Under the pieces are notes generated by a model. The model was not told where the DNA came from, did no database searches, and worked only from the letters and a program-made list of their open reading frames with translations. 64,000 bases of DNA. Origin: Cenococcum geophilum (lineage: Eukaryota). The stretch is taken from positions 3,224,001-3,288,000 of the forward strand of contig CP158635.1 of assembly GCA_050273025.1 (NCBI GenBank). The letters run 5' to 3'. Of this stretch, positions 1 through 64,000 are shown in pieces; the stretch's first letter is position 1, and every line of letters starts with the position of its first letter. The position numbers were made by a program, and so were the translations under genes.

Positions 1-2665
1 CCATCTTCTCCCCCATGGAAACTAGGAGGTCGAAGGCAGCTGTGCGCGCTTTCTCGTTGACTTCTTTGGCTGAGATGACAACTTCTGGGAGGATTGAGGG
101 TATGAAGTGGAGGTCGCTGTTGGGGATGAATTCAACGATCTGAGCGATAGCAGCCAGCCGGTCGCGGCGGGAGGGTGCCGATGCTTTATCCGAACTTTGT
201 AGTAAGAGCTGTTGTAGCTCAGTATTTCGTTCTTCCAGCGCAGCTTTGCCGATGGGTGACTCGGCGAGACGGGGAATGAGCTTGTAAGCTTTCTTCTGCA
301 GCTGCGGATCATCGTCCTTATTAACGATGAGAGCAGCCATTTGAAACAGGGTGGGGAAACTATCGCGAGGGAGGTAGATGGAGATTGTAATGACAAGGTC
401 CATGAGTGTGTGGCTCATTGGTGGCATTTTATCTTTCGTTTTCTCTTGCTTTTGCTTATCGGCTTGTGTTTGGGGACCACCCTCACCAAGGGAGGACTCG
501 AGGTGGGTCGTAACTCGTACGAAGGTTTCCATGAGTTCCTGTGAGAGATGTTACTACCCGTCTAGGAATAGATAAGAGATTCTACTGGCTTACCTTCTCC
601 GGTGTGATGCTCAGATAAGCATTTATACAGCGAAGGATGATCCCTCTGTATTGCGGTAGAGTCTGACTGTAGACGTTGAATAGCACTGCTAGTAGATTGC
701 TAGCGAATCCTGCCAAGTGATCAAGATTATTCTTCGCATCAGCTTTGGATACTTTTGACTGAGCGACAAGATTTTCTTCTTCGTCAAATAACTCTATTAT
801 GGCTTTGTTAGAGTCTACGAGGTTTTGCAGTGCCCTACATAGATCTGTCCTTAGATCCGCCTGCCCATATAGCAAGTTAGATAATAGTTCCGCAAAGCTC
901 TGATCGAAAGCCTAGAACAATGTCAGCGAGTTCGGCAAAAGCGCAAAAATGTTCGACCTACTTCAGTAAGATCAAGCGGCAAATCACAGTAACCGGGCAG
1001 AATAGACCAAACTTGCTGTACAACGGTCTCAAACACCTTGATCTCCATAGTTTTCTCTGCATCCCCGTGCTCGAGAACTCGCTGAAAAATTGCCTCGCTT
1101 AAGGGAACCATATCTGATCTAAAATGTGCCAGGCGCGTATTGCTTACGGAGTCTCGGAGAATTGGCAGCATCCAAACCCGTCCAGGGTGGCCTGGAGCGG
1201 GTTTCGGAAGGTTAAGCGGTAAAATCTTGAGGACGTTATCTGGACCCATGGCCCGTATCGCTTTTGCAAGGACTGCATCGGCTTCTTTCTTTCCCGCGAA
1301 GGACTCGTTTCCTCGCAGTTCCCCAATGGTCCTGACCACGTTTGAGAGAAGCGGGGCTGAACGCCATCGCAACGCTTCGAATATTGCACCGAGAACATTG
1401 AAGACCTCCATCCAGGCGGCTTGGAACTTTATGCTCAAGAGATCCGTAGCAGTCTTCGCTAGCTTCTCCAGGACTTTCTCGTCAAATATTGAAGGGTCCA
1501 GCAGGACGTTGTCTGGTATGCAATTTGCCATGAACGAAATGAGACATTCTGAAGCAGAAATACGGATGTTGTGAGAAGGAGAACTAAGGAAGTTGGATAT
1601 CATAGCAAATAAATTAGGAAGGTTTTGGAAAGTCTCATCAGGGTTGATCTGTGCTGAGACATCGTAACCTCTGGATAAGACAGCTATCCATGGGGGAAGC
1701 AATTGTGAATCATTCTTCGATGGCTGTAGCTCCGAGATCACCTCGAGTAGTCGAGGGAGCTTTACAGAAGACACTTCATCGGCCATTCCAGCGAATATGA
1801 CTTCAAAAACTTCGAATGCAGCCATGGTAAGGTATTCATTGCTCGACTTCGAGATATTCAATAAGAGTTCACAAAGCGAGTCAATCTTTCTACTCGGCCA
1901 GCCTCCAGAAGCAGTCGCAATGGTCTTGATCAGTTGTAAAGCATGAATGAGGCCCGGTTCATGATGTTGACCGTCACGTTGCGACTTGTGCTTTTTACTT
2001 TTGCCAGCAGCATCTGCAACATCCTTCAATGTTCGTAGCGCAGTCTCCGCACACATATCTGCTGCTGGGTGATCCAGCGACGGACTTGGCGGTGGATTTT
2101 TGAGGACTTTAGACAAAGCATCCTGTGCCCGCTTCCTCACTTTCGGTCTGTGGTCGACCGCGATTGTGAGCAGTCCCGCGACCGCCCTCCTCGGGCTAAT
2201 CTGCGTTTGCGGCAGCGCCCATGCCTGTGCATCCTGTATGACCAACAACGACTCCAAGCATCCTATCGAGGATCGAAGAAGCGGCGCTTCAGCTTCCGGA
2301 TGTGTCAATGCCGGCGCAAGGCTCGTCAGGATCTGAGAAAATTTCGACCGAAGCAGCGGCGCGGGGACGTGTGGCGTGACAAGGTCCAGCAAATACACCA
2401 CGGCAGAGGCAACTTCTTTGTTGACGATGCCCTTGCTTGAGGATATGTACTGGCTTAGAAGCGATAGCAGCGCAGCGAAGTATGCTGTGGGCGTGAACTC
2501 GGAATTCTGATCTCGAAGGGTGTCTTCGACCGCGGACAGAACCACTGCGGTCTGTGATCAATGAGCACGAACTCGCAAGAGCGAATTGTACGAGTAACTC
2601 ACCTGCTGCTGGTTTTGCAGCCGTGGAGAAGAGCGAATCTTCGCAAACCTCTCCGTTAAAGACAT
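1..2665 (-). CDS. RRP12: Ribosomal RNA-processing protein 12 (HEAT-repeat/NUC173 nucleolar protein); 5' part only, 3' end runs off the window. Exons 2665-2603, 2551-962, 911-594, 538-<1
   Basis: ATG at 2665 (MSLTERFAKIRSSPRLQNQQQ). Three GT..AG introns (2602-2552, 961-912, 593-539) splice in frame. The translation has RRP12-typical segments: TPTAYFAALLSLL, DHRPKVRKRAQ, WSILPGYCDLPLDL, LAVLFNVYSQT, QLQKKAYKLIPRL, ILPEVVISAKEVNEKARTAAFDLLV. Confidence 0.92.
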
Positions 2666-2877
2666 TTTGGCAGTGTAAGAACTTCGCTGTGGTGCACTAC
2701 TTGGTGTTTGCGGTCCCGCCTTGATAAAAAGTTCAACCTCGCTTAGGAAAAATATTGGCGTGCGACCCTGGTGGTTGATCACCGCAAGGATCTGGAACAA
2801 CACCTTGGAGGCTTTTAAGCGCAAGGGCAATTCAAACTATACGTTATAGGTTTATTTCACTTCAGCTATGCGCCAGA

Positions 2878-2899
2878 CCCCCCCCCCCCCCCCCCCCCC
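2878..2899. repeat. Poly-C tract (22 C; poly-G on minus) between the DOCK 3' end and the RRP12 start
   Basis: Direct reading of the sequence. Confidence 0.9.
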
Positions 2900-3280
2900 A
2901 ATCGGTCCTGAATTACGCCACATTCAAAACATCCTGTCAAATCCAGGAATGAGAACATGCAGCCTATCAAAGAACATGTCAACGACGGACTTTATCTGCC
3001 CACTAAGGGGGGTCTGGGTATAACACCGCGCATAGCACTCATACATATCCGAACAGTCCAGTCGGCCCACCGGCTCCACGCTCGAGGTGTGCGAGAAAAC
3101 AAAACCCCCTATCCAAAAGTAAAAGAACCCAAAGAAAATCTGGTGCGAGGTAAACAAAATTTTTCCAACCAACCGGGACCAAAAGAAGATTAGAAGTAGT
3201 ACCAATCAAACAACGAATCTGATAAAGCCCGATACTCAAGAAGATGGAACCTAGTGCAAGGAAAAATTGAAGAGTCCTTT

Positions 3281-6200
3281 TTACTCCTCCGCCAGTGTCT
3301 CATCAAGTCTTCCTTTAACACTGTTTTTGCTTGCCTTCCTCCCGATATGGAGAAGGCTGAGCCGCTTTCTCACACTACCCACCCTATTGCCAAAACTGTG
3401 ACTACTAGATTGTTCGCTCTTGCTGGTCTCAGGTCTTCGATCAATACTTTGGCTATTGCGACTTTGGGCCTGTGTTTGGACGAGGCTTTGATTTTGCGGT
3501 TGACTTGGTGCGGGTGCGGACTCATTTGTAGATGTTTGGTGTAAGAAGCTTAAGCGATGCTTCCCGGCGTCTTTGCTCCTGCTGCGTGATGATGCTCGGT
3601 TTGATTGATTTTCGACGTCTTCTTCTACAGGTGGCTTGGTCTGCTTGCGTCCTTCGCGAGGTTCACTGACAGAACCGCGTTTGAGGAAGGTAAGGCTGAG
3701 GCGATTCTTCTCATGGCGACCTGGTTTGATTTCGGGGACTACGCTCGTCTGTGTACCGTTGATATGATTGGTTGGAGGGGCAATAGGACTAGTAACTAGA
3801 GAAGGTGAGGAAGCTGCAAGCCAGGAAGTTGTTGGCGATCGCATTAGTGGGCCTTGGGAACCCGGCATGAGAGCTGTTAGCTCATACGCGAAGGTAGCTT
3901 CGAAACCTGAGTAATTTGTTAGCTGACTGCTAGCTTGTACGGTTGCCTTGAATATTTTATTCAATTTATACGTACGTTGAGTCAGGTCTGCTTTGGTGGC
4001 TTGATGAGCAGGCCGAGAGTATAAAGCTAGGCATCGTTTCATAACTAGAGCGTAATCCATCATTGCCACTTTCAGTGCGTTTTCGAGAAGATTTGCTGGA
4101 CGTTCTTCCTCTTGCTCTTCCTCCTCCTCCTCGTCTATTTCGATGGAGTCTCGAGTTTTGGGCAATAAATCACGATAATTCGCAATGCTCGTTTCAGAGG
4201 CTGGGTCAACTGCCATCATCAGCTCCTGCGTAAGAGAAGTGAAAGCAGAGTCCTCTCCATCCGCTGCTCGCTTTTCCAGTGCAAGGAGTTCCGTTGTCTT
4301 TCGTGCGGTACGTTCTATAGCAGTTTGTAAGGGTGTCAAAGTGACATTGCCAACGGACGTGATTTCACTTCTCCGAAGAATCGTTGGGAATGCCTCGGCT
4401 GTTGTGTAGACAGTTTTTTCAACAGTTTGGTCCTTGATGCTGGCCTCTGGCCCTTGCCGTCGGGAGGTCGTTGTGAAATGGGTCGGTCTGGAAAGCAGAT
4501 AATAGTCCCGAATCGGCTGTGCAACCTTTGCCCGCTGATAGATTGGATGAAGCAAATCCTTTTGGGGACTGACAGGGTATATATGCAGATACTGGCCCTC
4601 AACGTCTTCCTCTCCACCTGCTTGTAATATCTGAGCAGAAGGATGTTGCTGTTGCATCCGATCTGTGAACGTTGCTAAGCGGTCGCTTGGTGAACCTTCA
4701 AATATGAATTGCTTGTCTCTCAGACCAACCGGGAATCCCAAGCCTTTATACACAACGCGGAAATACCGAGGATTCTGCCTCTCGCCCTTACTTATGCTTT
4801 CATATATCGTTGCCATCGCACGCTGGGTTCGCGCCAGCTTCGAGAAGTCAAATATGTTGTGCTCATATTGTGTCGCGAGCTCCATGTAAGTTCCCAGAGC
4901 ATTATCCCATGATAAGCCATCCTCGTAATACTTGATCATCTGGAAGTACAGCTGCTCTTTTCGCTCAAAGGAGGTCTGGGCCGGGAATGCTGGATCCACT
5001 AGAGCTTCCACAACCATGGTCGGGTCCCACTCGTAAAGCTCTGCATGAAGACGCAAAGCAAGGCCGGCCTCGGTGAAGTTCTGGGCGTCGGCCTGAAGAT
5101 TCACGAGCTGGTGGACATATCTGATATAGATGTCCTCTTTCTGCATATCTTTCAGGAACTCCATAAGGTGTAGAGTATCCATTATATGGAACACCTCCCC
5201 AGTCGCTTCTGTGCTGTGCACAGCAACAAGGAGATCTAATAATTCATCAATGGTAGTAATGAGGTTCTTTACGGCGAGGAACAGCGGGTCTTCCGGTTCC
5301 TGTGCCAGAGGCTCAAAGAGGTCTATCAACTCTCCGATGAAGAGCTTTTGTAGGATGCTTTCAGTTAGATGCTTGGATTTGAACAACCGATCCAGACAGT
5401 CGATCATTTCTGCCTGTATTAGAGCCAGATCTTGGCTGAGGGTCCATTCGCTAACGATCATCGTTTGCAGAACTTCAATCGCAACGCTCCGTAATCCTTC
5501 GTGGACGCTAAGGCAAAGTTCTACTATCGGCGCAACCAAGCCTGGAACGTATTGCACTTGGAACCCTCCCATCTTTTCGAGCCCGTACTGTTTCCTGTCT
5601 TCAGAGCTCGTCTCCCAGCCAATAGCCTCCCAGCTCCGTCGAAGCAGGTCTGCTCCTAACTCTCGAACATCACCGGCTATCTTCCACACAGCTCTGCGTT
5701 TCTGCTCAGGGAAGGTTTCTAGAGCAAGAGCGTCGCTTCCAACAAGCTTAAGGAGCGCATCAAAGAACGCGCGCCAAAGATCGGTGTTGAATTGATCTGC
5801 TTCGTCAGGATGTGGCAGGAAGGAGTCGATGAGAATGCTTGCAAGCTTTTCCAGTGTTCGCATAGTAGCCTTATGGTGGTATATGTGAACGCTTAGCCAT
5901 GAAGTAGGGAAAGCTTCACCATCAAGGATCGAGATGTATACTTGCAAGGCACTGAAAAGGAAATCCGCAATGTCCGCTTTGGGCCAGTCAAGGTGGATAA
6001 TCGTTGGTAGGCTGGACATTGCTGCCAGGACCGCTGATATTTCAATGAGAGCCTCGTCAAAAACTGCAGCAGTAGTTGTCGGCCGAGAAGGAAATGGATA
6101 TGAAGTTGGGAATAATAAGGAAAGAGAGCTCTTCGAGGAGCGTGGTATAGATTGAATCGCACGATAGGAATCGGCCAACTTTGGGATGTATTCGCAAGCC

Positions 6201-9200
6201 TCCTGGCCTAGCTCCTCAACTTGAGAAGCTACGACCGAGCAACAGAGGCGTACTTGGTCTTTCCACTGCTCAGTGACAGTATTTACCTTGCCCCAATGGG
6301 GAGCAAGCCAGCGCACTGTATTGCTGAGCAGTACCCGTCGAGTGTCCGGTGTCTTGAAAACGTCGACTTGCGCGAAGTGAATGATGAGGACCAGTATGTA
6401 TAGAACAAGCTTTCCTTGTGCGGCCGAACAAGAATCAATGAAATCTGAAGCGAGCTTCAAGATTTCGGTGGGAGACATTGAGGGTGATAATTCAGGTAGC
6501 CAGGTATGGAAGTGTTGGACGACCAGTGTCTTGGTTCCGATAAGAATCGGTGCTGGGTTCGCCATGAGAGCCTCTAGTGACTTGAAGATATTTTGTAGGT
6601 CCTTCGTAAAGGTGGGCTGTCTACTGGTAATGCCAATACCAGCCTCTTTTTCTTTTTGTTGTTGTCGTGCATTCATGATAAACTTAAGAATGTGGCTACC
6701 GACCTTGAATGTTGCTCGCAGCCGGCGAGATGATTCCGGATCCACAGGGTTTGCCAATAGTCTTGTGTAGCTTCTAACCAAACAAGATGTTGCGAAAGGA
6801 TATTTGAACCTGTTTGCTGCGTACTGATCAACCAGTGGGCCCAAGTTGAAGCGCCGATCATGCACTATTCCAAGCACAATAACCAAGGCGTTGAAAACCA
6901 AGTCTTCGTACTCCTCACCTCCTGCATACTCAACCAAAATCTCAAATAGTGCATCGAAGACTTCGTTCAAAAGCTTCACAATCTCGATCTCGGGGACGAA
7001 GACAAATCTTCGAAGGAGTGCAGCGAGTTCTCCAGAGGCCTGGTCACGCCATTTTAGGAGGCCAAGAAGATTTGGATCCTGAGAGTATTTCGTACTACAA
7101 AGATATGTGCGAAGGTGGAGTGATGCCACTGGACCGGTAACAGATTCGTCTTTTCTTCTCGAGCTCCATGGAAGGGCAAGGTAAGCTCCACGACCCGCAA
7201 TCATGCTTGAGGTATATTCATCGTATTTATAAAGTGCTAGAGAATGGTCCCCGTCACGAACGAAGGCATCCTGGGTCCAAAGTGGCATCCAGCACAGAGC
7301 AAAGGGAAACCCAGGAGCGTCTGCTACGCTCATAACAATATGAGACCCAGGGACTTCCTCGGGGCTGATAGCAAGCCGAACCGTAAGGTTCCAACCTCCG
7401 CCCCGCTCAACCGCAGTTGTCCGCCATGCTGTATGCCCAGCACTATTACAGGAGGGATATATGCAGCCATCGATTCGCTCCCCAGTGGACTTACGAACCT
7501 CAATTGTTAGCTGAAGGTTACCCATCCCGGAAGTTTGCCCGAGAGGGACGGTTCCAGACTTAGGATGAGAGAGGAAGGCGTTACGTGGGAGGAAAGGCTC
7601 AACCAACGTCAAGTAGATATCACTTCTTGGCTTGGTTGGAGCCCCAGAGAATCCAATTTTCCGCGTCTGTTTGATATTGTGGAGTAAAGTTGGAGTCTTT
7701 TCGATCAACGTTTCTGCATCCGGATTGGCAAATGCTTTCACGTGGACATTGAGGCGGTTCACAAGCGAATGCTTCTTGTATCTACCGTTAGCACTTGGAT
7801 ACAACTCAGTGAGCAAGCTATCCCATTCCTCATTTTCATCCACTATCTCGTCGAAAGGCGATGGAGGTGTCCATAAGGTAACCGATTGTTCCGCTTCTGA
7901 TTGAGATTTCACTAGAGGGTCTACTCGGAGAAGCCCAACAGCCACAGTTCGCTTCACGGTTTTCTGATCTCTAGATGGGGTCCTTTGTTTAGCAGATTCA
8001 GGTCGACTATCAGCAGTTTGGCCTCGATTAGAATCAACACTCGTTGGTCTATGTTCGGAGCTCATGTTGATCGCTTCGGACTCCTTGCGTGCTTTGTGAC
8101 CGAACATGATGCTGCGACGTCCACCCTTGATGCTTCCAAACTGCGAAGCCTGGAGCGGGGGTGCATTCTGACTTGATGTGCTCTCACGCGGAGCACTGGA
8201 GCTGCCGAGGCTGGAACTGCCACAGTAGGGCTCGTTGGTTAATAATTTGAAGACGAGGAAAAGATTCGAGCTAGAACCCGCTCCTTCGCCAATATCCGTG
8301 GAACTTAGATCAACAAAAAGGGCCTTCATTTTCTCCGCATTAGGCCCTGCTGTTGCACCTTCCCGCGCAGAAAGGTCAATTGAGTACACTTCGGATAAAG
8401 GTTTTGGGGCAGAGCCAGGAATTTTAAGACAGAGATGTATGCTCACTTGAGCAGCTGTCTGGGTGAAGTCGCCTAGGACATTTCTAATGCTGACGAATAG
8501 ATGATGAAGATTGTGTTCGTCAATGTGCTGGACAGGTCGTTCCTCGAGCAAGCTCATTATGGACTGCAAGCGTGTAATTTCAATTGCGGAGTCGTCCCCG
8601 GTCAAGATCCGACCGCTCTGTGAGGGGCTACGCACGATCACTTCTCCACAGAGCATCTTATTGCCGCTAACAAGATCCCAAACGGTCACTTCGCGCACTT
8701 TACGCAGTTCTTGCGCAGTCAGCACCTTATGTAACAACTGCCGTCGCGCAGTATCTAGGCGTTGTACCAAAGCCGACATCTTGTCCAACGTGCTGTACCG
8801 CCTTGCAAGAAGAAGCTCATGTAACTTTGTAGAGTGCCATTCCCTCAGACACGACGCGATTTCATCTACCAGGGGTTCTTGTGTAGAAGTCGGAGTTTCG
8901 TCACCAATCTTCAGCATCGGTACAGGTGCCGGAGGTCGCGGAGCATTTGGGTCGCGTGAGGTGACAGATATTGGCGATAGCGGGAGCATAAGCTGCTGAA
9001 GATGATCTGAGCGCGCCGTCCATTGCGATCCATGACTTCCCGCTCTCTTTTTATTCGACTTTCTTCTCGGCAATGGAGACACAAGGGATGGAAGAATTAA
9101 TATTGGATCAGGCTTCGAGATTGGTTTTGTTCGCGGAACGGCTGTTTTGCCAGGTATTGAAGTCGCAGATGCGCTTTCAGTCGGGGTGATGACGCCGTTG

Positions 9201-9553
9201 GTATGCTGTTCTGCATGGCTGCCACGAGAGCTGGGGATTTTCTCAATAATGTCTGAGTTGCACCCAGGTGTTTTGCCCTCTCCAAGCACCTCGCGAACCT
9301 CGACGCAGCATCGCGGAAATATTCCAGAAAAAACGCGCGCCTCAAGGGTCTGGCCCCTGACACTCGTCAAACCGGCTAGCAGTGACGGAGGCGCAACCAG
9401 ATATCCTCGATACCAAGCTCCATCCTTCCCTCCCTGCTCAATTATGTATAATTCGTCGCCAATCTCAAGAGGTAGGTCGGCGGGTGACGAGGGTTGGAAG
9501 GGATATACACAGATTGCGAAAGCAATCCTAGGAAGAGGCCTCCAACCTGGCAT
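3281..9553 (-). CDS. DOCK-family guanine nucleotide exchange factor (N-terminal SH3, DOCK-N, C2/DHR-1, DHR-2; yeast Dck1-like), with a probable 69-nt intron at 3907-3975
   Basis: The 2093-aa ORF has its first ATG at 9553 (MPGWRPLPRIAFAICVYPF). SH3 motif DLPLEIGDELYIIEQGG..WYRGY; C2 region PRSDIYLTL; DHR-2 motifs YIRYVHQL, EAGLALRLHAELYEW, YFRVVYKGLGFP, AFPTILRRSEI. Intron reads GTACGT...GCTAAC...CAG. Confidence 0.92.
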   Translation of the reverse strand: MPGWRPLPRIAFAICVYPFQPSSPADLPLEIGDELYIIEQGGKDGAWYRGYLVAPPSLLAGLTSVRGQTLEARVFSGIFPRCCVEVREVLGEGKTPGCNSDIIEKIPSSRGSHAEQHTNGVITPTESASATSIPGKTAVPRTKPISKPDPILILPSLVSPLPRRKSNKKRAGSHGSQWTARSDHLQQLMLPLSPISVTSRDPNAPRPPAPVPMLKIGDETPTSTQEPLVDEIASCLREWHSTKLHELLLARRYSTLDKMSALVQRLDTARRQLLHKVLTAQELRKVREVTVWDLVSGNKMLCGEVIVRSPSQSGRILTGDDSAIEITRLQSIMSLLEERPVQHIDEHNLHHLFVSIRNVLGDFTQTAAQVSIHLCLKIPGSAPKPLSEVYSIDLSAREGATAGPNAEKMKALFVDLSSTDIGEGAGSSSNLFLVFKLLTNEPYCGSSSLGSSSAPRESTSSQNAPPLQASQFGSIKGGRRSIMFGHKARKESEAINMSSEHRPTSVDSNRGQTADSRPESAKQRTPSRDQKTVKRTVAVGLLRVDPLVKSQSEAEQSVTLWTPPSPFDEIVDENEEWDSLLTELYPSANGRYKKHSLVNRLNVHVKAFANPDAETLIEKTPTLLHNIKQTRKIGFSGAPTKPRSDIYLTLVEPFLPRNAFLSHPKSGTVPLGQTSGMGNLQLTIEVRKSTGERIDGCIYPSCNSAGHTAWRTTAVERGGGWNLTVRLAISPEEVPGSHIVMSVADAPGFPFALCWMPLWTQDAFVRDGDHSLALYKYDEYTSSMIAGRGAYLALPWSSRRKDESVTGPVASLHLRTYLCSTKYSQDPNLLGLLKWRDQASGELAALLRRFVFVPEIEIVKLLNEVFDALFEILVEYAGGEEYEDLVFNALVIVLGIVHDRRFNLGPLVDQYAANRFKYPFATSCLVRSYTRLLANPVDPESSRRLRATFKVGSHILKFIMNARQQQKEKEAGIGITSRQPTFTKDLQNIFKSLEALMANPAPILIGTKTLVVQHFHTWLPELSPSMSPTEILKLASDFIDSCSAAQGKLVLYILVLIIHFAQVDVFKTPDTRRVLLSNTVRWLAPHWGKVNTVTEQWKDQVRLCCSVVASQVEELGQEACEYIPKLADSYRAIQSIPRSSKSSLSLLFPTSYPFPSRPTTTAAVFDEALIEISAVLAAMSSLPTIIHLDWPKADIADFLFSALQVYISILDGEAFPTSWLSVHIYHHKATMRTLEKLASILIDSFLPHPDEADQFNTDLWRAFFDALLKLVGSDALALETFPEQKRRAVWKIAGDVRELGADLLRRSWEAIGWETSSEDRKQYGLEKMGGFQVQYVPGLVAPIVELCLSVHEGLRSVAIEVLQTMIVSEWTLSQDLALIQAEMIDCLDRLFKSKHLTESILQKLFIGELIDLFEPLAQEPEDPLFLAVKNLITTIDELLDLLVAVHSTEATGEVFHIMDTLHLMEFLKDMQKEDIYIRYVHQLVNLQADAQNFTEAGLALRLHAELYEWDPTMVVEALVDPAFPAQTSFERKEQLYFQMIKYYEDGLSWDNALGTYMELATQYEHNIFDFSKLARTQRAMATIYESISKGERQNPRYFRVVYKGLGFPVGLRDKQFIFEGSPSDRLATFTDRMQQQHPSAQILQAGGEEDVEGQYLHIYPVSPQKDLLHPIYQRAKVAQPIRDYYLLSRPTHFTTTSRRQGPEASIKDQTVEKTVYTTAEAFPTILRRSEITSVGNVTLTPLQTAIERTARKTTELLALEKRAADGEDSAFTSLTQELMMAVDPASETSIANYRDLLPKTRDSIEIDEEEEEEQEEERPANLLENALKVAMMDYALVMKRCLALYSRPAHQATKADLTQRTYKLNKIFKATVQASSQLTNYSGFEATFAYELTALMPGSQGPLMRSPTTSWLAASSPSLVTSPIAPPTNHINGTQTSVVPEIKPGRHEKNRLSLTFLKRGSVSEPREGRKQTKPPVEEDVENQSNRASSRSRSKDAGKHRLSFLHQTSTNESAPAPSQPQNQSLVQTQAQSRNSQSIDRRPETSKSEQSSSHSFGNRVGSVRKRLSLLHIGRKASKNSVKGRLDETLAEE

Positions 9554-10638
9554 GTCGCACACGCAACCTGATCGCGCTATGTTGGACCGTGTTGGAGCGA
9601 AATCATTACGGGTCGAGGAGGTCGAAGGGGTCTCGCAGATGGACTCGAGATGTGTAGCTGGGTGCTTATGTCGCGTTGCTCATCTGCATGAAGGACGCCC
9701 CTGATGGAATAGGGACGGGATGGAGCGAGCGATGGACTGAGCGCCGATCGGTAGAGATTCTGGGTTAAGATGTTCAATTGGGTTGAGTGTCTAGCGTAGC
9801 AAGCCAGCCAGGGAAGGGAAGCGGGCGAATGATATGGCGGAAAAAGCCAAGCCAAAGGAGCAAGAATTGAGGAAGTTAGTAGAAAACGGTTTGTTAAGGG
9901 TCCAAGCGTTGCTTGACCCAAGGGGCTGTTCCTGCGTTTGATGTGCTTGGCGTCGTCTGCTCATCATCGATTCTACCTGACGGTTTCGACAATGCCTTTG
10001 CATGCTACCAGTAGGCTCTACATGTCTGACAACCCATGCCTGGCAATCCATGCCTGACAATCCATGCCTCTGCTGGCCGGCTTTTCCTGCCTATTTCCAC
10101 CATGGAACCGTTCGGATGATTGTCAGCATATTATCGCATCGGGAGAGAGGTGTAACCACCTCATAACCAATATCGTGGTGTGCGCACACCTAAAGGCCGC
10201 CGCTCAAGGATCTGATAGCTATCTCGTTACAAATCCAGCAACATAAATTTGCTTAGAAGTCATGTGAAAAGTTGTTGCTAGTCTACAAGTGTGGCCCAAA
10301 AAAAGGCGCCAGCGCTAATTATGGCACCCGATTTGGCGCGCTACCGTACAGCGTCTCTTCAATTCCGGTGGTTAGCGCAGCCACGTCTGCACGGCCTTTT
10401 TGTAGGGGAACTTTTGGTATTTTTGCTGTTTAAGGGAAAGTTAATAAAACACGCTAACCACCGGATGTGCCAGGAGGCTGTAGATCTGCCGCCCAGCCTG
10501 CGTTTCTAGTAACCAAGTGAGGTCCGTTCAGCCTTTTCTGGATTCCATTTTACAGCTTACCAACAGCAACAACGACTGGTTATGCAGACCACCTAGCGTG
10601 AAACAACTTTATCATGCTACGCACTTGGAATTTCCAAC

Positions 10639-11012
10639 ATGAAAAGAAGCCGCGTCCACATCAAAGACTACACTGTGGGGTGGGTTTGTGCCCTGCCTAT
10701 CGAGCTCGCTGCGGCACAGGAGATGCTAGACGAGGAGCACTTTGACCTACAACGGGATAGAAATGACACTAATCTATCACACTCGGTCGTATCGGCGAAC
10801 ACAACGTCGTCATCGCATGCCTTCCGGTCGGCCAGACAGGCACCAACTCTGCGGCTCAGTTGCAGTTCAGATGAAGTCAAAATTTGTGTCAATACAGTTC
10901 GGCCTAATGGTAGGTATCGGAGGTCCGGGTCCCAAGCGCTGAGTCAGAACTACAACTTGGCGATGTAGTAATCAGCCAGCCATATATGCATCACGGAGGA
11001 GTGGTCCAATAT
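10639..11012 (+). pseudogene. Truncated, frameshifted PNP_UDP_1 (purine/uridine phosphorylase-like) domain of the kind found at the N-terminus of fungal NLR/NACHT proteins
   Basis: Across three frameshifts it reads DYTVGWVCALPIELAAAQEMLDEEH..NL/TLGRIGEHNVVIACLP.GQTGTNSAA/VAVQMKSKF.SIQFGLMVGIGG/VPS....LGDVVISQP...GGVVQY, then stops abruptly at the repeat insertion. Confidence 0.85.
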
Positions 11013-11023
11013 AGTAGATATTA

Positions 11024-13079
11024 TAGTAGATATAAAGCTTTAGTGGAGCTTTAATAAAGCTCTATATGGAGCTCTATATATAGCTTTAAAGGAGCTTTAT
11101 AGAGAGCCTTAAGCAAAGCTTTATATAGAGCTTTAAGTAGAGTCTTTAGTAGAGCTCTATACGGAGTCTTAGCAAAGCTTTATATAAAGCTTTAAGGGAG
11201 CTTTATAAAGAGCCTTAAGTAGAGCTTTATATAGAGCCTTAAGTAAAGATTTAAGTAGAGCTCTATATAGAGCTTTAAGCAGAGCTTTAAGTGGAGCTTT
11301 AAGCAGAGCTTTATACAAAGCCTTAAGTAGAGCTTTGTGTAGAGCCTTAAGCAGACCTTTAAGTAGAGCTTCGAGCAGAGTTCCGTGTAGAGCTTTAAAT
11401 AGACCTTCAAGCAGACCTTTAAGCAGACCTTTAAGTAGCTTCGTGTAAACCTTTAAGTAAACTTTTAAGTAGAGCTTCGTGCGACATTTAAGTAGAGCCT
11501 TTAGTAGAGCTTTATGCAGAGCTTTAGTAGAGCTCTACGCGGAGCTTTAGTAGAGCTCTATATAGAGTCTTAGTAGAGCTTTATAGAGAGCTTTAAGGGA
11601 GCTTTATAGAGAGCCTCTGGGAGAGCTTCATGCAAAGCCTTTAGTAGAGCTCCGTAGACAGCCCGTATAGAGCTTATATAGAGCCCGTAAAAGCCCCGTA
11701 TAGAGCCCCTAGTAAAGCTTTAATAGCTAGGGAAATTAATTATAGAGTCTAGCTTTAAGCTAACGTATTCCACCGGCGAGCTGCGAACACCAGCGAGCTG
11801 CGAACCCCAAAAACCACCAAAAATCGGAAAAAGTGCACCTTAATATCTCGACAATGGCTTAATAATAAATTCTAAAATTTTATAATTAGCCTTTTATGCC
11901 TATATTAAGACTCTTAATAAAATTCTAGCGTAATAAGCCTGGCCGTTACCTGGCCGTTATTGAAATATTGGGTTTTGGCCCCCAATCTTAAGCTAAATTA
12001 CAATATCTTTAGAGCTATTTAATAGATTACTTTTTAAATCTAATAAGAGGTTTAAAATAGGTATGAAAGGCTAATTATAAAATTTCAGAATTTATTATTA
12101 AGCCATTGTCGAGATATTAAGGTGCACTTTTTCCGATTTTTGGTGGTTTTTGGGGTTCGCAGCTCGCTGGTGTTCGCAGCTCGCCGGTGGAATACGTTAG
12201 AGTTATTATAGATTAGTAAACTCTTAGTTAAATATAGCACGTACTAAAACTAAGTTAGAGGCTTAACTAAAGGCTTTATACGAAGCTCTGTTAAAGGCTC
12301 TACTAGAGGCTCTCTATAAAGCTCTACTAAGACTCTATATAGAGCTCTACCGAAGCTCCGCGTAGAGCTCTACTAAAGCTCCGTATAGAGCTCTACTAAA
12401 GGCTCTACTTAAATGTCGCATAAAGCTCTACTTAAAAGTCTGCTCGAAGGTCTGCATAAAGCTACTTAAAGGTCTGCTTAAGGCTCTACTTAAAGGTCTG
12501 CTTAAAGGTCTGCTTAAAGCTCTATACGGAGCTCTGCTTAAAGGTCTACTTAAGGCTCTACTTAAGGCTCTGTATAAAGCTCTACTTAAGGCTCTACTTA
12601 AAGCTCTATACAAAACTCCGCACGAAGCTCTGCTTAAAGCTTTACTCAAAGCTCCGTACGGAGCTCTACTCAAAAGTCTACTTAAAGCTTTGCTTAAAGG
12701 CTCTACTCGAAGCTCTATACGAAGCTCTACTTAAAACTCTATATAAAGTTCTACTTAAGGCTCTTTATAAAGCTTTTTAAAGCTTCGCGTAAAGCTTTAC
12801 TAAGGCTCTATATAAAGCTCTACTAAAGCTATATATAGAGCTCTATACGGAACTTTACTAAAAACTCTGCTTAAATCTTTATATAAAGCTTTACTTAAAG
12901 CTCTACTTAAGGCTCTTTATAAAGTTCTGTTTAAGGCTCTTTATAAAACTTTACTTAAGGCTCTCTATAAAGCTCCTATAAAGCTCTATATAAAGACTCC
13001 GTATAGAGCTCTACTAAAGCTCCGTATAAAACTCTACCAAAGCTCTATATAGGGCTCTATTAAAGCTCTATATTTACTA
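11024..13079. mobile_element. Foldback-like element: two long inverted arms of tandem ~12-bp AGAGCT-core units around a short spacer; TA-flanked termini
   Basis: Left arm units resemble GTAGAGCTTTAA (11024-11740) and right arm units resemble TTAAAGCTCTAC (12260-13079). Termini are TA-tagtagatata... and ...tatttacta-TA. No coding capacity. Confidence 0.75.
11763..12197. mobile_element. MITE (435 bp), Fot1/pogo-type, TA target duplication, ~150-bp TIRs
   Basis: TA-acgtattccaccggcgagctgcgaac...gttcgcagctcgccggtggaatacgt-TA, with >100 bp of perfect inverted repeat. The empty site is seen in the second foldback copy near 13780 (agctttaagcTAaaattattata). Confidence 0.9.
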
Positions 13080-13654
13080 TATATTAAATTAAATTAATTT
13101 TTATTGACGTTAAGTTCTTATATAGATTAATATTATACTAGATTATATAAAACTATTAAGCCTTAATTAGTAGGAAGTAGATTCTATTTATAGAAAATAG
13201 ATATTATATAGTAGGGATTAATTATTTATAAGTAATCCTTTTAGGATATTTATATATTTATATATACGTTTTTATAGACCTATTTTATAAATAAGTAAGG
13301 AGTAAAGTAGTATTATCTATATCTACTTAACCCATTATAGGCTCTATACCTATAGTTAAATCTATTAAATTTATAAAACCTATAGCTTTTTAAAGTATAT
13401 CTTTCTAAGGTTAAAATTTTAAAAATTAATATAGTTATTACTTTATTTTTAAATAAAAGTTTTATTAATTAGTTTTTAATAATATAGCTCTATATTAAGT
13501 AAAGCTACTTTATACTAAGTAAGGTAGACCTATAAAATAGAGTAGCTAAATATAGAAGTACTTAATATTGGTATTTATACGTTCTTAACTTTAGTATATT
13601 TTTATAGGTAGTAACTACTTATCTCTTTAATAACTAGCTAATTACTTAAGGCTT

Positions 13655-14133
13655 AATAGCTTTAGCAGAACTCCGTATAGAGCTTTAATAGAGCTCTATA
13701 TAAAGTCTTAGTAGAGCTTTATATAGAGTATTAAGTAGAGCCTTTAGTAGAGCTTTATACAGAGCTCTGTATATAGCTTTAAGCTAAAATTATTATATAT
13801 TAGTAGACTTTTAATTAAATATAATATAGGCTAAAACTAAGTTAGATACTCTACTAAAAGCTCTACTAGAAATCTCTATATAAAGCTCTATTAGAGGCCC
13901 TCTATAAAGCTCTATAAAACTCTATATAGAGCTCTACTAAAGCTTTATATAGGGCTTTACTAGAAAGCTCTATACGAAGCTCTACTAAAGGCTCTCTATA
14001 AGGCTTCCTTAAAACTCTACGCGAAGCTCTATATAAGCTCTACTAAAAACTATACTAAAGCTCTACTAGAGGGTCTATATAAAGCTCTATTAAAGCTCTA
14101 TATAAAACTCTATATATAACTCTATATCTACTA
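13655..14133. mobile_element. Second, partial copy of the foldback element (no MITE)
   Basis: Same 12-bp arrays in inverted arrangement, same spacer (..taaaactaagttaga..) and same right terminus tatctacta-TA. Confidence 0.75.
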
Positions 14134-15050
14134 TATACTTAATCTATTATAGGTCTTATCCTTACTTTTAGTCTCTTTAGTAACTACTACTGCCGTAGTA
14201 AATATATAGACGCACTAGTATTTTAAGCTTTACTCTCCTATTATAGAGCCCCTAAGGGGCGCCTATTCGCCCCTTTACCTTTTTATACTATTTCCTTTAT
14301 AACCTAAAACTATTTTAGGGTACTCTAGCTAATAAGCTACTAGGTAATTACCTTAAGGCCTTTTTATATTAAGAGTATTATATTATAGTCCTCTATACTA
14401 GCTACTAAAAGTATTATTTTTTAGCTAGGATATAGGGAGTATACTAGTATTACGTACTTTAGTATTTATCTTAGCTAGCTATACTTATACCTATAGTTAT
14501 CTACTAGGACTCCTATTCTATAGAGTAAGTCTTTTAGTCCTATTACCCCTATTCCTAAAAGCGCTACTATTATATTTTTTACCTTTATTAGCCCTTAGTA
14601 GAGTTTTTAAATACTTACTCTCTATAGTATTAGCCATAGTATAGCTTACTTTTATTTTACCTATAGCTTATATATAACTCTTTAGCATTAGTCTATCCAA
14701 TACTATATTGTAGTAGTTAGCTTTTTAGTATTCTTTAATACCTTATTCTAGTTCTTTTCCCTTTTTTATTTTTATTTTTATCCTTATTAGCCTCTTGTAT
14801 TTATTCTCTACTTCTATATATAAGCTTAGGCCTTAGCGCGGCGCTATTTCTCTTTTACTTCTTCCGCCTATTTTACTAATACATCTTTCCTACTCTAGGA
14901 GGTCCTTCCTTAAGAGGCCCTAGGGCCCTTTTATACCCTACTTAGGTATACCCTAATATATTTTATAATATTATAGTTATACTCCTCTAGCGCTTTCTAT
15001 ATTATAGTAGCCTAGATATATAACTAAAGGGGGGGATATATTTTTCTTTT

Positions 15051-18000
15051 ATTAGGAGCTCTTGCTGCACCCGGCCCAAAAAGACCAAAAACAACCAAAA
15101 GAACCCTGAAAAACACCCAGAGAATCCCCCTGAGATGCATGCATCGCAGGGGAGACACACGTCGAACGACGGTGGTTCGCACTCGCGCGCGCCTACCAGA
15201 ACCACGCCCAGCAATAGCCCTCTACAATAAGAACGGGCGAATACTATACCACAAAACGGAAAGACCTCTATTAAGAAGGCATCTAACAAAATATAAAGCC
15301 TATTAGATGCGTCTAGTATCTATAGTTATAGGGAAGCGACCGTTAGCTATAATGAACTAATATAGCTAGTAGAATAGCTCCGCTAATCTAGCGTACCTTA
15401 GGTGCCTCTTTAGCAAACCCTTAACCAAATCCTCTAACGGCTAAGTAAAATTAAAAATAAATAAAATCCCTCCCTACCGGCGAACCGTACCTAGGCCGCT
15501 GTAGCTGCGCCTCTATAGTATAGGGAGCCTACCCCCCTAAAGATAATATCTAAATATATAATTATAATATAACTAAATATAGAGAAAGTAGAGGGGCTTA
15601 GGGGATAATTAGAAATAGAAGTTTTTATAGAAATTTATAAAGAGGTTTATAACGCTATTATAGTCTAATACCTTAGGAGCGGAGATATTAAAATCACCCT
15701 AAGGGACTAATAGGTAAAGGAATAAGCTATAAGGGTAGGGGATAGGCTAGGAGAACGTATTAGTATAAAAGTACTCTATAAAGATTACCTAGTTAAAGTC
15801 CTAGTGGTTCCCTTAAGCCTTAGGGTAGAAAAGGGACGCCAGGCGAATAATACGGCAACTATATATAAGATAGTAAAATAAACGGAACGCCTTATACTAG
15901 GACTTAAGATCACCCAAATCTAATAGCTTTAATAGGAAAATGTAAACTAAGTATATAATAAGAATAATAAAAGAATATAAGGGTCGCTAGAGACTCGCTA
16001 GGGAGACACTGGTTAAACGTATAGCTCCCTTATTATTAGCATATATATAATAATAATAATAATTCATTGCTTAATGTCCGATTCGGATCCCTATTAGGCC
16101 CACGCGGACTACTCCTTATTTATATGTGGGGAGAAAACTCTATTTAAGAAAAATGAGAAAACCCCGTGATCCATCTCCCCGCCTTTTAGGACTCGCCTGC
16201 TTAGCGCCTATGAGTCGCCTATGGTGCTTTACTACCTTACTATTTGACCTCCTTAGGAACCACTGCTGCTGTAACAAGCCTACGGACGCGCTAGTATTAT
16301 AAACTATTACTCTACTACTGTAGAGTTACTAGGGGGCACCTGCTGTTTGCCCCCTTGCCTTTTATTACCATTTCCCTTGCAACCCGGAACTGATTTAGTA
16401 TATTTTAACTAATAAGCTACTGGGTGACCGCCTTAAGGCCTTTTTATGTTGAGAGCAGTGTATTATAGTTCTCTGTGCCAGCTGCTGAGAGTATTATTTC
16501 TTAATTGGTGCGTAGGGGGCATAGCAGTATTACGTGTTTTGGTGTTTGTCTTGGCTAGCCATATTTATATCTTGGGCTACCTACTGGGATACCCACCCAG
16601 TAAAGCCAATCTTTTAGTCCTATTATTCCTATTCTTAAGAGTATTGCTATTATGTTTTCTGCCTTTGTTAGGCCTTCTTAGAGCCCTTGGGTATTTACCC
16701 CCTATAGCGTTAACTATGCTATGGCTTGGGTTTGTCTTGCCTAAGTCAGCCTCTATACCTTTGACTTCTATTTACCTCTCTAGCGTTGGTCCAACCAGTA
16801 TTGTATTGCGGTAGATGGTTTCCTGGCATTCTTGTGTATTCTACTTTAGCTCCTTTCTCTGTCTTGCTGTTGTCTTTACTGACCTCTTGCGCGTCTCCCT
16901 TCCTCCTCTATATAGGCCTGGGCCCTAAAGCGGCACCATTTTTCTTCTGCTTTCTTTACCTGATTAGTATATATATACTAGGAATGCAAAAACTTCTTAT
17001 CTAAAAAGGTATTATTATAAATAGCCTTATATATAACGCAAGGCTCTATAACTATAAACTTCGCCTAAAATAATGCTACTGCTATATATAATAGGGACAC
17101 ACCCAATCTATATGCGTAGTATAGGTGTGCTACGGCCACTATATAGGCCCCTATAATATAAGAAACTGCTTAAATTAAAACTAAATAAAATACGTAAACT
17201 GCCACTAAAGCATATATAAGGCGTGGGAGAGAGGAGACTGTATTAAATATAGGAAACGGAAGGTAAGGGCTTAACAGCTATAGGAATAACTGCACGCTAG
17301 GTTATATAAATAGAAACAACAGGCGATAAGCTAGGGGGGCGTAGGTGCCTTTTTAGCATTTCCTACCTTTAATACCGGGGGGCTAGGCCAGCCATCCTAA
17401 GCCTTAACGGGCTAAAAGCGTTGCCGCGCGATATTACTAGACTATATAGGGATATAAGGGTTATAGGGGACATAAGGGAGAGGATGCCCTATAGGAAGAC
17501 TATTATGGACAGCTATAGTAAGCTTAAGACCAGGATAATTAAGAATTAGACTTAATACGGTAAATATAATATTTATAGCCAACTCTTAAAGGGTATATAG
17601 CTAACTAGTAAGAATAGGGGAGGAACCGGAGATAATAATAGATTTAGATATAGAAGCGCTACTAGGAATATAAGATACGGGAATAAAAAGCTCTATATAA
17701 AATAAGTAGTAACTAGGATATAGATATAAGAGACAGAAGCTCTAAATATCCTAGAGAAAGTAGAAATAGAGGAAGTAAGGAATAAAGGAGAGGCGAAGGA
17801 CCCTCGCTAGGGGTCCGCCACCTATCCATTATATAGTATAACTGCGGTAATATAAACCACCGTCTTACAAGGCCCTTGCTAGACAGCTTAGACCTAGAGA
17901 AATACTACATCCTTACTATATAAGAGCCGTATTATAATACCTACATACAATTAATATACTGCCCCTAAGGATTCTAGCTCCTATATAAACTAAAAGCAGC

Positions 18001-21000
18001 TATATACGTATACTTTATAATTAGCAAGGCTATCAGCCTATCCTTATAGTTATGGCAGGCAGTTAACCTAGATATTACAGTTATAATAATCTAGATATAT
18101 AGGGGACCGGTTTAGATTATTAATGTATATAACCCTAGGGTTAAAGGGGTCCTATAAATAGAGAACATTATATTAGTAATAAGCTTACTAGAAACCGAAG
18201 ATATAGAGTCTATCCTATTAGGAGATATAAACCTCTACCACCTATAGTGGGGGGGTATCTATATTGCTGCCGAACAATAGGTAGAGTGCCTACTAAAAGC
18301 TATAGACACCTAGGGCCTTAAGCTAGCCACCCCCCTAGGAGCAATTACATGGCAATGAGGTACCGCTAGAAGTATAATTAACCTTATATTTATGGACGAA
18401 GGCCTATACTAGAGACTTAAAAGGTATAACCCTAAAAAAGAATAGGCACTCGCTTTAGACTATATCCCCATCCAAATACAGCTAGATCTAGATATTAAGG
18501 CATAATTAAATAGCAAAAGATATGTAATAAGAAAGCTTAAGACAGACAGCTTCCTTAATATAGTTAAATAACAACTTTAAGACCTAGAAGAAATCCACCC
18601 AATACCAAATAAGCGAGGCTTAGTAGCTACCCCTAAGGAAATCGACTAAAGACTAGAAAGGATCCAGGCAGCAATTAAAAATGGGTTAGAAGAGCACTGC
18701 CCAGTCTTAAAAGCGGGCCCCTATGCGCGACACGCATGGTCCGTATAATGCGCGGTTCTTATTACTAGCTAATAACGAGCAAGAAGAAAATATATAAGTA
18801 GCTATAATCCTAAAGATAAGAGACATTATAAAGACATAAGAAACTAGCTAAAGAATACCCTAAAAAAAGAAGTAAGGAATAGCTGGAGACGGTTTATAAA
18901 TAAGTATACTACTAACCTGAGCCTCCCCTATAATAAAGGTCTTTAGAGGATAGCAAAATAGGCAAAAAAAAAAGGCAGGACGTCCAGTAGAAGACCTATA
19001 CCTTCCGCCCCTACAAAGACTAGGTAAATTACTGGCTATAAGCGACAATAATAAGAAGGCAAAAATCCTTATAGAAAGATTTTTCCCCTAACCAGCTTTA
19101 ATAGACCTTAGCAATATTACAGGCAAAGCACTAGTGACTTACCTAAGGGTTAATAGTGATATAACAACCGAAGAAATAGCCAGAACTATTAGCCGCCTTT
19201 TAAATAACATAGTACTAGGACTAGATGGGATCCTAAATAAAGCCCTAAAGACCTGCGGACTACTAATAGCACCTTAGCTTGCGGATATAGCTAAAGTATA
19301 CTTTATAATAGGCTACTACCTAAGACTTAGAAGAGCTATAACAACGTTTATCCTACGTAAAGAAGGCAAAGTAGACTACTTATTTCTAGGGAGCTACCGC
19401 CCTATTACCTTAGAGAATACCCTTAACAAGATCTTAGAAAGGGTAATAGCGGACCATATAGCAGATATAGTAGAGGAATACGCCCTACTACTACAAAGCC
19501 AAATAGGGGCAAGAAAGAACCGCTTAACACTATCAGCACTTACGCTACTCACTACTACTATTAAATTAGTATAGGCGATGCGAAGGGACTTTATAGTATT
19601 AATACTTAGCCTAGATATTAGTGGCGCCTATAACAATATACCCCATAAGCGTCTCCTATACATCCTTAGAGTAAAAGGCTTCCTAGAATAGATTATACAA
19701 TTTATTTAAGGGTTTACAGGCCAAAAAGAAACATTATTAGTCTTTAGCGGATACTAAAGCCCCCCTATCGCAGTTACAACAGGAATACTATAAGGATCAC
19801 CCCTCTCGCCTATACTTTTCCTTTTCTTTATAAGCAACCTACTTAACTCCTTTAAGGAAGGGGCAACCTAGGGGATAGGCTTCGTTAATAACATAAACCT
19901 AATTATATATAGGCTAATAGCCGTAGAGAATTACAAAATGCTAAAGAAAGCTTATAATACCTATATAGAATGGGCAAGACAATATAGAGTCTAATTCTTA
20001 CTAGAGAAGTACTAGCTAATCCATTTTATAAGAAAACGCAACTAATCTATAGATCTTTAGCACATAATTCACATCTAAGGCTTTAGGGGTCAGCCAGTTT
20101 AGGGCCTAAGAGTATTAGGAGTATAGGTAGACAGTAAGCTCCGGTAGAGCGCATATACGGCCTAAGCGGCCCGTAAGGGCTAAGCACAGTATATCGCATT
20201 ATCTAGGATCGTTAATTCTACATAGGGCCTATGCTTTTAGAGGTTACGCCTACTATATATAGCAGTTGTCCGGCTAACCATAACGTATAGGTCCAGTATT
20301 TAGGCCATTAGAGAATCTAAGAAAGGCCCCCCTAAATTGCTCCTTAAACCACTCTAAAAGGTCTAAACAGCCTACCTCTAGAGTATAATAGGCGGATATA
20401 AGCGAACGGCTACAGCACTACTTGAGAAGGAAGCTAATATTCCCCCCCTACAACTATATATTAAAGCCGCTGTAATATAAAGGGCGCAAAAGGAACGCAA
20501 CTCTAATGTTATAAAGTATATTAAGATACGCCTAAATAAACTATAGAGGGACTCTAGGGCGCCTTATAGGAGAACAAACCAATAACCCTAAAGTAGGGAA
20601 GATATATTAGAGAAATAGGTAAAGAAAGCAGAAGAAGAATGGTACTGCTTTAGGGCCTAGGCCTATATAGAGGAGGAAGGGAAACGCGTAAGAGGCTAGT
20701 AAGGACAACAGTAAGAGAGAGAAAAAAGCTAAAGTAAAGCATAAAAGAACGCCGGGAAACCAACTACCGCAATACAATACTGGCTAAACCAACGCTAGAG
20801 AGGCGTATAGAAGTTAAAGGTACAAAGGTTAACTAAGGTAAGAAGAACCTAAGCCGTAGCATAGTTAACGCTATAGGGGGTAAATACTCTAGGGCTCTAA
20901 GAAGGCCTAATAAAGGCAGAAAATATAATAGTAATACTCTTAAGAACAGGAGTAATAGGACTAAAAGACTGGCTCTACTAGGTAGGTGTCCTAGTAGGTA

Positions 21001-21533
21001 GCCTAAGATGCAAATATAGCTAGCCAAGATAGACACTAAAGCACGTAATACTACTATACCCCTTATATACTAACCAAGAAGTAATACTCTTAGTAGTTAG
21101 CATAAAGAACTATAAGATACTGCTCTTAATATAAAAAGGCCTTAAGGCGGTTACCTAGTGGCTTATTAGCTAAAATATACTAAACCAGTTCCGGGTTATA
21201 AAGGAAATAGTAATAGAAGGTAGGGGGGCAAGTAACGGGTGCCCCCTAATAACTCTATAGCAGTAGAGTAAAGTTTACAATACTAGCGCGTCCGTAGGCT
21301 TGTTACGGCAGCAGTGGTTCCTAAGAAGGTTAAAAAGTAAGGTAGTAGGAGCACTATAGGTGACTCGTAGGCGCCTCGCAGGCGCCCTGTAGGCGAGTTC
21401 CAAAAGGCGGGGAGATAGATTACGGGGTTTTCTTAAATAGAGTTTTCTCCCCACATGTATATAAGGAGTAGTCCGCGTAGGCCCAATAGGGATCTAAATC
21501 GGACGTTAAGCAATGAATTATTATTATTATTAT
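15051..21533 (+). mobile_element. Near full-length Tad1-like LINE copy B: ORF1 gag-like with CCHC knuckles (~15135-17800), ORF2 AP endonuclease + RT + C-terminal zinc knuckle (~17830-21215), (TAT)n tail
   Basis: De-RIPped motifs QYNC/ILAIQEP, LGDMNLHHP.WGG, GPDGIPN, SYRPITLENTL.KILE, SLDISGAYDN, GIPQGSPLSPILF, GFVDD, LRTGVIGL..WL...C.CG..RQT.KHVIL.CP. A 14-bp TSD tatatttttctttt lies at 15037-15050 and 21534-21547. Confidence 0.9.
16050..16962 (-). mobile_element. 5'-truncated LINE copy C (same family) inserted into ORF1 of LINE B
   Basis: Reverse complement of the last ~0.9 kb of LINE B including the tail. ~15-bp TSD attag(c/t)atatatata at 16035-16049 and 16963-16977. The empty site is visible in LINE A near 25700. 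Confidence 0.9.
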
Positions 21534-21729
21534 TATATTTTTCTTTTTCAAGTTAGTGCTATAGCCGTTCGCTTATATCTATATATTATTCTCTAAAAAT
21601 ATACTATTTAAACGCTTTAAAGTGGCTTAAAAAGCGTTTTAGAGGGAAACTTTTTAGTTTCTTTAATAGCCTAAATACTAAAGCTATATGTTATAGTTAG
21701 CCAGATACTCGCTATATATAGTAGGTATA

Positions 21730-22606
21730 TAAAGGTATAGTTTAAAAGTTCCTAGCCTTTCTATACTATAAATGCGCTACTAATAAGCTGTAATATTACT
21801 TTTTAGCGTTTTAGATTAGGAATAAGGCTAGTATAAAAGATAGATTATATCTCTTTATAATAAGAGTATAGATATATAATATTATAATAGCTACTAAGTA
21901 TAGTAATAATATATAGAATTACTACTTCTACCTACTACCTCGCCTCCTTATTTATATAGTACCTTATCTAGCACCTTATCTAGTCCCTCGCCAATTACTA
22001 TAGCTTCTTTTCTTTTAATAACTTAGCCTACTACTACTATATCTCCTACTACTATTATAGCTCTTACTTAGGCTTAATAAACGTATTATTAAGTAGCTTA
22101 ATTAGTAGGTGGCGTTATAGGTTTTATTATAGCTTTAGAGGTAGAGCTTATAGTAGTCTAGGAGGTAATTTAGGAGGTAACTCTAGAGGCTCTTAAGGTG
22201 GTTCTTAGGGCGGTTTTTAAGATAGTTTATAAGCTTCTTATATCGCGAAAATAGCAGTAAGGGTAGTTCTAGTAGCACTTTTAGCTATTACTACTAGTGC
22301 CTTCTTTAGAGCACGCTGCTATAGCTTTAGCTATAACTCTTCTATTATAAATCTTTATAGTTAGGACCTAAGCCCTTATATAGATATAATATAAGTTACC
22401 TATTATAAACAGTAAGATATATTAAGGATTTAATAGATTTTAAAAGCTTATAGAGTATAGTATTAAGGGGAGAGTTTTATATACCGGGGGGTTATAGTAT
22501 ATACCTTAACCCCGCGGTATACACTAAGTATCGCTTACGCTAAACTAAACTACTAAATACCAGCGCATAATATAGGGGGGCTAGGAACTTTTAAACCATA
22601 CCTCTA
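21730..22606 (-). mobile_element. Internally deleted Tc1/mariner-like DNA transposon, ~28-bp TIRs, TA TSD
   Basis: TA-taaaggtatagtttaaaagttcctagcc...ggctaggaacttttaaaccatacctcta-TA, with LINE A continuous on both sides. A de-RIPped N-terminus near 22400 (..DI.TRAQVLTMK) resembles fungal Tc1-like transposase starts. Confidence 0.7.
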
Positions 22607-25600
22607 TAATCTTTAAAAGTATAGACCTTATATAGAGCTAATAATCCTAAATATTATATTAAACTATATCTAACCCCTATAGGTTGCATACTTTATATAT
22701 ACGTTTTACTAGAGCTTACTATCTACCTATATACTAAGTACTCTTACCCCTAAGTTAGTTATTTTCTAAAGCCTTATATATTAAAGGTTTATAGATTAGT
22801 TACTTTTCCTTATAAATATATTAGCTAATATTTATTTAGTATAAATTAGGCTCTATATTGTTTTACCTACTCTATATTAGTATTATAGCTTTTTATAGTA
22901 TCCTATAGTATTCTATAGCTATATATAATTAGGTTTATATTATTAACGAAATATATCCCCTAGGTTATCCCTTTTTAAAGAATTTAAGTAGGTTACTTAT
23001 AAAGAAAAGAAAAGTATAGGCGAGAGGGGTAATCTCTATAGTATTCCTATTATACTTTAATAAGGGGGCTCTAGTATTTACTAAAGACTAGTAAGGTTTT
23101 TCTTTAGCCTTAGAATCTCTATATAAATTATATAGTCTACTTTAAAAGGCCTTTTATTCTAAAGGTATAGAGAAGGTACTTATAGGACATATTATTAAAG
23201 ACGTCGCTAATATTTAGGCTAAGCATTAATACTATATAGTCTTTTTATTAAGTCTATAGTAAGTAGGGTAAGTACTAATAGCGTTAAGTATTTCCCTCTT
23301 ACCCCTATTTTGTTTTATAAAGTAGGGCATATTCTTTAAATATATCTATTATATAGTCCGCTATTACCTTTTCTAAAATCTTACTAAGAGTATTTTCTAG
23401 TATAATAGGCTAGTAGCTTCTTAGGGTTAAGTAGTTTACCTTACTTTCTTTATATAGTATAACTATTATTATAGTTCTTCTAAGTTATAGATAGTGTCCT
23501 ATTATAAAGTACACTTTAGCTATATTCGCTAGCTAGAAGGCTATTAATTCTTTATAGGCCTTTAGGGCCTTATTTATAATCTTATCTAATTTTAATACTT
23601 TAATATTAGGGAGGCGTCTAATAGTTTTAGCTATTTCTTTTATTATTATATTGCTTTTAACCTAAAGGTAGGTTATCAGCACATCTTTTATAATATTACT
23701 AAGGCCTACTAAAGCTAGCTAGGGAAAGAATCTCTCTATAAGGATTTTCACTTTCTTATTATTAGTATTTATAGTCTATATCTCGCCCGTTCTTTATAGG
23801 GGTAATAATTATAAAAGTATTCTACGTTTTTCCCTATTTATTTTACTATTACCTAGAGGCTCTTATTATAGGGGAAGTTTAGGTTAATAGTATATTTCTT
23901 AGTAAATTATTTTTAGTTATTTCTTATTTTATACTTTAGGATATTCTTTAGCTAGTTCCTTATATTTTTATATTATCTCTTATCTTTAGGTTTTTAACTT
24001 CTTATATATTTTCTTTTTACTCTTTACTAGTTAACTATAAGGACTATATACTATATAGACTATATATAGTGCGTATAGGGGCCTAGCTTTAATTCTAAGT
24101 AGTGTTTTTTAAGCCTATTTTAAATTACTAGCTAGATCTTTTTTAGCCTCTAGTTAATTTTCTATAGGGTAGTTAGTATAACTTACTAGGTTAGATTTCT
24201 TAAACGGTTTAAAATTATTACTTAATGGTATTAATAAAGCTATATATATTAAGCCTTTTAATTATATATCTTTTACTACTTAGTTATATCTTAGTATTTA
24301 GGTCTAGGCGTATATAGATAAATATATTTCTTAAACCCTTAATATAAGCCTTTATCTCTAAATATAAAGTCAATTATACTCTTAATTATACCTCTTTACT
24401 AAGTAGTTACCCCTAAGGGGGTAGCTAGCTTAAGGCCTTAACTATATATAGCTTCTAATAAGCTCTCTACCTATAGTTTAGTAGTAATATAGATATATCC
24501 CTACCGCGGGTAATAGAGGTTTATATAACCTAGTAGGATAAACTTTATATCTTTAGTTATAAATAAGGCTTATTATAGTTATAATATTTTCTATTTATAG
24601 TGCTTTTATAGTCCTTATATTATATATATTAATAATCTATACTAGTCCCCTATATATTTAGATTATTATAGCCGCAATATCTAGGTTAACTATATAACTA
24701 GGCTAATAGCTTTATAAACTATAAAGTATATATATAGCTGCTTTTAGTTTATATAGGAGGTAAAAACCTTAGGGATAGTATATTAATAGTATATAGGTAC
24801 TATAGAATAGTTCTTATACTATAAGGATATAGTGTTTTTCTAGGTCTAGGCTATTAAGTAGGGGTCTTATAAACTAGTAGTTTATATTACCATAGTTATA
24901 TTATATAATTATTAAGTTATAAATCCCCTATAAGGACCCTTTATTTCCCCTTTAGACTTTTTATAAAAACCTTTTACCTTTTTTTCTCCCCTTATTTATT
25001 TTTATTTAGGTTATTAGTTCTCTTATCTTTTATATCTATTCCCTAGCTACTACTTATTATATATATAGAGCTTTCTATTTCTATATCTTATATTTCTTCC
25101 CTATTTTCTATATTAATATCTATTACTACTTTAGTCCCATCCTCTACTATTACTAGTTAGCCGTATACCCTTTATACGCTAGCTACGTATATTTTACCTA
25201 GCCTAGCCTTATACTTATAGCTATCCTTATAGGCCTTTCTATAGGGTATATTCTTCCTTATATCCCTACTTAGTCTAGAGATATTATATAGCGCTGCTTC
25301 TAGCCTATTATAGCTTTAGTTAACTAGTTTAACCCTTTAATATTAAAGATAGGGGTCGCTAAAAGGACCTTAATATCTCCCTAACCTATTACCTATTTCT
25401 TTTATTTATATAATATAGCGTATAGCCATTTTTGTAGCTATTATACTTTTATCTATATCTTTTATATTTAATATATTTATTTATTTACTATATCTTATAT
25501 AGTCTTATTTTATATACTCCCTTATATTATAGGGGCTTACTAGTATTTATAGTACGCTTACGCTCTATATATAGATTAGGTATATCTCTATTATAAGTAG

Positions 25601-25811
25601 TAAAAGTATCTTTTTAGGCGTAGGCTATAGTTATAGAGCCTTATACTATATATAAGGCTATTTAAAATAATTACTTTTTAGATAAGGAGTTCCTATATTT
25701 TTAATATAAGTACGCTAATAATAAGGGAGCTATATATCCGTCTAGCGTAGACCTTCTACGCCTCTCGCTATTCTAGTTATTTTCTTAGTTTATTTTTTAT
25801 TATTAAAGCTA

Positions 25812-26235
25812 ACGTAATCCACAAGCAAGCTGGCACCACAAGCATCCTGGTACCCTTAAAACCCACCAAATTCACACTTTAATATCTCAACAACCACTTA
25901 ATAATAATTTTTAATAATTTAGATTTAGACTTTCATATACACTCTATAGCTTCTATTAAAGTTGCATAGTAATTAGTTTAGTGGTTCTTAAGATATAGTC
26001 GTATTATGGTAATTTGGCTTATTTTGGCCCCCAAATTATAATATCTTAAAAACTACTAAATCAAGTGCTATGCAACTTTAATAGAAGCTGCAAAATGTAT
26101 ATAAAAATCCAAATATAAATTATTAGAATTTATTATTAAGTAGTTGTTAAGATATTAAAGTATGGATTTTTAAACTTTTGGTGAGTTTTAAGGGTGCCAG
26201 GATGCTTGTGGTGCCAGCTTGCTTGTGGATTACGT
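25812..26235. mobile_element. MITE (424 bp), Fot1/pogo-type, almost entirely palindromic, TA-flanked
   Basis: TA-acgtaatccacaagcaagctggcaccacaagcatcctgg...ccaggatgcttgtggtgccagcttgcttgtggattacgt-TA. The inverted match extends ~200 bp inward. Confidence 0.9.
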
Positions 26236-26239
26236 TATA

Positions 26240-26540
26240 GTAAAGAATATATATTAAAGAGTAAAAAATAAATATTAACTATAAATGGGATAGGGTTAAG
26301 CGATAGGGTTTCTTATACTATTTTTACCATTTTTTAATTACTTAGTTATTATTAGTAACTTAGTACTTTACTAGGGAGCTATAAATACCTAATCTAAGAG
26401 TTTATAAACTATTAGAATATAACTGCTAGTATATATTAAGCTACCTATAAAGGATTTAGATATATAGAACTATAGCGCTATTAGTTAGAGGCTATATATA
26501 TAATATAATATAATAGGTATATATATTTTAAAAAAAAATA
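26240..26540 (+). mobile_element. 3' end fragment with A-rich tail of the RNase H-bearing LINE family (family of LINE D)
   Basis: Colinear with 36770-37050 (..tttataaactattag..gtatatattaag..ctatagcgctat..tagaggctatatata..poly A). Confidence 0.65.
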
Positions 26541-26561
26541 CACGTTATTACTTATATATTA

Positions 26562-27580
26562 GTAGTAGTTCTTTAATTAACGTCTGATACGGATCCTATC
26601 TAGGCCTACGCAGACTACTCCGTTATAGGGGGAAAACTTGTGTATTTATAGGAAGAAAACCCTGCAGTTAGGTTGGGGGAGGAAAAACCCTATAAGCTAC
26701 CTCAGTAGGATGAAAAACCCCGATTTGCTATATCCGTCCGTAGCGGCGGCCCTGCGGGCCTACGGCTACGTTCTGTCTCCTTGGATGTTTTGAACTCCTT
26801 GGGTACTACTGCTTCCCTCTCCAGCTTATCCTAAGCTGGGGTTCACTACGTCCCAGCTAGGCCTTGCCGATCAATTGCCGTGTATTGTTGTTGTCGTTTC
26901 CCATATTATTGACCGTCCCCTGTGTGCTATCTCTTACTAACCATTGCTATATACGCTATGCCTCCCCCCCCCTAGGGCCTATTGAAGGCGTAAGGGGGAT
27001 TTATCCATAAACTACCACTACACTATACTATAAGGCGAGCGGGACGTGTATGCCTGGGTATCTTTTATGCCTAGGCCCCAGTCACTAGGCCCTCGCCAAG
27101 GGTCACCACTCCTTAAGAGGAGACAGGAAAACCGTACGGTGTCGTCTAGGCTGCTAGGTTTTTCTTAGTATTTAATAGTTAATGGCGAGTGACCGTATGC
27201 TCCGCGGGCGATCGCCCTAAGGGTTAGGAGGGGCCGTATATTTGCTCGTTCGTTCGTTTGTTTATCCGCGTTCGTTTATTAATGTGAGGTCGTTAATACT
27301 TTCAATTGGGGGTTGGGGGACGTTAAATTCTATATGTATCCGCGAGGATTATATAGGGTTGGAATAGGAGAACAGTGTAGCTAAATTGTAGAGGGCCAAC
27401 AGTAGTGGTTTTCGAGATCTCACTATCTGAAAATTTTTCACCACCGCCTAGAACGCTCACAACCACCACCAGGTCCTATCCGCAGCTGTGTGACGTCTCT
27501 GCGTTGGCTCTACTGAGTCCGAAGACTAGTAGGTTCGTAGGCCTCACCACGTATAGGTGCAGAGTCTGATTTCGAGGACC
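26562..27580 (-). mobile_element. Non-autonomous SINE-like retroposon with a 5' HDV-like ribozyme and a LINE-derived 3' tail
   Basis: 13-bp TSD tacttatatatta at 26549-26561 and 27581-27593; no ORF. The 3' end (ggagtagtctgcgtaggcctagataggatccgtatcagacgttaa + (CTA)n) matches the LINE B 3' end (ggagtagtccgcgtaggcccaatagggatctaaatcggacgttaa + (TTA)n). Confidence 0.85.
27497..27580 (-). ncRNA. HDV-like self-cleaving ribozyme (predicted double pseudoknot)
   Basis: P1 GGUCCUC/GAGGCCU (G1-U wobble, one mismatch); P2 CUCUGC/GCAGAG; P3 ACC/GGU; L3 UAUACGU; P4 CUACU-AGUC(UUCG)GACU-C-AGUAG; J4/2 AGCCAAC with a candidate catalytic C at 27507. G1 coincides with the element's 5' end next to the TSD. Confidence 0.8.
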
Positions 27581-27593
27581 TACTTATATATTA

Positions 27594-28192
27594 CTATATA
27601 CCTCTCTCCTATCTATAAGGCTTATTAAAGGTATAATAGTGTTTACTTCTAACTAGCTTTGTAATACTAAGAGGTAGGTAGGATATATATATACTAGGGA
27701 TCTTTTATACCTAAGCCCTAGTTACTAAGCTCTTTTTAGGGTAACTAGTTATAGAAAGAAGATAGGTAAACTATAGGGTTATAATTTAAGCTAATAGGTA
27801 GAATATAGTATAGACGGTAATTAACTATAAGCTCTATAGGCGATTGCCTTAAGGATTAGAAAGGGGTATATAGTTAATTTATTTAATAGTTCGTCTATTA
27901 ATATAAGGGGTTATTAATACTTTTTATTAGAGATTAGAATCTATATTATATCTATAAGGATTATATAGGTACCTAAAATAGAAGTATATAGTAGCTATTA
28001 TTTTATAAAGGGGTATTAGTAGGAGTCGTTTTTAAGATCTTACTATCCTATATAAAAACTTTTTACTACTACCTATAATGCTTTAATAACTACTAGGTTA
28101 TACTTATACGCTATATAATATCTCTATATTAACTCTACTAAGCCTAAACTTTAAAGACTATAGGTTTATAGCTATTACTATATATAGATATA
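27594..28192 (-). mobile_element. Older, more heavily RIP-mutated partial copy of the same ribozyme-headed retroposon
   Basis: Colinear with 26950-27560, e.g. gcgattgccttaaggattag vs gcgatcgccctaagggttag, tttaagatcttactatc vs ttcgagatctcactatc, tctctatattaactctacta vs tctctgcgttggctctactg. Confidence 0.75.
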
Positions 28193-28969
28193 GTAAAGAT
28201 ATAAAGATATTAAAAATAAAGGATAAAAGTATAATTATTAGTAACCTAGTTAATTAAGGTATAAGTATAGCAAGGAGGATATATATAAGCCTATATAATT
28301 AGATTATCTATTAGTAAGGATTTAAAGTTAGAAAAAGGAAAGAAGAATAGTAATACTATTTAAAGTAGGGGTTTTATATTGTCTTTAGTTATATAAAAAT
28401 TATATAACCTCTATATCTACTATAACTATAACTAACTACTATTTCCTACTAGTACCTTAATATTACACTCCCTTAAAAAAAGCCTACCCTTAAGCTTTAT
28501 ATATCTGTATTATACCTATTAAGCGTTCTTATCTTTATATTCTATAGGTAATCTATTATTCTTACTATCCTAGTATTTTATCTACTTATCTAGGTACTTT
28601 AACTATCTAAGTTTATTAGGGTAATAGTTATATAACTTTTAGAGCTTATAGGGACTATCTCTAAAGTTCTATATAAAGCACTAAGTAGGGTTTAAGTTAT
28701 ATCCTTTCTAATCTACCGTAATATAATACTAGTTAAACTAATACTAGAGAAGTATATAGGAGTTAAAGGTATAGAGGCTAACTTAGAGAAGAGGAACCTA
28801 AGCTATAGTATAGTTAATACTTAAGGGCTCTAAAAAGGCCGAATAAAGGTAGAAAATATAATAGTAATACTCTTAAGAACAGGAATAATAGGACTAAAAG
28901 ATTGGCTTTACTAGGTAAGTATTTTAGTAGGTAGCTTAAGATATAAATATAGCTAGCGAAGACACTAAA

Positions 28970-31900
28970 TCTAATTATAAAAAGCTAGAGAGAATAGCAT
29001 TTAAAGCTAATATCTAGAGCTAAGGAAGCCGCTATTAGCTTTAATATTAGTAAAATAGAGCTTATATACTTTTATAGTAAATATACTACTATAGAAAAAG
29101 GGCTAAAACTAGGAGATATAGAGATATCCCCTAAACCCCTAGTTAGGTATCTAGGGGTATTTCTAAACTCTAAGCTTATATTTAAATAATATACAGAAGT
29201 AAGAATCTCTAAAGGAAAAGTAGCCTTCTGTTTAATTAGAATACTAGGTAATACCTAAAGAAGTTTATCTCTATAGAATAAGGCCCTAAAAATAGTCTTA
29301 AGAGTATCTAGAGGATCTTCTAGTTAAGCTATAGAGATTAAAGCCTTTATTCCTCCTCCTAGAATTAGATTTAAAAGGCTTTACAATAACTACGTATTAA
29401 GAATCCTAAAATTTAAGGAAAACTATATAATTAAGGTTTATATAGAAGAGATTAATAAAAATAGAAATAAGCTAGTAGCTAGTTATGGCTCTAATTTTAG
29501 CCCTAGAAACTCTACTATAAAGTATCTCTTATAGCTAAAAATATAGCTAATTTAAAATTAGAAAATGAAGAGAATTTCTTTAAAATAGCAAAAACCGTTA
29601 TCTCGCCCTATTTCTCTATTCTTTTCTATCTTAGAGGGTAGTAAAGGAAAAGCTATATAAGAATATCTAAGACTAGTAAAAAATCTATAAAAACCTTTAG
29701 AGAGGGACCTAATAGATATATACTATACAAATAGTTCTAAAATAGTAAAATAAGTATAGTAGCTATATATAAGATAGGAAAGAGGAATATAATTAAATAT
29801 ATAATAAACTAAAATTTCGGACCCTATATAAAAATTATAAATATAGAGCTTTATATAATCTATAGGGCCCTAAAATACCTAAAATAATAAAGACTAAAAG
29901 AGAAATAAGTTTATATCTTTATAGATGGCTAGGTAGCTATTAAAAAATTATAAATTAATTCTCTTATAGGAGAATAAAAACTAGTCTTTAAAATTACGTA
30001 AAGCTACTTCTATTTAGCTAGTAAAAATATCTCTATTAACTTCTATTAGGTTCCTAGCTATTTAAAAATCTATAAAAATAAAATAGTAGATAAGCTAGCT
30101 AAAAAGGGCCTCTCTAAAAGAAAAATATATTCTTTTTATACCTTCTTAGCCTATATAAGGGGAGTAGTAAGAGAAAAAAAATACTAAAATAGTAGAAAAA
30201 TAACTAGTAGCAGAATAAAAATAAAGAAAAATACTATACTAGGACCTATAAAGGAAGCTATTCCTTTTCTTTTAAAGCTCCTAAAAATAGATATCCTAAA
30301 AAGCTATAGTTAGTATTCTTTTAGCTAAAACCAGAAAAAGGCTACTTTAAATCCTTCTTTAAAATAATAGGGAAAGATAAAAAAGGTAGATATTTTAGGG
30401 AATATAATACTATATAAATCCCTAAGCACCTACTACTAGACTATAGTATATATAGAAAGTGGGGGAAGAAAATATAGAAGTAACTAGGCTCTTCTCTTTC
30501 TTTAGGGAAGTTATTTTATATAAGGAAAGGAAAAGAAGTGCTCTTTTTATTCTTAGATAGGATAGGTGTCGGGAATAAGGCAAGCGGTCGTTACGTATTG
30601 TCACGTGTCACCGCGGCACTAGCGTAGTGAGGAACCTTAGGTTCCTCACCCACCCCCTAATTCTAAATAATAAGCTTTATAACTAACATTTACTATATCT
30701 ACTTAAGTAGCATTAGTGAGTTACCCTATAATACCAATACTAATTAGTGGTTGAATACACAGTCAACTATAGAGCAGCTAGGTTATTAATAGAAGAGATA
30801 GTCTTGTATAGGGGTGTTATATGCGCTTATATGGAATGGATCCCGGCAATACTATACTACCTTAAACTTATGGAAAACTAGTAATAGAAGTATTACTAAG
30901 TACTAGAAGATACTAAGTTGCGTCCATTATATAGAACAATCACGTTTACGAAGATTTAGTTAAGTACTTTAGGTTAGAAGTATTACTAAACCTAAGGTCC
31001 TAAGTTAACGTCCAAAACGCGTCGAATAATATCTTAAATTGCCTACCTTTAGACAGCAAACCTACGAGATCCTATAAAACCGAAAATCCTACCTACCTTT
31101 GACGTATAATACCTTGTTAATTCTACCTACTATAGCGTTAACCTATCTAAAGAAGTATAAGAAAGATATTAACCTGGAGATATAGGACAGAGCTATAACT
31201 AACTTTGTAACCGCTAAGCAATAGGACCTAAATGGATTCTTAGTATACCGTATAGAACACTATAAAGACAGCAAATACGATAATACCGCGCTATAGTATT
31301 ATATAAAGGAGGACTTTATTAGATAAATAAAGGAAACATAGGTTCCTATAAATAAAGATATTATATAGGACTTCCGTAACTTCCTTTAGGAATATAGAGT
31401 ATTTGTTCCTATAGATAGGGGTAGTATTAGGGACAATATTTAGGAATATATTATTAATGCAAAGGAAGAGCATAAATGGACTCTATAAGAGATTAAGTAC
31501 TAACTACACACTATAAAGAAGCTTAAATTACGATAGAACCTAAGTAATATACTACTAGAGACGCGTTTTAACTCTATCGCTCTAGGTATAAGTTCTAATA
31601 TTCTATATCCATCGCCTCTACCTCTGTCTTTAACTTCCCTATATTAACTAGCTTAACCCACAGCCTTAATTAATAACCCTTAATAAGTGTAAGATCCCCT
31701 TGCTTCGCGGTTTAATAACCTTTAAACTCCGCTAACTAGATCTATATTACTATTGCAGCCTATAATACAATACAGCTAAATACTAATTGGAGGTACCTTA
31801 AAAATGCTTATAGAGCTTATAAAGCTCTATTTAGAATAGGAGAAGAAGTTTAGCGGAGAACTATATAATATCCTTAATTTAAAGTTATGTATCTTCTACG

Positions 31901-34900
31901 ACTATTGCTAGAAGGTTAGACTAGAACCCAATTAATACCACATTACTTATTTAGTTATACTTAAGGGCTAAGCTAGTACCTTCTATTATAATTATTTGGT
32001 AGGAAAAGGATATAATTTTAACTAAATAATATATAAAATAAGATGCTACTTTAAAATAGAGGAGAATAAACAGTAGTATATATTGAAGTGGAGAGAGACT
32101 ACCTTTTTAAGAATTATTGCTACAAACCTAGGTGCCTTTTGACTCGATTATCTTCAAAAACTCTTTAATTAACTCTAAATAATTTAGCGTAGTTTATCTA
32201 AATTATATTAAAAGGACTTTAGCCTATATAATTAAGTTATTAGCGTATACTAAAGTATTAAAGAATATAACCTTACTCTCTTTAACCTTATAAGTACTTA
32301 TAAAGGAGTATATACTTAATTAAAATCCTTTATTAGTACCGCCCTACGCTCTTAAAAAGTATAATAATTTAATACCTAACTCTAACCTACTTTAATCGAC
32401 CTAGCCGACTAATATAATTATAACTAGACTAATTAAATATATAGTGGTCGTGGCAGGGGATATAATAGAGGGTATAATTAACGTTAACTATAAAGCAATT
32501 ATGGAGGTCCTTGTGGAGGTTTATTTCGCAATAATTAGTAAAAGAAATGCTATATTTATAAGAAGCCAAATTACTAATTAACTAGACACCCCCTTAATAG
32601 ATAAAAGGAGGTATATAATAAGTTTCGCCAGAATATACAAAACGTCAGAAATTAAGAAGTTACTATAGCCTACTTCCAAAGCTTCCTAGTTTAATATAAA
32701 GGCGAAGAAGATCTTAAGGGTGAGATTAACAAGGCTAAATAGCTCCTTATAGATATGGAAATTAAGGACTACTCTCCTAATTAATACTTTACCGAGTATA
32801 GTGAGGTAAATAGCATATAAACCGTTGCTATCCTTAATAACTAATCTACGCTCTATTCTATTATAAGGTTAGATATCTTTAACAAGCTAAAGGAAAGTTC
32901 CGCATTCTCCTTTAATGATAGATACTTAGCAAACGTCTTTTATGGTATTATACTAGATACTAAAGCCGCAGGAGTATCTATAGTAGGAGAACCTTAAGTC
33001 TAAGCTCTTTAGCAGCTTAATAGTTCTATTTAGATTAACTAATTAACGGCAGGCTAATATATAATTTACTTTAGTAAGGGTACTATAATCTTTTTCGGCA
33101 TAATTAAGGTCCAAACCCCGTTAGGATATATTACTTTCCATATTATTCCCACGAATACCCTATTCCTATTTTGCATCTAAGATATAAATAAATTAGGCGT
33201 TAAGCTTAATAACCTTAAGAATATACTTATTTAGGGAGATAATCGGGTGCCCGTTATACGCAAGTGGGGTTACCTTTAGTTGCTCCTTTAATAGCTAAAA
33301 AGGAGCGTTGCTTAAAGTTACTTAACTAAGTTAGAGCTACGTCAACTATATCATTATTTTAGCCACCTATTCGTTTACCAACTATTTAGGGTTCTTTAAT
33401 AAGCAGGTCATAAAGTTAAGGTTAAGGCGATTAAATATCTTATAAAGTACTACTATTACTGCCAAATAAACCAGAAGTCCCCCAGCCGATTTAAGTTTAC
33501 CCTTAAAGACAACTATAACTTTAACTTCTATATTATTATAGATGTTATATATCTTAGCGGTAAGCTAGTACTTTAAGTTATTAACTTCTTAACCTCCTTC
33601 TAAGCCGCACGCTTTTTAAAAGATATATTAGCTAGGAACGTATAGGATACTCTTTAATTATATTAGATTAATATCTACCTAGGACCCCCTAATTAAATTA
33701 TTTATAATATAGGAAAGAACTTCTTATTTATAGAGTTTTAATAATAGGTAAAGGTAATAACAATTAAGGTTAAGGAAGTCCCTATTAAGGTATATAATAG
33801 TGTCGGAAAGGTAAAACGATACTATATACCATTACGCCGCGTATATAAGATTATTTCTTTAGAACTAAAGGGTACTAGCGAAGAGCTTATTCTATAGATG
33901 GCTGTTAAGGCTATTAATAATACCGCTAGCCCAGATAGGCTCGTACCTATGTTACTAGTCTTTAACGCCTACCCTTAAATAACTAATAATTCTCTACTAT
34001 CTCCCTCTATTATATAATAAGCTAAGGTAATTTATAAGGCAATAAAGGAGGTACAACGTCTCTATACTACGCGCTAGGTTAATAACGCACTAGGAATAAG
34101 AAATGGCCTAAATACCTTAATTATACTTAATCTGCCACTCTAATCTAAGGTACGTGTATAGCGTAAAAAGGGAAAATAGTTAGGCCTATATAAACTTATT
34201 ATAATTAATAGTTAGACTTATACTCTTTAGATACCTTATAAACCTACTTAATTCCGTTTAACTATTATTAAGCCTTATTATAAAGATAATAGTTCTAAGC
34301 CTTTATAGGATACCCTAGAAGATACCCTAGAAGATGCCCTAGAGGAGAACTACGATTAATATGCCCTAGAAGGCGACTACAACCCTAATATAACTATAGT
34401 AGATACGCCATAACTACGACGCGGTAAAGGTTGCCCGAAAGAATTACAAAACCGCTAACACCTTATTAATTTTAAAGAGCAACTTATTACCGCTATTAAG
34501 AATAGAGTTAAGCTATTAATAGCCTTTATAATAGCTAAAGAGAAGGCTAACTTTAAGCTTATAAAACAGCTCTAAAAGGAAGGCCGTATTATAACTCTAA
34601 GAGCTCCTTTCTAAGTATTTAATAAGTAGGAGATTAACGGTTTTATTATAAGAGGAGTCTTTAAGTTTAAAAAGTATAACCCTACTAAGTTTAATAGGGT
34701 TTATATATTTAGGTTAAGAATAGTTAATAAGATTAAAGGCAAAGCTACTAATACCCTATTTAAGAAGTTAAGGCTAGTTATTTAAGGTTATAACAATAAC
34801 GGTAAGGAAGTAATTCTTATACAATTCCTTATAATTTAATAAGCTAGTTAGCAAGTTATTATTACGCTAGCTCCCTCCTTAATAAAGAATAAAATAGCGG

Positions 34901-37049
34901 TTTATTTATAAGATATTACCTAGGCCTATACCTAATTAGAGATACGCCTTTAGCGCTTAATACTAGCATACCTTCTAGAGTAAATTCGCCACTAATATCC
35001 CGAAGATATAATTATAGTTATACTTAAGCCACTATATAGAATTATAGAGGTAGGAACTTATTAGTAGGCTACTTATAGTAAGCACTATAAAGAAAAGCTT
35101 TTAATAACTACTTCTATATTTAATCCCTACTTCCTTATTATAGCTATAGGAACTCTATTTAGAATTGTCGGCATATAAACGGATAATATAATTATCTTAG
35201 GAGACGACTAATTCTTAGCTCTTAAAGAAGATAAGCTAGTAAAGGCAAACCTTATAGTAAAGCTAAAGGAAAGACTTAATTTAACAATACTATTACTCTT
35301 TAATAGATATATTATTTCCCTAAACAAGGATTCTATTGCCCTATGCCAGAAAGGTTAAGGCAAGAAGATTAACGTTATTAATATTAATTCTCTAAAGTAA
35401 GGATATATGGAGTAATACGCTCGCGGAGCTTATATAGCTTCTATTTATTAACCTAAAGCTTCCTTTAATCTCTCTATTGCCGCCTAACACTAGGAACTAA
35501 CTAAGGATAATGTTTTTAACCTAAATAAGCGTTTTTCCTGGTAAATAAACTATCTTAATTAGGGACTACTCTACGTACCTATTAATCTTCCTACCGCCAA
35601 GCTATTTGTGTTTGTTAATAGATCGTTCGCAAATAATAAAGATTTTAGCTCTTAGCTAGGATATAAGATTATTATAGCAAATAAATCTACCGGAGAGAAT
35701 AACTTTATAATCCATAGTAATCTTATCTATTAGAGCTTAACTAAGAATAAACGCGTTACTTAAAGCGTTCTAGCGTTAGAGATATATAGAATGGTTAGTG
35801 GAGTTAATATAGTAATTGCAATTAGAACTACCCTTAAGATAATTATAGATCGACTTAAATTTCCTATTATCCCTATAATTGTGTGCACCGACTTATATTC
35901 CCTTTATAAGTATTTAGTTAAGCTTAATACCACAAAGGAGAAGCGCCTTATAATTAATATTATAGCACTTTAGTAGTCCTATAAGTATTAAGAACTCTTT
36001 AAGATCCGATAGATTAATAGCTAAGATAACCCGGTAGATATAATAATAAAGGTAAACCTAAATAAGGCACTAGAGATGTTTGTTAATATAAATACTCTAT
36101 ATATACGAGTTAAAGGTTGGGTTAAAAGGGAAATTTAAAGAAGTTAAGATCTTATAGAACTTTAACTACTAGTTAAAGTTATCTAATTAGTTAGATTCTT
36201 ACTAAGAGCGCCACGCCTAATTAATTTGGGTGGCGGTATAGAGTTCTGCTAACGCTATTTATTAAGCTAGCTAATTAGGATTTTTTATCCCTGGGATAGA
36301 AAATTGCTATTAGCTCGGCTAAGAGCGGTAAGTGGAACTAACATCTTCGCACGAACCCATATATCTACCTATACTACCTTTTTCCCTTTATTTCTTCTTC
36401 TTCTTTTCCTTAGCTTTGTATCTTTATATAGTAGCAATCTATAAGTATATATAGATGGCAACTATAAAAGAAGAGTTACTAGTGTTGGGAATAAGGTAAG
36501 CGGTTGTTACGTATCGTCACGTGTCACCGCGGCACTAGTATAGTGAGGAACCTTAGGTTCCTCACCCACCCCCTAATTCTAAACAATAAGCTTTACAACT
36601 AACATTTACTATGTCTACTTAAGTAGTATTAGTGAGTTACCCTATAACACTAATAATAGGGATAGCTACTAAAAAGTAGTTAATAATAGTAGAATTATTA
36701 GAAGGAGATAACTCCTATTAGGCTCTTAATAGATAGATAATAAAAAGTAAAAAGATAGAAATAAATTATAAAAGGAAAGGGAAAGGTGTTAGGATTTTAT
36801 ATTTCTTATAATCTTTTCTACTATTTTCTTATTACCTAATAGTTATAGTAACTTAGTATTTTTTTTTTTACTAAGGAGCTGTAAACCCCTAGTATATAGG
36901 GGTTTATAAACTATTAGGATATAGTTGTTAGTATATATTAAGTTGCCTAGGAAGGATTTATATATATAAAGCTATAGCGCTATAGCCTAGAGGCTATATA
37001 TATAGTATTATATATAGTATAATATAATAGATATAAAAAATAAAAAAAA
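28970..37049 (+). mobile_element. 5'-truncated LINE D (RT C-terminus + RNase H, A-rich tail), interrupted by copia 1
   Basis: De-RIPped motifs ISFDISKTELIHF, VRYLGVFLDSKL.FK.H, and RNase H YYTDGS, IF.DGQ.AI, WVPSH..I..NE.ADKLAK. Flanked by duplicated ctagc(g/t)aaga. Confidence 0.75.
30567..36655 (+). mobile_element. Full-length Ty1/copia LTR retrotransposon (GalEa-like), copy 1; LTRs 30567-30739 and 36483-36655 (173 bp); TSD ATAGG
   Basis: Paired LTRs and a 5-bp TSD. Domain order is PR (DT.AAGVST), IN (H..F.H, KSPSRFKFTLKD, AVKAIND.A.PDGLVP.LLVF), RT (KSRLVIQGYND, LKPLY), RNase H (FVD.SFANNKD.SSQLG, KRVT.SVLA.E, CTDS.SLY, DNP.D). All frames are broken by RIP stops. Confidence 0.93.
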
Positions 37050-40000
37050 CCTAGCTAAGATAGTTACTAAAATACGTAATACTATTATGCCCCTTATATA
37101 CTAACTAAGAAGTAATACTCTTAGTAGCTAGTATAGAGAACTATAATATACTACTCTTAATATAAAAATGTCTTAAGGTAGTTACTTAGTAGTTTATTAG
37201 CTAAAATATACTAGACTAGTTCTAGGTTATAAAGGAAATAGTAATAAAAGGTAAAGGGGGAGTAATAGGTGCCTCCTAACAACTCTATAGTAGTAGAGTA
37301 AAGTTTATAATACTGGCGCATCTATAGGCTTATTAGAGTAGTAGTAGTTCCTAAAAAGGTTAAAAAGTAAGGTAGTAGAGTACTATAGGTAAGTTGTAGG
37401 CGCTTTATAGGTACTGAGTAGGTAAGTCCTAAAAGGTAGGGAGATAGATTATAGGGTTTTCTTAAATAGAGTTTTCTCCCTATATATAAGAAGTAGTCTA
37501 TATAGGCCTAATAGAGATATAAATTAGACTTTAAGTAATAAATTATTATTATTATATCCCTTCTAATAAATATAGTACTTAGTATTCCCCTTATAGGTTT
37601 ATAAACTATTATTTCTTTATCTTTTACTTATTGTTACTATTAATTTAGGTTAATACTAGGAGTAGGTTAATATAACCTAATAAAGAGTCTATAGTGGCCT
37701 TTTATAGCTTATTTAGTAATAAAATAAGTTATACCTTAATTAAATCTAGGAGTTTAATCTTATATAAACTGCCTACTTTATTAAATATCTTATATAATCT
37801 TAATATCTAATAGTCTAGCTTTTAGCTAAACCGTTTTATTTTTTAGTTTTTTATTATAACCTAGACTATGTTACTCTATTAGTTTCTTTTTCTATATTTA
37901 TATAGGCTACTTTTTAAGCCTTTTCTAAGTATTTAGTATACTACTAGGTCTTTTTATAATATAGTCTTTTATATATAGTTTATAGCCCTTCTAGTCTATT
38001 TTAGTTAAGGCCTATATATAGTAAATACTCTATTTCTAGCTAAATAGGTATAAATTTTATAGAGTTATAAAGTAGAGTTACTTAAGTATAGTTTATTAGG
38101 GGTAGTATAAGGAGATATTATAGTTAGGGGGCTATAAGGTATAATTATAAGAATAAGATAGGTTATAGAGGAGATAAGTCCTTAAGAAGGTAAGGTCTCT
38201 AGGATTATAGAGATTATATATTATAGGTATATACCTCTAGTATATAACTGATAACTATTTAAGAGGTATCTAGGGGTTACTCTAAGGGTATTTTAAGGTA
38301 ACTATAATAATATCCCTTATAGGTAGTAATTTAGCCTAGGTATTTTAGAAGTAGTTAATAAAGAGCTAAAGTCTCTAATTTAAGTACTAATTTATAATCT
38401 CTATCTAACTATTTATTTAAGGATAGTATACTATAAAACAATTTGGCTTAATATTTAAGATTTAAGTAAGCCTATTCTAAAGGGCTAATATTAACTATAG
38501 CCTATGATTAGATATAATAGTATTTAGTAGTTTATAAATTTAGTAGATATAGTAGATATATTATTAGGCTACCTCTTTAGTATTAATATTTTTATAGTAA
38601 GGGATTAAAAATAGACGTTTAGTAAAGCAGTTAACTAGGATTATTAACCCAAGGTATAAGTAGTCTATACTTTTAGGTATTCTAATTTTTAAACTTCTGC
38701 TAAGCCTATTTCTAATTAGTTAGAAAATTTTTTATAGATAGTAAGTTATAGCAGAATCTATATTATAAATATTAAAATATTTTAGTATTATATTAGGTAA
38801 AACCTAAGTAGATAGTTATATAGCCGTAAGGTACGGGCGACCCTAGGGCAACCTAGGAGTGACTCGCCCGTAAGGCACGTGCTCTACATATACCTAAGGA
38901 AAACCCTTCCTACCTTGTATATAGACTCTTCCTTTTCCCCTAAGGATTTGTCTCTGTCTATATAATATACCTATTATTCTATTATTAGACTCCCTATCTA
39001 TATTCTTACCTTACATTTAAATCCTTACCAATCCCCTTAGGAGGATAGCCGGTTTAATTTTTCTATAATGCCTCTGAAAAGAAAACTAACGCCTACACCT
39101 AACGGTAATATACTAGCAATATAACTATAAAACGCCTTAGGATCTAATGTAGATAAAACCGCTAGAAGTATACTAATAGCATCTAAGCCATTTTCTAAAT
39201 CTTAAAACGATTAGATATCTACGAATGCTAAAGACTAGTTTAACTTATATACCTAGGCTTAACAGGAGCTTAGTAAGGTTACTAGCGTCCTACCTAATAC
39301 CGCTAATATAAAGGAGCTAGATAAGCTAGCTAAGAAAATAGCTAACTTATAAAGCATTATTAATTTAATAAAGCCCTCCTATTACCTTTCTAGTAAAGAG
39401 TATAAGTTATATAGCGAACGCATACGCTAAATAAATCTTAACGCCCTAGTTAAGAAGTTACTACCTAATATTAGCGGTACTACTTAATAGTATTTTAACC
39501 GGTAAATCGCCGCAGTTAAGAACCGATTTAAGGTTAATAACGCTAACTACAACTATAAGTAATGTACGCGTTAGGCCATTAAAGGTCTTATAAAAGAGAA
39601 GATAATTACCTAACTAGTTTATTGCCGGTTAGGCACTAAAGATAAGGGTCCTTTACTATAAAATGAATTTAAGACTATAGTCTAAGACTAGATTAGGAAC
39701 CCTATAGTAAGACGCTTTAATAACGCTATAATATACTATATAGCTATTATAAAGGAGAACTAGAGGTTTAATATCTTCCTAGCCCGTATATATAGCTTAG
39801 AGGACCTCTTCTTATATACCCCTTTTGTTAATCCTAAACAATAGGTAGACTTTTAGTTCTTATATCTCCTAGCCTACCTATAAGTAGAGCTCTTCCGCTA
39901 GAACTTCGCCTAATAGGTAAGAACCGCTAAAGACCTCTTTAACAAAATCCGCCGTATAGAGTAATTGCTTAATACTATAAAGCTCGCAAAAGATCGCGTA

Positions 40001-41118
40001 AGTAGTAGCGGCAAATTATCGCGTATAAAGCGCGGCCGCAGTATAGGCTTTATAGAGTTAGGCTTAGGGAATAGAACCTAAAAAGGGCAACGCTTTTCTA
40101 AGTAAACTCCTAGGGAGATTACCTAAAAGCTAAATAGCTTAGGGGACCCCCTAGACACTAGTGCTACGCAGGCGAGTTAAAGGACCGTAGGCGGCCACTA
40201 TAAGGAACACTAGAAGTAGGCTAATAAAGAGAAGTTAGCTTAAGCTTCGGAAAACCTAAAGCCCTAGTAGTGTACCTCTCTTAACTATAACTAGGGCCTA
40301 ATATAGAGGGAGAGAAGAAACGCATTATAGTATACATTGTAATAGATATGCCCTAGGGCGAAGTCTACCTACGTACTTTATATAATAATAGGTGCTAAAT
40401 TAACCTTATTAATTAAGATATCGTCTATAGGTTTAACCTGCCTATACGCTACGCGCTATATTTATATAAACCTATTATACATTTCCTTAATAGCAACTAG
40501 ATAATAATCTAGAATGCTTATAATCTAATAGTTACCACTAGCGACTTCTAGAGTACCTCTCGCACTATTAGCCCACAGACCTTTTAGGGCGGCTTATTTA
40601 ATAGTTATAATATAGTTCTTAGATAGGATTAGCTTGCGAAAGTAGATCTATTAATTAGCTTTTATTCTAGATAGTTTATTTAGGGTACTTTAGACCCTAA
40701 ACGCCTCTAAATAGTCACCCTTAACGCTCTCCTAGCAGATATTAAGGCTGGCGAAATAGTCTATTTGCTATAGCTAGAAGACTCCTTCTCTACGCCAGTC
40801 ATAAATATAATAGAGGACCTATTATTACTGGCAGTAAGTACCCGTATAGACCCTCTGGACGTAGAGATACCGGTTATAAACATAGTAGAGGACCTACTAT
40901 TACTGGTAGCGAGTACCTGTGGAGACCCTCCGGTACTAGCGCAGATCACCTATATATAAGGGGGAGGTAATTAAAACCCTAAAACTATTAAGTATACTGC
41001 AGTAGAGCTATATATACTCTTAGTGCGAGCATACCTATAAAACGCATATTGGCTATACCCTTCTCTTTACTAGCTCCTAAAAGCACACTACTATATAATA
41101 ATTGCTTTAACCTCTATG

Positions 41119-44100
41119 TGTTACGGACGCTTTAAGTATAATATTACGATTACTTAGAGAAGAGACGGAAGAAGCTAGTTGGTTAATTTAGGTATGGTCC
41201 AAAATAGAGCCGATAGAACTATATAATGAGGAATGGTAACTAAAGTCACATAATATACTACGTGTTGAATAAGAGGAATAAGAGGAACTCACGTACCTCG
41301 CGTATAAGACGTATATTATGTATAAGAAAGGATTTTATAGGAGTACGGTTGTGTATTTAAGGACCCTTAGTCCCTACCTAGATAGTTCCTTCCTTATAGT
41401 AATTCTTAGAATACAATTAGAGTTAATCTATTAGGCAACCACTCTACTAGTTATTATTACGTTATTAACTTTTATACTTACATTTCTTATACACCTAGCC
41501 CAATAATAAGCCTACCGTAGTTCTTGCTACAAGGTTCCGTTATATAATTACTACCTAGTTATGGTATTAATATAAGAAGTTAAATAACATGCTACTAAAA
41601 GCAGCTACTATAACGCCATTAACGGCAGCGACTACTTTAAGGATAGAAGGTAATACTAGTATAGCAGATACTAACTTATAGCAACCTATGACGGTTAGAC
41701 AGCTATAGGAGGTAGTTAACTAGCTAATAGCTAATAATATAGTGTTAGAAGAAAGACTTAACGGAATAGGGGTAGCAAAGATTAAGCTATTATTAATTAA
41801 GAGATTTGCAGGAGAAAGGTTAAAGCTTAAAGGATTTCTTACGTAGATGCACTTTAAGGTCTTATAGAAGGGAGTAAAGTTACTTATACCTGTGGATCGG
41901 ATAGCCTATACAGGACTATTCTTATTAGGAAAAGCACTTAAGTAGTTTAAACCTTACCTTATAGAGATATAGGCGAATGGAATAACAACCACTAACTAAG
42001 ACGTGCGATTTATATTCTTAAGTTAGGAAGGATTTATAGAATAACTTACGCAGATATTTGGAGACCTAAAAAAAATAACTATAGCGGAAAGAAAACTCCA
42101 GAACCTTATATAACGAACTTTAGCAATTAAGTATATAACACAGTTCTAGACACTAGTAATAAGAGTAGAGTGGAATAATAGGGCGCTTATAGTATAGTAT
42201 AAACAGGGACTTAAGGCTAAAGTTTAGGATGTAATTATCCTAATAGAAGATATGGATACCCTAAGGGAACTAATAGATTAGGCGATTAAGATTAATAATT
42301 AGATCTACTAAAGGGAATAGGCTAAAAAGGGCTAGGATAGAGTTCTATAGTTATATAAGGCGCAAAGTACGCAATAATAAAAGCTAAGTTAGAAACTATG
42401 GTATAGCGCAAAGCTAATAGACCTAAGTGGTACTAAAAAAGCCTATAAAAAATAGAGTAAACTATAGAAACCTAGAGGACAGGGATTAAGTAATTAAAGG
42501 TTTAAGGAGCAAAGGCTAAATCAGGGATCTTAACAGCAGAAGACATTCAGGCGGACTCTATAGTAAGAGAAATGGTTTAAAGAAGGAGCTTACATAAATT
42601 ACGGAAAATAGGGTCATTATGTTAGAGACTGTAGAGGTAGGCAGAGTTACTATATAGTAAGGGGTATGAGACTAGTAGGCGACATATATGTATAAAGGGA
42701 TAATAATATGCTGCGAGGAACAAAAGAATATTTAATTAAAAGTTTTGCGTTTTATTATAATAACACATACTAAATTTATAAGGACGCTAAGTATGGCGCA
42801 AGCTATTAGCTATAAGAGCCAGCACCTATAGGATATAGAGGAACTAATAAACCAGTTTATAGATCGGATATTAAGGACAATAAATTTAACCTAAGTAAAA
42901 TATTCCATAATGATAAGGCAATAAGGGCCGCTTACTAGGAGTAAGTAGACCTTAAAGATGTTATACTAGAAGTAGAGGATAATTCTACTACAGAATAAGG
43001 AATATTAGTAGGGATTAAGACCCCACTAGATACGATGTCTATTACTTTGTAAAATGTAAGAGAAGTAGGATAATAAACCACTTCGGCACTTAATAAAGGC
43101 AAAAGGCTAAAGGCTTAAGATTCTTAAGATAAGATAAAAGACGACTAAGATTTTTAAGGCGAGATAAGGTATACCCAAGGACCTATAATGGATGAAAACC
43201 GATAGAGTAGGGCGGTAGCTTAGTTTAGAAATATACGAATAAGCTTGGGATAGAGTTTCCCGCAGGTATAAGACTCTTAAGATAAAATAAGTAAGATTTA
43301 AGAATCTCAAGACGAGATAAGAACACTATGGATACCTAGTTGGACTAAGGCGGAAACTAAGCTTAAGTTAGAAGCAAGCTTAGGATTAAAGAATCTAAGG
43401 GGCTAAGATTTCAGAATACGAATAAGGACACCTATAGGTAAAAGGCAAGGAGCTTCTTTATAGATTAGAGAATCTGTAATATAAATAGCAGCTAGACTAG
43501 GAGACAGATATATAGACCTAAAAAACTTACTAGGGGAATGCAGTATTTAGCCTAAAAATTAAAAGTTTAATACTAAGATTAAGAAGCAAGATAACTTTAA
43601 GAATTAGAGCGTAAGGCGCAAACCAAAAGAAACTATAGAAGAGTTTAGATAAAGAATTATCGCATAGTAAGAATAGAAACTAAATAAGAAATCTAGTATA
43701 TTGGGACGTATAAAGGATAGAGTACTAGTATAAAGAATTACTAATAGGCCGAGAGTAGGTATACTAAGAGCCAAGTGGCTTACTGAACTGGAAAATAAAG
43801 AGAATTTAGGGATTCTAACTAGGTTTAAAGAACGATATATAAAGGGCTATTATAATGCAGTAGTAAGAAGATACTTCCTTACGGATAGACCGTATATACT
43901 CCAGCAGCTATACTAAAAGTGGTATAGGTAAAGACATAATAATAAGTAGGAAGATTTCTACATATAGTTAGACAAAAAAGTTATCTAAAACTACCTAATT
44001 ATGGAAAAGGCTATAACATATATTAAAGGAGCCTTAATTATAACGTTAAAGGATCTAGAGGAACATTTAGGGGATTAAAGAAGCGAGAGACGCATCTTAG

Positions 44101-47100
44101 TACCTGCGAATAAAGTCGCAACGTTTAGATCAGTATAATAAAGGTTTAAACTTAGGGATGAAGACGAGCTAAGAGTTAACCCAAAGTACCTAGCATACTA
44201 TACGTTATTATAGATTGCGTATATGGACAATATATATAAAATGCATAAGAATCCAAAGGAAAAGAATTGGAAATACCCTATGAGAATATACTAGATAACG
44301 GACAAGCAATAGTACAGAAATGCTAAATATATATATAGATAGCATCCAGCAGAGGTCTAAGAGGAAGAAAGTTTAGTACTTTAACTAGGAAGATTTCTTA
44401 TAGAAGAATACTTAGACGGATAACAGTAGTGGGAATGCCCAAAAAATATATATTTATGGTATATTAAAGACAAAAAGCGAACTAGGTATTAGCTAAAAAG
44501 TAAGCTAAATGCACTAGGATTAAGCAGCTAATAGTTAGGAAAAGTGGAGGCCTATAGGACCAGAGGGAGCCAATAGTAGAGCCTTAGACCCTTAAAGGAA
44601 TTTAAGGACAACACCTAAACTTATAAATTAATTGGCAAGATTAGCAGTTTAAAGCGCTAATAGATAGTAGAGTAACGCGAAACTATATCTTACTAGCAGC
44701 AGTTAAAAGAATAGGACTACCTTACAAACAAAGGGAGTAACCTTACCCATTAGTTACAATTTTAGGGGATCTAATAACCTATAGAAAAGGGATTATTAAT
44801 CTTAAAACAGGACCTATTTAGATAACTATTAAAGGAAGACTAATTAAGATGTTTTTTAATATCCTACTATTAGGACAGGACGAGGCAGTATTAGGTATAT
44901 CTTAGTTATAGGAATATAATCTAAGGATTAATTAGATTACAGGTTAGGTCGTTATTAGAGATACTTAATACTATAAGACGTAATAATAAGCTAAGTTGGT
45001 ATAGTACCAAGTAGGAGCAACCTATAAAGAAATAAAAAAGGGACTAAGTTATATACTAAAGAGATACCATAAGTATAGCAAAAAACTATAGTTACCGGAA
45101 AGTAAAAAGCTATTAGAATATATAGTATGGGACTATAAAATAGAGTTAGAACCAGGAATAAGTCTAAAGTTCTTTCCAATCTATAAGCTTACTAAAGAAG
45201 AAGGTAGAGCATTAAAAGAGTTTATCTAGGAAAATCTATAAAAAGGATATATTAGACCATCGCAGTTATTAGCAGGTTATTCAGTACTATTCATACTAAA
45301 GAAAAATAGCAAACTAAGGCTATATATTAATTACAAATAGTTAAACAGTATTACTAGGAAGAATAGGTATTCTTTACCCTTAATTAGCGAAATCTAAAAT
45401 AGGATAGGCAATGCGCAAATCTTTATAAAAATAGATCTAAGATAGGCGTACCATCAGATTAGGATTAAGGAAGGCGACGAATAGAAGGCAGCCTTTAGGT
45501 CAAAGGAAGGACTATATAAGCCATTAGTTATACAATTCAGGCTTATAAACGCACTAGCAACGTTCTAGAAGCGTATTAACAATATATTAGGAGAACACTT
45601 AGATGAATTTATTATGGTATATCTTAATAATATTATTATCTACTTAATAACTAAGGAGGAACACAGAGAACACGTCAAATAGGTCTTAAAGAGACTATAA
45701 AAAGAACAGATGCCAGTAGCAATTAAGAAATGCGAGTTCTTTACCAGGAAGACCAATTTCGTTAGATTTATTATTAAACTAGGCTAATTTAGCATAGATC
45801 TAAAGAAGATCGAAGCTATAGTAAATTAGCAGGAACTAGAGAACATTATATAGTTAAGATTATTCCTAGGATTTTACAATTACTGCAGAAGGTTTATAGC
45901 GTAGTAGTTAAAGGACATTAAACCATTTACGCGGTTAATAAAGAAAGAAGAACTATAGGTATAGGGAGAGGAGCAAAGAGAACTCTTTAAGAGAGTTAAA
46001 GAGTTGTTTACCTAAGAGCCAGTTCTTAAGATCTATTAACTAGGACTAGAGACGGTTATAGAAACAAATATATTAGACTATACACTAGGAGCATACTTTA
46101 TATAAAGGCATTAAAATAGATAGCATCTAGTAGCATACTATAGTCGGAAGATAACACTACTAGAGTTAAACTATGACATTTACAACAAGGAGTTATTAGG
46201 TATAGTTATAGTATTAAAGGAATAGAGAGCATTCTTATAAGGTATAGAAAAACTATTTATAATTAAAACGGATTATAAGAACCTAACAGGATTCCTAACA
46301 ATAAAGGAACTTAACTAAAGATAGGTTAGATAGGCAGAGATACTTATAGAATACTATTTCGAGATTTAGTATACCAAAGGTACAGATAATATAAGGGCAG
46401 ATGCTCTAAGCCGCAAAGCTAAACTACAAAATGAGGAAAAGCTATTAGGGGCTTTATTGCAAAAAGATACAGACGGATTAATTAGGTACAATTATCCAAA
46501 AATCGCAGCAACTTAAGAAGACGACGAACTAGAGAAAGTCTACGAGACACTAGAAAGCTTTTAGGCATAAAGAATTCTAAAAGCATAGCTAGAAGATCCA
46601 TAGATGGATATATACGAAAATTAAGAAGTAAAGTACATCCTAAAAAGCATAGCAGAGTAGTTTATAGAGGACTTCTATAAGGGGCTAACTTAAGGACATA
46701 ATAGAGCCATAGGCTTAGTGTTAAGACTCTAGGAGGAGTATATTATTAATAGAATCTAGAGGATAGCTAGAAGGGTTATTAAAGAGTATCTAAATTGCTA
46801 AAGAAATAAACTAATAAGACATAAGCTATATAGAGGGCTATAACCTATTAAAATACTAAAGAGACTATAGGAGGTTATATTATGGGACTTTATTATTAAG
46901 TTACCAAAATTAAAGGATCCTATTACCGGACAAGATTATAACGCGATCTTAATAATAGTAGATAAGCTTATAAAGTGGGGATACTTTATAGCATATACAG
47001 AAGAAATCTTAGCGGAGGATATCGCTAGAATCTACGTTAAAGAAGTATTTACAAGATATAGAGTACTAAGTAAGATTATATTAGATAGAGATTTAAGATT

Positions 47101-49071
47101 TATAGCAGCATTTTAGGAAGTGTTCTTAGCGGAGCAAGGAGTTTAAGTAGCAACTTCCACCGCATATTATCTATAGATAGACGGTTAAATAGAAAGACTA
47201 AACCAGACACTAGAACAATATCTAAGGCATTATATTAATCATACACAGAATAATTAGGTATCGCTATTACTAGTTATATAATTTGCATATAATACAACAC
47301 CCTAAAAAGGAATAGGCATATTACTATTTAAGGCAAACTATAGATATAAGCTAAGAATATCGTTATTACTACGGTAAGCGAAGAAAACAAGTAGTACAGC
47401 CAAAGAAAGAATAAAGGATTTAATAGATCTTTATGCAGACCTTATAGAGACAGCTAAGGTAGTACAATAGAGAATAAAAAAGTACTATAATGCTAGGAGA
47501 TCTAAGGGACCAGATCTTAAGGAGGGAGATAAAGTGTGGCTACTATATAAAAATTTCAAAAGTTAACGACTAAGTAAGAAATTAGACCACGTTAGACTAG
47601 GACCTTTTAAAATTATATAGAGGATTTCACCGGTTATATTTAAGTTAAACCTACCAGCCAAAATAAAGATTTACCCTATATAGTATATCGCAATGCTAGA
47701 GCCAGTATACGGAAATGTTAAGCCACTAGGCTATAAGGCAGACACATATAGAGGATAAGAAGAAGACAAATAGTAAGTTTTAAAGATCGTTAATTACAAG
47801 GATATTAACAACGAAATATGGTATAAGGTTAAGTAGATAGGCTATACTAAAACTACCTAGGAGCTATTAGAGAATTTAAAGAATACTATAAGAAAGGTAT
47901 AGGAGTATTAGAAGAGATTAGGTTAGGCAGTATTAATAAAAAAGGATTACTAAAGAATAAGTTACCTAAGGGGGACCCAAGAAGAACAGTTGCCGAACTA
48001 CTTAAATCTATTTCCTTCTCTATTAGAGGAGAATCCATTCTTTTATTACCTAGTTCCTGCAAGCCTTATTTTATAAGTTTCTACTTCTTAAAATAAACCT
48101 TCTTATAAACCTTCTTAAGACGAAGCAGATAAGCAGACGCCACAATTTAAGCATTTAAGGCCTTCTATTCCGCGTTATAGGAACGTTCTAACTTAACAAG
48201 GGCTTATAACAGTTTACCATCTAGCCGCGTAGTAGTAGATTAAATATAAGACCCTAAGACAAATTAATTAGGGAACTAGACGACTATTAAGAGTAATAGG
48301 TCGCGTATACTTAGTATTAGAAGTAGAGCAAACGTTATAGGATAAATAAATATTCGCTTTAGTACACTTTAAGTAAGAGGACGGTTATTATAAAGATGGG
48401 TTTACTAACGCAATATAAACCAACCCCTCTTTTAAACAACGAGAGCATAGAGACAGCATAATCTTATTAAGAGATAATATTACAGCAATAGTGCGAGCAC
48501 GACATTAAGCGTGTAAAGAAGAAATTGCTTTAGGCATAATAAGTGATAATATTAACTAAATTAATTAAACGGATATTATACCTCTAGTAAACAACTTAGA
48601 GATATTTCAAATCTTTAAGGATAAAGATAAAAAGGAGGGAGATGGTATTACGGACGCTTTAAGTATAATATTATAACTACTTAGAGAAGAGATAGAAGAA
48701 GCTAGTTAGTTAATTTAGGCACGGTCCAGAATAGAGCTAATAGAACTATATAACGAGGAATAGTAACCAAAGTTATATAATATGCTATGTGTTAAACAAG
48801 AGGAACGAAAGGAACTTACATACCTCGCGTATAAGACGTACATCACGTATAAGAAAGGATTTCATAGGAGTACGGTTGTGTATTTAAGGACCCTTAGTCC
48901 CTACCTAGATAGTTCCTTCCTTATAGTGATTCTTAGAATACAATTAGAGTTAATCTGTTAGGCAACTACTCCACTAGTTGTTATTACGTTGTTGACTTTT
49001 GTACTTGCATTTCCTACACACCTAGCCCAATAACGAGCCTACCGTAGTTCTTACTATAAGGTTCCGTTACA
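41119..49071 (+). mobile_element. Full-length Ty3/gypsy chromovirus Y nested in gypsy X; LTRs 41119-41544 and 48646-49071 (426 bp); TSD CTATG
   Basis: Paired LTRs, TSD and PPT aaaaaggagggagatgg. Gag with a CCHC knuckle near 42590; PR ALIDS near 44655; RT YLDDIIIY near 45620; RNase H NYDIYDKELL; integrase WDFI.KLPKSKDP and STAYHPQTDGQ.ERLNQTLEQYLR; chromodomain near 47800. Confidence 0.93.
48000..48537 (-). pseudogene. RIP-degraded antisense ORF inside gypsy Y (Cys-rich zinc-cluster-like N-terminus plus coiled coil)
   Basis: ATG at 48537 (MPKAISS). De-RIPped reading CSRC.KEGLVC..LANPS...PSSC.EC.KAN....CDV, then LLRL.K......KQKL...GLQEL. Confidence 0.55.
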
Positions 49072-52000
49072 CTATGGCCCCCGGCCTACCAAATATATAT
49101 AAGGAGGAAATTAATATCTTCTCTAATAAGCTAGTAAGCATACTACTATAGAACTCTAAGTACGACTATATAATCAACTTAGAAGAAGGTAGAACGCCAC
49201 TATAAATGCCCCTCTATAACCTCTTATAGAAAGAGTTGTAGATCTTACAAGAGTACCTAAATAGTGCTCTTAAAAAGGGCTAGATTAGGCCCAGTAAGTC
49301 GCCTACTAGAGCGCCTATCCTCTTTATGCCAAAAGTAGATGGTATAATGCGGCTATACGTCGACTATAGACGCCTAAATAAGATCATAATTAAAAATTAG
49401 TACCCCCTACCGCTAGTCGGCGAACTCTTTAATAGGCTTAGCTATGCGAAGATATTTATAAAGCTAGATCTTTATAATGCGTACTATAAGATTCGCATCA
49501 AAAAGGGAGACGAATAGAAGACCGTATTTAAGACACGCTATAGTTACTTTAAGTACCTAGTAATGCCCTTTAGTCTTACTAACGCCCCTATAACTTTTTA
49601 GAGCTATATTTATAAAGCCCTAGGAACCCTAGTAGATACTATTTATATAGTTTACCTAGATAATATTCTTATTTACTTAAATAACGAGGATAAATACGTT
49701 AAGCACATTAAGCAGGTACTGCGATAGCTCTACGCTTAGGGCCTATACGTTAAACTATTAAAATGTATCTTTTACACTAAGAACATTAAGTTCCTAGGCT
49801 TTATTATTACCCCTAGGGGTATTATAATAGACCCTAACCGTATAAAAGCTATTAAGGAATGGCCTAAGCCTAAGTCCTATAGGGACATCTAGATCTTCCT
49901 TAGCTTTACCAACTTTTATAAGCGATTTATCTAAAACTACTTAGATACTGCATACCCCCTACATATATATCTTATATAGGCATATTACAACCCAACATTA
50001 GATAGGGAGAAGAAGAAGAAGTATAAGTTAAAAGGGCCTACTAAATAGTATTAACCCTGGTCCTAGCCTAATAACGCGCAGTAAGCGTTTCGTAAGCTAT
50101 GTGCTGCGTTTATATAGGCTCCTCTACTTCACTACTTCGACCCTAATTTACCCCTAATAGTAATTACTAACGCTTCCAATTATGCCTATAGCGGTATACT
50201 TCTGCAGCCTTTAGGGTAAGGAGATTAACTCCACTAGCACCTAATCGCCTATTATAGTTAGAAGCTTACTAGCCTAGAAATACGGTATAATACGTATAAT
50301 AAAGAACTACTCGCTATAGTGCAATACTTTAAGACATAGCGCCATTACCTTAAATACGCCGCGCATATAACGCGCGTACTCTACAATTATAATAATCTTA
50401 GGTACTTTATAACTACTAAGAGCTTATCTACTTACTAGGCTTAGTATGCTAAGGAACTAGCTAAGTTTAATTTTAAGATTAAATATATGCTAGGTAAGAT
50501 AAATCCTACTAATATACTATCCTAGCGCCCGGATTATACCAAAGGCTTTAAAGATAGTAGTAAGAGGACAATTCTTAATACCATACTGCCTATATTGCAG
50601 TAAAAGTTACGGGTTATAGGCCTTATAGGCGGCCCTAGTACTATTATACTAAACCAGTAAGTAGCATACGTATAGCATATAAGTAACCCTTATAAACTTA
50701 GCGCCGGCGGACTAAAGCGTCTTACTATTCTCTTTAAGACCACTTTAACTAACCTAATAGCGCTTAACCCTAGGGAAGACCCCTTAGCCTAGGCTATGGT
50801 CCCCCATAACAACCTAGCAAGTCACCTATATATCGCACGTTACCTCGCTAGCACTAACTTTACGTAAAGTCTTATACTATAGCAAAAGGTAGTAGTAGCT
50901 GCTTTAGCTAAAACGGCGTTTATAGAACACCCCCTAAGTCACTAGTTAATTTTATCCATAGAGTATAAAAAAGGGACGCCTTTATACGCTCTATATATAA
51001 TTAGTTAACCTAGAAATAAGTTCCTGCCAGTAATAAGGACTATACCCTTAATAATTAAGGACTTTTAAGGCAAAATAATAAGGTCTAGGTGCTAAATTAT
51101 ATACTACTATAATAGGAGATCCTTAAGCGGAATCATAACAATCCTATAGGCGGCTACTATGGTTTTAACTATACCTTTAAGGTAATTGCGCGGAAGTATG
51201 CTTAGAACGGCCTTACCTAGGACCTCCGTAAATACCTAGATAATTATAATACCTACTAACGCTCTAAATCGCGCCGCTATAAACCTTATAGTAAGCTATA
51301 GCCTCTCTAAGCCCCTATCTAAGCCTAGCGGCATTATTTACTTAACTTTATTACGGATCTCCTAGAGTCTAAGACTCCTAATAGCGTAGAGTATAACTCC
51401 GTTCTTATCCTTATAAACCGTTTTATAAAGTTAGTACGCTACTATCTAGTGCGTAAGATAATTAATGCTATGCAACTTATAAAACTCTTATTTAGAGTTT
51501 TTATATAAATAGGGCCTCTAGATAATATTATCTCTAATAAGGGTAGTGTATTTACAAGCGAGTACTAAAGTACTATATACTACTATCTCCGCGTTTAACG
51601 TAAACTCAGCACTATATTCTACCTATAAATAGATAGTTAGACGGAGCGTCTAAACTAGGAGCTTAAGGTATACCTATATATATTTACAAACTGGGAATAG
51701 TCTAATTAGGCCTCCCTACTTAAAGAAGCAGCCTTTACCTATAACTCTAAGGTCTATGCCATAATAAAGCGTTCCCCTATTAAGCTCGCCTATAGCTAGC
51801 TACTAAACGTCCCAGACGGAGTCCTGGATAGCATTTAAGACGCCTAGTAAGGTAGGGAGGGGTCCAAGTTAACAAATATCTAACTTGTAGAGATGTATCT
51901 ATAACGCCTGCGCCTTATATATAAGGCAGCAGCGGCGTTAATAATGCACGCCTAAAAGCTTTAGGCAAAATACTATAATTATCACTACCTAGCTAAGCAT

Positions 52001-53899
52001 TTCGCCGTTAATAAACGAGTCCTACTCTCCTCTAAGAATATTCGCACAAAACGTCCCTATAAAAAGCTTAACTATAAGTTTATAGGACCGTTTTAGATCC
52101 TAAAGCGCGTAGGGTAGTAAGTATATAAGCTAGAGCTTCCACCTGCTATAGTACAGCTTTACCTAGTCTTCTATATCTCCCTACTAGAGCCTTATAAATT
52201 ACGCCCTAGGTTTTAACCCCTAGCAGTAAAAGAGCTTAAGGAAGGCAGCTAAGAAGTAGAAGTAATTATCGCCTACTAGGATCGTATTGGACAACTATAA
52301 TACCTTATTAAATAGCTAGGATGGCTAAATAAGTATAATAAATGGAAATACAAGATAGAACTTAAGAATTATTAATAGCTACTAGATAAGTACCGTAAGT
52401 AGGATACCCTAGCTTTATAGCTAAAGCGTAGGCAAAAAGTAAGCGCCGCTGTTAAAATATAACCTATATTAAAGCGGAGCAGAGGATGTCCTAAGGGATT
52501 AAAGAATAAGTAATAATTACTATAAGAACTATAGTCTTAATTTAGAAAGCACCCTTTCTAAACCTAGTCTGTTACTCTATACTAGCTAAGCAGATTATTT
52601 ATATATTAGAGAATAGGCCCATCTATAACTAAGGTCTATTTAACTAAGGTCCACAACCTACTAGTGACCCGCTGGTAGTAACCTGTATTAATAACTTATA
52701 TACTATTCCATGTATATGCTACGCAGATAATATATAAGGCTAAAGTATGGGTTAGCGGCGGGTCTAATAAGTATATAGCCTTACCGTCCTAATCTAGCTA
52801 TATACAAATAACCTATAACTTACCCGCGAAGTATATACGGCGCTACGCCGGTATAGCGTAAGGCTAAAGTAGGGTCAGCGGCGGATTTAACAAGTATATA
52901 GCCTTACCGTCCACAAATCTAGCTATATATGAATAACCTATAACCTACCCGCGAGGTACTAGCGACCTACCTACGTAAGCGAGCTTTAGAATATTTCTGG
53001 TCTACTAAATTTAGGCGACGGTATTAAGCTCTACTGGCTCTACCTATTAAATAGACTAATTAGGATTTTCCATACCGGGCATATAAAATCACTACTAGCT
53101 TAGTTAAATGCGGGGGAGTCTTGGCAAGGTAAATCTAACTAATTAGATAACTTTAACCGCCGGTTAAAGTTCCTTAATATCTTTGCGCCGCGCATATATA
53201 CCACCTATCCCTCTATACGAAAAATTAAGACGCTCTTTCCCTTTAAATTTTTTCCTTACTAAGGTTTTATATGAGGTTTTATCGAGGCTTAAGTATATAA
53301 AGGATTAGGGACAACCCTTTTTAAAGGGGGGGGGGCATTATTAGGTAAAACCTAAGTAGATAATTATATAGCTGTAACGTATAGGCGACCCTAGGGCAAC
53401 CTAGGGGTGACTCGCCTATAAGGCACGTGCTCTATACATGCCTAGGGAAAACCCTTCCTACCTTGCATATAGACTCCTCCTTTTCCCCTAAGGATTCGTC
53501 TCTGTCTATACAATATACCTATTATTCTATCATTAGACTCCCTATCCACATCCTTACCTCACATATTACACCTTCCTTTTTATTAACACCTCTATTAATA
53601 CTACTATATATATTATATATATAGCAGATCCTACTATAATTAAGTATAGCAAGTGCTATATCTATAAGCCCTGCCTTAACTTCTTTAAAAACAACTCTTT
53701 AAAAAAGCTTTTAAAGCTATACTAGTTATATTAGTTAAAGGCGCGTCTTCACTATTTATTACTTTTACTTTTACTTATCTTTCTAGGCCTTTAAATATAA
53801 TTTAAATAAGTGGAGAGCTCTTATAAAGTTAGGTTTTACTACTAAAATCGTCCTATAAGGTACTAGTGAACTACTCTACCTAAAAATAAGAACGCCTTC

Positions 53900-54800
53900 C
53901 TACCTCGCGGCTAGAATAGCTAAGATACCCCTAAAATAGCTTAACAGTAGAAGATAATTAGGTGATATAACGGGAGCACTACATTTTTAATTAGTGTGGT
54001 AAAGCTTACTTACTCCTCTGCTATATACTATAGATAAAGCTCTATCTAGTAAAAGGGGTGCTCTATATAGCCTAAATACGTCTTTACTGGAACTAGCTTC
54101 TATACCTACTATACCGCTAATACCCACTATACCGCTAGTACCTACTCTACCGCTAATACCACCTTTCTTGTAGTAAGCTCTAACTATAGCTATACTATTT
54201 CCCGTTTTAGCTATTAATTAGAAGTAAATAAAAAAGTTTAGGAGTATACTATAGGCTAACTATATAGAGATATGTAGTTGTTATAAGGAGTAGTGGTTTT
54301 AAATAGGCCTAGCTATAGAGGGTAATAATATAGGTATATATAAAGCCTGTATTAAGGACACTAATAGCTTTAAAGATCTAGCCCTTTCTTCCCTATTTAG
54401 TAAAAGTAATAAGCTTAATCTAGGGCCCATTCCTAGCTTTCTACCTATATTTACTACGGTAGAAGAGCTTCTAATTGCGCGTATATATATTTATCTATAA
54501 GTTATACGTATACGCGGCCAGTAATATCGCTATACTAGCTATATTTACTACTTTAGCTAAAATATACTAAAGACTTAAAGGCAGCTACTACGGCTACCTA
54601 CTAGACTTAATATACTAGTTATAAGGCTTATAGCAATAAAGGGTGGCGAATACTTAAGTCGGCGGTTTACTAAGCGGTATACTATATAGCGCTTTATTAT
54701 ATTACTATAGCTTTACTTTCTAAAGGTTAATTATCCTAATTATTATAATATTAAAATATATAGCACCTGGCTTACTAGCTCACCTAAAAATAGCTCTATA
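53900..54800 (+). mobile_element. Helitron-type Rep/helicase N-terminal fragment (DUF6570-like)
   Basis: De-RIPped translation C..C.E.WF...N.LDPGPIP.FLP.LTTVEELLIAR.H..LQV.R.RGQQYRYT.H.C.F.QN..K..RQLPRLP..LDILV.RP...WL.FLK.NHP.Y.DI.I. Confidence 0.65.
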
Positions 54801-55869
54801 TTAAATATTAACTATTAAAAGGTCTATAGGTTTATTTACAGTTTAGTGTTTATAATCTTTCTTAGCTTATTCTATCTTTTATAAGTTATCCTTTTAATTT
54901 ATTAATTCTATATAGCGTCTAATATTCCCTATAGAGAGCTTAGTTAGCTTTTTACTAACTTCTTTAATTTTAGTATAGGTAGTATAACTTAGGTAACTTA
55001 AGGGCGGCGTAGTATATAGATTCGCTACGGATTAAACTATATATCCTTTTTAAAAGCCCGGTTCCTATATATAGCATTAGCTTAGTAAATAGTATTTATT
55101 TATAGCCGTACTATGTTTTCTATTATAATACTAATTTCTTTTATAAATAAAGGGGTTAAGGGTATAGTTTTAGGCTAGATAAGCTATCTATTTTATATAT
55201 TAAGCCATAATTATAAGTAGGCTAGTTATTTTTTTTATTATATAATAGCTTCTAAGGTCTATAATAAAAAGGGGGATAATATATTACCTATATTAATTTT
55301 TATTTAATATTTAATATAGTCCTATATAGATAAATAACTTCTAAGGGAGATGTAAGAGGTAATATAGTATATACCCCCTTAGGTAATACCTATACTATAT
55401 TAATAGGAGTAAAAATACCTTTAGGTCGCTACTCTAAGACTTAGTCCTTTAGGGTAGAGTATTCTAATTACCTATTTTACCCTATCTGCCCTTTATACTA
55501 TCCTTCTATATTATTATTATAGGTTACTATTTTATATTATTACTTACCTACCCCTAGCTTCTTACTACCCTATATATATATATATATCGCCTATAGTTCT
55601 CCTACTTATAGCTAAATAACGCTCTATATTTTAATAATACTCTTTAGCCTCTATTACCTACCCTTTTATATTTAATAGCACGCCCATCCCAGTATTAGCT
55701 ATAGGGGTATACTAAGCCCCTATAGCTAAGTATATATACTATACTATATATTAGAATATACTAGGTAGATTAAGGTATAGAGAGAGTAGGTGGCGGTTTA
55801 GATAAAAGGCTTATTATCGGCCTTCCGCCTATAAGGTATATAGTTTAGCTATATATAGGTACTATACTG

Positions 55870-56215
55870 TATATTATTATACTGTATAAGAAAAAGGGGG
55901 TTATAGCTATAAGTAGATATCGTAATTTAAGTATACTAGGCGTGTATATAAAGATATAGTAGTTATATATATAGGCCTCTACTTATAAGCGACTTAGTTA
56001 ATAAAGGTATAAGTATAGTAAGAAGGACGCATATAAGCCTATATAATTAGATTATCTATAAATAAAGATCTAAAGCTAAAGGAAAGGAAAGGAAAGGATA
56101 AGTAGTAACGTAAAGAGTTATATATAATCCCCTAGTTACGTAAGAGTTACGTAAGCTTTACGTCTACTATAATGTCTACTATAACTACTACTTTCTGCTA
56201 GTGCTATAATACTAC
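55870..56215 (-). repeat. Probable solo LTR related to the LTR at 28200-28467
   Basis: Shared core agttaat.aaggtataagtatag.aag.aggac/t..atataagcctatataattagattatctat. Boundaries are uncertain. Confidence 0.5.
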
Positions 56216-57596
56216 TAGGGCTTATCCTCCCAGTAAGAAAACTCTTTATACTACTACTATATTATAGCGCTAATACTATATAGCCGTATATACGTCTCTA
56301 AGTTTACTCTAGGAGTTTATTAGTATAATCCTAATAAAACGCTAATAGTATTACTAAGTTTCTAGGCTCTACCTTACAGAGGTATAGAAATTAATTTTAT
56401 AGAGCCTAGAGATATTATATTACCTTTATCTATTAATATAAAGGTAAATATATAATATAGTTATAATAGATTATTATATCTATAAATAAGAACTAGCTTA
56501 AGTAGTTCTTCTATAGGTATATTTAAAAAGTTAGTTAGCTGTATATTATACTAGGTAACTATTTAAATAAAGGTATTTACTTTAGAGTTAGTTAAGGTAG
56601 ATATTAAAACTTAATATCTATTATAGAATAAAGTATAAGAAATAGTATAGCTTTTTTACTAATTAGTTAACCTAAATTAATAAATAATATATTAATCCCT
56701 TTTAACCCTAGAGAAAAGCCTTTCTTTAAGGTTTTTCTTTTTCTTACTTTATACTATCCTCCTAGATTAATAAAACCTTATCTACTTTTATCTTTATTTA
56801 GTTATCCTTTATAAAGTAGTTTTTTTATATAACTATATAAGAAGTAAGCTCCTTAATTACTAAAGACTTAAACCTATAGTAGAACTAATTATATAGTTTT
56901 TTATTAGATTACTATAGGTTATATAATCGGTACTATAGGAGTTTAGATTATACTAGAATACTATTAGCTATTCTTATATTACTTATAGTTTAGTTTTAGG
57001 GATTTCTAGCCTTTAACTACTTAGTATATACCTTAATTTAGTAGAGGCCTTAGTTAATAGCTAAGTAGTAGTTTATAAGTTTCTTTAATATCTATATAGT
57101 AGTAAAAACTAGTAATATAACTATAAGTTTAAAGTAAGCTTATTAAAGTAGTCTAGTAGTAAATCTTTTTAAGAAATTTAGGCCTAGCTAGTTAGGTCTA
57201 AAAAGTAGGTCTAAAAGAAAAAAAAGGTCTCTATTGTTTTTATTATTAGACATTTATAATTATAATAGGCGTTTTAAACCTTAAAGAGGTCCTTATAAAT
57301 AAAAGATAGGTAATTAATTATTCCTTTTTTTTAAAGAGAAAGGGGTTTACTAAGTCTTAAGTATATTGCGAATAATAGGTATATTTAGGTATTCCTATTA
57401 ATATAGCTAAAGATAAAGGCTATTTTTACTTAGGCAGTAGGAAATAGTCTATATTAACTTTAAACTTATCCTATAATTAAAGTATCTAGTTATTAAATAT
57501 AGAGTTAGCCTTATCTATAAGTAATAGAAAGTCTATAACCTTTACTAACTATAATAATACTATATATTAGGCTAGCGCCTTAATAACTATAGTAAG

Positions 57597-60500
57597 TGTT
57601 AGTATTATAGGGTAACTCACTAATGCTACTTAAGTAGACACAGTAAATGTTGGTTATAAAGCTTGTTGTTTAGAATTAGGGGGTAGGTAAGAAACCTAAG
57701 GTTCCTTACTACACTAGTGCCGCGGCAATACGTGACAATACGTGACGACTGCTTGCCTTATTCCCAACACTAGCAACTCTTCTTTTATAGTTGCTATCTA
57801 TATACACTTATAAATTACTACTATATAAAGATATAAAGCTAAGGAGAAGAAGAAAAAGAAATAAAGGGGAAAGGGTAGCGTAGGTATCTGTACGGGTTCG
57901 TGCAAAAATATTAGTTCCGCTTACCGCTCTTAGCCAAGCTAATAGCAATTTTCTATCCCGGGGATAGAAAATCCTAATTAGCTAGCTTAACAAATAGCGT
58001 TAGCAGAATCCTACACCACTACCTAAATTAATTAGGCGTGGCGCTCTTAGCAAGAATCTAACTAATTAAATAACTTTAACTAGTAGTTAAAGTTCTATAA
58101 GATCTTAACTTCTCTAAATTTCCCTCTTAACCTAACCTTTAACTTATATATATAAAGTATTTATATTAATAAACGTCTCTAGTGCCTTATTTAGGTTTAC
58201 CTTTATTATTACATCTACTGGGTTATTTTAGCTATTAATCTATTAGATCTTAAAGAGTTCTTAACGCTTATAGGACTACTAAAGTGCCATAATATTAATT
58301 ATAAGGCGCTTTTCCTTTATAGTACTAAGCTTAACTAAATACTTATAGAGGGAATATAAGTCAGTATATATAATTATAGGGATAGCAGGAAGTTTAAGTC
58401 GATCTATAATTATTTTAAGGGTAGTTCTAATTGCAATTACTATATTAACACCGCCAACTATTTTATATATCTCTAACGCTAGAACGCTTTAAGTAACGCG
58501 CTTACTTTTAGTTAAGCTTTAATAGATAAGATTGCCGTAGATTGTAAAGTTATTTTCTCTAGTAAATTCGTTTATAATAATAGTCTTATATCCTAGCTAG
58601 GAGCTAAAATCTTTATTATTTATAAACAATCTATTAATAAACACAAAGAGCTTAGTGGTGGGAAGATTAATAGGCACGTAAAGTAGTCCTTAATTAAGAT
58701 GGTTCATTTACTAGAAAAAACGCTTATTTAGGTTAAGAATATTATCCTTAGTTAGTTCCTAGTATTAGGCGGCAATAAAGAGATTAAAAGAAGCTTTAGG
58801 TTAATAAATAGAAGCTATATAAGCTCTATAAGCGCGTTACTCTATATATCCTTACTTTAGAGAATTAACGTTAATAACGTTAATCTTCTTACCTTAACCT
58901 TTCTGGCGTAGGGCAATGGAATCCTTATTTAGGGAAATAATACATCTATTAAAGAGTAATAGTGTTATTAAATTAAGTCTTTCCTTTAGCTTTACTATAA
59001 GGTTTACCTTTACTAGCTTATCTTCTTTAAGAGCTAAGAATTGGTCGTCTCCTAAGATAATTATATCATCTATTTATATGCCAACGATTCTAAATAGAGT
59101 TTTTATAGCTGTAATAAGGAAGCAGGGATTAAATATAAAAGTAGTTATTAAAAGCTTCTCTTTATAGTGCTTGCTATAAGTAGCCCACTAATAAATTCCT
59201 GCCTCTATAATTCTATATAGTGGCTTAAGTATAACTATAATTATATCTTTGGGATATTAGTAGCGAATTTGCTCTAAAAGGTATGCTAGTATTAAGCGCT
59301 AAAGGCGTATCTCTAATTAGGTATAGGCCTAGGTAATATTTTATAAATAAACCGCTATTCTATTCTTTATTAAGGAGGGAGCTAGCGCAATAATAACTTG
59401 CTAACTAGCTCGTTAAATTATAGGGGATTACGTAAGAATTACTTCCTTACTATTATCATTATAACCTTAAATAACTAGCCTTAACTTCTTAAATAGGGTA
59501 TTAGTAGCTTTACCTTTAATCTTATTAACCATTCTTAACCTAAATATGCGAACCCTATTGAACTTAGTAGGGTTATACTTCTTAAACTTAAAGACTCCTC
59601 TTATAATAAGACCGTTAATCTCCTACTTATTAGATACTTGGAAAGGAGCTCCTAAAGTTATAATACAGCCTTCCTTTTAGAGCTATTTTACGAGCTTAAA
59701 GTTAGCCTTCTCTTTAGCTGTTATAAAGGCCATTAATAGCTTAACTCTATTCTTAATAGCGGCAATAAGTTGCTCTTTAAAATTAATAAGGTGTTAGCGG
59801 TTTCGTAATCCCTTTAGGTGACCTCTACCGCGTTATAGTTACGGCGTATCTACTACAGTTATATTAGGGTCGTAGTCGCCTTCTAGGGCACGTTAATTAT
59901 AGTTCTCCTCTAAGGTATCTCCTAGGGTATCTTCTAGGGTATTCTATAAAGGCTTAAAACTATTATCTTTATAGTAAGGCTTAATAATAGTTGAATAGAA
60001 TTAAGTAGGTCTATAGGGCATCTAAAAAGTATAAGTCTAACTATTAATTATAATAAGTTTATATAGGCCTGACTATCCTCCCTTTTTACGCTATACGCGT
60101 ACCTTAGATTGGAGTGGCAGATTAAGCGTAGTTAAGGTATTTAGGCCATTTCTTATTCCTAATACGTTGTTAACCTAGCGCGTGGCGTAGAGACGTTACA
60201 CCTCCTTTATTGCCTTGCGAATCGCCTCAGCTTATTACACAATAGAGGGAAATGGTAGAGAATTATTAGTTATTTAAGGGTAGGCGCCAAAGACTAGCAA
60301 TGTAGGTACGAGCCCATCTAGGCTAGCGGTATCGTTAATAGCCTTAATAGCCATCTATAGAATAAGCTCTTTACTAGCACCCTCTAGTTCTAAAGAAATA
60401 ATCTTATATACGCGGCGTAATGGCGTATAGTATTGTTCTACCTTTTTAATACTATTATATGCCTTAACGGGGACTTCCTTAACCTTAATTATCATTGCCT

Positions 60501-63500
60501 TTACCTATTATTAAAACTCTATAGATAAAAAGTTCTTTCCTGTGTTATAAACAATTTAATTAGGGGGTCCTAGGTAGATATTAATTTAATATAATTAAAA
60601 AGTATCCTATATATTCCTAGCTAACATATTTTTTAAAAAGCGTGCGGCTTAAAAGGAGGTTAAGAAGTTAATAACTTAGAGTACTGGCTTACCGCTAAGA
60701 TATATAACATCTATAATAATATAGAAGTTAAAGTTGTAGTTATCTTTAAGGGTAAACTTAAATCGGCCAGGGGACTTCTGGTTTATTTGGCAGTAATAGT
60801 AGTACTTTATAAGATATTTAATTGCCTTAACCTTAACTTTATAATCTACTTATTAAAGAACCCTAAGCAGTTAGTAAATGGATAAGTGGCTAAAACGACG
60901 ATATAGTTAATATAGCTCTAACTTAGTTAAGTAACTCTAAGCAACGCTCCTTTCTAGCTATTAAAGGAGCAACTAAGGGTAACTCTACTTACGTATAACG
61001 GGCACCTAATTATCTCCCTAAACAAGTATATTTTTAAGATTATTAAGCTTAATACCTAATTTATTTATATCTTAGATGCAGAATAGGAATAGGGTATTTG
61101 TGGGAATAATATAGAAAGTAATATATCCTAACGGGGTTTAGACCTTAATTATGCTAAAAGAGATTATAGTACCCTTACCAAAGCGAATTATATATTGGCC
61201 TACCGTTAATTAGTTAATCTGGATAGAACTATTAAGCTACTAAAGAGCTCGGACTTAAGGTTCTCCTACTATAGATACTCCTACGGCTCTAGTATCTAGT
61301 ATAATACTATAAAAGACGTTCGCCGAGTATCTATTATTAAAGGAGAACGCGGAACTTTCCTTTAGCTTATTAAAGATATCTAACCTTATAACAGAATAGA
61401 GCGTAGATTAGTTATTAAGGACAGCAATAGTTTATGCGCCATTTACCTTACTATACTTAGTAAAGTATTAGTTAAGAGAGTAGTCCTCAATTTCTATATC
61501 TATAAGGAGCTGTTTAGCCTTATCAATCTCACCCTTAAGATCTTCTTCGCCTTTATATTAAACTAGGAAGCTTTAGAAGTAGGCTATAGTAACTTTTTAG
61601 TTTCCGACGTTTTGTGCACTCTAGCGAAACTTATTATATACCTTCTTTCGTCTATTAAGGGGGTATTTAGTTAACTAGCAATTTAGCTTCTTATAAACAT
61701 AGCATTTCTTCTGCTAATTATTACAAAATAAACCTCTACAAGGACCTCCATAATTGCTTTATAGTTAATATTAATCGTACCCTCTACCGTATCCCCTACT
61801 ATAACCACTATATATTTAATCAGTCCAGTTATAATCGTATTAGTCAGCCGGGTTAATTAAAGTAGGTTAAAGTTAGGCGTTAAATTGCTATACTTTTTAA
61901 GAGCGTAGGGCGGTGCTAATAAAGGATCTTAATTAAGCACATACTCCTTTATAAGTACTTATAGGGTTAAAGAGAGTAAGGTTATATTCTTTAACACCTT
62001 AATATATACTAATAACTTAATTACATAGGCTAAAGTCCTCTTAATATAATTTGGATAAACCACGCTAAATTATCTAGAGTTAATTAAAGAGCTTTTAAAG
62101 ATAATTAAGTTAAGAGGCACCTAGGTTTATAGCAATAATTCTTAAAAAGGTAGTCTCTCTCTACTCCAACATATACTGCTGCTTATTCTCCTATTTTAAA
62201 GTAGCATCTTATTTTATATATTATTCGGTTAAAATTATATCCTTTTCCTACCAAACGATTATAATAGAAGGTACTAGCTTGGCCCTTAAGCATAACTAAA
62301 TAAGTAATGTAGTATTAATTAGGTTCTAGTTTAACCTTCTAGTAATAGTTATAGAAGATACATAACTTTAAATTAAGGATATTATACAGTTCTTTACTAA
62401 ACTTCTTCTCTTATTCTAAATAGAGCTTTATAAGCTCTATAAGCATTTTTAAGGTGCCTCCAATTAGTGTTTAGCTACATTATATTATAGGCTGCAATAG
62501 TGACGTAGATCTAGTTAGTGGAGTTTAAAGGTTATTAAACCGCGAAGTAAGGGGATCTTACGCTTATTAGGGGTTATTAATTAAGGCTATAGGTTAAGCT
62601 AGTTAATATAGGGAAGTTAAAGACAGAGGTAGAGGCGATAGATATAGAATATTAGAACTTATACCTAGAGTAATAGAGTTAGAACGCGTCTCTAGTGGTG
62701 TATTACTTAGGTTCTATTATAATTTAAGCTTCTTTATAGTGCGTAGTTAGTACTTAATCTCTTATAGAGTCTATTTATGCTCTTCCTTTACATTAATAAC
62801 GTGTTCCTAAATATTATCCCTAATACTACCCCTATCTATAGGGACAAATACTCTATACTCCTAAAGGAAGTTACGAAAGTCCTATACAATATCTTTATTT
62901 ATAGGAACCTATATTTCCTTTATCTATTTAATAAAGTCCTCCTTTATACAATACTATAGCACGGTATTATCGTATTCGCTGTCTTTATAGTATTCTATAC
63001 GGTATATTAAGAATCTATTTAGGTCCTATTGCTTAGCGGTTACAAAGTTAGTTATGGCTCTATCCTATATCTCTAGGTTAATATCTTTCTTATACTTCTT
63101 TAGATAGGTTAACGCTATAGTAGGTAGAATTAACAAGGTGTTATATATTAAAGGTAGGCAGGATTTTTAGTTTTATAGGATCTTGTAGGTTTACTGTCCA
63201 AAGGTAAGCAATTTAAGATATTATTTAACGCGTTTCAGATATCAACTTAGGACCTTAGGTTTAGTAACACTTTTAACCTAAAGTACTTAACCAAATCTTT
63301 GTAAACGTAATTATTCTATATAATGGACGCAACTTAGTATCTCCTAATACTTAGTGACACTTCTATTACTAGTTTTCCGTAAGTTTAAGATAATATAGTA
63401 TTACCGGGATCCATTTCATATAAGCGCATATAACACCCCTATATAAAACTATCTCTTCTATTAATAACCTAGCTGCTCTATAGTTAACTATGTATTTAAC

Positions 63501-63683
63501 CACTGATTAGTATTAGTGTTATAGGGTAACTCACTAATGCTACTTAAGTAGATATAGTAAATATTAGTTATAAAGCTTGTTGTTTAGAATTAGGGGGTAG
63601 GTAAGGAACCTAAGGTTCCTCACTACGCTAGTGCCGTGGCGACACGTGATAATACGTAACGACCGCTTGCCTTATTCCCGACA
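57597..63683 (-). mobile_element. Full-length Ty1/copia (GalEa-like) copy 2; LTRs 63511-63683 (5') and 57597-57769 (3'); TSD GTAAG
   Basis: Reverse complement of copy 1 over ~6.09 kb. TSD at 57592-57596 and 63684-63688. Confidence 0.93.
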
Positions 63684-63869
63684 GTAAGTTTATTTAATAA
63701 GTTATTACTAGATATAAAGGTATTTCTAGGTTTAAGTAATTCTTATAGACGTTTAATTTTAGTATTAGCTACTATAAGCCTATCCTAAGGGTTTAAAATA
63801 GTAACTATTTTACAATTAGAGGTATTTAAAGATTCTATAGCTTCTTTATTAGCTACTATATTTCTTAAA

Positions 63870-64000
63870 ATAGTAAAGAGGATATATATATACCTATAAA
63901 ATTAGATTATTTATTAAAAAGGATCTAAAGCTAAAGAAAGAGAAGGGGAAGAATAGTAACGCTACTTAAAGTAGAGTTTTTATACGGTCCTCTACTATTA
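63870..64000 (-). repeat. Third fragment of the LTR-like repeat also at ~28270 and ~56030
   Basis: Shared cctata.aattagattat.tat..a..aggat.taaag.ta...aaag..gaagaatagtaa motif. Confidence 0.45.

Follow-up and report, generated by a model that had tools for sequence, protein, structure and literature searches.

A non-coding fungal retroposon with a LINE-derived 3′ tail and a candidate HDV-like self-cutting 5′ head

Introduction

How a retroposon that encodes no protein comes to have an exact 5′ end is the question raised by an element of about 1 kb in a 64-kb stretch of DNA, here called the window, from a RIP-bearing ascomycete. In animals and trypanosomatids, six LINE clades and the deletion derivatives of these LINEs are reported to start with ribozymes of the hepatitis delta virus (HDV) type (PMC5786205), and our literature search found no report of 5′ HDV-like retroposon ribozymes in fungi. 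The accessible part of a paper on a TE-rich, RIP-bearing ectomycorrhizal ascomycete (PMC12910237) makes no mention of a ribozyme or of such an element. In the powdery mildew Blumeria graminis, Eg-R1 has been classed since 1996 as ‘SINE-like but not a SINE’ (Wei 1996; Nottensteiner 2018, PMC6022598), and together with Egh24 it is reported to make up ~10% of the Blumeria genome and to flank effector genes (PMC6022598). The first-pass annotation of the window had proposed an element released from read-through transcripts by self-cleavage and copied through a LINE-like tail, and was not aware of such a family in filamentous fungi. SINE-like fungal elements without a Pol III head were already known (Eg-R1, Egh24), and it is the ribozyme reading that seems unpublished, with no paper joining Eg-R1 and a ribozyme found in the literature search.

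Results

The 64-kb window contains the 13-bp sequence TACTTATATATTA at two places only, directly on either side of an element of 1,019 bp (Table 1), and two matches were reached in none of 100 shuffles (shuffle mean 0.19). When sequencing reads were placed on the window, the repeat read depth was near zero beyond 26560-27599. All stop-to-stop frames that touch 26562-27580 are shorter than 70 aa, and the longest ATG-ORF of the window copy has 33 aa; in the 42 copies flanked by target-site duplications (TSDs) the longest ATG-ORF does not exceed 99 aa and its strand and frame differ between copies, and no conserved ORF was found in the window copy or in these 42. The sense strand of the window copy ends in ACTACTAC; elsewhere in the family the terminal repeat is (TAC)n or (TTA)n. 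The ORF-less element with a perfect 13-bp TSD and a short trinucleotide tail, as first noticed from the letters of the window, is therefore real and confirmed.

Table 1. Coordinates in the window of the retroposon copy, its predicted head structure and the partner LINE
Feature	Position	Strand	Basis or remark
Full-length ~1.0-kb non-coding retroposon copy	26562..27580	(-), sense = minus	60 full-length family copies align over positions 1-1019
Target-site duplication, copy beside 3′ tail	26549..26561	(.)	one of only two window matches
Target-site duplication, copy abutting G1	27581..27593	(.)	other of only two window matches
Conserved head, sense nt 1-106	27475..27580	(-)	copies differ by transitions only; transversions and indels from ~nt 107
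HDV-like ribozyme candidate, sense nt 1-84	27497..27580	(-)	descriptor in low-mutation copies, shuffles, pair counts, subfamily B, Eg-R1 by eye
P1 (predicted)	27574-27580 with 27539-27545	(-)	
P2 (predicted)	27559-27564 with 27497-27502	(-)	
P3 (predicted)	27556-27558 with 27546-27548	(-)	
L3 (predicted)	27549-27555	(-)	
P1.1 (predicted)	27537-27538 with 27553-27554	(-)	broken in window copy by A at 27554
P4 (predicted)	27510-27532	(-)	
J4/2 (predicted)	27503-27509	(-)	
3′ ~100 nt common to LINE 3′ end	26562..26661	(-)	alignment to LINE 3′ ends; terminus at 26562-26569
Weaker LINE-like stretch, 101 to ~270 nt from 3′ end	26662..26831	(-)	shuffle comparison
Partner LINE, 5′ part with its own start GGAGCTC..., unlike retroposon head	15055..16058	(+)	same start in L046, L081
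5′-truncated copy of same LINE, nested in full-length LINE	16046..16962	(-)	
Partner LINE, remainder: endonuclease, reverse transcriptase, 3′ end with (TTA)n tail	16963..21538	(+)	heavily RIP-mutated

The element belongs to a very abundant family with at least 121 metagenome loci, and all family counts given here are drawn from the loci listed, with ~307 kb of fungal DNA searchable. Sixty of the listed loci hold full-length copies. Among the matches listed, 120 distinct upstream flanks show no relationship to one another as far as the first nucleotide of the element, G1, the mean pairwise identity being 0.336 upstream against 0.910 downstream, and exact TSDs of 12-19 bp end at G1 in 42 of 66 testable copies, all 42 differing in sequence; a TSD of 12 bp or more was found in 0 of 1,302 mismatched controls. 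The insertion sites are TA-rich and dispersed. The first reading had expected copies to begin at G1 with variable TSDs, and had named copies reaching upstream of G1 or lacking TSDs as the observation that would speak against it; the divergence of the flanks at G1 and the TSDs bear out the former. Together, these data support the view that the window element is a retroposon whose 5′ end is fixed. The family is transcribed, with RNA reads running 26:1 for one strand, which suggests that it also has its own promoter. In four runs, no piling up of RNA read ends at 27580 (G1) and no joints skipping the element (empty site) were seen, and both results carry little weight given the low depth at the head and the locus-specific flanks. 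A 24-nt core of the head gave 0 matches to viral contigs and genome contigs.

The tail of the retroposon is that of a LINE which lies in the same window, was labelled Tad1-like in the first-pass annotation and is an APE plus RT element, the domains detected being Exo_endo_phos_2 and RVT_1 only; no further domain (RNase H was sought) was found in its 3′ third or 5′ kb at E up to 1, and the copy carries 126 stops in one frame. When the last ~100 nt of the retroposon were aligned to three LINE 3′ ends, 74-88 of 91-107 positions were identical and the scores were 26-53 (shuffle maximum 19), and in 14 of 15 comparisons none of 200 shuffles scored as high as the stretch 101-300 nt from the end. The first estimate of ~250 nt for this likeness is therefore a fair one, the match being strong over ~100 nt and weaker out to ~270 nt. 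In addition, three retroposon copies (L002, L022 and L028) carry the LINE’s own terminal motif followed by (TTA)n. Variable TSDs, a 3′ end shared with a LINE and no coding capacity are the marks of a LINE-dependent non-autonomous retroposon, and the family is incapable of moving by itself.

We then turn to the 5′ end. In less mutated copies, nt 1-84 fit a predicted HDV-like nested double pseudoknot that begins at G1, and P1 starts where, among the matches listed, the 120 distinct flanks diverge, such that the predicted cut site coincides with the 5′ end of the element. The descriptor, anchored at nt 1 and with tolerances set after the candidate had been seen, asked for a P1 in which G1 is paired and no more than one of the 7 pairs is missing, a 3-bp P3, an L3 of 7-8 nt, a 2-bp P1.1, a P2 of at least 5 bp and C-N-A-A ahead of the P2 3′ strand. 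It is matched by copy L009 and, among the matches listed, by 56 of 120 copies, and by 42 of 200,000 dinucleotide shuffles (13 with a P2 of at least 6 bp); when U and G in L3 were also required, 0 of 200,000 shuffles passed. A loose descriptor gave a few dozen matches outside the family heads in 307 kb, both strands counted. The HDV-like fold is therefore statistically unusual. The fold claimed at G1 stands for less mutated copies, and for the window copy it is incomplete: this is a dead copy whose RIP-type G-to-A changes include G27A (window 27554), and with it P1.1 is broken.

Conservation of the head has to be read with the search in mind, positions 3-40 being constrained by the search pattern and 41-106 free. 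Among the matches listed, the L3 G31 is present in 91 of 120 copies and is A in RIP-mutated ones, the L3 U26 is present but fixed by the search pattern, and of the two candidate catalytic cytosines in J4/2, C74 is found in 118 and C75 in 95 of 120 copies. In the majority sequence P1.1 consists of G27-C44 and U28-A43; in the 39 of 122 heads used for pair statistics, pair 27-44 is G-C in 29 rows, G-U in 5 and unpaired in 5. As in the HDV and CPEB3 ribozymes, the predicted P1, P2, P3, P1.1 and P4 follow in the same order and nesting, a G1-U pair closes P1 at the cut site, P3 has 3 bp, L3 carries U and G at the corresponding positions, and the J4/2 cytosine is followed by N-A-A; the corresponding HDV positions are U20, G25 and C75. 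Unlike in those ribozymes, in which P1.1 usually consists of two G-C pairs, P1.1 here has a G-C and a U-A pair, one extra J4/2 nucleotide, C78, separates the C-N-A-A motif from P2, and Rfam gives no match (at E up to 10 for the window copy region and up to 1 for 10 low-mutation loci). The HDV-type models of Rfam are narrow sequence families in which pseudoknots are not scored. The main subfamily also has a U3/C40 mismatch within P1, and nested minimum free energy (MFE) folds were not better than those of shuffles (z -0.5 to -1.3). Two other pairings were tried and ruled out: a P1 partner at sense 104-109, which reads AGGACC in the window copy but has GG at 108-109 in the majority of copies, and a hairpin of 2-5 with 14-17 from the MFE fold of subfamily A, which does not pair in subfamily B.

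Within-family pair statistics are nearly uninformative because the copies decay neutrally by RIP. P2, P3 and P1.1 are invariant within the family and only two pairs show changes on both sides. In P1, positions 5 and 38 form C-G in 38 rows and G-C in one, and positions 3 and 40 do not pair in 38 rows but form C-G in one. The P4 pair 51-69 is G-C in 41, A-U in 7, G-U in 8 and A/C in none of the 56 least mutated copies. The single divergent row is subfamily B, a lone copy (L007:643-742:-) whose body is 76-84% identical to the main subfamily; blastn with its head returned, among the matches listed, the 121 heads of subfamily A and only the B copy itself. It keeps 18 of 19 nucleotides at nt 17-35 and 13 of 13 at nt 72-84, including the same U, G and C letters in L3 and J4/2, and it changes P1 by compensation, C5-G38 becoming G5-C38 and the U3/C40 mismatch becoming C3-G40.

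Wider comparison was possible with Eg-R1 (EGRT1), for which one published sequence (PMC6022598, supplement Table S2) was set against this head by eye only. The shared core spans the first ~83 nt, with identical P3, P1.1, GAAC linker and AGCCAA, a 7-nt L3 that has U1 and G6 in the same frame, and the same U, G and C letters in L3 and J4/2. By the same comparison, P1 of Eg-R1 is wholly different and perfectly paired (GGGGGAC with GUCCCCU, 7 of 7, with G1-U), P1 positions 3-6 differing compensatorily from this family; its P2, CUCAA with UUGAG, has two pairs changed on both sides, and J1/2 has 4 nt in Eg-R1 against 9 nt here. The 5′-RACE product of Eg-R1 is reported to begin at the same base, G1, the first nucleotide of P1 (PMC6022598). 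By this comparison the head is visibly homologous to the 5′ end of Eg-R1, and the predicted helices show compensatory change, in P1 and P4 within the family and, by eye, in P1 and P2 relative to Eg-R1.

The likeness goes beyond one sequence. Among eight Blumeria non-LTR families similarity is greatest in the first 100 nt, with a stretch of 88 nt common to two of the families (PMC6022598); there, as in the family here, the first ~88-100 nt are thus the best conserved. Like the family here, Eg-R1 and the other ‘BG_Non-LTR’ retroposons of B. graminis have little or no coding sequence, measure from several hundred bp up to 1 kb and are flanked by TSDs; they lack an A/B box, contain internal T runs, are transcribed from a fixed 5′ end and occur in thousands of copies (PMC6022598), this family also being very abundant. 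They differ in that the Blumeria host is without RIP, that the bodies are different, and that Eg-R1 ends with an AAUAAA signal and poly(A) RNA (PMC6022598) where this family has LINE-copied (TAC)n or (TTA)n.

Discussion

We consider the element to be a ~1.0-kb non-LTR retroposon with a LINE-derived tail and an HDV-like self-cutting 5′ head that fixes G1, a reading to which we give roughly three chances in four and which supports the one first put forward for this locus. In source copies, the first ~84 nt would fold as an HDV-like double pseudoknot and cut the transcript directly 5′ of G1; since the cut would fall there, the copied RNA would start exactly at G1, whichever promoter drives transcription, and no head derived from a Pol III gene would be needed. 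The reverse transcriptase of the partner LINE would recognize the shared 3′ tail, and the retroposon RNA would be inserted by target-primed reverse transcription at TA-rich sites. Eg-R1 would begin with the same head, its P1 and P2 apparently rebuilt by compensatory changes. The fold and its covariation can be read from the aligned copies, and from these we infer cutting of the transcript.

The conserved head might instead be a structured but non-catalytic 5′ module, e.g., an internal Pol II promoter with a stem-loop, the transcription start then setting G1. The RNA strand bias implies element-driven transcription, conservation reaches ~nt 106, only the nested helices P1 and P4 covary within the family, P1 of the main subfamily holds a mismatch and Rfam finds no match, all of which suit such a module, as do the reported Pol II origin and polyadenylation of the Eg-R1 transcript (PMC6022598) and the doubling of the first 77 nt of L1Tc as a promoter (PMC3383444). 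However, P1 complementarity kept through transversions is not required of a promoter, the pseudoknot helix P2 has two both-sided changes in Eg-R1 (by eye; PMC6022598), L3 U1 and G6 are kept and C-C-A-A is invariant in three lineages, and the full HDV-type layout anchored at nt 1 arises in at most 42 of 200,000 shuffles; we regard the promoter-only explanation as unlikely. It seems far less probable still that the HDV-like drawing is a chance fold laid on a conserved 5′ end, for although the loose descriptor does match elsewhere and the tolerances were chosen with the candidate in view, the anchored rate is at most 2e-4 and the substitutions that set subfamily B and Eg-R1 apart lie at mutually paired bases and re-establish the pairing.

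Two further possibilities concern where the element came from. A bipartite, internally deleted derivative of a head-bearing autonomous LINE, of the R2 SIDE or NARTc type, would be compatible with a ribozyme, and the head would then stem from a LINE and would not be an independent SINE-type head; bipartite non-autonomous LINEs usually keep the 5′ end of their LINE and six clades have 5′ ribozymes (PMC5786205), and the LINE search covered ~307 kb of fungal DNA. The only LINE family seen in that DNA shares the tail, yet its 5′ end differs from the retroposon head in 3 of 3 copies, where a bipartite derivative would have the 5′ end of its partner; no HDV-like descriptor match lies at the LINE start at 15055, LINE sequence follows the head in 0 of the 121 heads listed, and outside its 3′ part the body has no blastn match to LINE sequence. 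A body made of a deleted piece of an autonomous element, which the first-pass annotation had named as a finding against it, was not seen in the ~307 kb, and we think such an origin quite improbable. Were the element a classical Pol III SINE, its head would be a diverged tRNA, 5S or 7SL sequence; the SINE-like build of head, body, LINE tail and TSDs would agree with this, but the reading is close to refuted: Rfam has no match at the E values given above, ARAGORN finds nothing in 8 loci and the window region, and the element is 1 kb long with sense T4-T6 runs at conserved positions from ~nt 150. The absence of a Pol III head, as first claimed, is upheld.

With a self-cutting head as the preferred reading, the element can be placed among known systems. 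It resembles classical SINEs (with tRNA, 5S, 7SL or snRNA heads) in its head, body and LINE-derived tail, its TSDs and its presumed mobilization in trans, and differs from them in a head not derived from a Pol III gene, in its length of ~1 kb and in terminator-like T runs inside. The best working model for the head is probably the NARTc/L1Tc system: NARTc/L1Tc and SIDER/ingi of trypanosomatids are pairs with non-autonomous non-LTR elements in which the first ~77 nt form an HDV-like ribozyme that sets the RNA 5′ end (PMC3185411, PMC3383444, PMC4035085). There the head is the partner LINE’s own 5′ end, whereas here the partner LINE starts differently; the hosts and LINE clades also differ, and no sequence likeness is seen. 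R2 SIDEs of Drosophila can be likened to the build proposed here in joining a 5′ HDV-like ribozyme to the 3′ end needed by the LINE reverse transcriptase; they are internal R2 deletions at one rDNA site, cut from the 28S co-transcript (PMC3414825), while this family is dispersed at TA-rich sites with a head that is not that of its LINE. In R2 ribozymes P1.1, P3 and L3 are conserved, P1 changes by compensation, and P4 and J1/2 vary (PMC3774820), a pattern that the present head repeats. About one R2 element in four has a mismatch in P1, and a role of the L3 G is stated in the same work (PMC3774820).

More tentatively, and at somewhat less than even odds in our judgement, the ~85-105-nt head may be an old portable HDV-like ribozyme module of SINE-like non-LTR retroposons in distant ascomycetes, including powdery-mildew Eg-R1, NonLTR-5_BG and their kin, that fixes where these elements begin, with no need for a head from a Pol III gene or for the 5′ end of the partner LINE. 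If the head cuts itself, this would explain the exact 5′ end of a Pol II-type, promoter-poor SINE-like element, a puzzle since 1996, and it would mean a SINE-type build whose ribozyme head comes from neither a Pol III gene nor the partner LINE. Such a module might also allow translation of ROPIP1, because the reading frame of this Eg-R1 peptide lies in the head and lacks a start codon (PMC6022598); a role in translation has been proposed for R2-type ribozymes (Ruminski 2011, by its title, cited in PMC5786205). A promoter role of the head is plausible in any case, because the first 77 nt of L1Tc, the Pr77 hallmark with the ribozyme L1TcRz, combine the promoter and ribozyme functions (PMC3383444). 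As a separate observation, a promoter alone could fix a 5′ end, and the conservation to ~nt 106 exceeds the span of the predicted ribozyme.

A Non-coding Retroposon Family with a Fixed 5′ Start

The minus strand of the element begins with GGTCCTCG and ends with ACTACTAC, and the target site duplication (TSD) TACTTATATATTA at its borders occurs exactly twice in the window, nowhere but there (two matches in 0 of 100 shuffles), in agreement with the perfect 13-bp TSD of the first-pass annotation. That annotation had also called the element ORF-less; no frame of at least 70 aa overlapping 26562-27580 was found, and no ORF is conserved across the 42 TSD-flanked copies described below, the longest being 99 aa with varying strand and frame. 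The surroundings are AT-rich, RIP-like DNA with a GC content of 0.25-0.40, the adjoining genes have a GC content of ~0.5, and the host belongs to the Ascomycota. The window copy is an inactive descendant. Just past the TSD, an older degraded minus-strand fragment of the same retroposon superfamily (window 27695-28082) aligns at 68-77% with body positions 129-253 and 351-525 of subfamily B, which is represented by one diverged copy (L007:643-742:-).

Copies were searched for with the purine/pyrimidine pattern of sense nt 3-40, A and T letters being retained. At least 121 metagenome loci matched, and 1.5-kb flanks were present in 80 of those listed. Among the matches listed, 120 of 122 upstream 30-mers were distinct, mean pairwise identity was 0.336 upstream of G1 (the first sense nucleotide) versus 0.910 downstream, and the nucleotide at +1 was G 107 times, A 12 times and C once. 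With the low-mutation copy L009 as query, at least 60 copies were full-length, and of 64 other pieces 42 were truncated by the locus end. Of the 66 copies whose downstream sequence spans at least 1,100 nt, 42 have an exact 12-19-bp TSD (mode 15) that ends at G1 and follows the tail, and no two of these TSDs are alike, which bears out the start at G1 with variable TSDs that had been proposed as a check. The other 24 showed a shorter duplication or none, some displaced by 1-9 nt; when flanks were paired with the wrong copy, 12 bp was reached in 0 of 1,302 trials. Elements with an exact TSD are 981-1,029 nt long. The tail is usually (TAC)n, less often (TTA)n, and the sense strand has T4-T6 runs at conserved places from roughly nt 150 onward. 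In single loci, a family copy sits within a LINE copy (L075), is interrupted after nt 185 by ~790 nt of inserted sequence (L010), or has an extra GGTCC between TSD and A-started head, a small 5′-junction duplication (L073).

Features of the window, and predicted parts of the head numbered on the sense strand of the family majority sequence
Feature	Position	Strand	Remarks
RRP12-like HEAT-repeat gene	window about 2-2557	minus	
Open frame, 2,132 aa	window 3281-9679	minus	
Partner LINE, full-length	window 15055-16058 and 16963-21538	+	split by nested copy of itself
Nested 5′-truncated copy, same LINE family	window about 16046-16962	minus	interrupts full-length copy
Retroposon, family copy	window 26562-27580	minus (sense)	between two TSD copies
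TSD TACTTATATATTA	window 26549-26561 and 27581-27593		flanks both element ends
P1	nt 1-7 with 36-42	sense	closed by G1-U42; U3/C40 mismatched
J1/2	nt 8-16	sense	
P2	nt 17-22 with 79-84	sense	
P3	nt 23-25 with 33-35	sense	
L3	nt 26-32	sense	first position U, sixth position G
P1.1	G27-C44 and U28-A43	sense	
P4	nt 49-71	sense	
J4/2	nt 72-78	sense	includes C-C-A-A

The Head Has a Predicted HDV-like Fold

A script descriptor of the HDV-like fold, anchored at nt 1, was fitted by L009; 42 of 200,000 dinucleotide shuffles also fit, 13 with a P2 of at least 6 bp and none once the U and G of L3 were also required, rates that are optimistic since the tolerances were fixed after the candidate had been seen. 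The descriptor was passed by 56 of 120 copies among the matches listed, and the remaining copies, including the window copy (A27), failed through RIP-type changes. Run unanchored over both strands of 307 kb, a loose form gave 56 matches not starting at a family head; the strict form was passed by 18 of these, namely 16 heads of the main subfamily A with P1 drawn from the flank, one unrelated sequence and one diverged head. Rfam gave no match to the head in the window region or the low-mutation loci, and ARAGORN found no tRNA in the window region or the family loci. Nested MFE folds recovered P2 and P4 in subfamily A and P1 and P4 in subfamily B, and were no better than those of shuffles.

Over the first 106 nt copies differ by transitions only (nt 3-40 being constrained by the search pattern); from about nt 107 onward transversions and indels also occur. 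The body of subfamily B is 76-84% identical, with 18/19 identities at nt 17-35 and 13/13 at nt 72-84. Its P1 pairs GGCCGUC with GACGGCU, C5-G38 having become G5-C38 and the U3/C40 mismatch C3-G40, changes confirmed by pair counts on 39 of 122 heads, made up of B, the window copy and 37 distinct low-mutation members of A, and its P4 is rebuilt. P4 pair 51-69 in the 56 least mutated copies is G-C in 41, A-U in 7, G-U in 8 and A/C in 0. The comparisons show a modelled HDV-like fold that lies at the fixed 5′ terminus of the element and covaries.

The Retroposon Shares Its Tail with a Partner LINE

An endonuclease domain (E 4.5e-7) and an RT domain (E 2.1e-17) are recognized in the partner LINE, which has stop codons throughout; at the nested LINE joints, the query overlap points to a duplication of ~24 bp at most. 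Alignment of the last ~100 nt of the retroposon to three LINE 3′ ends gives identity at 74-88 of 91-107 positions, well beyond what shuffles reach, and a weaker likeness extends to about 270 nt from the 3′ end, which upholds the ~250 nt of LINE-like sequence noted earlier. The LINE 5′ end (GGAGCTC...), which recurs in three copies whose flanks are unrelated, differs from the retroposon head and did not fit the ribozyme descriptor, and LINE sequence followed a head in no locus among the matches listed. Given the different 5′ end and the lack of a head-LINE junction in these loci, the retroposon is not a simple deletion derivative of the partner LINE.

We consider it probable, at roughly three in four, that the family consists of non-coding retroposons that depend on a LINE, and that its source copies start with an HDV-like ribozyme cutting 5′ of G1. 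We infer that this ribozyme would cut immediately 5′ of G1 to give a 5′-OH end, and that the RT of the partner LINE would recognize the shared 3′ tail.

Comparison with Eg-R1 and R2 Ribozymes

Ribozyme-headed non-autonomous non-LTR elements are already known in trypanosomatids and Drosophila, as are SINE-like fungal elements without Pol III heads in Blumeria. PMC6022598 describes Eg-R1 of Blumeria graminis as a Pol II-transcribed element with internal T runs, lacking A and B boxes and present in more than 3,000 copies; its 5′ end was set as a consensus from 23 TSD-flanked insertions, and a 5′-RACE product begins at the same base. Across eight Blumeria non-LTR families, similarity is highest in the first 100 nt, 88 nt being common to two. 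Compared by eye, the published Eg-R1 sequence (PMC6022598 supplement) starts with the same modules as the retroposon head: a seven-pair P1 (GGGGGAC with GUCCCCU, G1-U included), a 4-nt J1/2, P2 (CUCAA with UUGAG), P3 (ACC with GGU), a 7-nt L3 with U1 and G6, P1.1 AC, linker GAAC, a long P4 hairpin and AGCCAA ahead of P2. By the same inspection, both sides differ from those of the retroposon family, with pairing kept, at P1 positions 4, 5 and 6 and P2 pairs 20-81 and 21-80. R2 ribozymes as described in PMC3774820 agree with the retroposon head: P1.1, P3 and L3 are conserved, one G of L3 is critical, P1 changes in a compensatory way and is mismatched in a quarter of the elements, and P4 and J1/2 vary.

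No mention of a ribozyme in connection with Eg-R1 was found in the literature searched, within which the ribozyme reading of a fungal (Eg-R1-type) head, the occurrence of that head in another ascomycete, one with RIP, and a head differing from the partner LINE's 5′ end appear to be new. In Eg-R1, the nucleotides here assigned to P2, P3, L3, P1, P4 and J4/2 also encode the N-terminal portion of ROPIP1, a peptide without a start codon there (PMC6022598 supplement); a link with ribozyme-assisted translation is speculation.

Abundance and Transcription in Reads

Four public runs were aligned to window 26300-27850. In two DNA runs, 4,149 and 2,499 short contigs aligned over the element at 88-99% likeness, and depth dropped sharply in its flanks. 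In the stranded RNA run, summed bin depths of first mates were ~12,777 on the + strand versus 486 on the - strand (26:1), so that under the usual library convention the RNA is of the minus (sense) strand. This bias suggests an additional promoter role for the head, or for the ~20 conserved nt that follow, as for Pr77 of L1Tc. Neither a read-end pile-up at 27580 nor joints skipping the element were reported in the four runs, where head depth was low.

In RNA run X21, under a second organism label, expressed copies over window 27159-27511 were mostly of another subfamily: 88% of aligned reads continue into unlike sequence, and 7 nt are absent at 27159 in 233 of 395 reads. The loose-end consensus at 27511 resembles the P4 region of subfamily B and may point to a different P1.1 dinucleotide. 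In the left flank, a ~100-bp stretch (window 26404-26507; summed depth about 1e5 in DNA run X1) is very high-copy in both DNA runs; its neighbors are not.

Other Features of the Window

Window 1-9700 is gene-rich with a GC content of ~0.5. Window 41500-55000 holds two RIP-mutated Ty3/gypsy-type LTR retrotransposon bodies with RVT_1, RT_RNaseH, integrase zinc and SH3_Tf2-1 domains, and a DUF6570 match lies near 54.4-54.8 kb.

What the first reader, a model, noticed from the sequence alone, without database searches (positions are those of the whole stretch)
27497..27580. HDV-like ribozyme fold with a probable single RIP lesion in P1.1
Minus-strand RNA: GGUCCUC gaaaucaga CUCUGC ACC UAUACGU GGU GAGGCCU AC gaac CUACUAGUC UUCG GACUCAGUAG AGCCAAC GCAGAG. 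All HDV elements occur in canonical order: P1 with G1-U, P2, a 3-bp P3, a 7-nt L3, a cUUCGg-capped P4 and a C-N-A-A J4/2. The ACC-(7 nt ending CGU)-GGU core resembles the R2 and L1Tc ribozyme cores as I recall them. P1.1 currently pairs only U-A; reverting one CpA-to-TpA RIP change (plus-strand T27554 to C) restores a G-C pair. P1 has one U-C mismatch. The extant copy may therefore be impaired while the ancestral one was active.
Basis: partly seen in the sequence, partly recalled or inferred. Interest (0 to 1): 0.85.

Follow-up and report, generated by a model that had tools for sequence, protein, structure and literature searches.

The report
Ribozyme-capped fungal retroposon, RIP-damaged copy
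An 84-base fold like the self-cutting RNA of hepatitis delta virus starts at the exact first base of a 1-kb non-coding mobile element with many copies in soil fungi, as known for animal and trypanosome retroelements; this copy carries mutations that probably weaken it.

Summary
The fold alone is weak evidence. Rfam gives 13.2 bits against a threshold of 44. My own loose descriptor hits shuffled windows 0.65 times on average.

The context decides it. The fold is the first 84 nt of a discrete 1019-nt non-coding retroposon (27580..26562). The element ends in a TAC-repeat tail and is flanked by a 13-bp target-site duplication. Of 107 metagenome loci fetched with an 18-nt core pattern, 83 are ordinary copies. 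In 82 of them with enough flank, similarity begins exactly at G1. Of 42 full-length copies, 40 have perfect 10-19 bp duplications abutting G1.

The ribozyme part is the best-conserved segment of the element. C74 is invariant. The window copy carries three G-to-A changes there, not one. The U3·C40 mismatch is a fixed family feature, not a lesion.

The element shares its 3' end with RIP-degraded LINE fragments (RVT_1) in the same window. RNA reads from a related organism cover it.

Verdict: a probable HDV-like 5'-processing ribozyme of a LINE-dependent fungal retroposon. It is a new member of a known kind, and cleavage is untested.

The parts
27497..27580 (-). HDV-like ribozyme fold, nt 1-84 of the element. 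Coordinates of the parts: P1 27580-27574 with 27545-27539; J1/2 27573-27565; P2 27564-27559 with 27502-27497; P3 27558-27556 with 27548-27546; L3 27555-27549; P1.1 27554-27553 with 27538-27537; P4 27532-27510; J4/2 27509-27503, with the putative catalytic C74 at 27507.
   Evidence: Sequence. Pair counts on 83 copies. Invariant C74. Weak RF02682 alignment.
26562..27580 (-). Full-length copy (1019 nt) of a non-coding, non-autonomous non-LTR retroposon. It forms an island of about 50% GC inside 20-30% GC RIP-degraded DNA.
   Evidence: GC profile. 42 metagenome copies align to positions 1-1019. Read depth drops at both ends. The consensus has no convincing ORF.
26562..26567 (-). 3' TAC-repeat tail of the element, preceded by a conserved 3' terminal motif (26562-26581).
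27581..27593 (-). Upstream copy of the 13-bp target-site duplication, ending immediately before G1.
26549..26561 (-). Downstream copy of the 13-bp target-site duplication, directly after the TAC tail.
27573..28193 (-). Older, heavily RIP-mutated partial copy (B) of element positions about 19-650, lying directly upstream of the intact copy. Its ribozyme core is at 28190-28165.
   Evidence: RIP-aware alignment scores 737 against shuffles of 306 +/- 18. There are 66 G>A plus 66 C>T changes against 8 plus 6 in reverse. The degenerate core pattern hits it with 2 mismatches.
19359..20121 (+). Reverse-transcriptase domain of a RIP-degraded, 5'-truncated LINE fragment. This is the likely autonomous partner family.
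   Evidence: Pfam RVT_1, E = 5.8e-18, 65.8 bits, with stops read as X.
21270..21524 (+). 3' end of that LINE fragment. It is similar to the last ~260 nt of the retroposon, and clearly so over the last ~55 nt including the terminal motif.
   Evidence: score 526 against shuffles of 361 +/- 20.
16056..16310 (-). 3' end of a second, inverted LINE fragment with the same terminal motif.
   Evidence: score 489 against shuffles of 373 +/- 19.

Best explanation
The 84 nt are the 5' module of a ~1.0-kb non-coding retroposon that depends on a LINE for its mobility. In its intact form the module most likely folds into an HDV-type double pseudoknot. It would then cleave the phosphodiester just 5' of G1 while the element is being transcribed, by read-through from upstream DNA or from its own region.

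Cleavage would free an RNA that begins precisely at G1. A LINE reverse transcriptase that recognises the shared 3' end and TAC tail would then copy this RNA into a nicked target. The result is a full-length insertion starting at G1, flanked by 10-19 bp duplications.

Shown here:
- the fold's parts;
- the element's exact ends and its duplications;
- strong conservation of the module, with an invariant C74;
- a 3' end shared with LINE fragments;
- transcription in a related organism.

Inferred:
- self-cleavage itself;
- C74 as the general acid;
- which LINE supplies the enzyme.

The window copy has RIP-type G-to-A changes at nt 27 (P1.1 G-C lost), nt 54 (a P4 pair lost) and nt 14 (J1/2). It is probably a weakened copy.
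For: (1) All parts sit in canonical order at the stated coordinates.

(2) The 18-nt core pattern fetched 107 metagenome loci: 83 ordinary copies plus L053 make the 84; L040 is cut at its contig start; L071 is a second divergent relative; 21 are unrelated. In 82 copies with at least 30 nt upstream, the majority-base fraction is 0.29-0.59 at -30..-1 and 0.90-1.00 at +1..+21.

(3) 40 of 42 full-length copies have perfect 10-19 bp direct repeats. The upstream repeat ends 0 nt from G1 in 39 copies and 1 nt from it in one. The window copy has a 13-bp repeat.

(4) In 43 full-length copies the ribozyme columns outside the search pattern have a mean majority fraction of 0.962. The rest of the element has 0.903, and the 3' end (951-1000) has 0.959.

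(5) Pair counts on 83 copies: 93.9% of cells are paired, against 35-46% when partners are slid. Pair 51-69 is G-C in 41, A-U in 25, G-U in 9 and mismatched in 7 of 82. Pair 54-66 is G-C in 58, G-U in 13, A-U in 6 and mismatched in 5.

(6) C74 is C in 82 of 82 copies, while the neighbouring 'N' position 75 varies (75 C, 7 T).

(7) G27 is the majority state: 68 of 82 copies, and 75 of 77 RNA reads.

(8) The RF02682 model aligns end to end starting at 27580, with a near-identical P3/L3/P1' core.

(9) RNA reads of run X21 cover the element. Depth is 183.8 in bin 27506-27572 and 3.75 in the next bin outward. Strand bias is strong: 1831 against 25 in bin 27372-27438. This points to element-sense RNA if the library is of the usual stranded type.

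(10) Precedent in print. HDV-like ribozymes at the 5' ends of R2, RTE, baggins, and L1Tc with its non-autonomous partner NARTc (PMC6765202 and PMC3185411, passages read). Fungal HDV-class ribozymes that self-cleave in vitro (PMC5640933, abstract, section 7 and Table S1 read).
Against: - No cleavage assay exists for this family.
- P1 carries an internal U3·C40 mismatch in 81 of 82 copies and in the window. Canonical HDV-like ribozymes have a continuous P1.
- Rfam does not support membership: 13.2 bits against GA 44 on the window copy, and no HDV-type hit at E<=10 on four loci that include two consensus-like copies.
- The loose descriptor finds 0.65 sites per shuffled window.
- Covariation is confined to two P4 pairs. 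It may reflect one split into two subfamilies, and RIP itself makes G>A and C>T changes.
- The copies were found through an exact match inside the core, which biases the sample towards well-kept ribozymes.
- The read-laying table of molecule ends lists no peak at 27580 (table 6). RNA 5' ends at G1 are therefore not shown.
- The two divergent relatives (L053, L071) keep the core but have 1-2 extra P1 mismatches.
Confidence: 0.78

Rival explanations
1. The conserved first ~84 nt are an internal promoter or a 5'-end structure, and G1 is simply the transcription start. On this view the resemblance to an HDV-like fold is coincidental and no cleavage occurs.
For: Many non-LTR elements define +1 with an internal promoter (general knowledge). 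That would equally explain a sharp 5' boundary, duplications abutting G1 and high 5' conservation. The fixed U3·C40 mismatch, the Rfam failure and the chance rate of my descriptor leave room for coincidence.
Against: The boundary was predicted from the fold before any copy was seen, and it matches to the base. The invariant C sits where J4/2 needs it, next to a varying base. Two P4 pairs change on both sides. The core matches a curated HDV-type model over its whole length. L053 keeps P1', P2, P3, L3 and J4/2 while replacing the outer part of P4 with a different, longer hairpin.
Confidence: 0.16
2. The fold is a chance match in a repeat and has no role.
For: The descriptor finds 0.65 hits per shuffled window, and it finds a second, AT-rich hit at 63730-63793 in the real window. 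The MFE z-score is -0.46.
Against: The segment is the most conserved part of a multi-copy element. It also starts exactly at the element's terminus.
Confidence: 0.03

Closest known systems
HDV-like ribozymes at the 5' ends of metazoan non-LTR retrotransposons (R2, RTE, baggins)
   Same: The ribozyme lies almost wholly downstream of its cleavage site, so the processed RNA and the full-length DNA copies begin at ribozyme nt 1. These elements can lack their own promoter and be freed from co-transcripts (PMC6765202, passages).
   Different: Those elements are autonomous and code for proteins, and R2 is specific to rDNA. Here the carrier is a 1-kb non-coding element in a RIP-active fungus, with AT-rich, TA-starting targets. 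The review speaks of LINEs and SINEs 'in metazoans'.
L1Tc / NARTc Pr77 ribozyme of Trypanosoma cruzi
   Same: A non-autonomous element (NARTc) carries an HDV-like ribozyme in its first 77 nt, with cleavage at +1. P3 is 3 bp and P1.1 has only 1-2 bp (PMC3185411, passages).
   Different: In T. cruzi the ribozyme is shared between the LINE and its dependent element. Here only the 3' end is shown to be shared with a LINE, and the LINE's 5' end was not found. No sequence comparison with Pr77 was possible, because its letters are not in the text I could read.
Fungal HDV ribozyme variants (Li and Breaker 2017, PMC5640933)
   Same: An HDV-class fold in filamentous ascomycetes, present in many copies per genome, with 'widely variable gene associations'. 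Self-cleavage was shown for two representatives.
   Different: That variant class typically has a C-G pair at the cleavage site, an E-loop replacing part of P4, and an extra nucleotide between P2 and P3. Here the cleavage-site pair is G·U and P4 is a plain hairpin, while C22 could be read as the extra nucleotide. The paper does not mention retrotransposons (0 occurrences of the word). Its Stockholm alignments could not be read, so any overlap with this family is unknown.
Rfam RF02682, HDV-like ribozyme of Faecalibacterium prausnitzii
   Same: The model aligns end to end from 27580, with a near-identical P3/L3/P3'/P1' core.
   Different: The score is 13.2 bits against a gathering score of 44. 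The host is bacterial, P4 is shorter, and the context is unrelated.
Mg-SINE / MGL pair of Magnaporthe
   Same: A fungal non-autonomous retroposon whose 3' end mimics that of a LINE, with direct repeats of 10-20 bp (PMC2104539, passages).
   Different: No ribozyme is reported there. This element shows no Rfam tRNA, 5S or 7SL match, so it is not a classical Pol III SINE.

Membership tests
HDV-like self-cleaving ribozymes | Nested double pseudoknot with parts in the order P1, J1/2, P2, P3, L3, P3', P1', P1.1, P4, J4/2, P2' | tested here: met
   (sequence); 27 pairs, 93.9% of cells paired in 83 copies against 35-46% when partners are slid. The structure was derived from one of these sequences.
HDV-like self-cleaving ribozymes | Continuous ~7-bp P1 with a G·U (R-Y) pair at the cleavage site | tested here: inconclusive
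   G1·U42 in 79 of 82 copies and A-U in 3. However, U3·C40 is unpaired in 81 of 82 copies and in the window. An alternative register with U3 bulged is possible, but no tool can test it.
HDV-like self-cleaving ribozymes | P1.1 mini-helix between L3 and the bases after P1' | tested here: met
   In the family, U28-A43 occurs in 82 of 82. G27-C44 occurs in 63, G-U in 5 and A·C in 14. The pattern allowed only A or G at nt 27. The window copy keeps only the A-U pair.
HDV-like self-cleaving ribozymes | Catalytic cytosine in J4/2 (C-N-R-A) | tested here: met
   C74 is C in 82 of 82 copies and in the window. Position 75 varies (75 C, 7 T). A76 and A77 are invariant. The consensus form C-N-R-A is recalled, not taken from a tool.
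HDV-like self-cleaving ribozymes | Covariation supporting the helices | tested here: inconclusive
   Changes on both sides occur only in P4 pairs 51-69 and 54-66, and in one P2 cell. The copies are close paralogues, and RIP produces the same transitions.
HDV-like self-cleaving ribozymes | Score above a curated Rfam model threshold | tested here: not met
   0 hits at gathering thresholds. RF02682 gives 13.2 against 44 bits. No HDV-type hit at E<=10 on L013, L008, L053 and L071. These models cannot score the pseudoknots.
HDV-like self-cleaving ribozymes | Mg2+-dependent self-cleavage 5' of nt 1, giving a 5'-OH product | not testable with these tools
   The indirect sign is that genomic copies begin at G1. 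No RNA end peak at 27580 is listed.
Fungal HDV variant class (Li and Breaker 2017) | C-G pair at the cleavage site; E-loop replacing part of P4; extra nucleotide between P2 and P3 | tested here: not met
   By inspection, the cleavage-site pair is G·U and P4 is a regular 9-bp hairpin with one bulge. C22 could be the extra nucleotide. The features are taken from PMC5640933, section 7. The paper's alignments were unreadable.
LINE-dependent non-autonomous non-LTR retroposon | Target-site duplications, a simple-repeat 3' tail, no ORF, and a 3' end shared with a LINE | tested here: met
   Duplications in 40 of 42 copies and in the window; TAC-repeat tail. No convincing ORF. 3' end shared with LINE fragments that carry RVT_1.
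Classical SINE | Pol III head derived from tRNA, 5S or 7SL | tested here: not met
   No Rfam family reaches its gathering score anywhere in the window. The head of this element is the ribozyme fold.

The most novel reading that the evidence does not exclude
HDV-type ribozymes of filamentous fungi are, at least in this lineage, the 5' processing modules of LINE-dependent non-coding retroposons. These elements are still transcribed and have recently inserted into RIP-degraded DNA. This would explain why fungal HDV ribozymes were seen with 'widely variable gene associations'. The family would also show that a P1 helix with a fixed internal U·C mismatch is compatible with efficient cleavage.
Probability: 0.35. 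Interest if true: 0.65.

Novelty: new member of a known kind. Interest (0 to 1): 0.55.

Why it matters
If the module cleaves, ribozyme-defined 5' ends of non-LTR retroelements would extend from animals and trypanosomatids to fungi. It would also give a biological role to part of the fungal HDV-class ribozymes, which so far have been described only as scattered motifs.

The family offers a natural series of RIP-mutated ribozymes. Examples are G27A in P1.1, pair losses in P4, and C75U. These could be assayed side by side to see how a genome-defence process disables a catalytic RNA.

For annotation, the exact ends, the duplications and the shared LINE tail define a repeat family. That family explains a ~50% GC island inside AT-rich RIP-degraded DNA.

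Tried and rejected
- **Whole-genome search.** No genome is held for this window.
- **Earlier scan notes.** Nothing was found by sequence, place or words.
- **Pfam on six 4000-residue read-throughs of 20-32 kb.** 0 families. A shorter stretch later gave RVT_1.
- **Nested-insertion model.** I asked whether copy A had inserted into the older copy B, with the rest of B downstream. The downstream flank scores 171 against shuffles of 147.5 +/- 11.6 (maximum 172), so the model is not supported.
- **Other copies in the window.** Only B was found.
- **Extra copies in the locus flanks, free of the pattern bias.** None of 93 blast hits lacks the pattern.
- **L053 and L071 as independent covariation evidence.** Both keep the core. 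L071 has a C17-G84 to U-A change in P2 and a U3·G40 wobble. Each also has additional P1 mismatches, and both sit outside the element, so I do not count them.
- **L009, L057 and L074 as possible LINE 5' ends carrying the ribozyme.** They are copies interrupted by unrelated insertions, or they run off the contig.
- **Literature on a fungal ribozyme-capped retroposon.** The searches found none. One search was too loose to be useful.
Their sequences are not in the text I could read.

Full report
**The observation**

With nt n at coordinate 27581-n, the parts are:
- P1: nt 1-7 with 36-42 (G1·U42, one U3·C40 mismatch).
- P2: nt 17-22 with 79-84.
- P3: nt 23-25 with 33-35.
- L3: 7 nt.
- P4: nt 49-57 with 62-71, a bulged U65 and a UUCG loop.
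- J4/2: holds C74-C-A-A.
- P1.1: only A43-U28 pairs, because nt 27 is A.

Taken alone, this is not beyond chance:
- Nested-only folding gives -21.6 kcal/mol, z = -0.46.
- Rfam gathering thresholds give nothing in the whole window.
- In E-value mode the only ribozyme hit is RF02682 (the HDV-like ribozyme of F. prausnitzii). It scores 13.2 bits against a gathering score of 44, E = 2 on 121 nt. It does span the model end to end from 27580, with a nearly identical P3/L3/P1' core.
- A loose structural descriptor that I wrote after seeing the candidate finds two start sites in the real window, this one and an AT-rich one at 63730-63793. It finds 0.65 on average in 17 block-shuffled windows.

**The surroundings**

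The window is a mosaic of ~50% GC DNA and 20-35% GC DNA. The fold opens a ~1-kb island of about 50% GC, at 27580..26562, inside AT-rich sequence.

On the minus strand the same 13-nt word lies immediately before G1 (27593..27581) and again after a TAC-repeat tail (26561..26549).

Directly upstream, 28193..27573 is a heavily mutated copy of the island's first ~650 nt. It has 66 G>A and 66 C>T changes, against 8 and 6 in the other direction. The alignment scores 737 against 306 +/- 18 for shuffles. These one-directional transitions are the signature of repeat-induced point mutation. The island is therefore a younger copy sitting next to an old, RIP-degraded one. The remainder of the old copy is not found downstream, and I leave that unexplained.

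**The family**

No genome is held for the window. Public runs do hold the island. 20 of the 24 listed rows carry part of it, including runs labelled organism A, organism B, soil metagenome and fungus metatranscriptome.

I laid four runs on 26300-28300.
- Depth is very high across 26568-27572 and collapses at both edges. In X1 it is 32180 in bin 27506-27572 and 930 in the next bin. It is 198884 in bin 26568-26634 and 4676 in the bin before.
- Differences from the window are mostly T>C and A>G, meaning the window copy has lost G and C.

A scan of metagenome contigs with an 18-nt core pattern gave 107 loci.
- 83 are ordinary copies with their 5' end present.
- One (L040) is cut by its contig start.
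- Two (L053, L071) are divergent relatives.
- 21 are unrelated chance matches, mostly GC-rich.

**The ends of the element**

In 82 copies with at least 30 nt of upstream flank, the majority-base fraction per column is 0.29-0.59 from -30 to -1. It is 0.90-1.00 from +1 to +21. The family therefore starts at G1, to the base.

42 loci hold a full-length copy of about 1000-1020 nt, at 78-94% identity to the window copy. 40 of these have a perfect direct repeat of 10-19 bp, mostly 13-16. The upstream repeat ends 0 nt from G1 in 39 copies and 1 nt from it in one. The downstream repeat follows a conserved terminal motif and a TAC-repeat run. L027 shows such a repeat by eye beyond a longer TAC run. L067 shows none. 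The window copy fits the same scheme.

The consensus has no convincing reading frame. No tRNA, 5S or 7SL match exists in the window.

The terminal motif recurs twice more in the window, at 21505-21524 (+) and 16056-16075 (-). These sites are the 3' ends of two inverted, RIP-degraded LINE fragments. The last ~55 nt of each clearly match the element, with weaker similarity over ~260 nt. Scores are 526 and 489, against shuffles of 361 +/- 20 and 373 +/- 19. The plus-strand fragment encodes a reverse transcriptase (RVT_1, E = 5.8e-18, stops read as X).

The element is thus a non-autonomous retroposon that borrows a LINE's machinery through a shared 3' end. The same relation is described for Mg-SINE and MGL in Magnaporthe (PMC2104539, passages).

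**The fold across copies**

I aligned 82 loci and the window. L093 was left out for a 1-nt insertion, and L053 as divergent.
- On the 56 distinct rows, 93.9% of cells form standard pairs, against 35-46% when partners are slid by 1-3 columns. The structure came from one of these sequences, so this contrast is partly built in.
- Real two-sided changes are few. Pair 51-69 is G-C in 41, A-U in 25, G-U in 9 and mismatched in 7 of 82. Pair 54-66 is G-C in 58, G-U in 13, A-U in 6 and mismatched in 5. These may trace to one split into two subfamilies, and RIP makes the same transitions.
- C74 is invariant (82 of 82), while its neighbour varies (7 T).
- G27 is the majority (68 of 82). The pattern allowed only A or G there.
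- U3·C40 is unpaired in 81 of 82 copies, so the P1 mismatch is a family feature, not damage.
- Among 43 full-length copies, the ribozyme columns outside the search pattern are the best conserved part of the element: 0.962 against 0.903 for the rest. The 3' end comes second at 0.959. The sample was ascertained through the core, which favours young copies.
- Compared with its nearest subfamily, the window ribozyme has G-to-A changes at nt 14, 27 and 54. Two of the three are in the TpG context expected of RIP on this strand.

**Expression**

RNA reads of X21, whose label matches that of the best DNA holders, cover the element with a strong strand bias: 1831 against 25 in bin 27372-27438. With the usual stranded chemistry this means element-sense RNA. 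Coverage falls from 183.8 to 3.75 across the 5' edge. No peak of molecule ends at 27580 is listed, and 93% of the laid reads run on into unlike sequence. The run shows transcription of relatives. It does not show a cleaved 5' end.

**What is known**

- HDV-like ribozymes mark the 5' ends of R2, RTE and baggins elements. They also mark L1Tc and its non-autonomous partner NARTc, where P1.1 is a single pair. A 2019 review places such LINEs and SINEs 'in metazoans' (PMC6765202 and PMC3185411, passages).
- Fungal HDV-class ribozymes are in print. Li and Breaker 2017 report 230 variant representatives in 26 species plus 11 canonical ones found earlier. Two were shown to self-cleave, and they have 'widely variable gene associations' (PMC5640933; abstract, section 7 and Table S1 read). 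The word retrotransposon does not occur in that paper. Its alignments could not be read.
- The present fold has G·U at the cleavage site and a plain P4, so it is closer to the canonical form than to that variant class.
- My searches found no paper that describes a fungal retroposon capped by an HDV-like ribozyme. The library lacks most subscription journals, so this is not proof of absence.

**Verdict**

The element, its ends and its dependence on a LINE are well supported. That its first 84 nt act as a self-cleaving HDV-like ribozyme is the best explanation (about 0.78). The reasons are that the cleavage site predicted from the fold coincides with the family's terminus, and that the module is the most constrained part of the element, with the catalytic C fixed.

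The claim remains an inference until cleavage is shown. The fixed P1 mismatch and the Rfam failure count against strict membership. The main rival is an internal promoter with a transcription start at G1 (about 0.16).

The window copy itself is probably weakened. This is a new member of a known kind.

Noticed in passing
L053:338-450 (+): A divergent relative of the ribozyme. It has the same P2, P3, L3, P1' and J4/2, but the outer part of P4 is replaced by a longer hairpin and P1 has two mismatches. It lies in ordinary-GC DNA, opposite the 3' end of a gene whose product resembles an AA9 lytic polysaccharide monooxygenase (motif recognised by eye, not searched).
   Followed up: partly
L071:1480-1600 (+): A second divergent relative, lying between two genes in ordinary-GC DNA. 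The core is the same. P2 has changes on both sides (C-G to U-A). Position 3/40 forms a U·G wobble. J4/2 reads C-G-A-A. The P4 region is large and different.
   Followed up: partly
window 27511 (loose ends): 548 RNA reads of X21 leave the window sequence inside P4 and continue with a different stretch (agreement 0.67). By eye that stretch can still form a hairpin with a bulged U. This suggests an expressed subfamily with another P4.
   Followed up: no
window 63730-63793 (+): The second hit of my loose HDV descriptor. It is AT-rich and shows no sign of conservation, so it is probably chance.
   Followed up: no
window 42001-48000: A 6-kb block with strong strand asymmetry: GC skew 0.20-0.27 and AT skew 0.22-0.24. 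It may be a RIP-degraded element in one orientation.
   Followed up: no
window 27581-28193 next to 26562-27580: The young copy lies directly after a 3'-truncated old copy of the same family. The missing part of the old copy is not downstream. I do not know why the two abut.
   Followed up: partly
L009:1669-2460; L057 (after element position 476): Copies of the retroposon interrupted by other insertions. The one in L009 has long inverted repeats.
   Followed up: no
metagenome copies, positions -15 to -12 upstream of G1: The duplications tend to start with TA, with majority fractions of 0.50-0.59 at -15..-12. This hints at a preferred nick site that could base-pair with the TAC tail.
   Followed up: no
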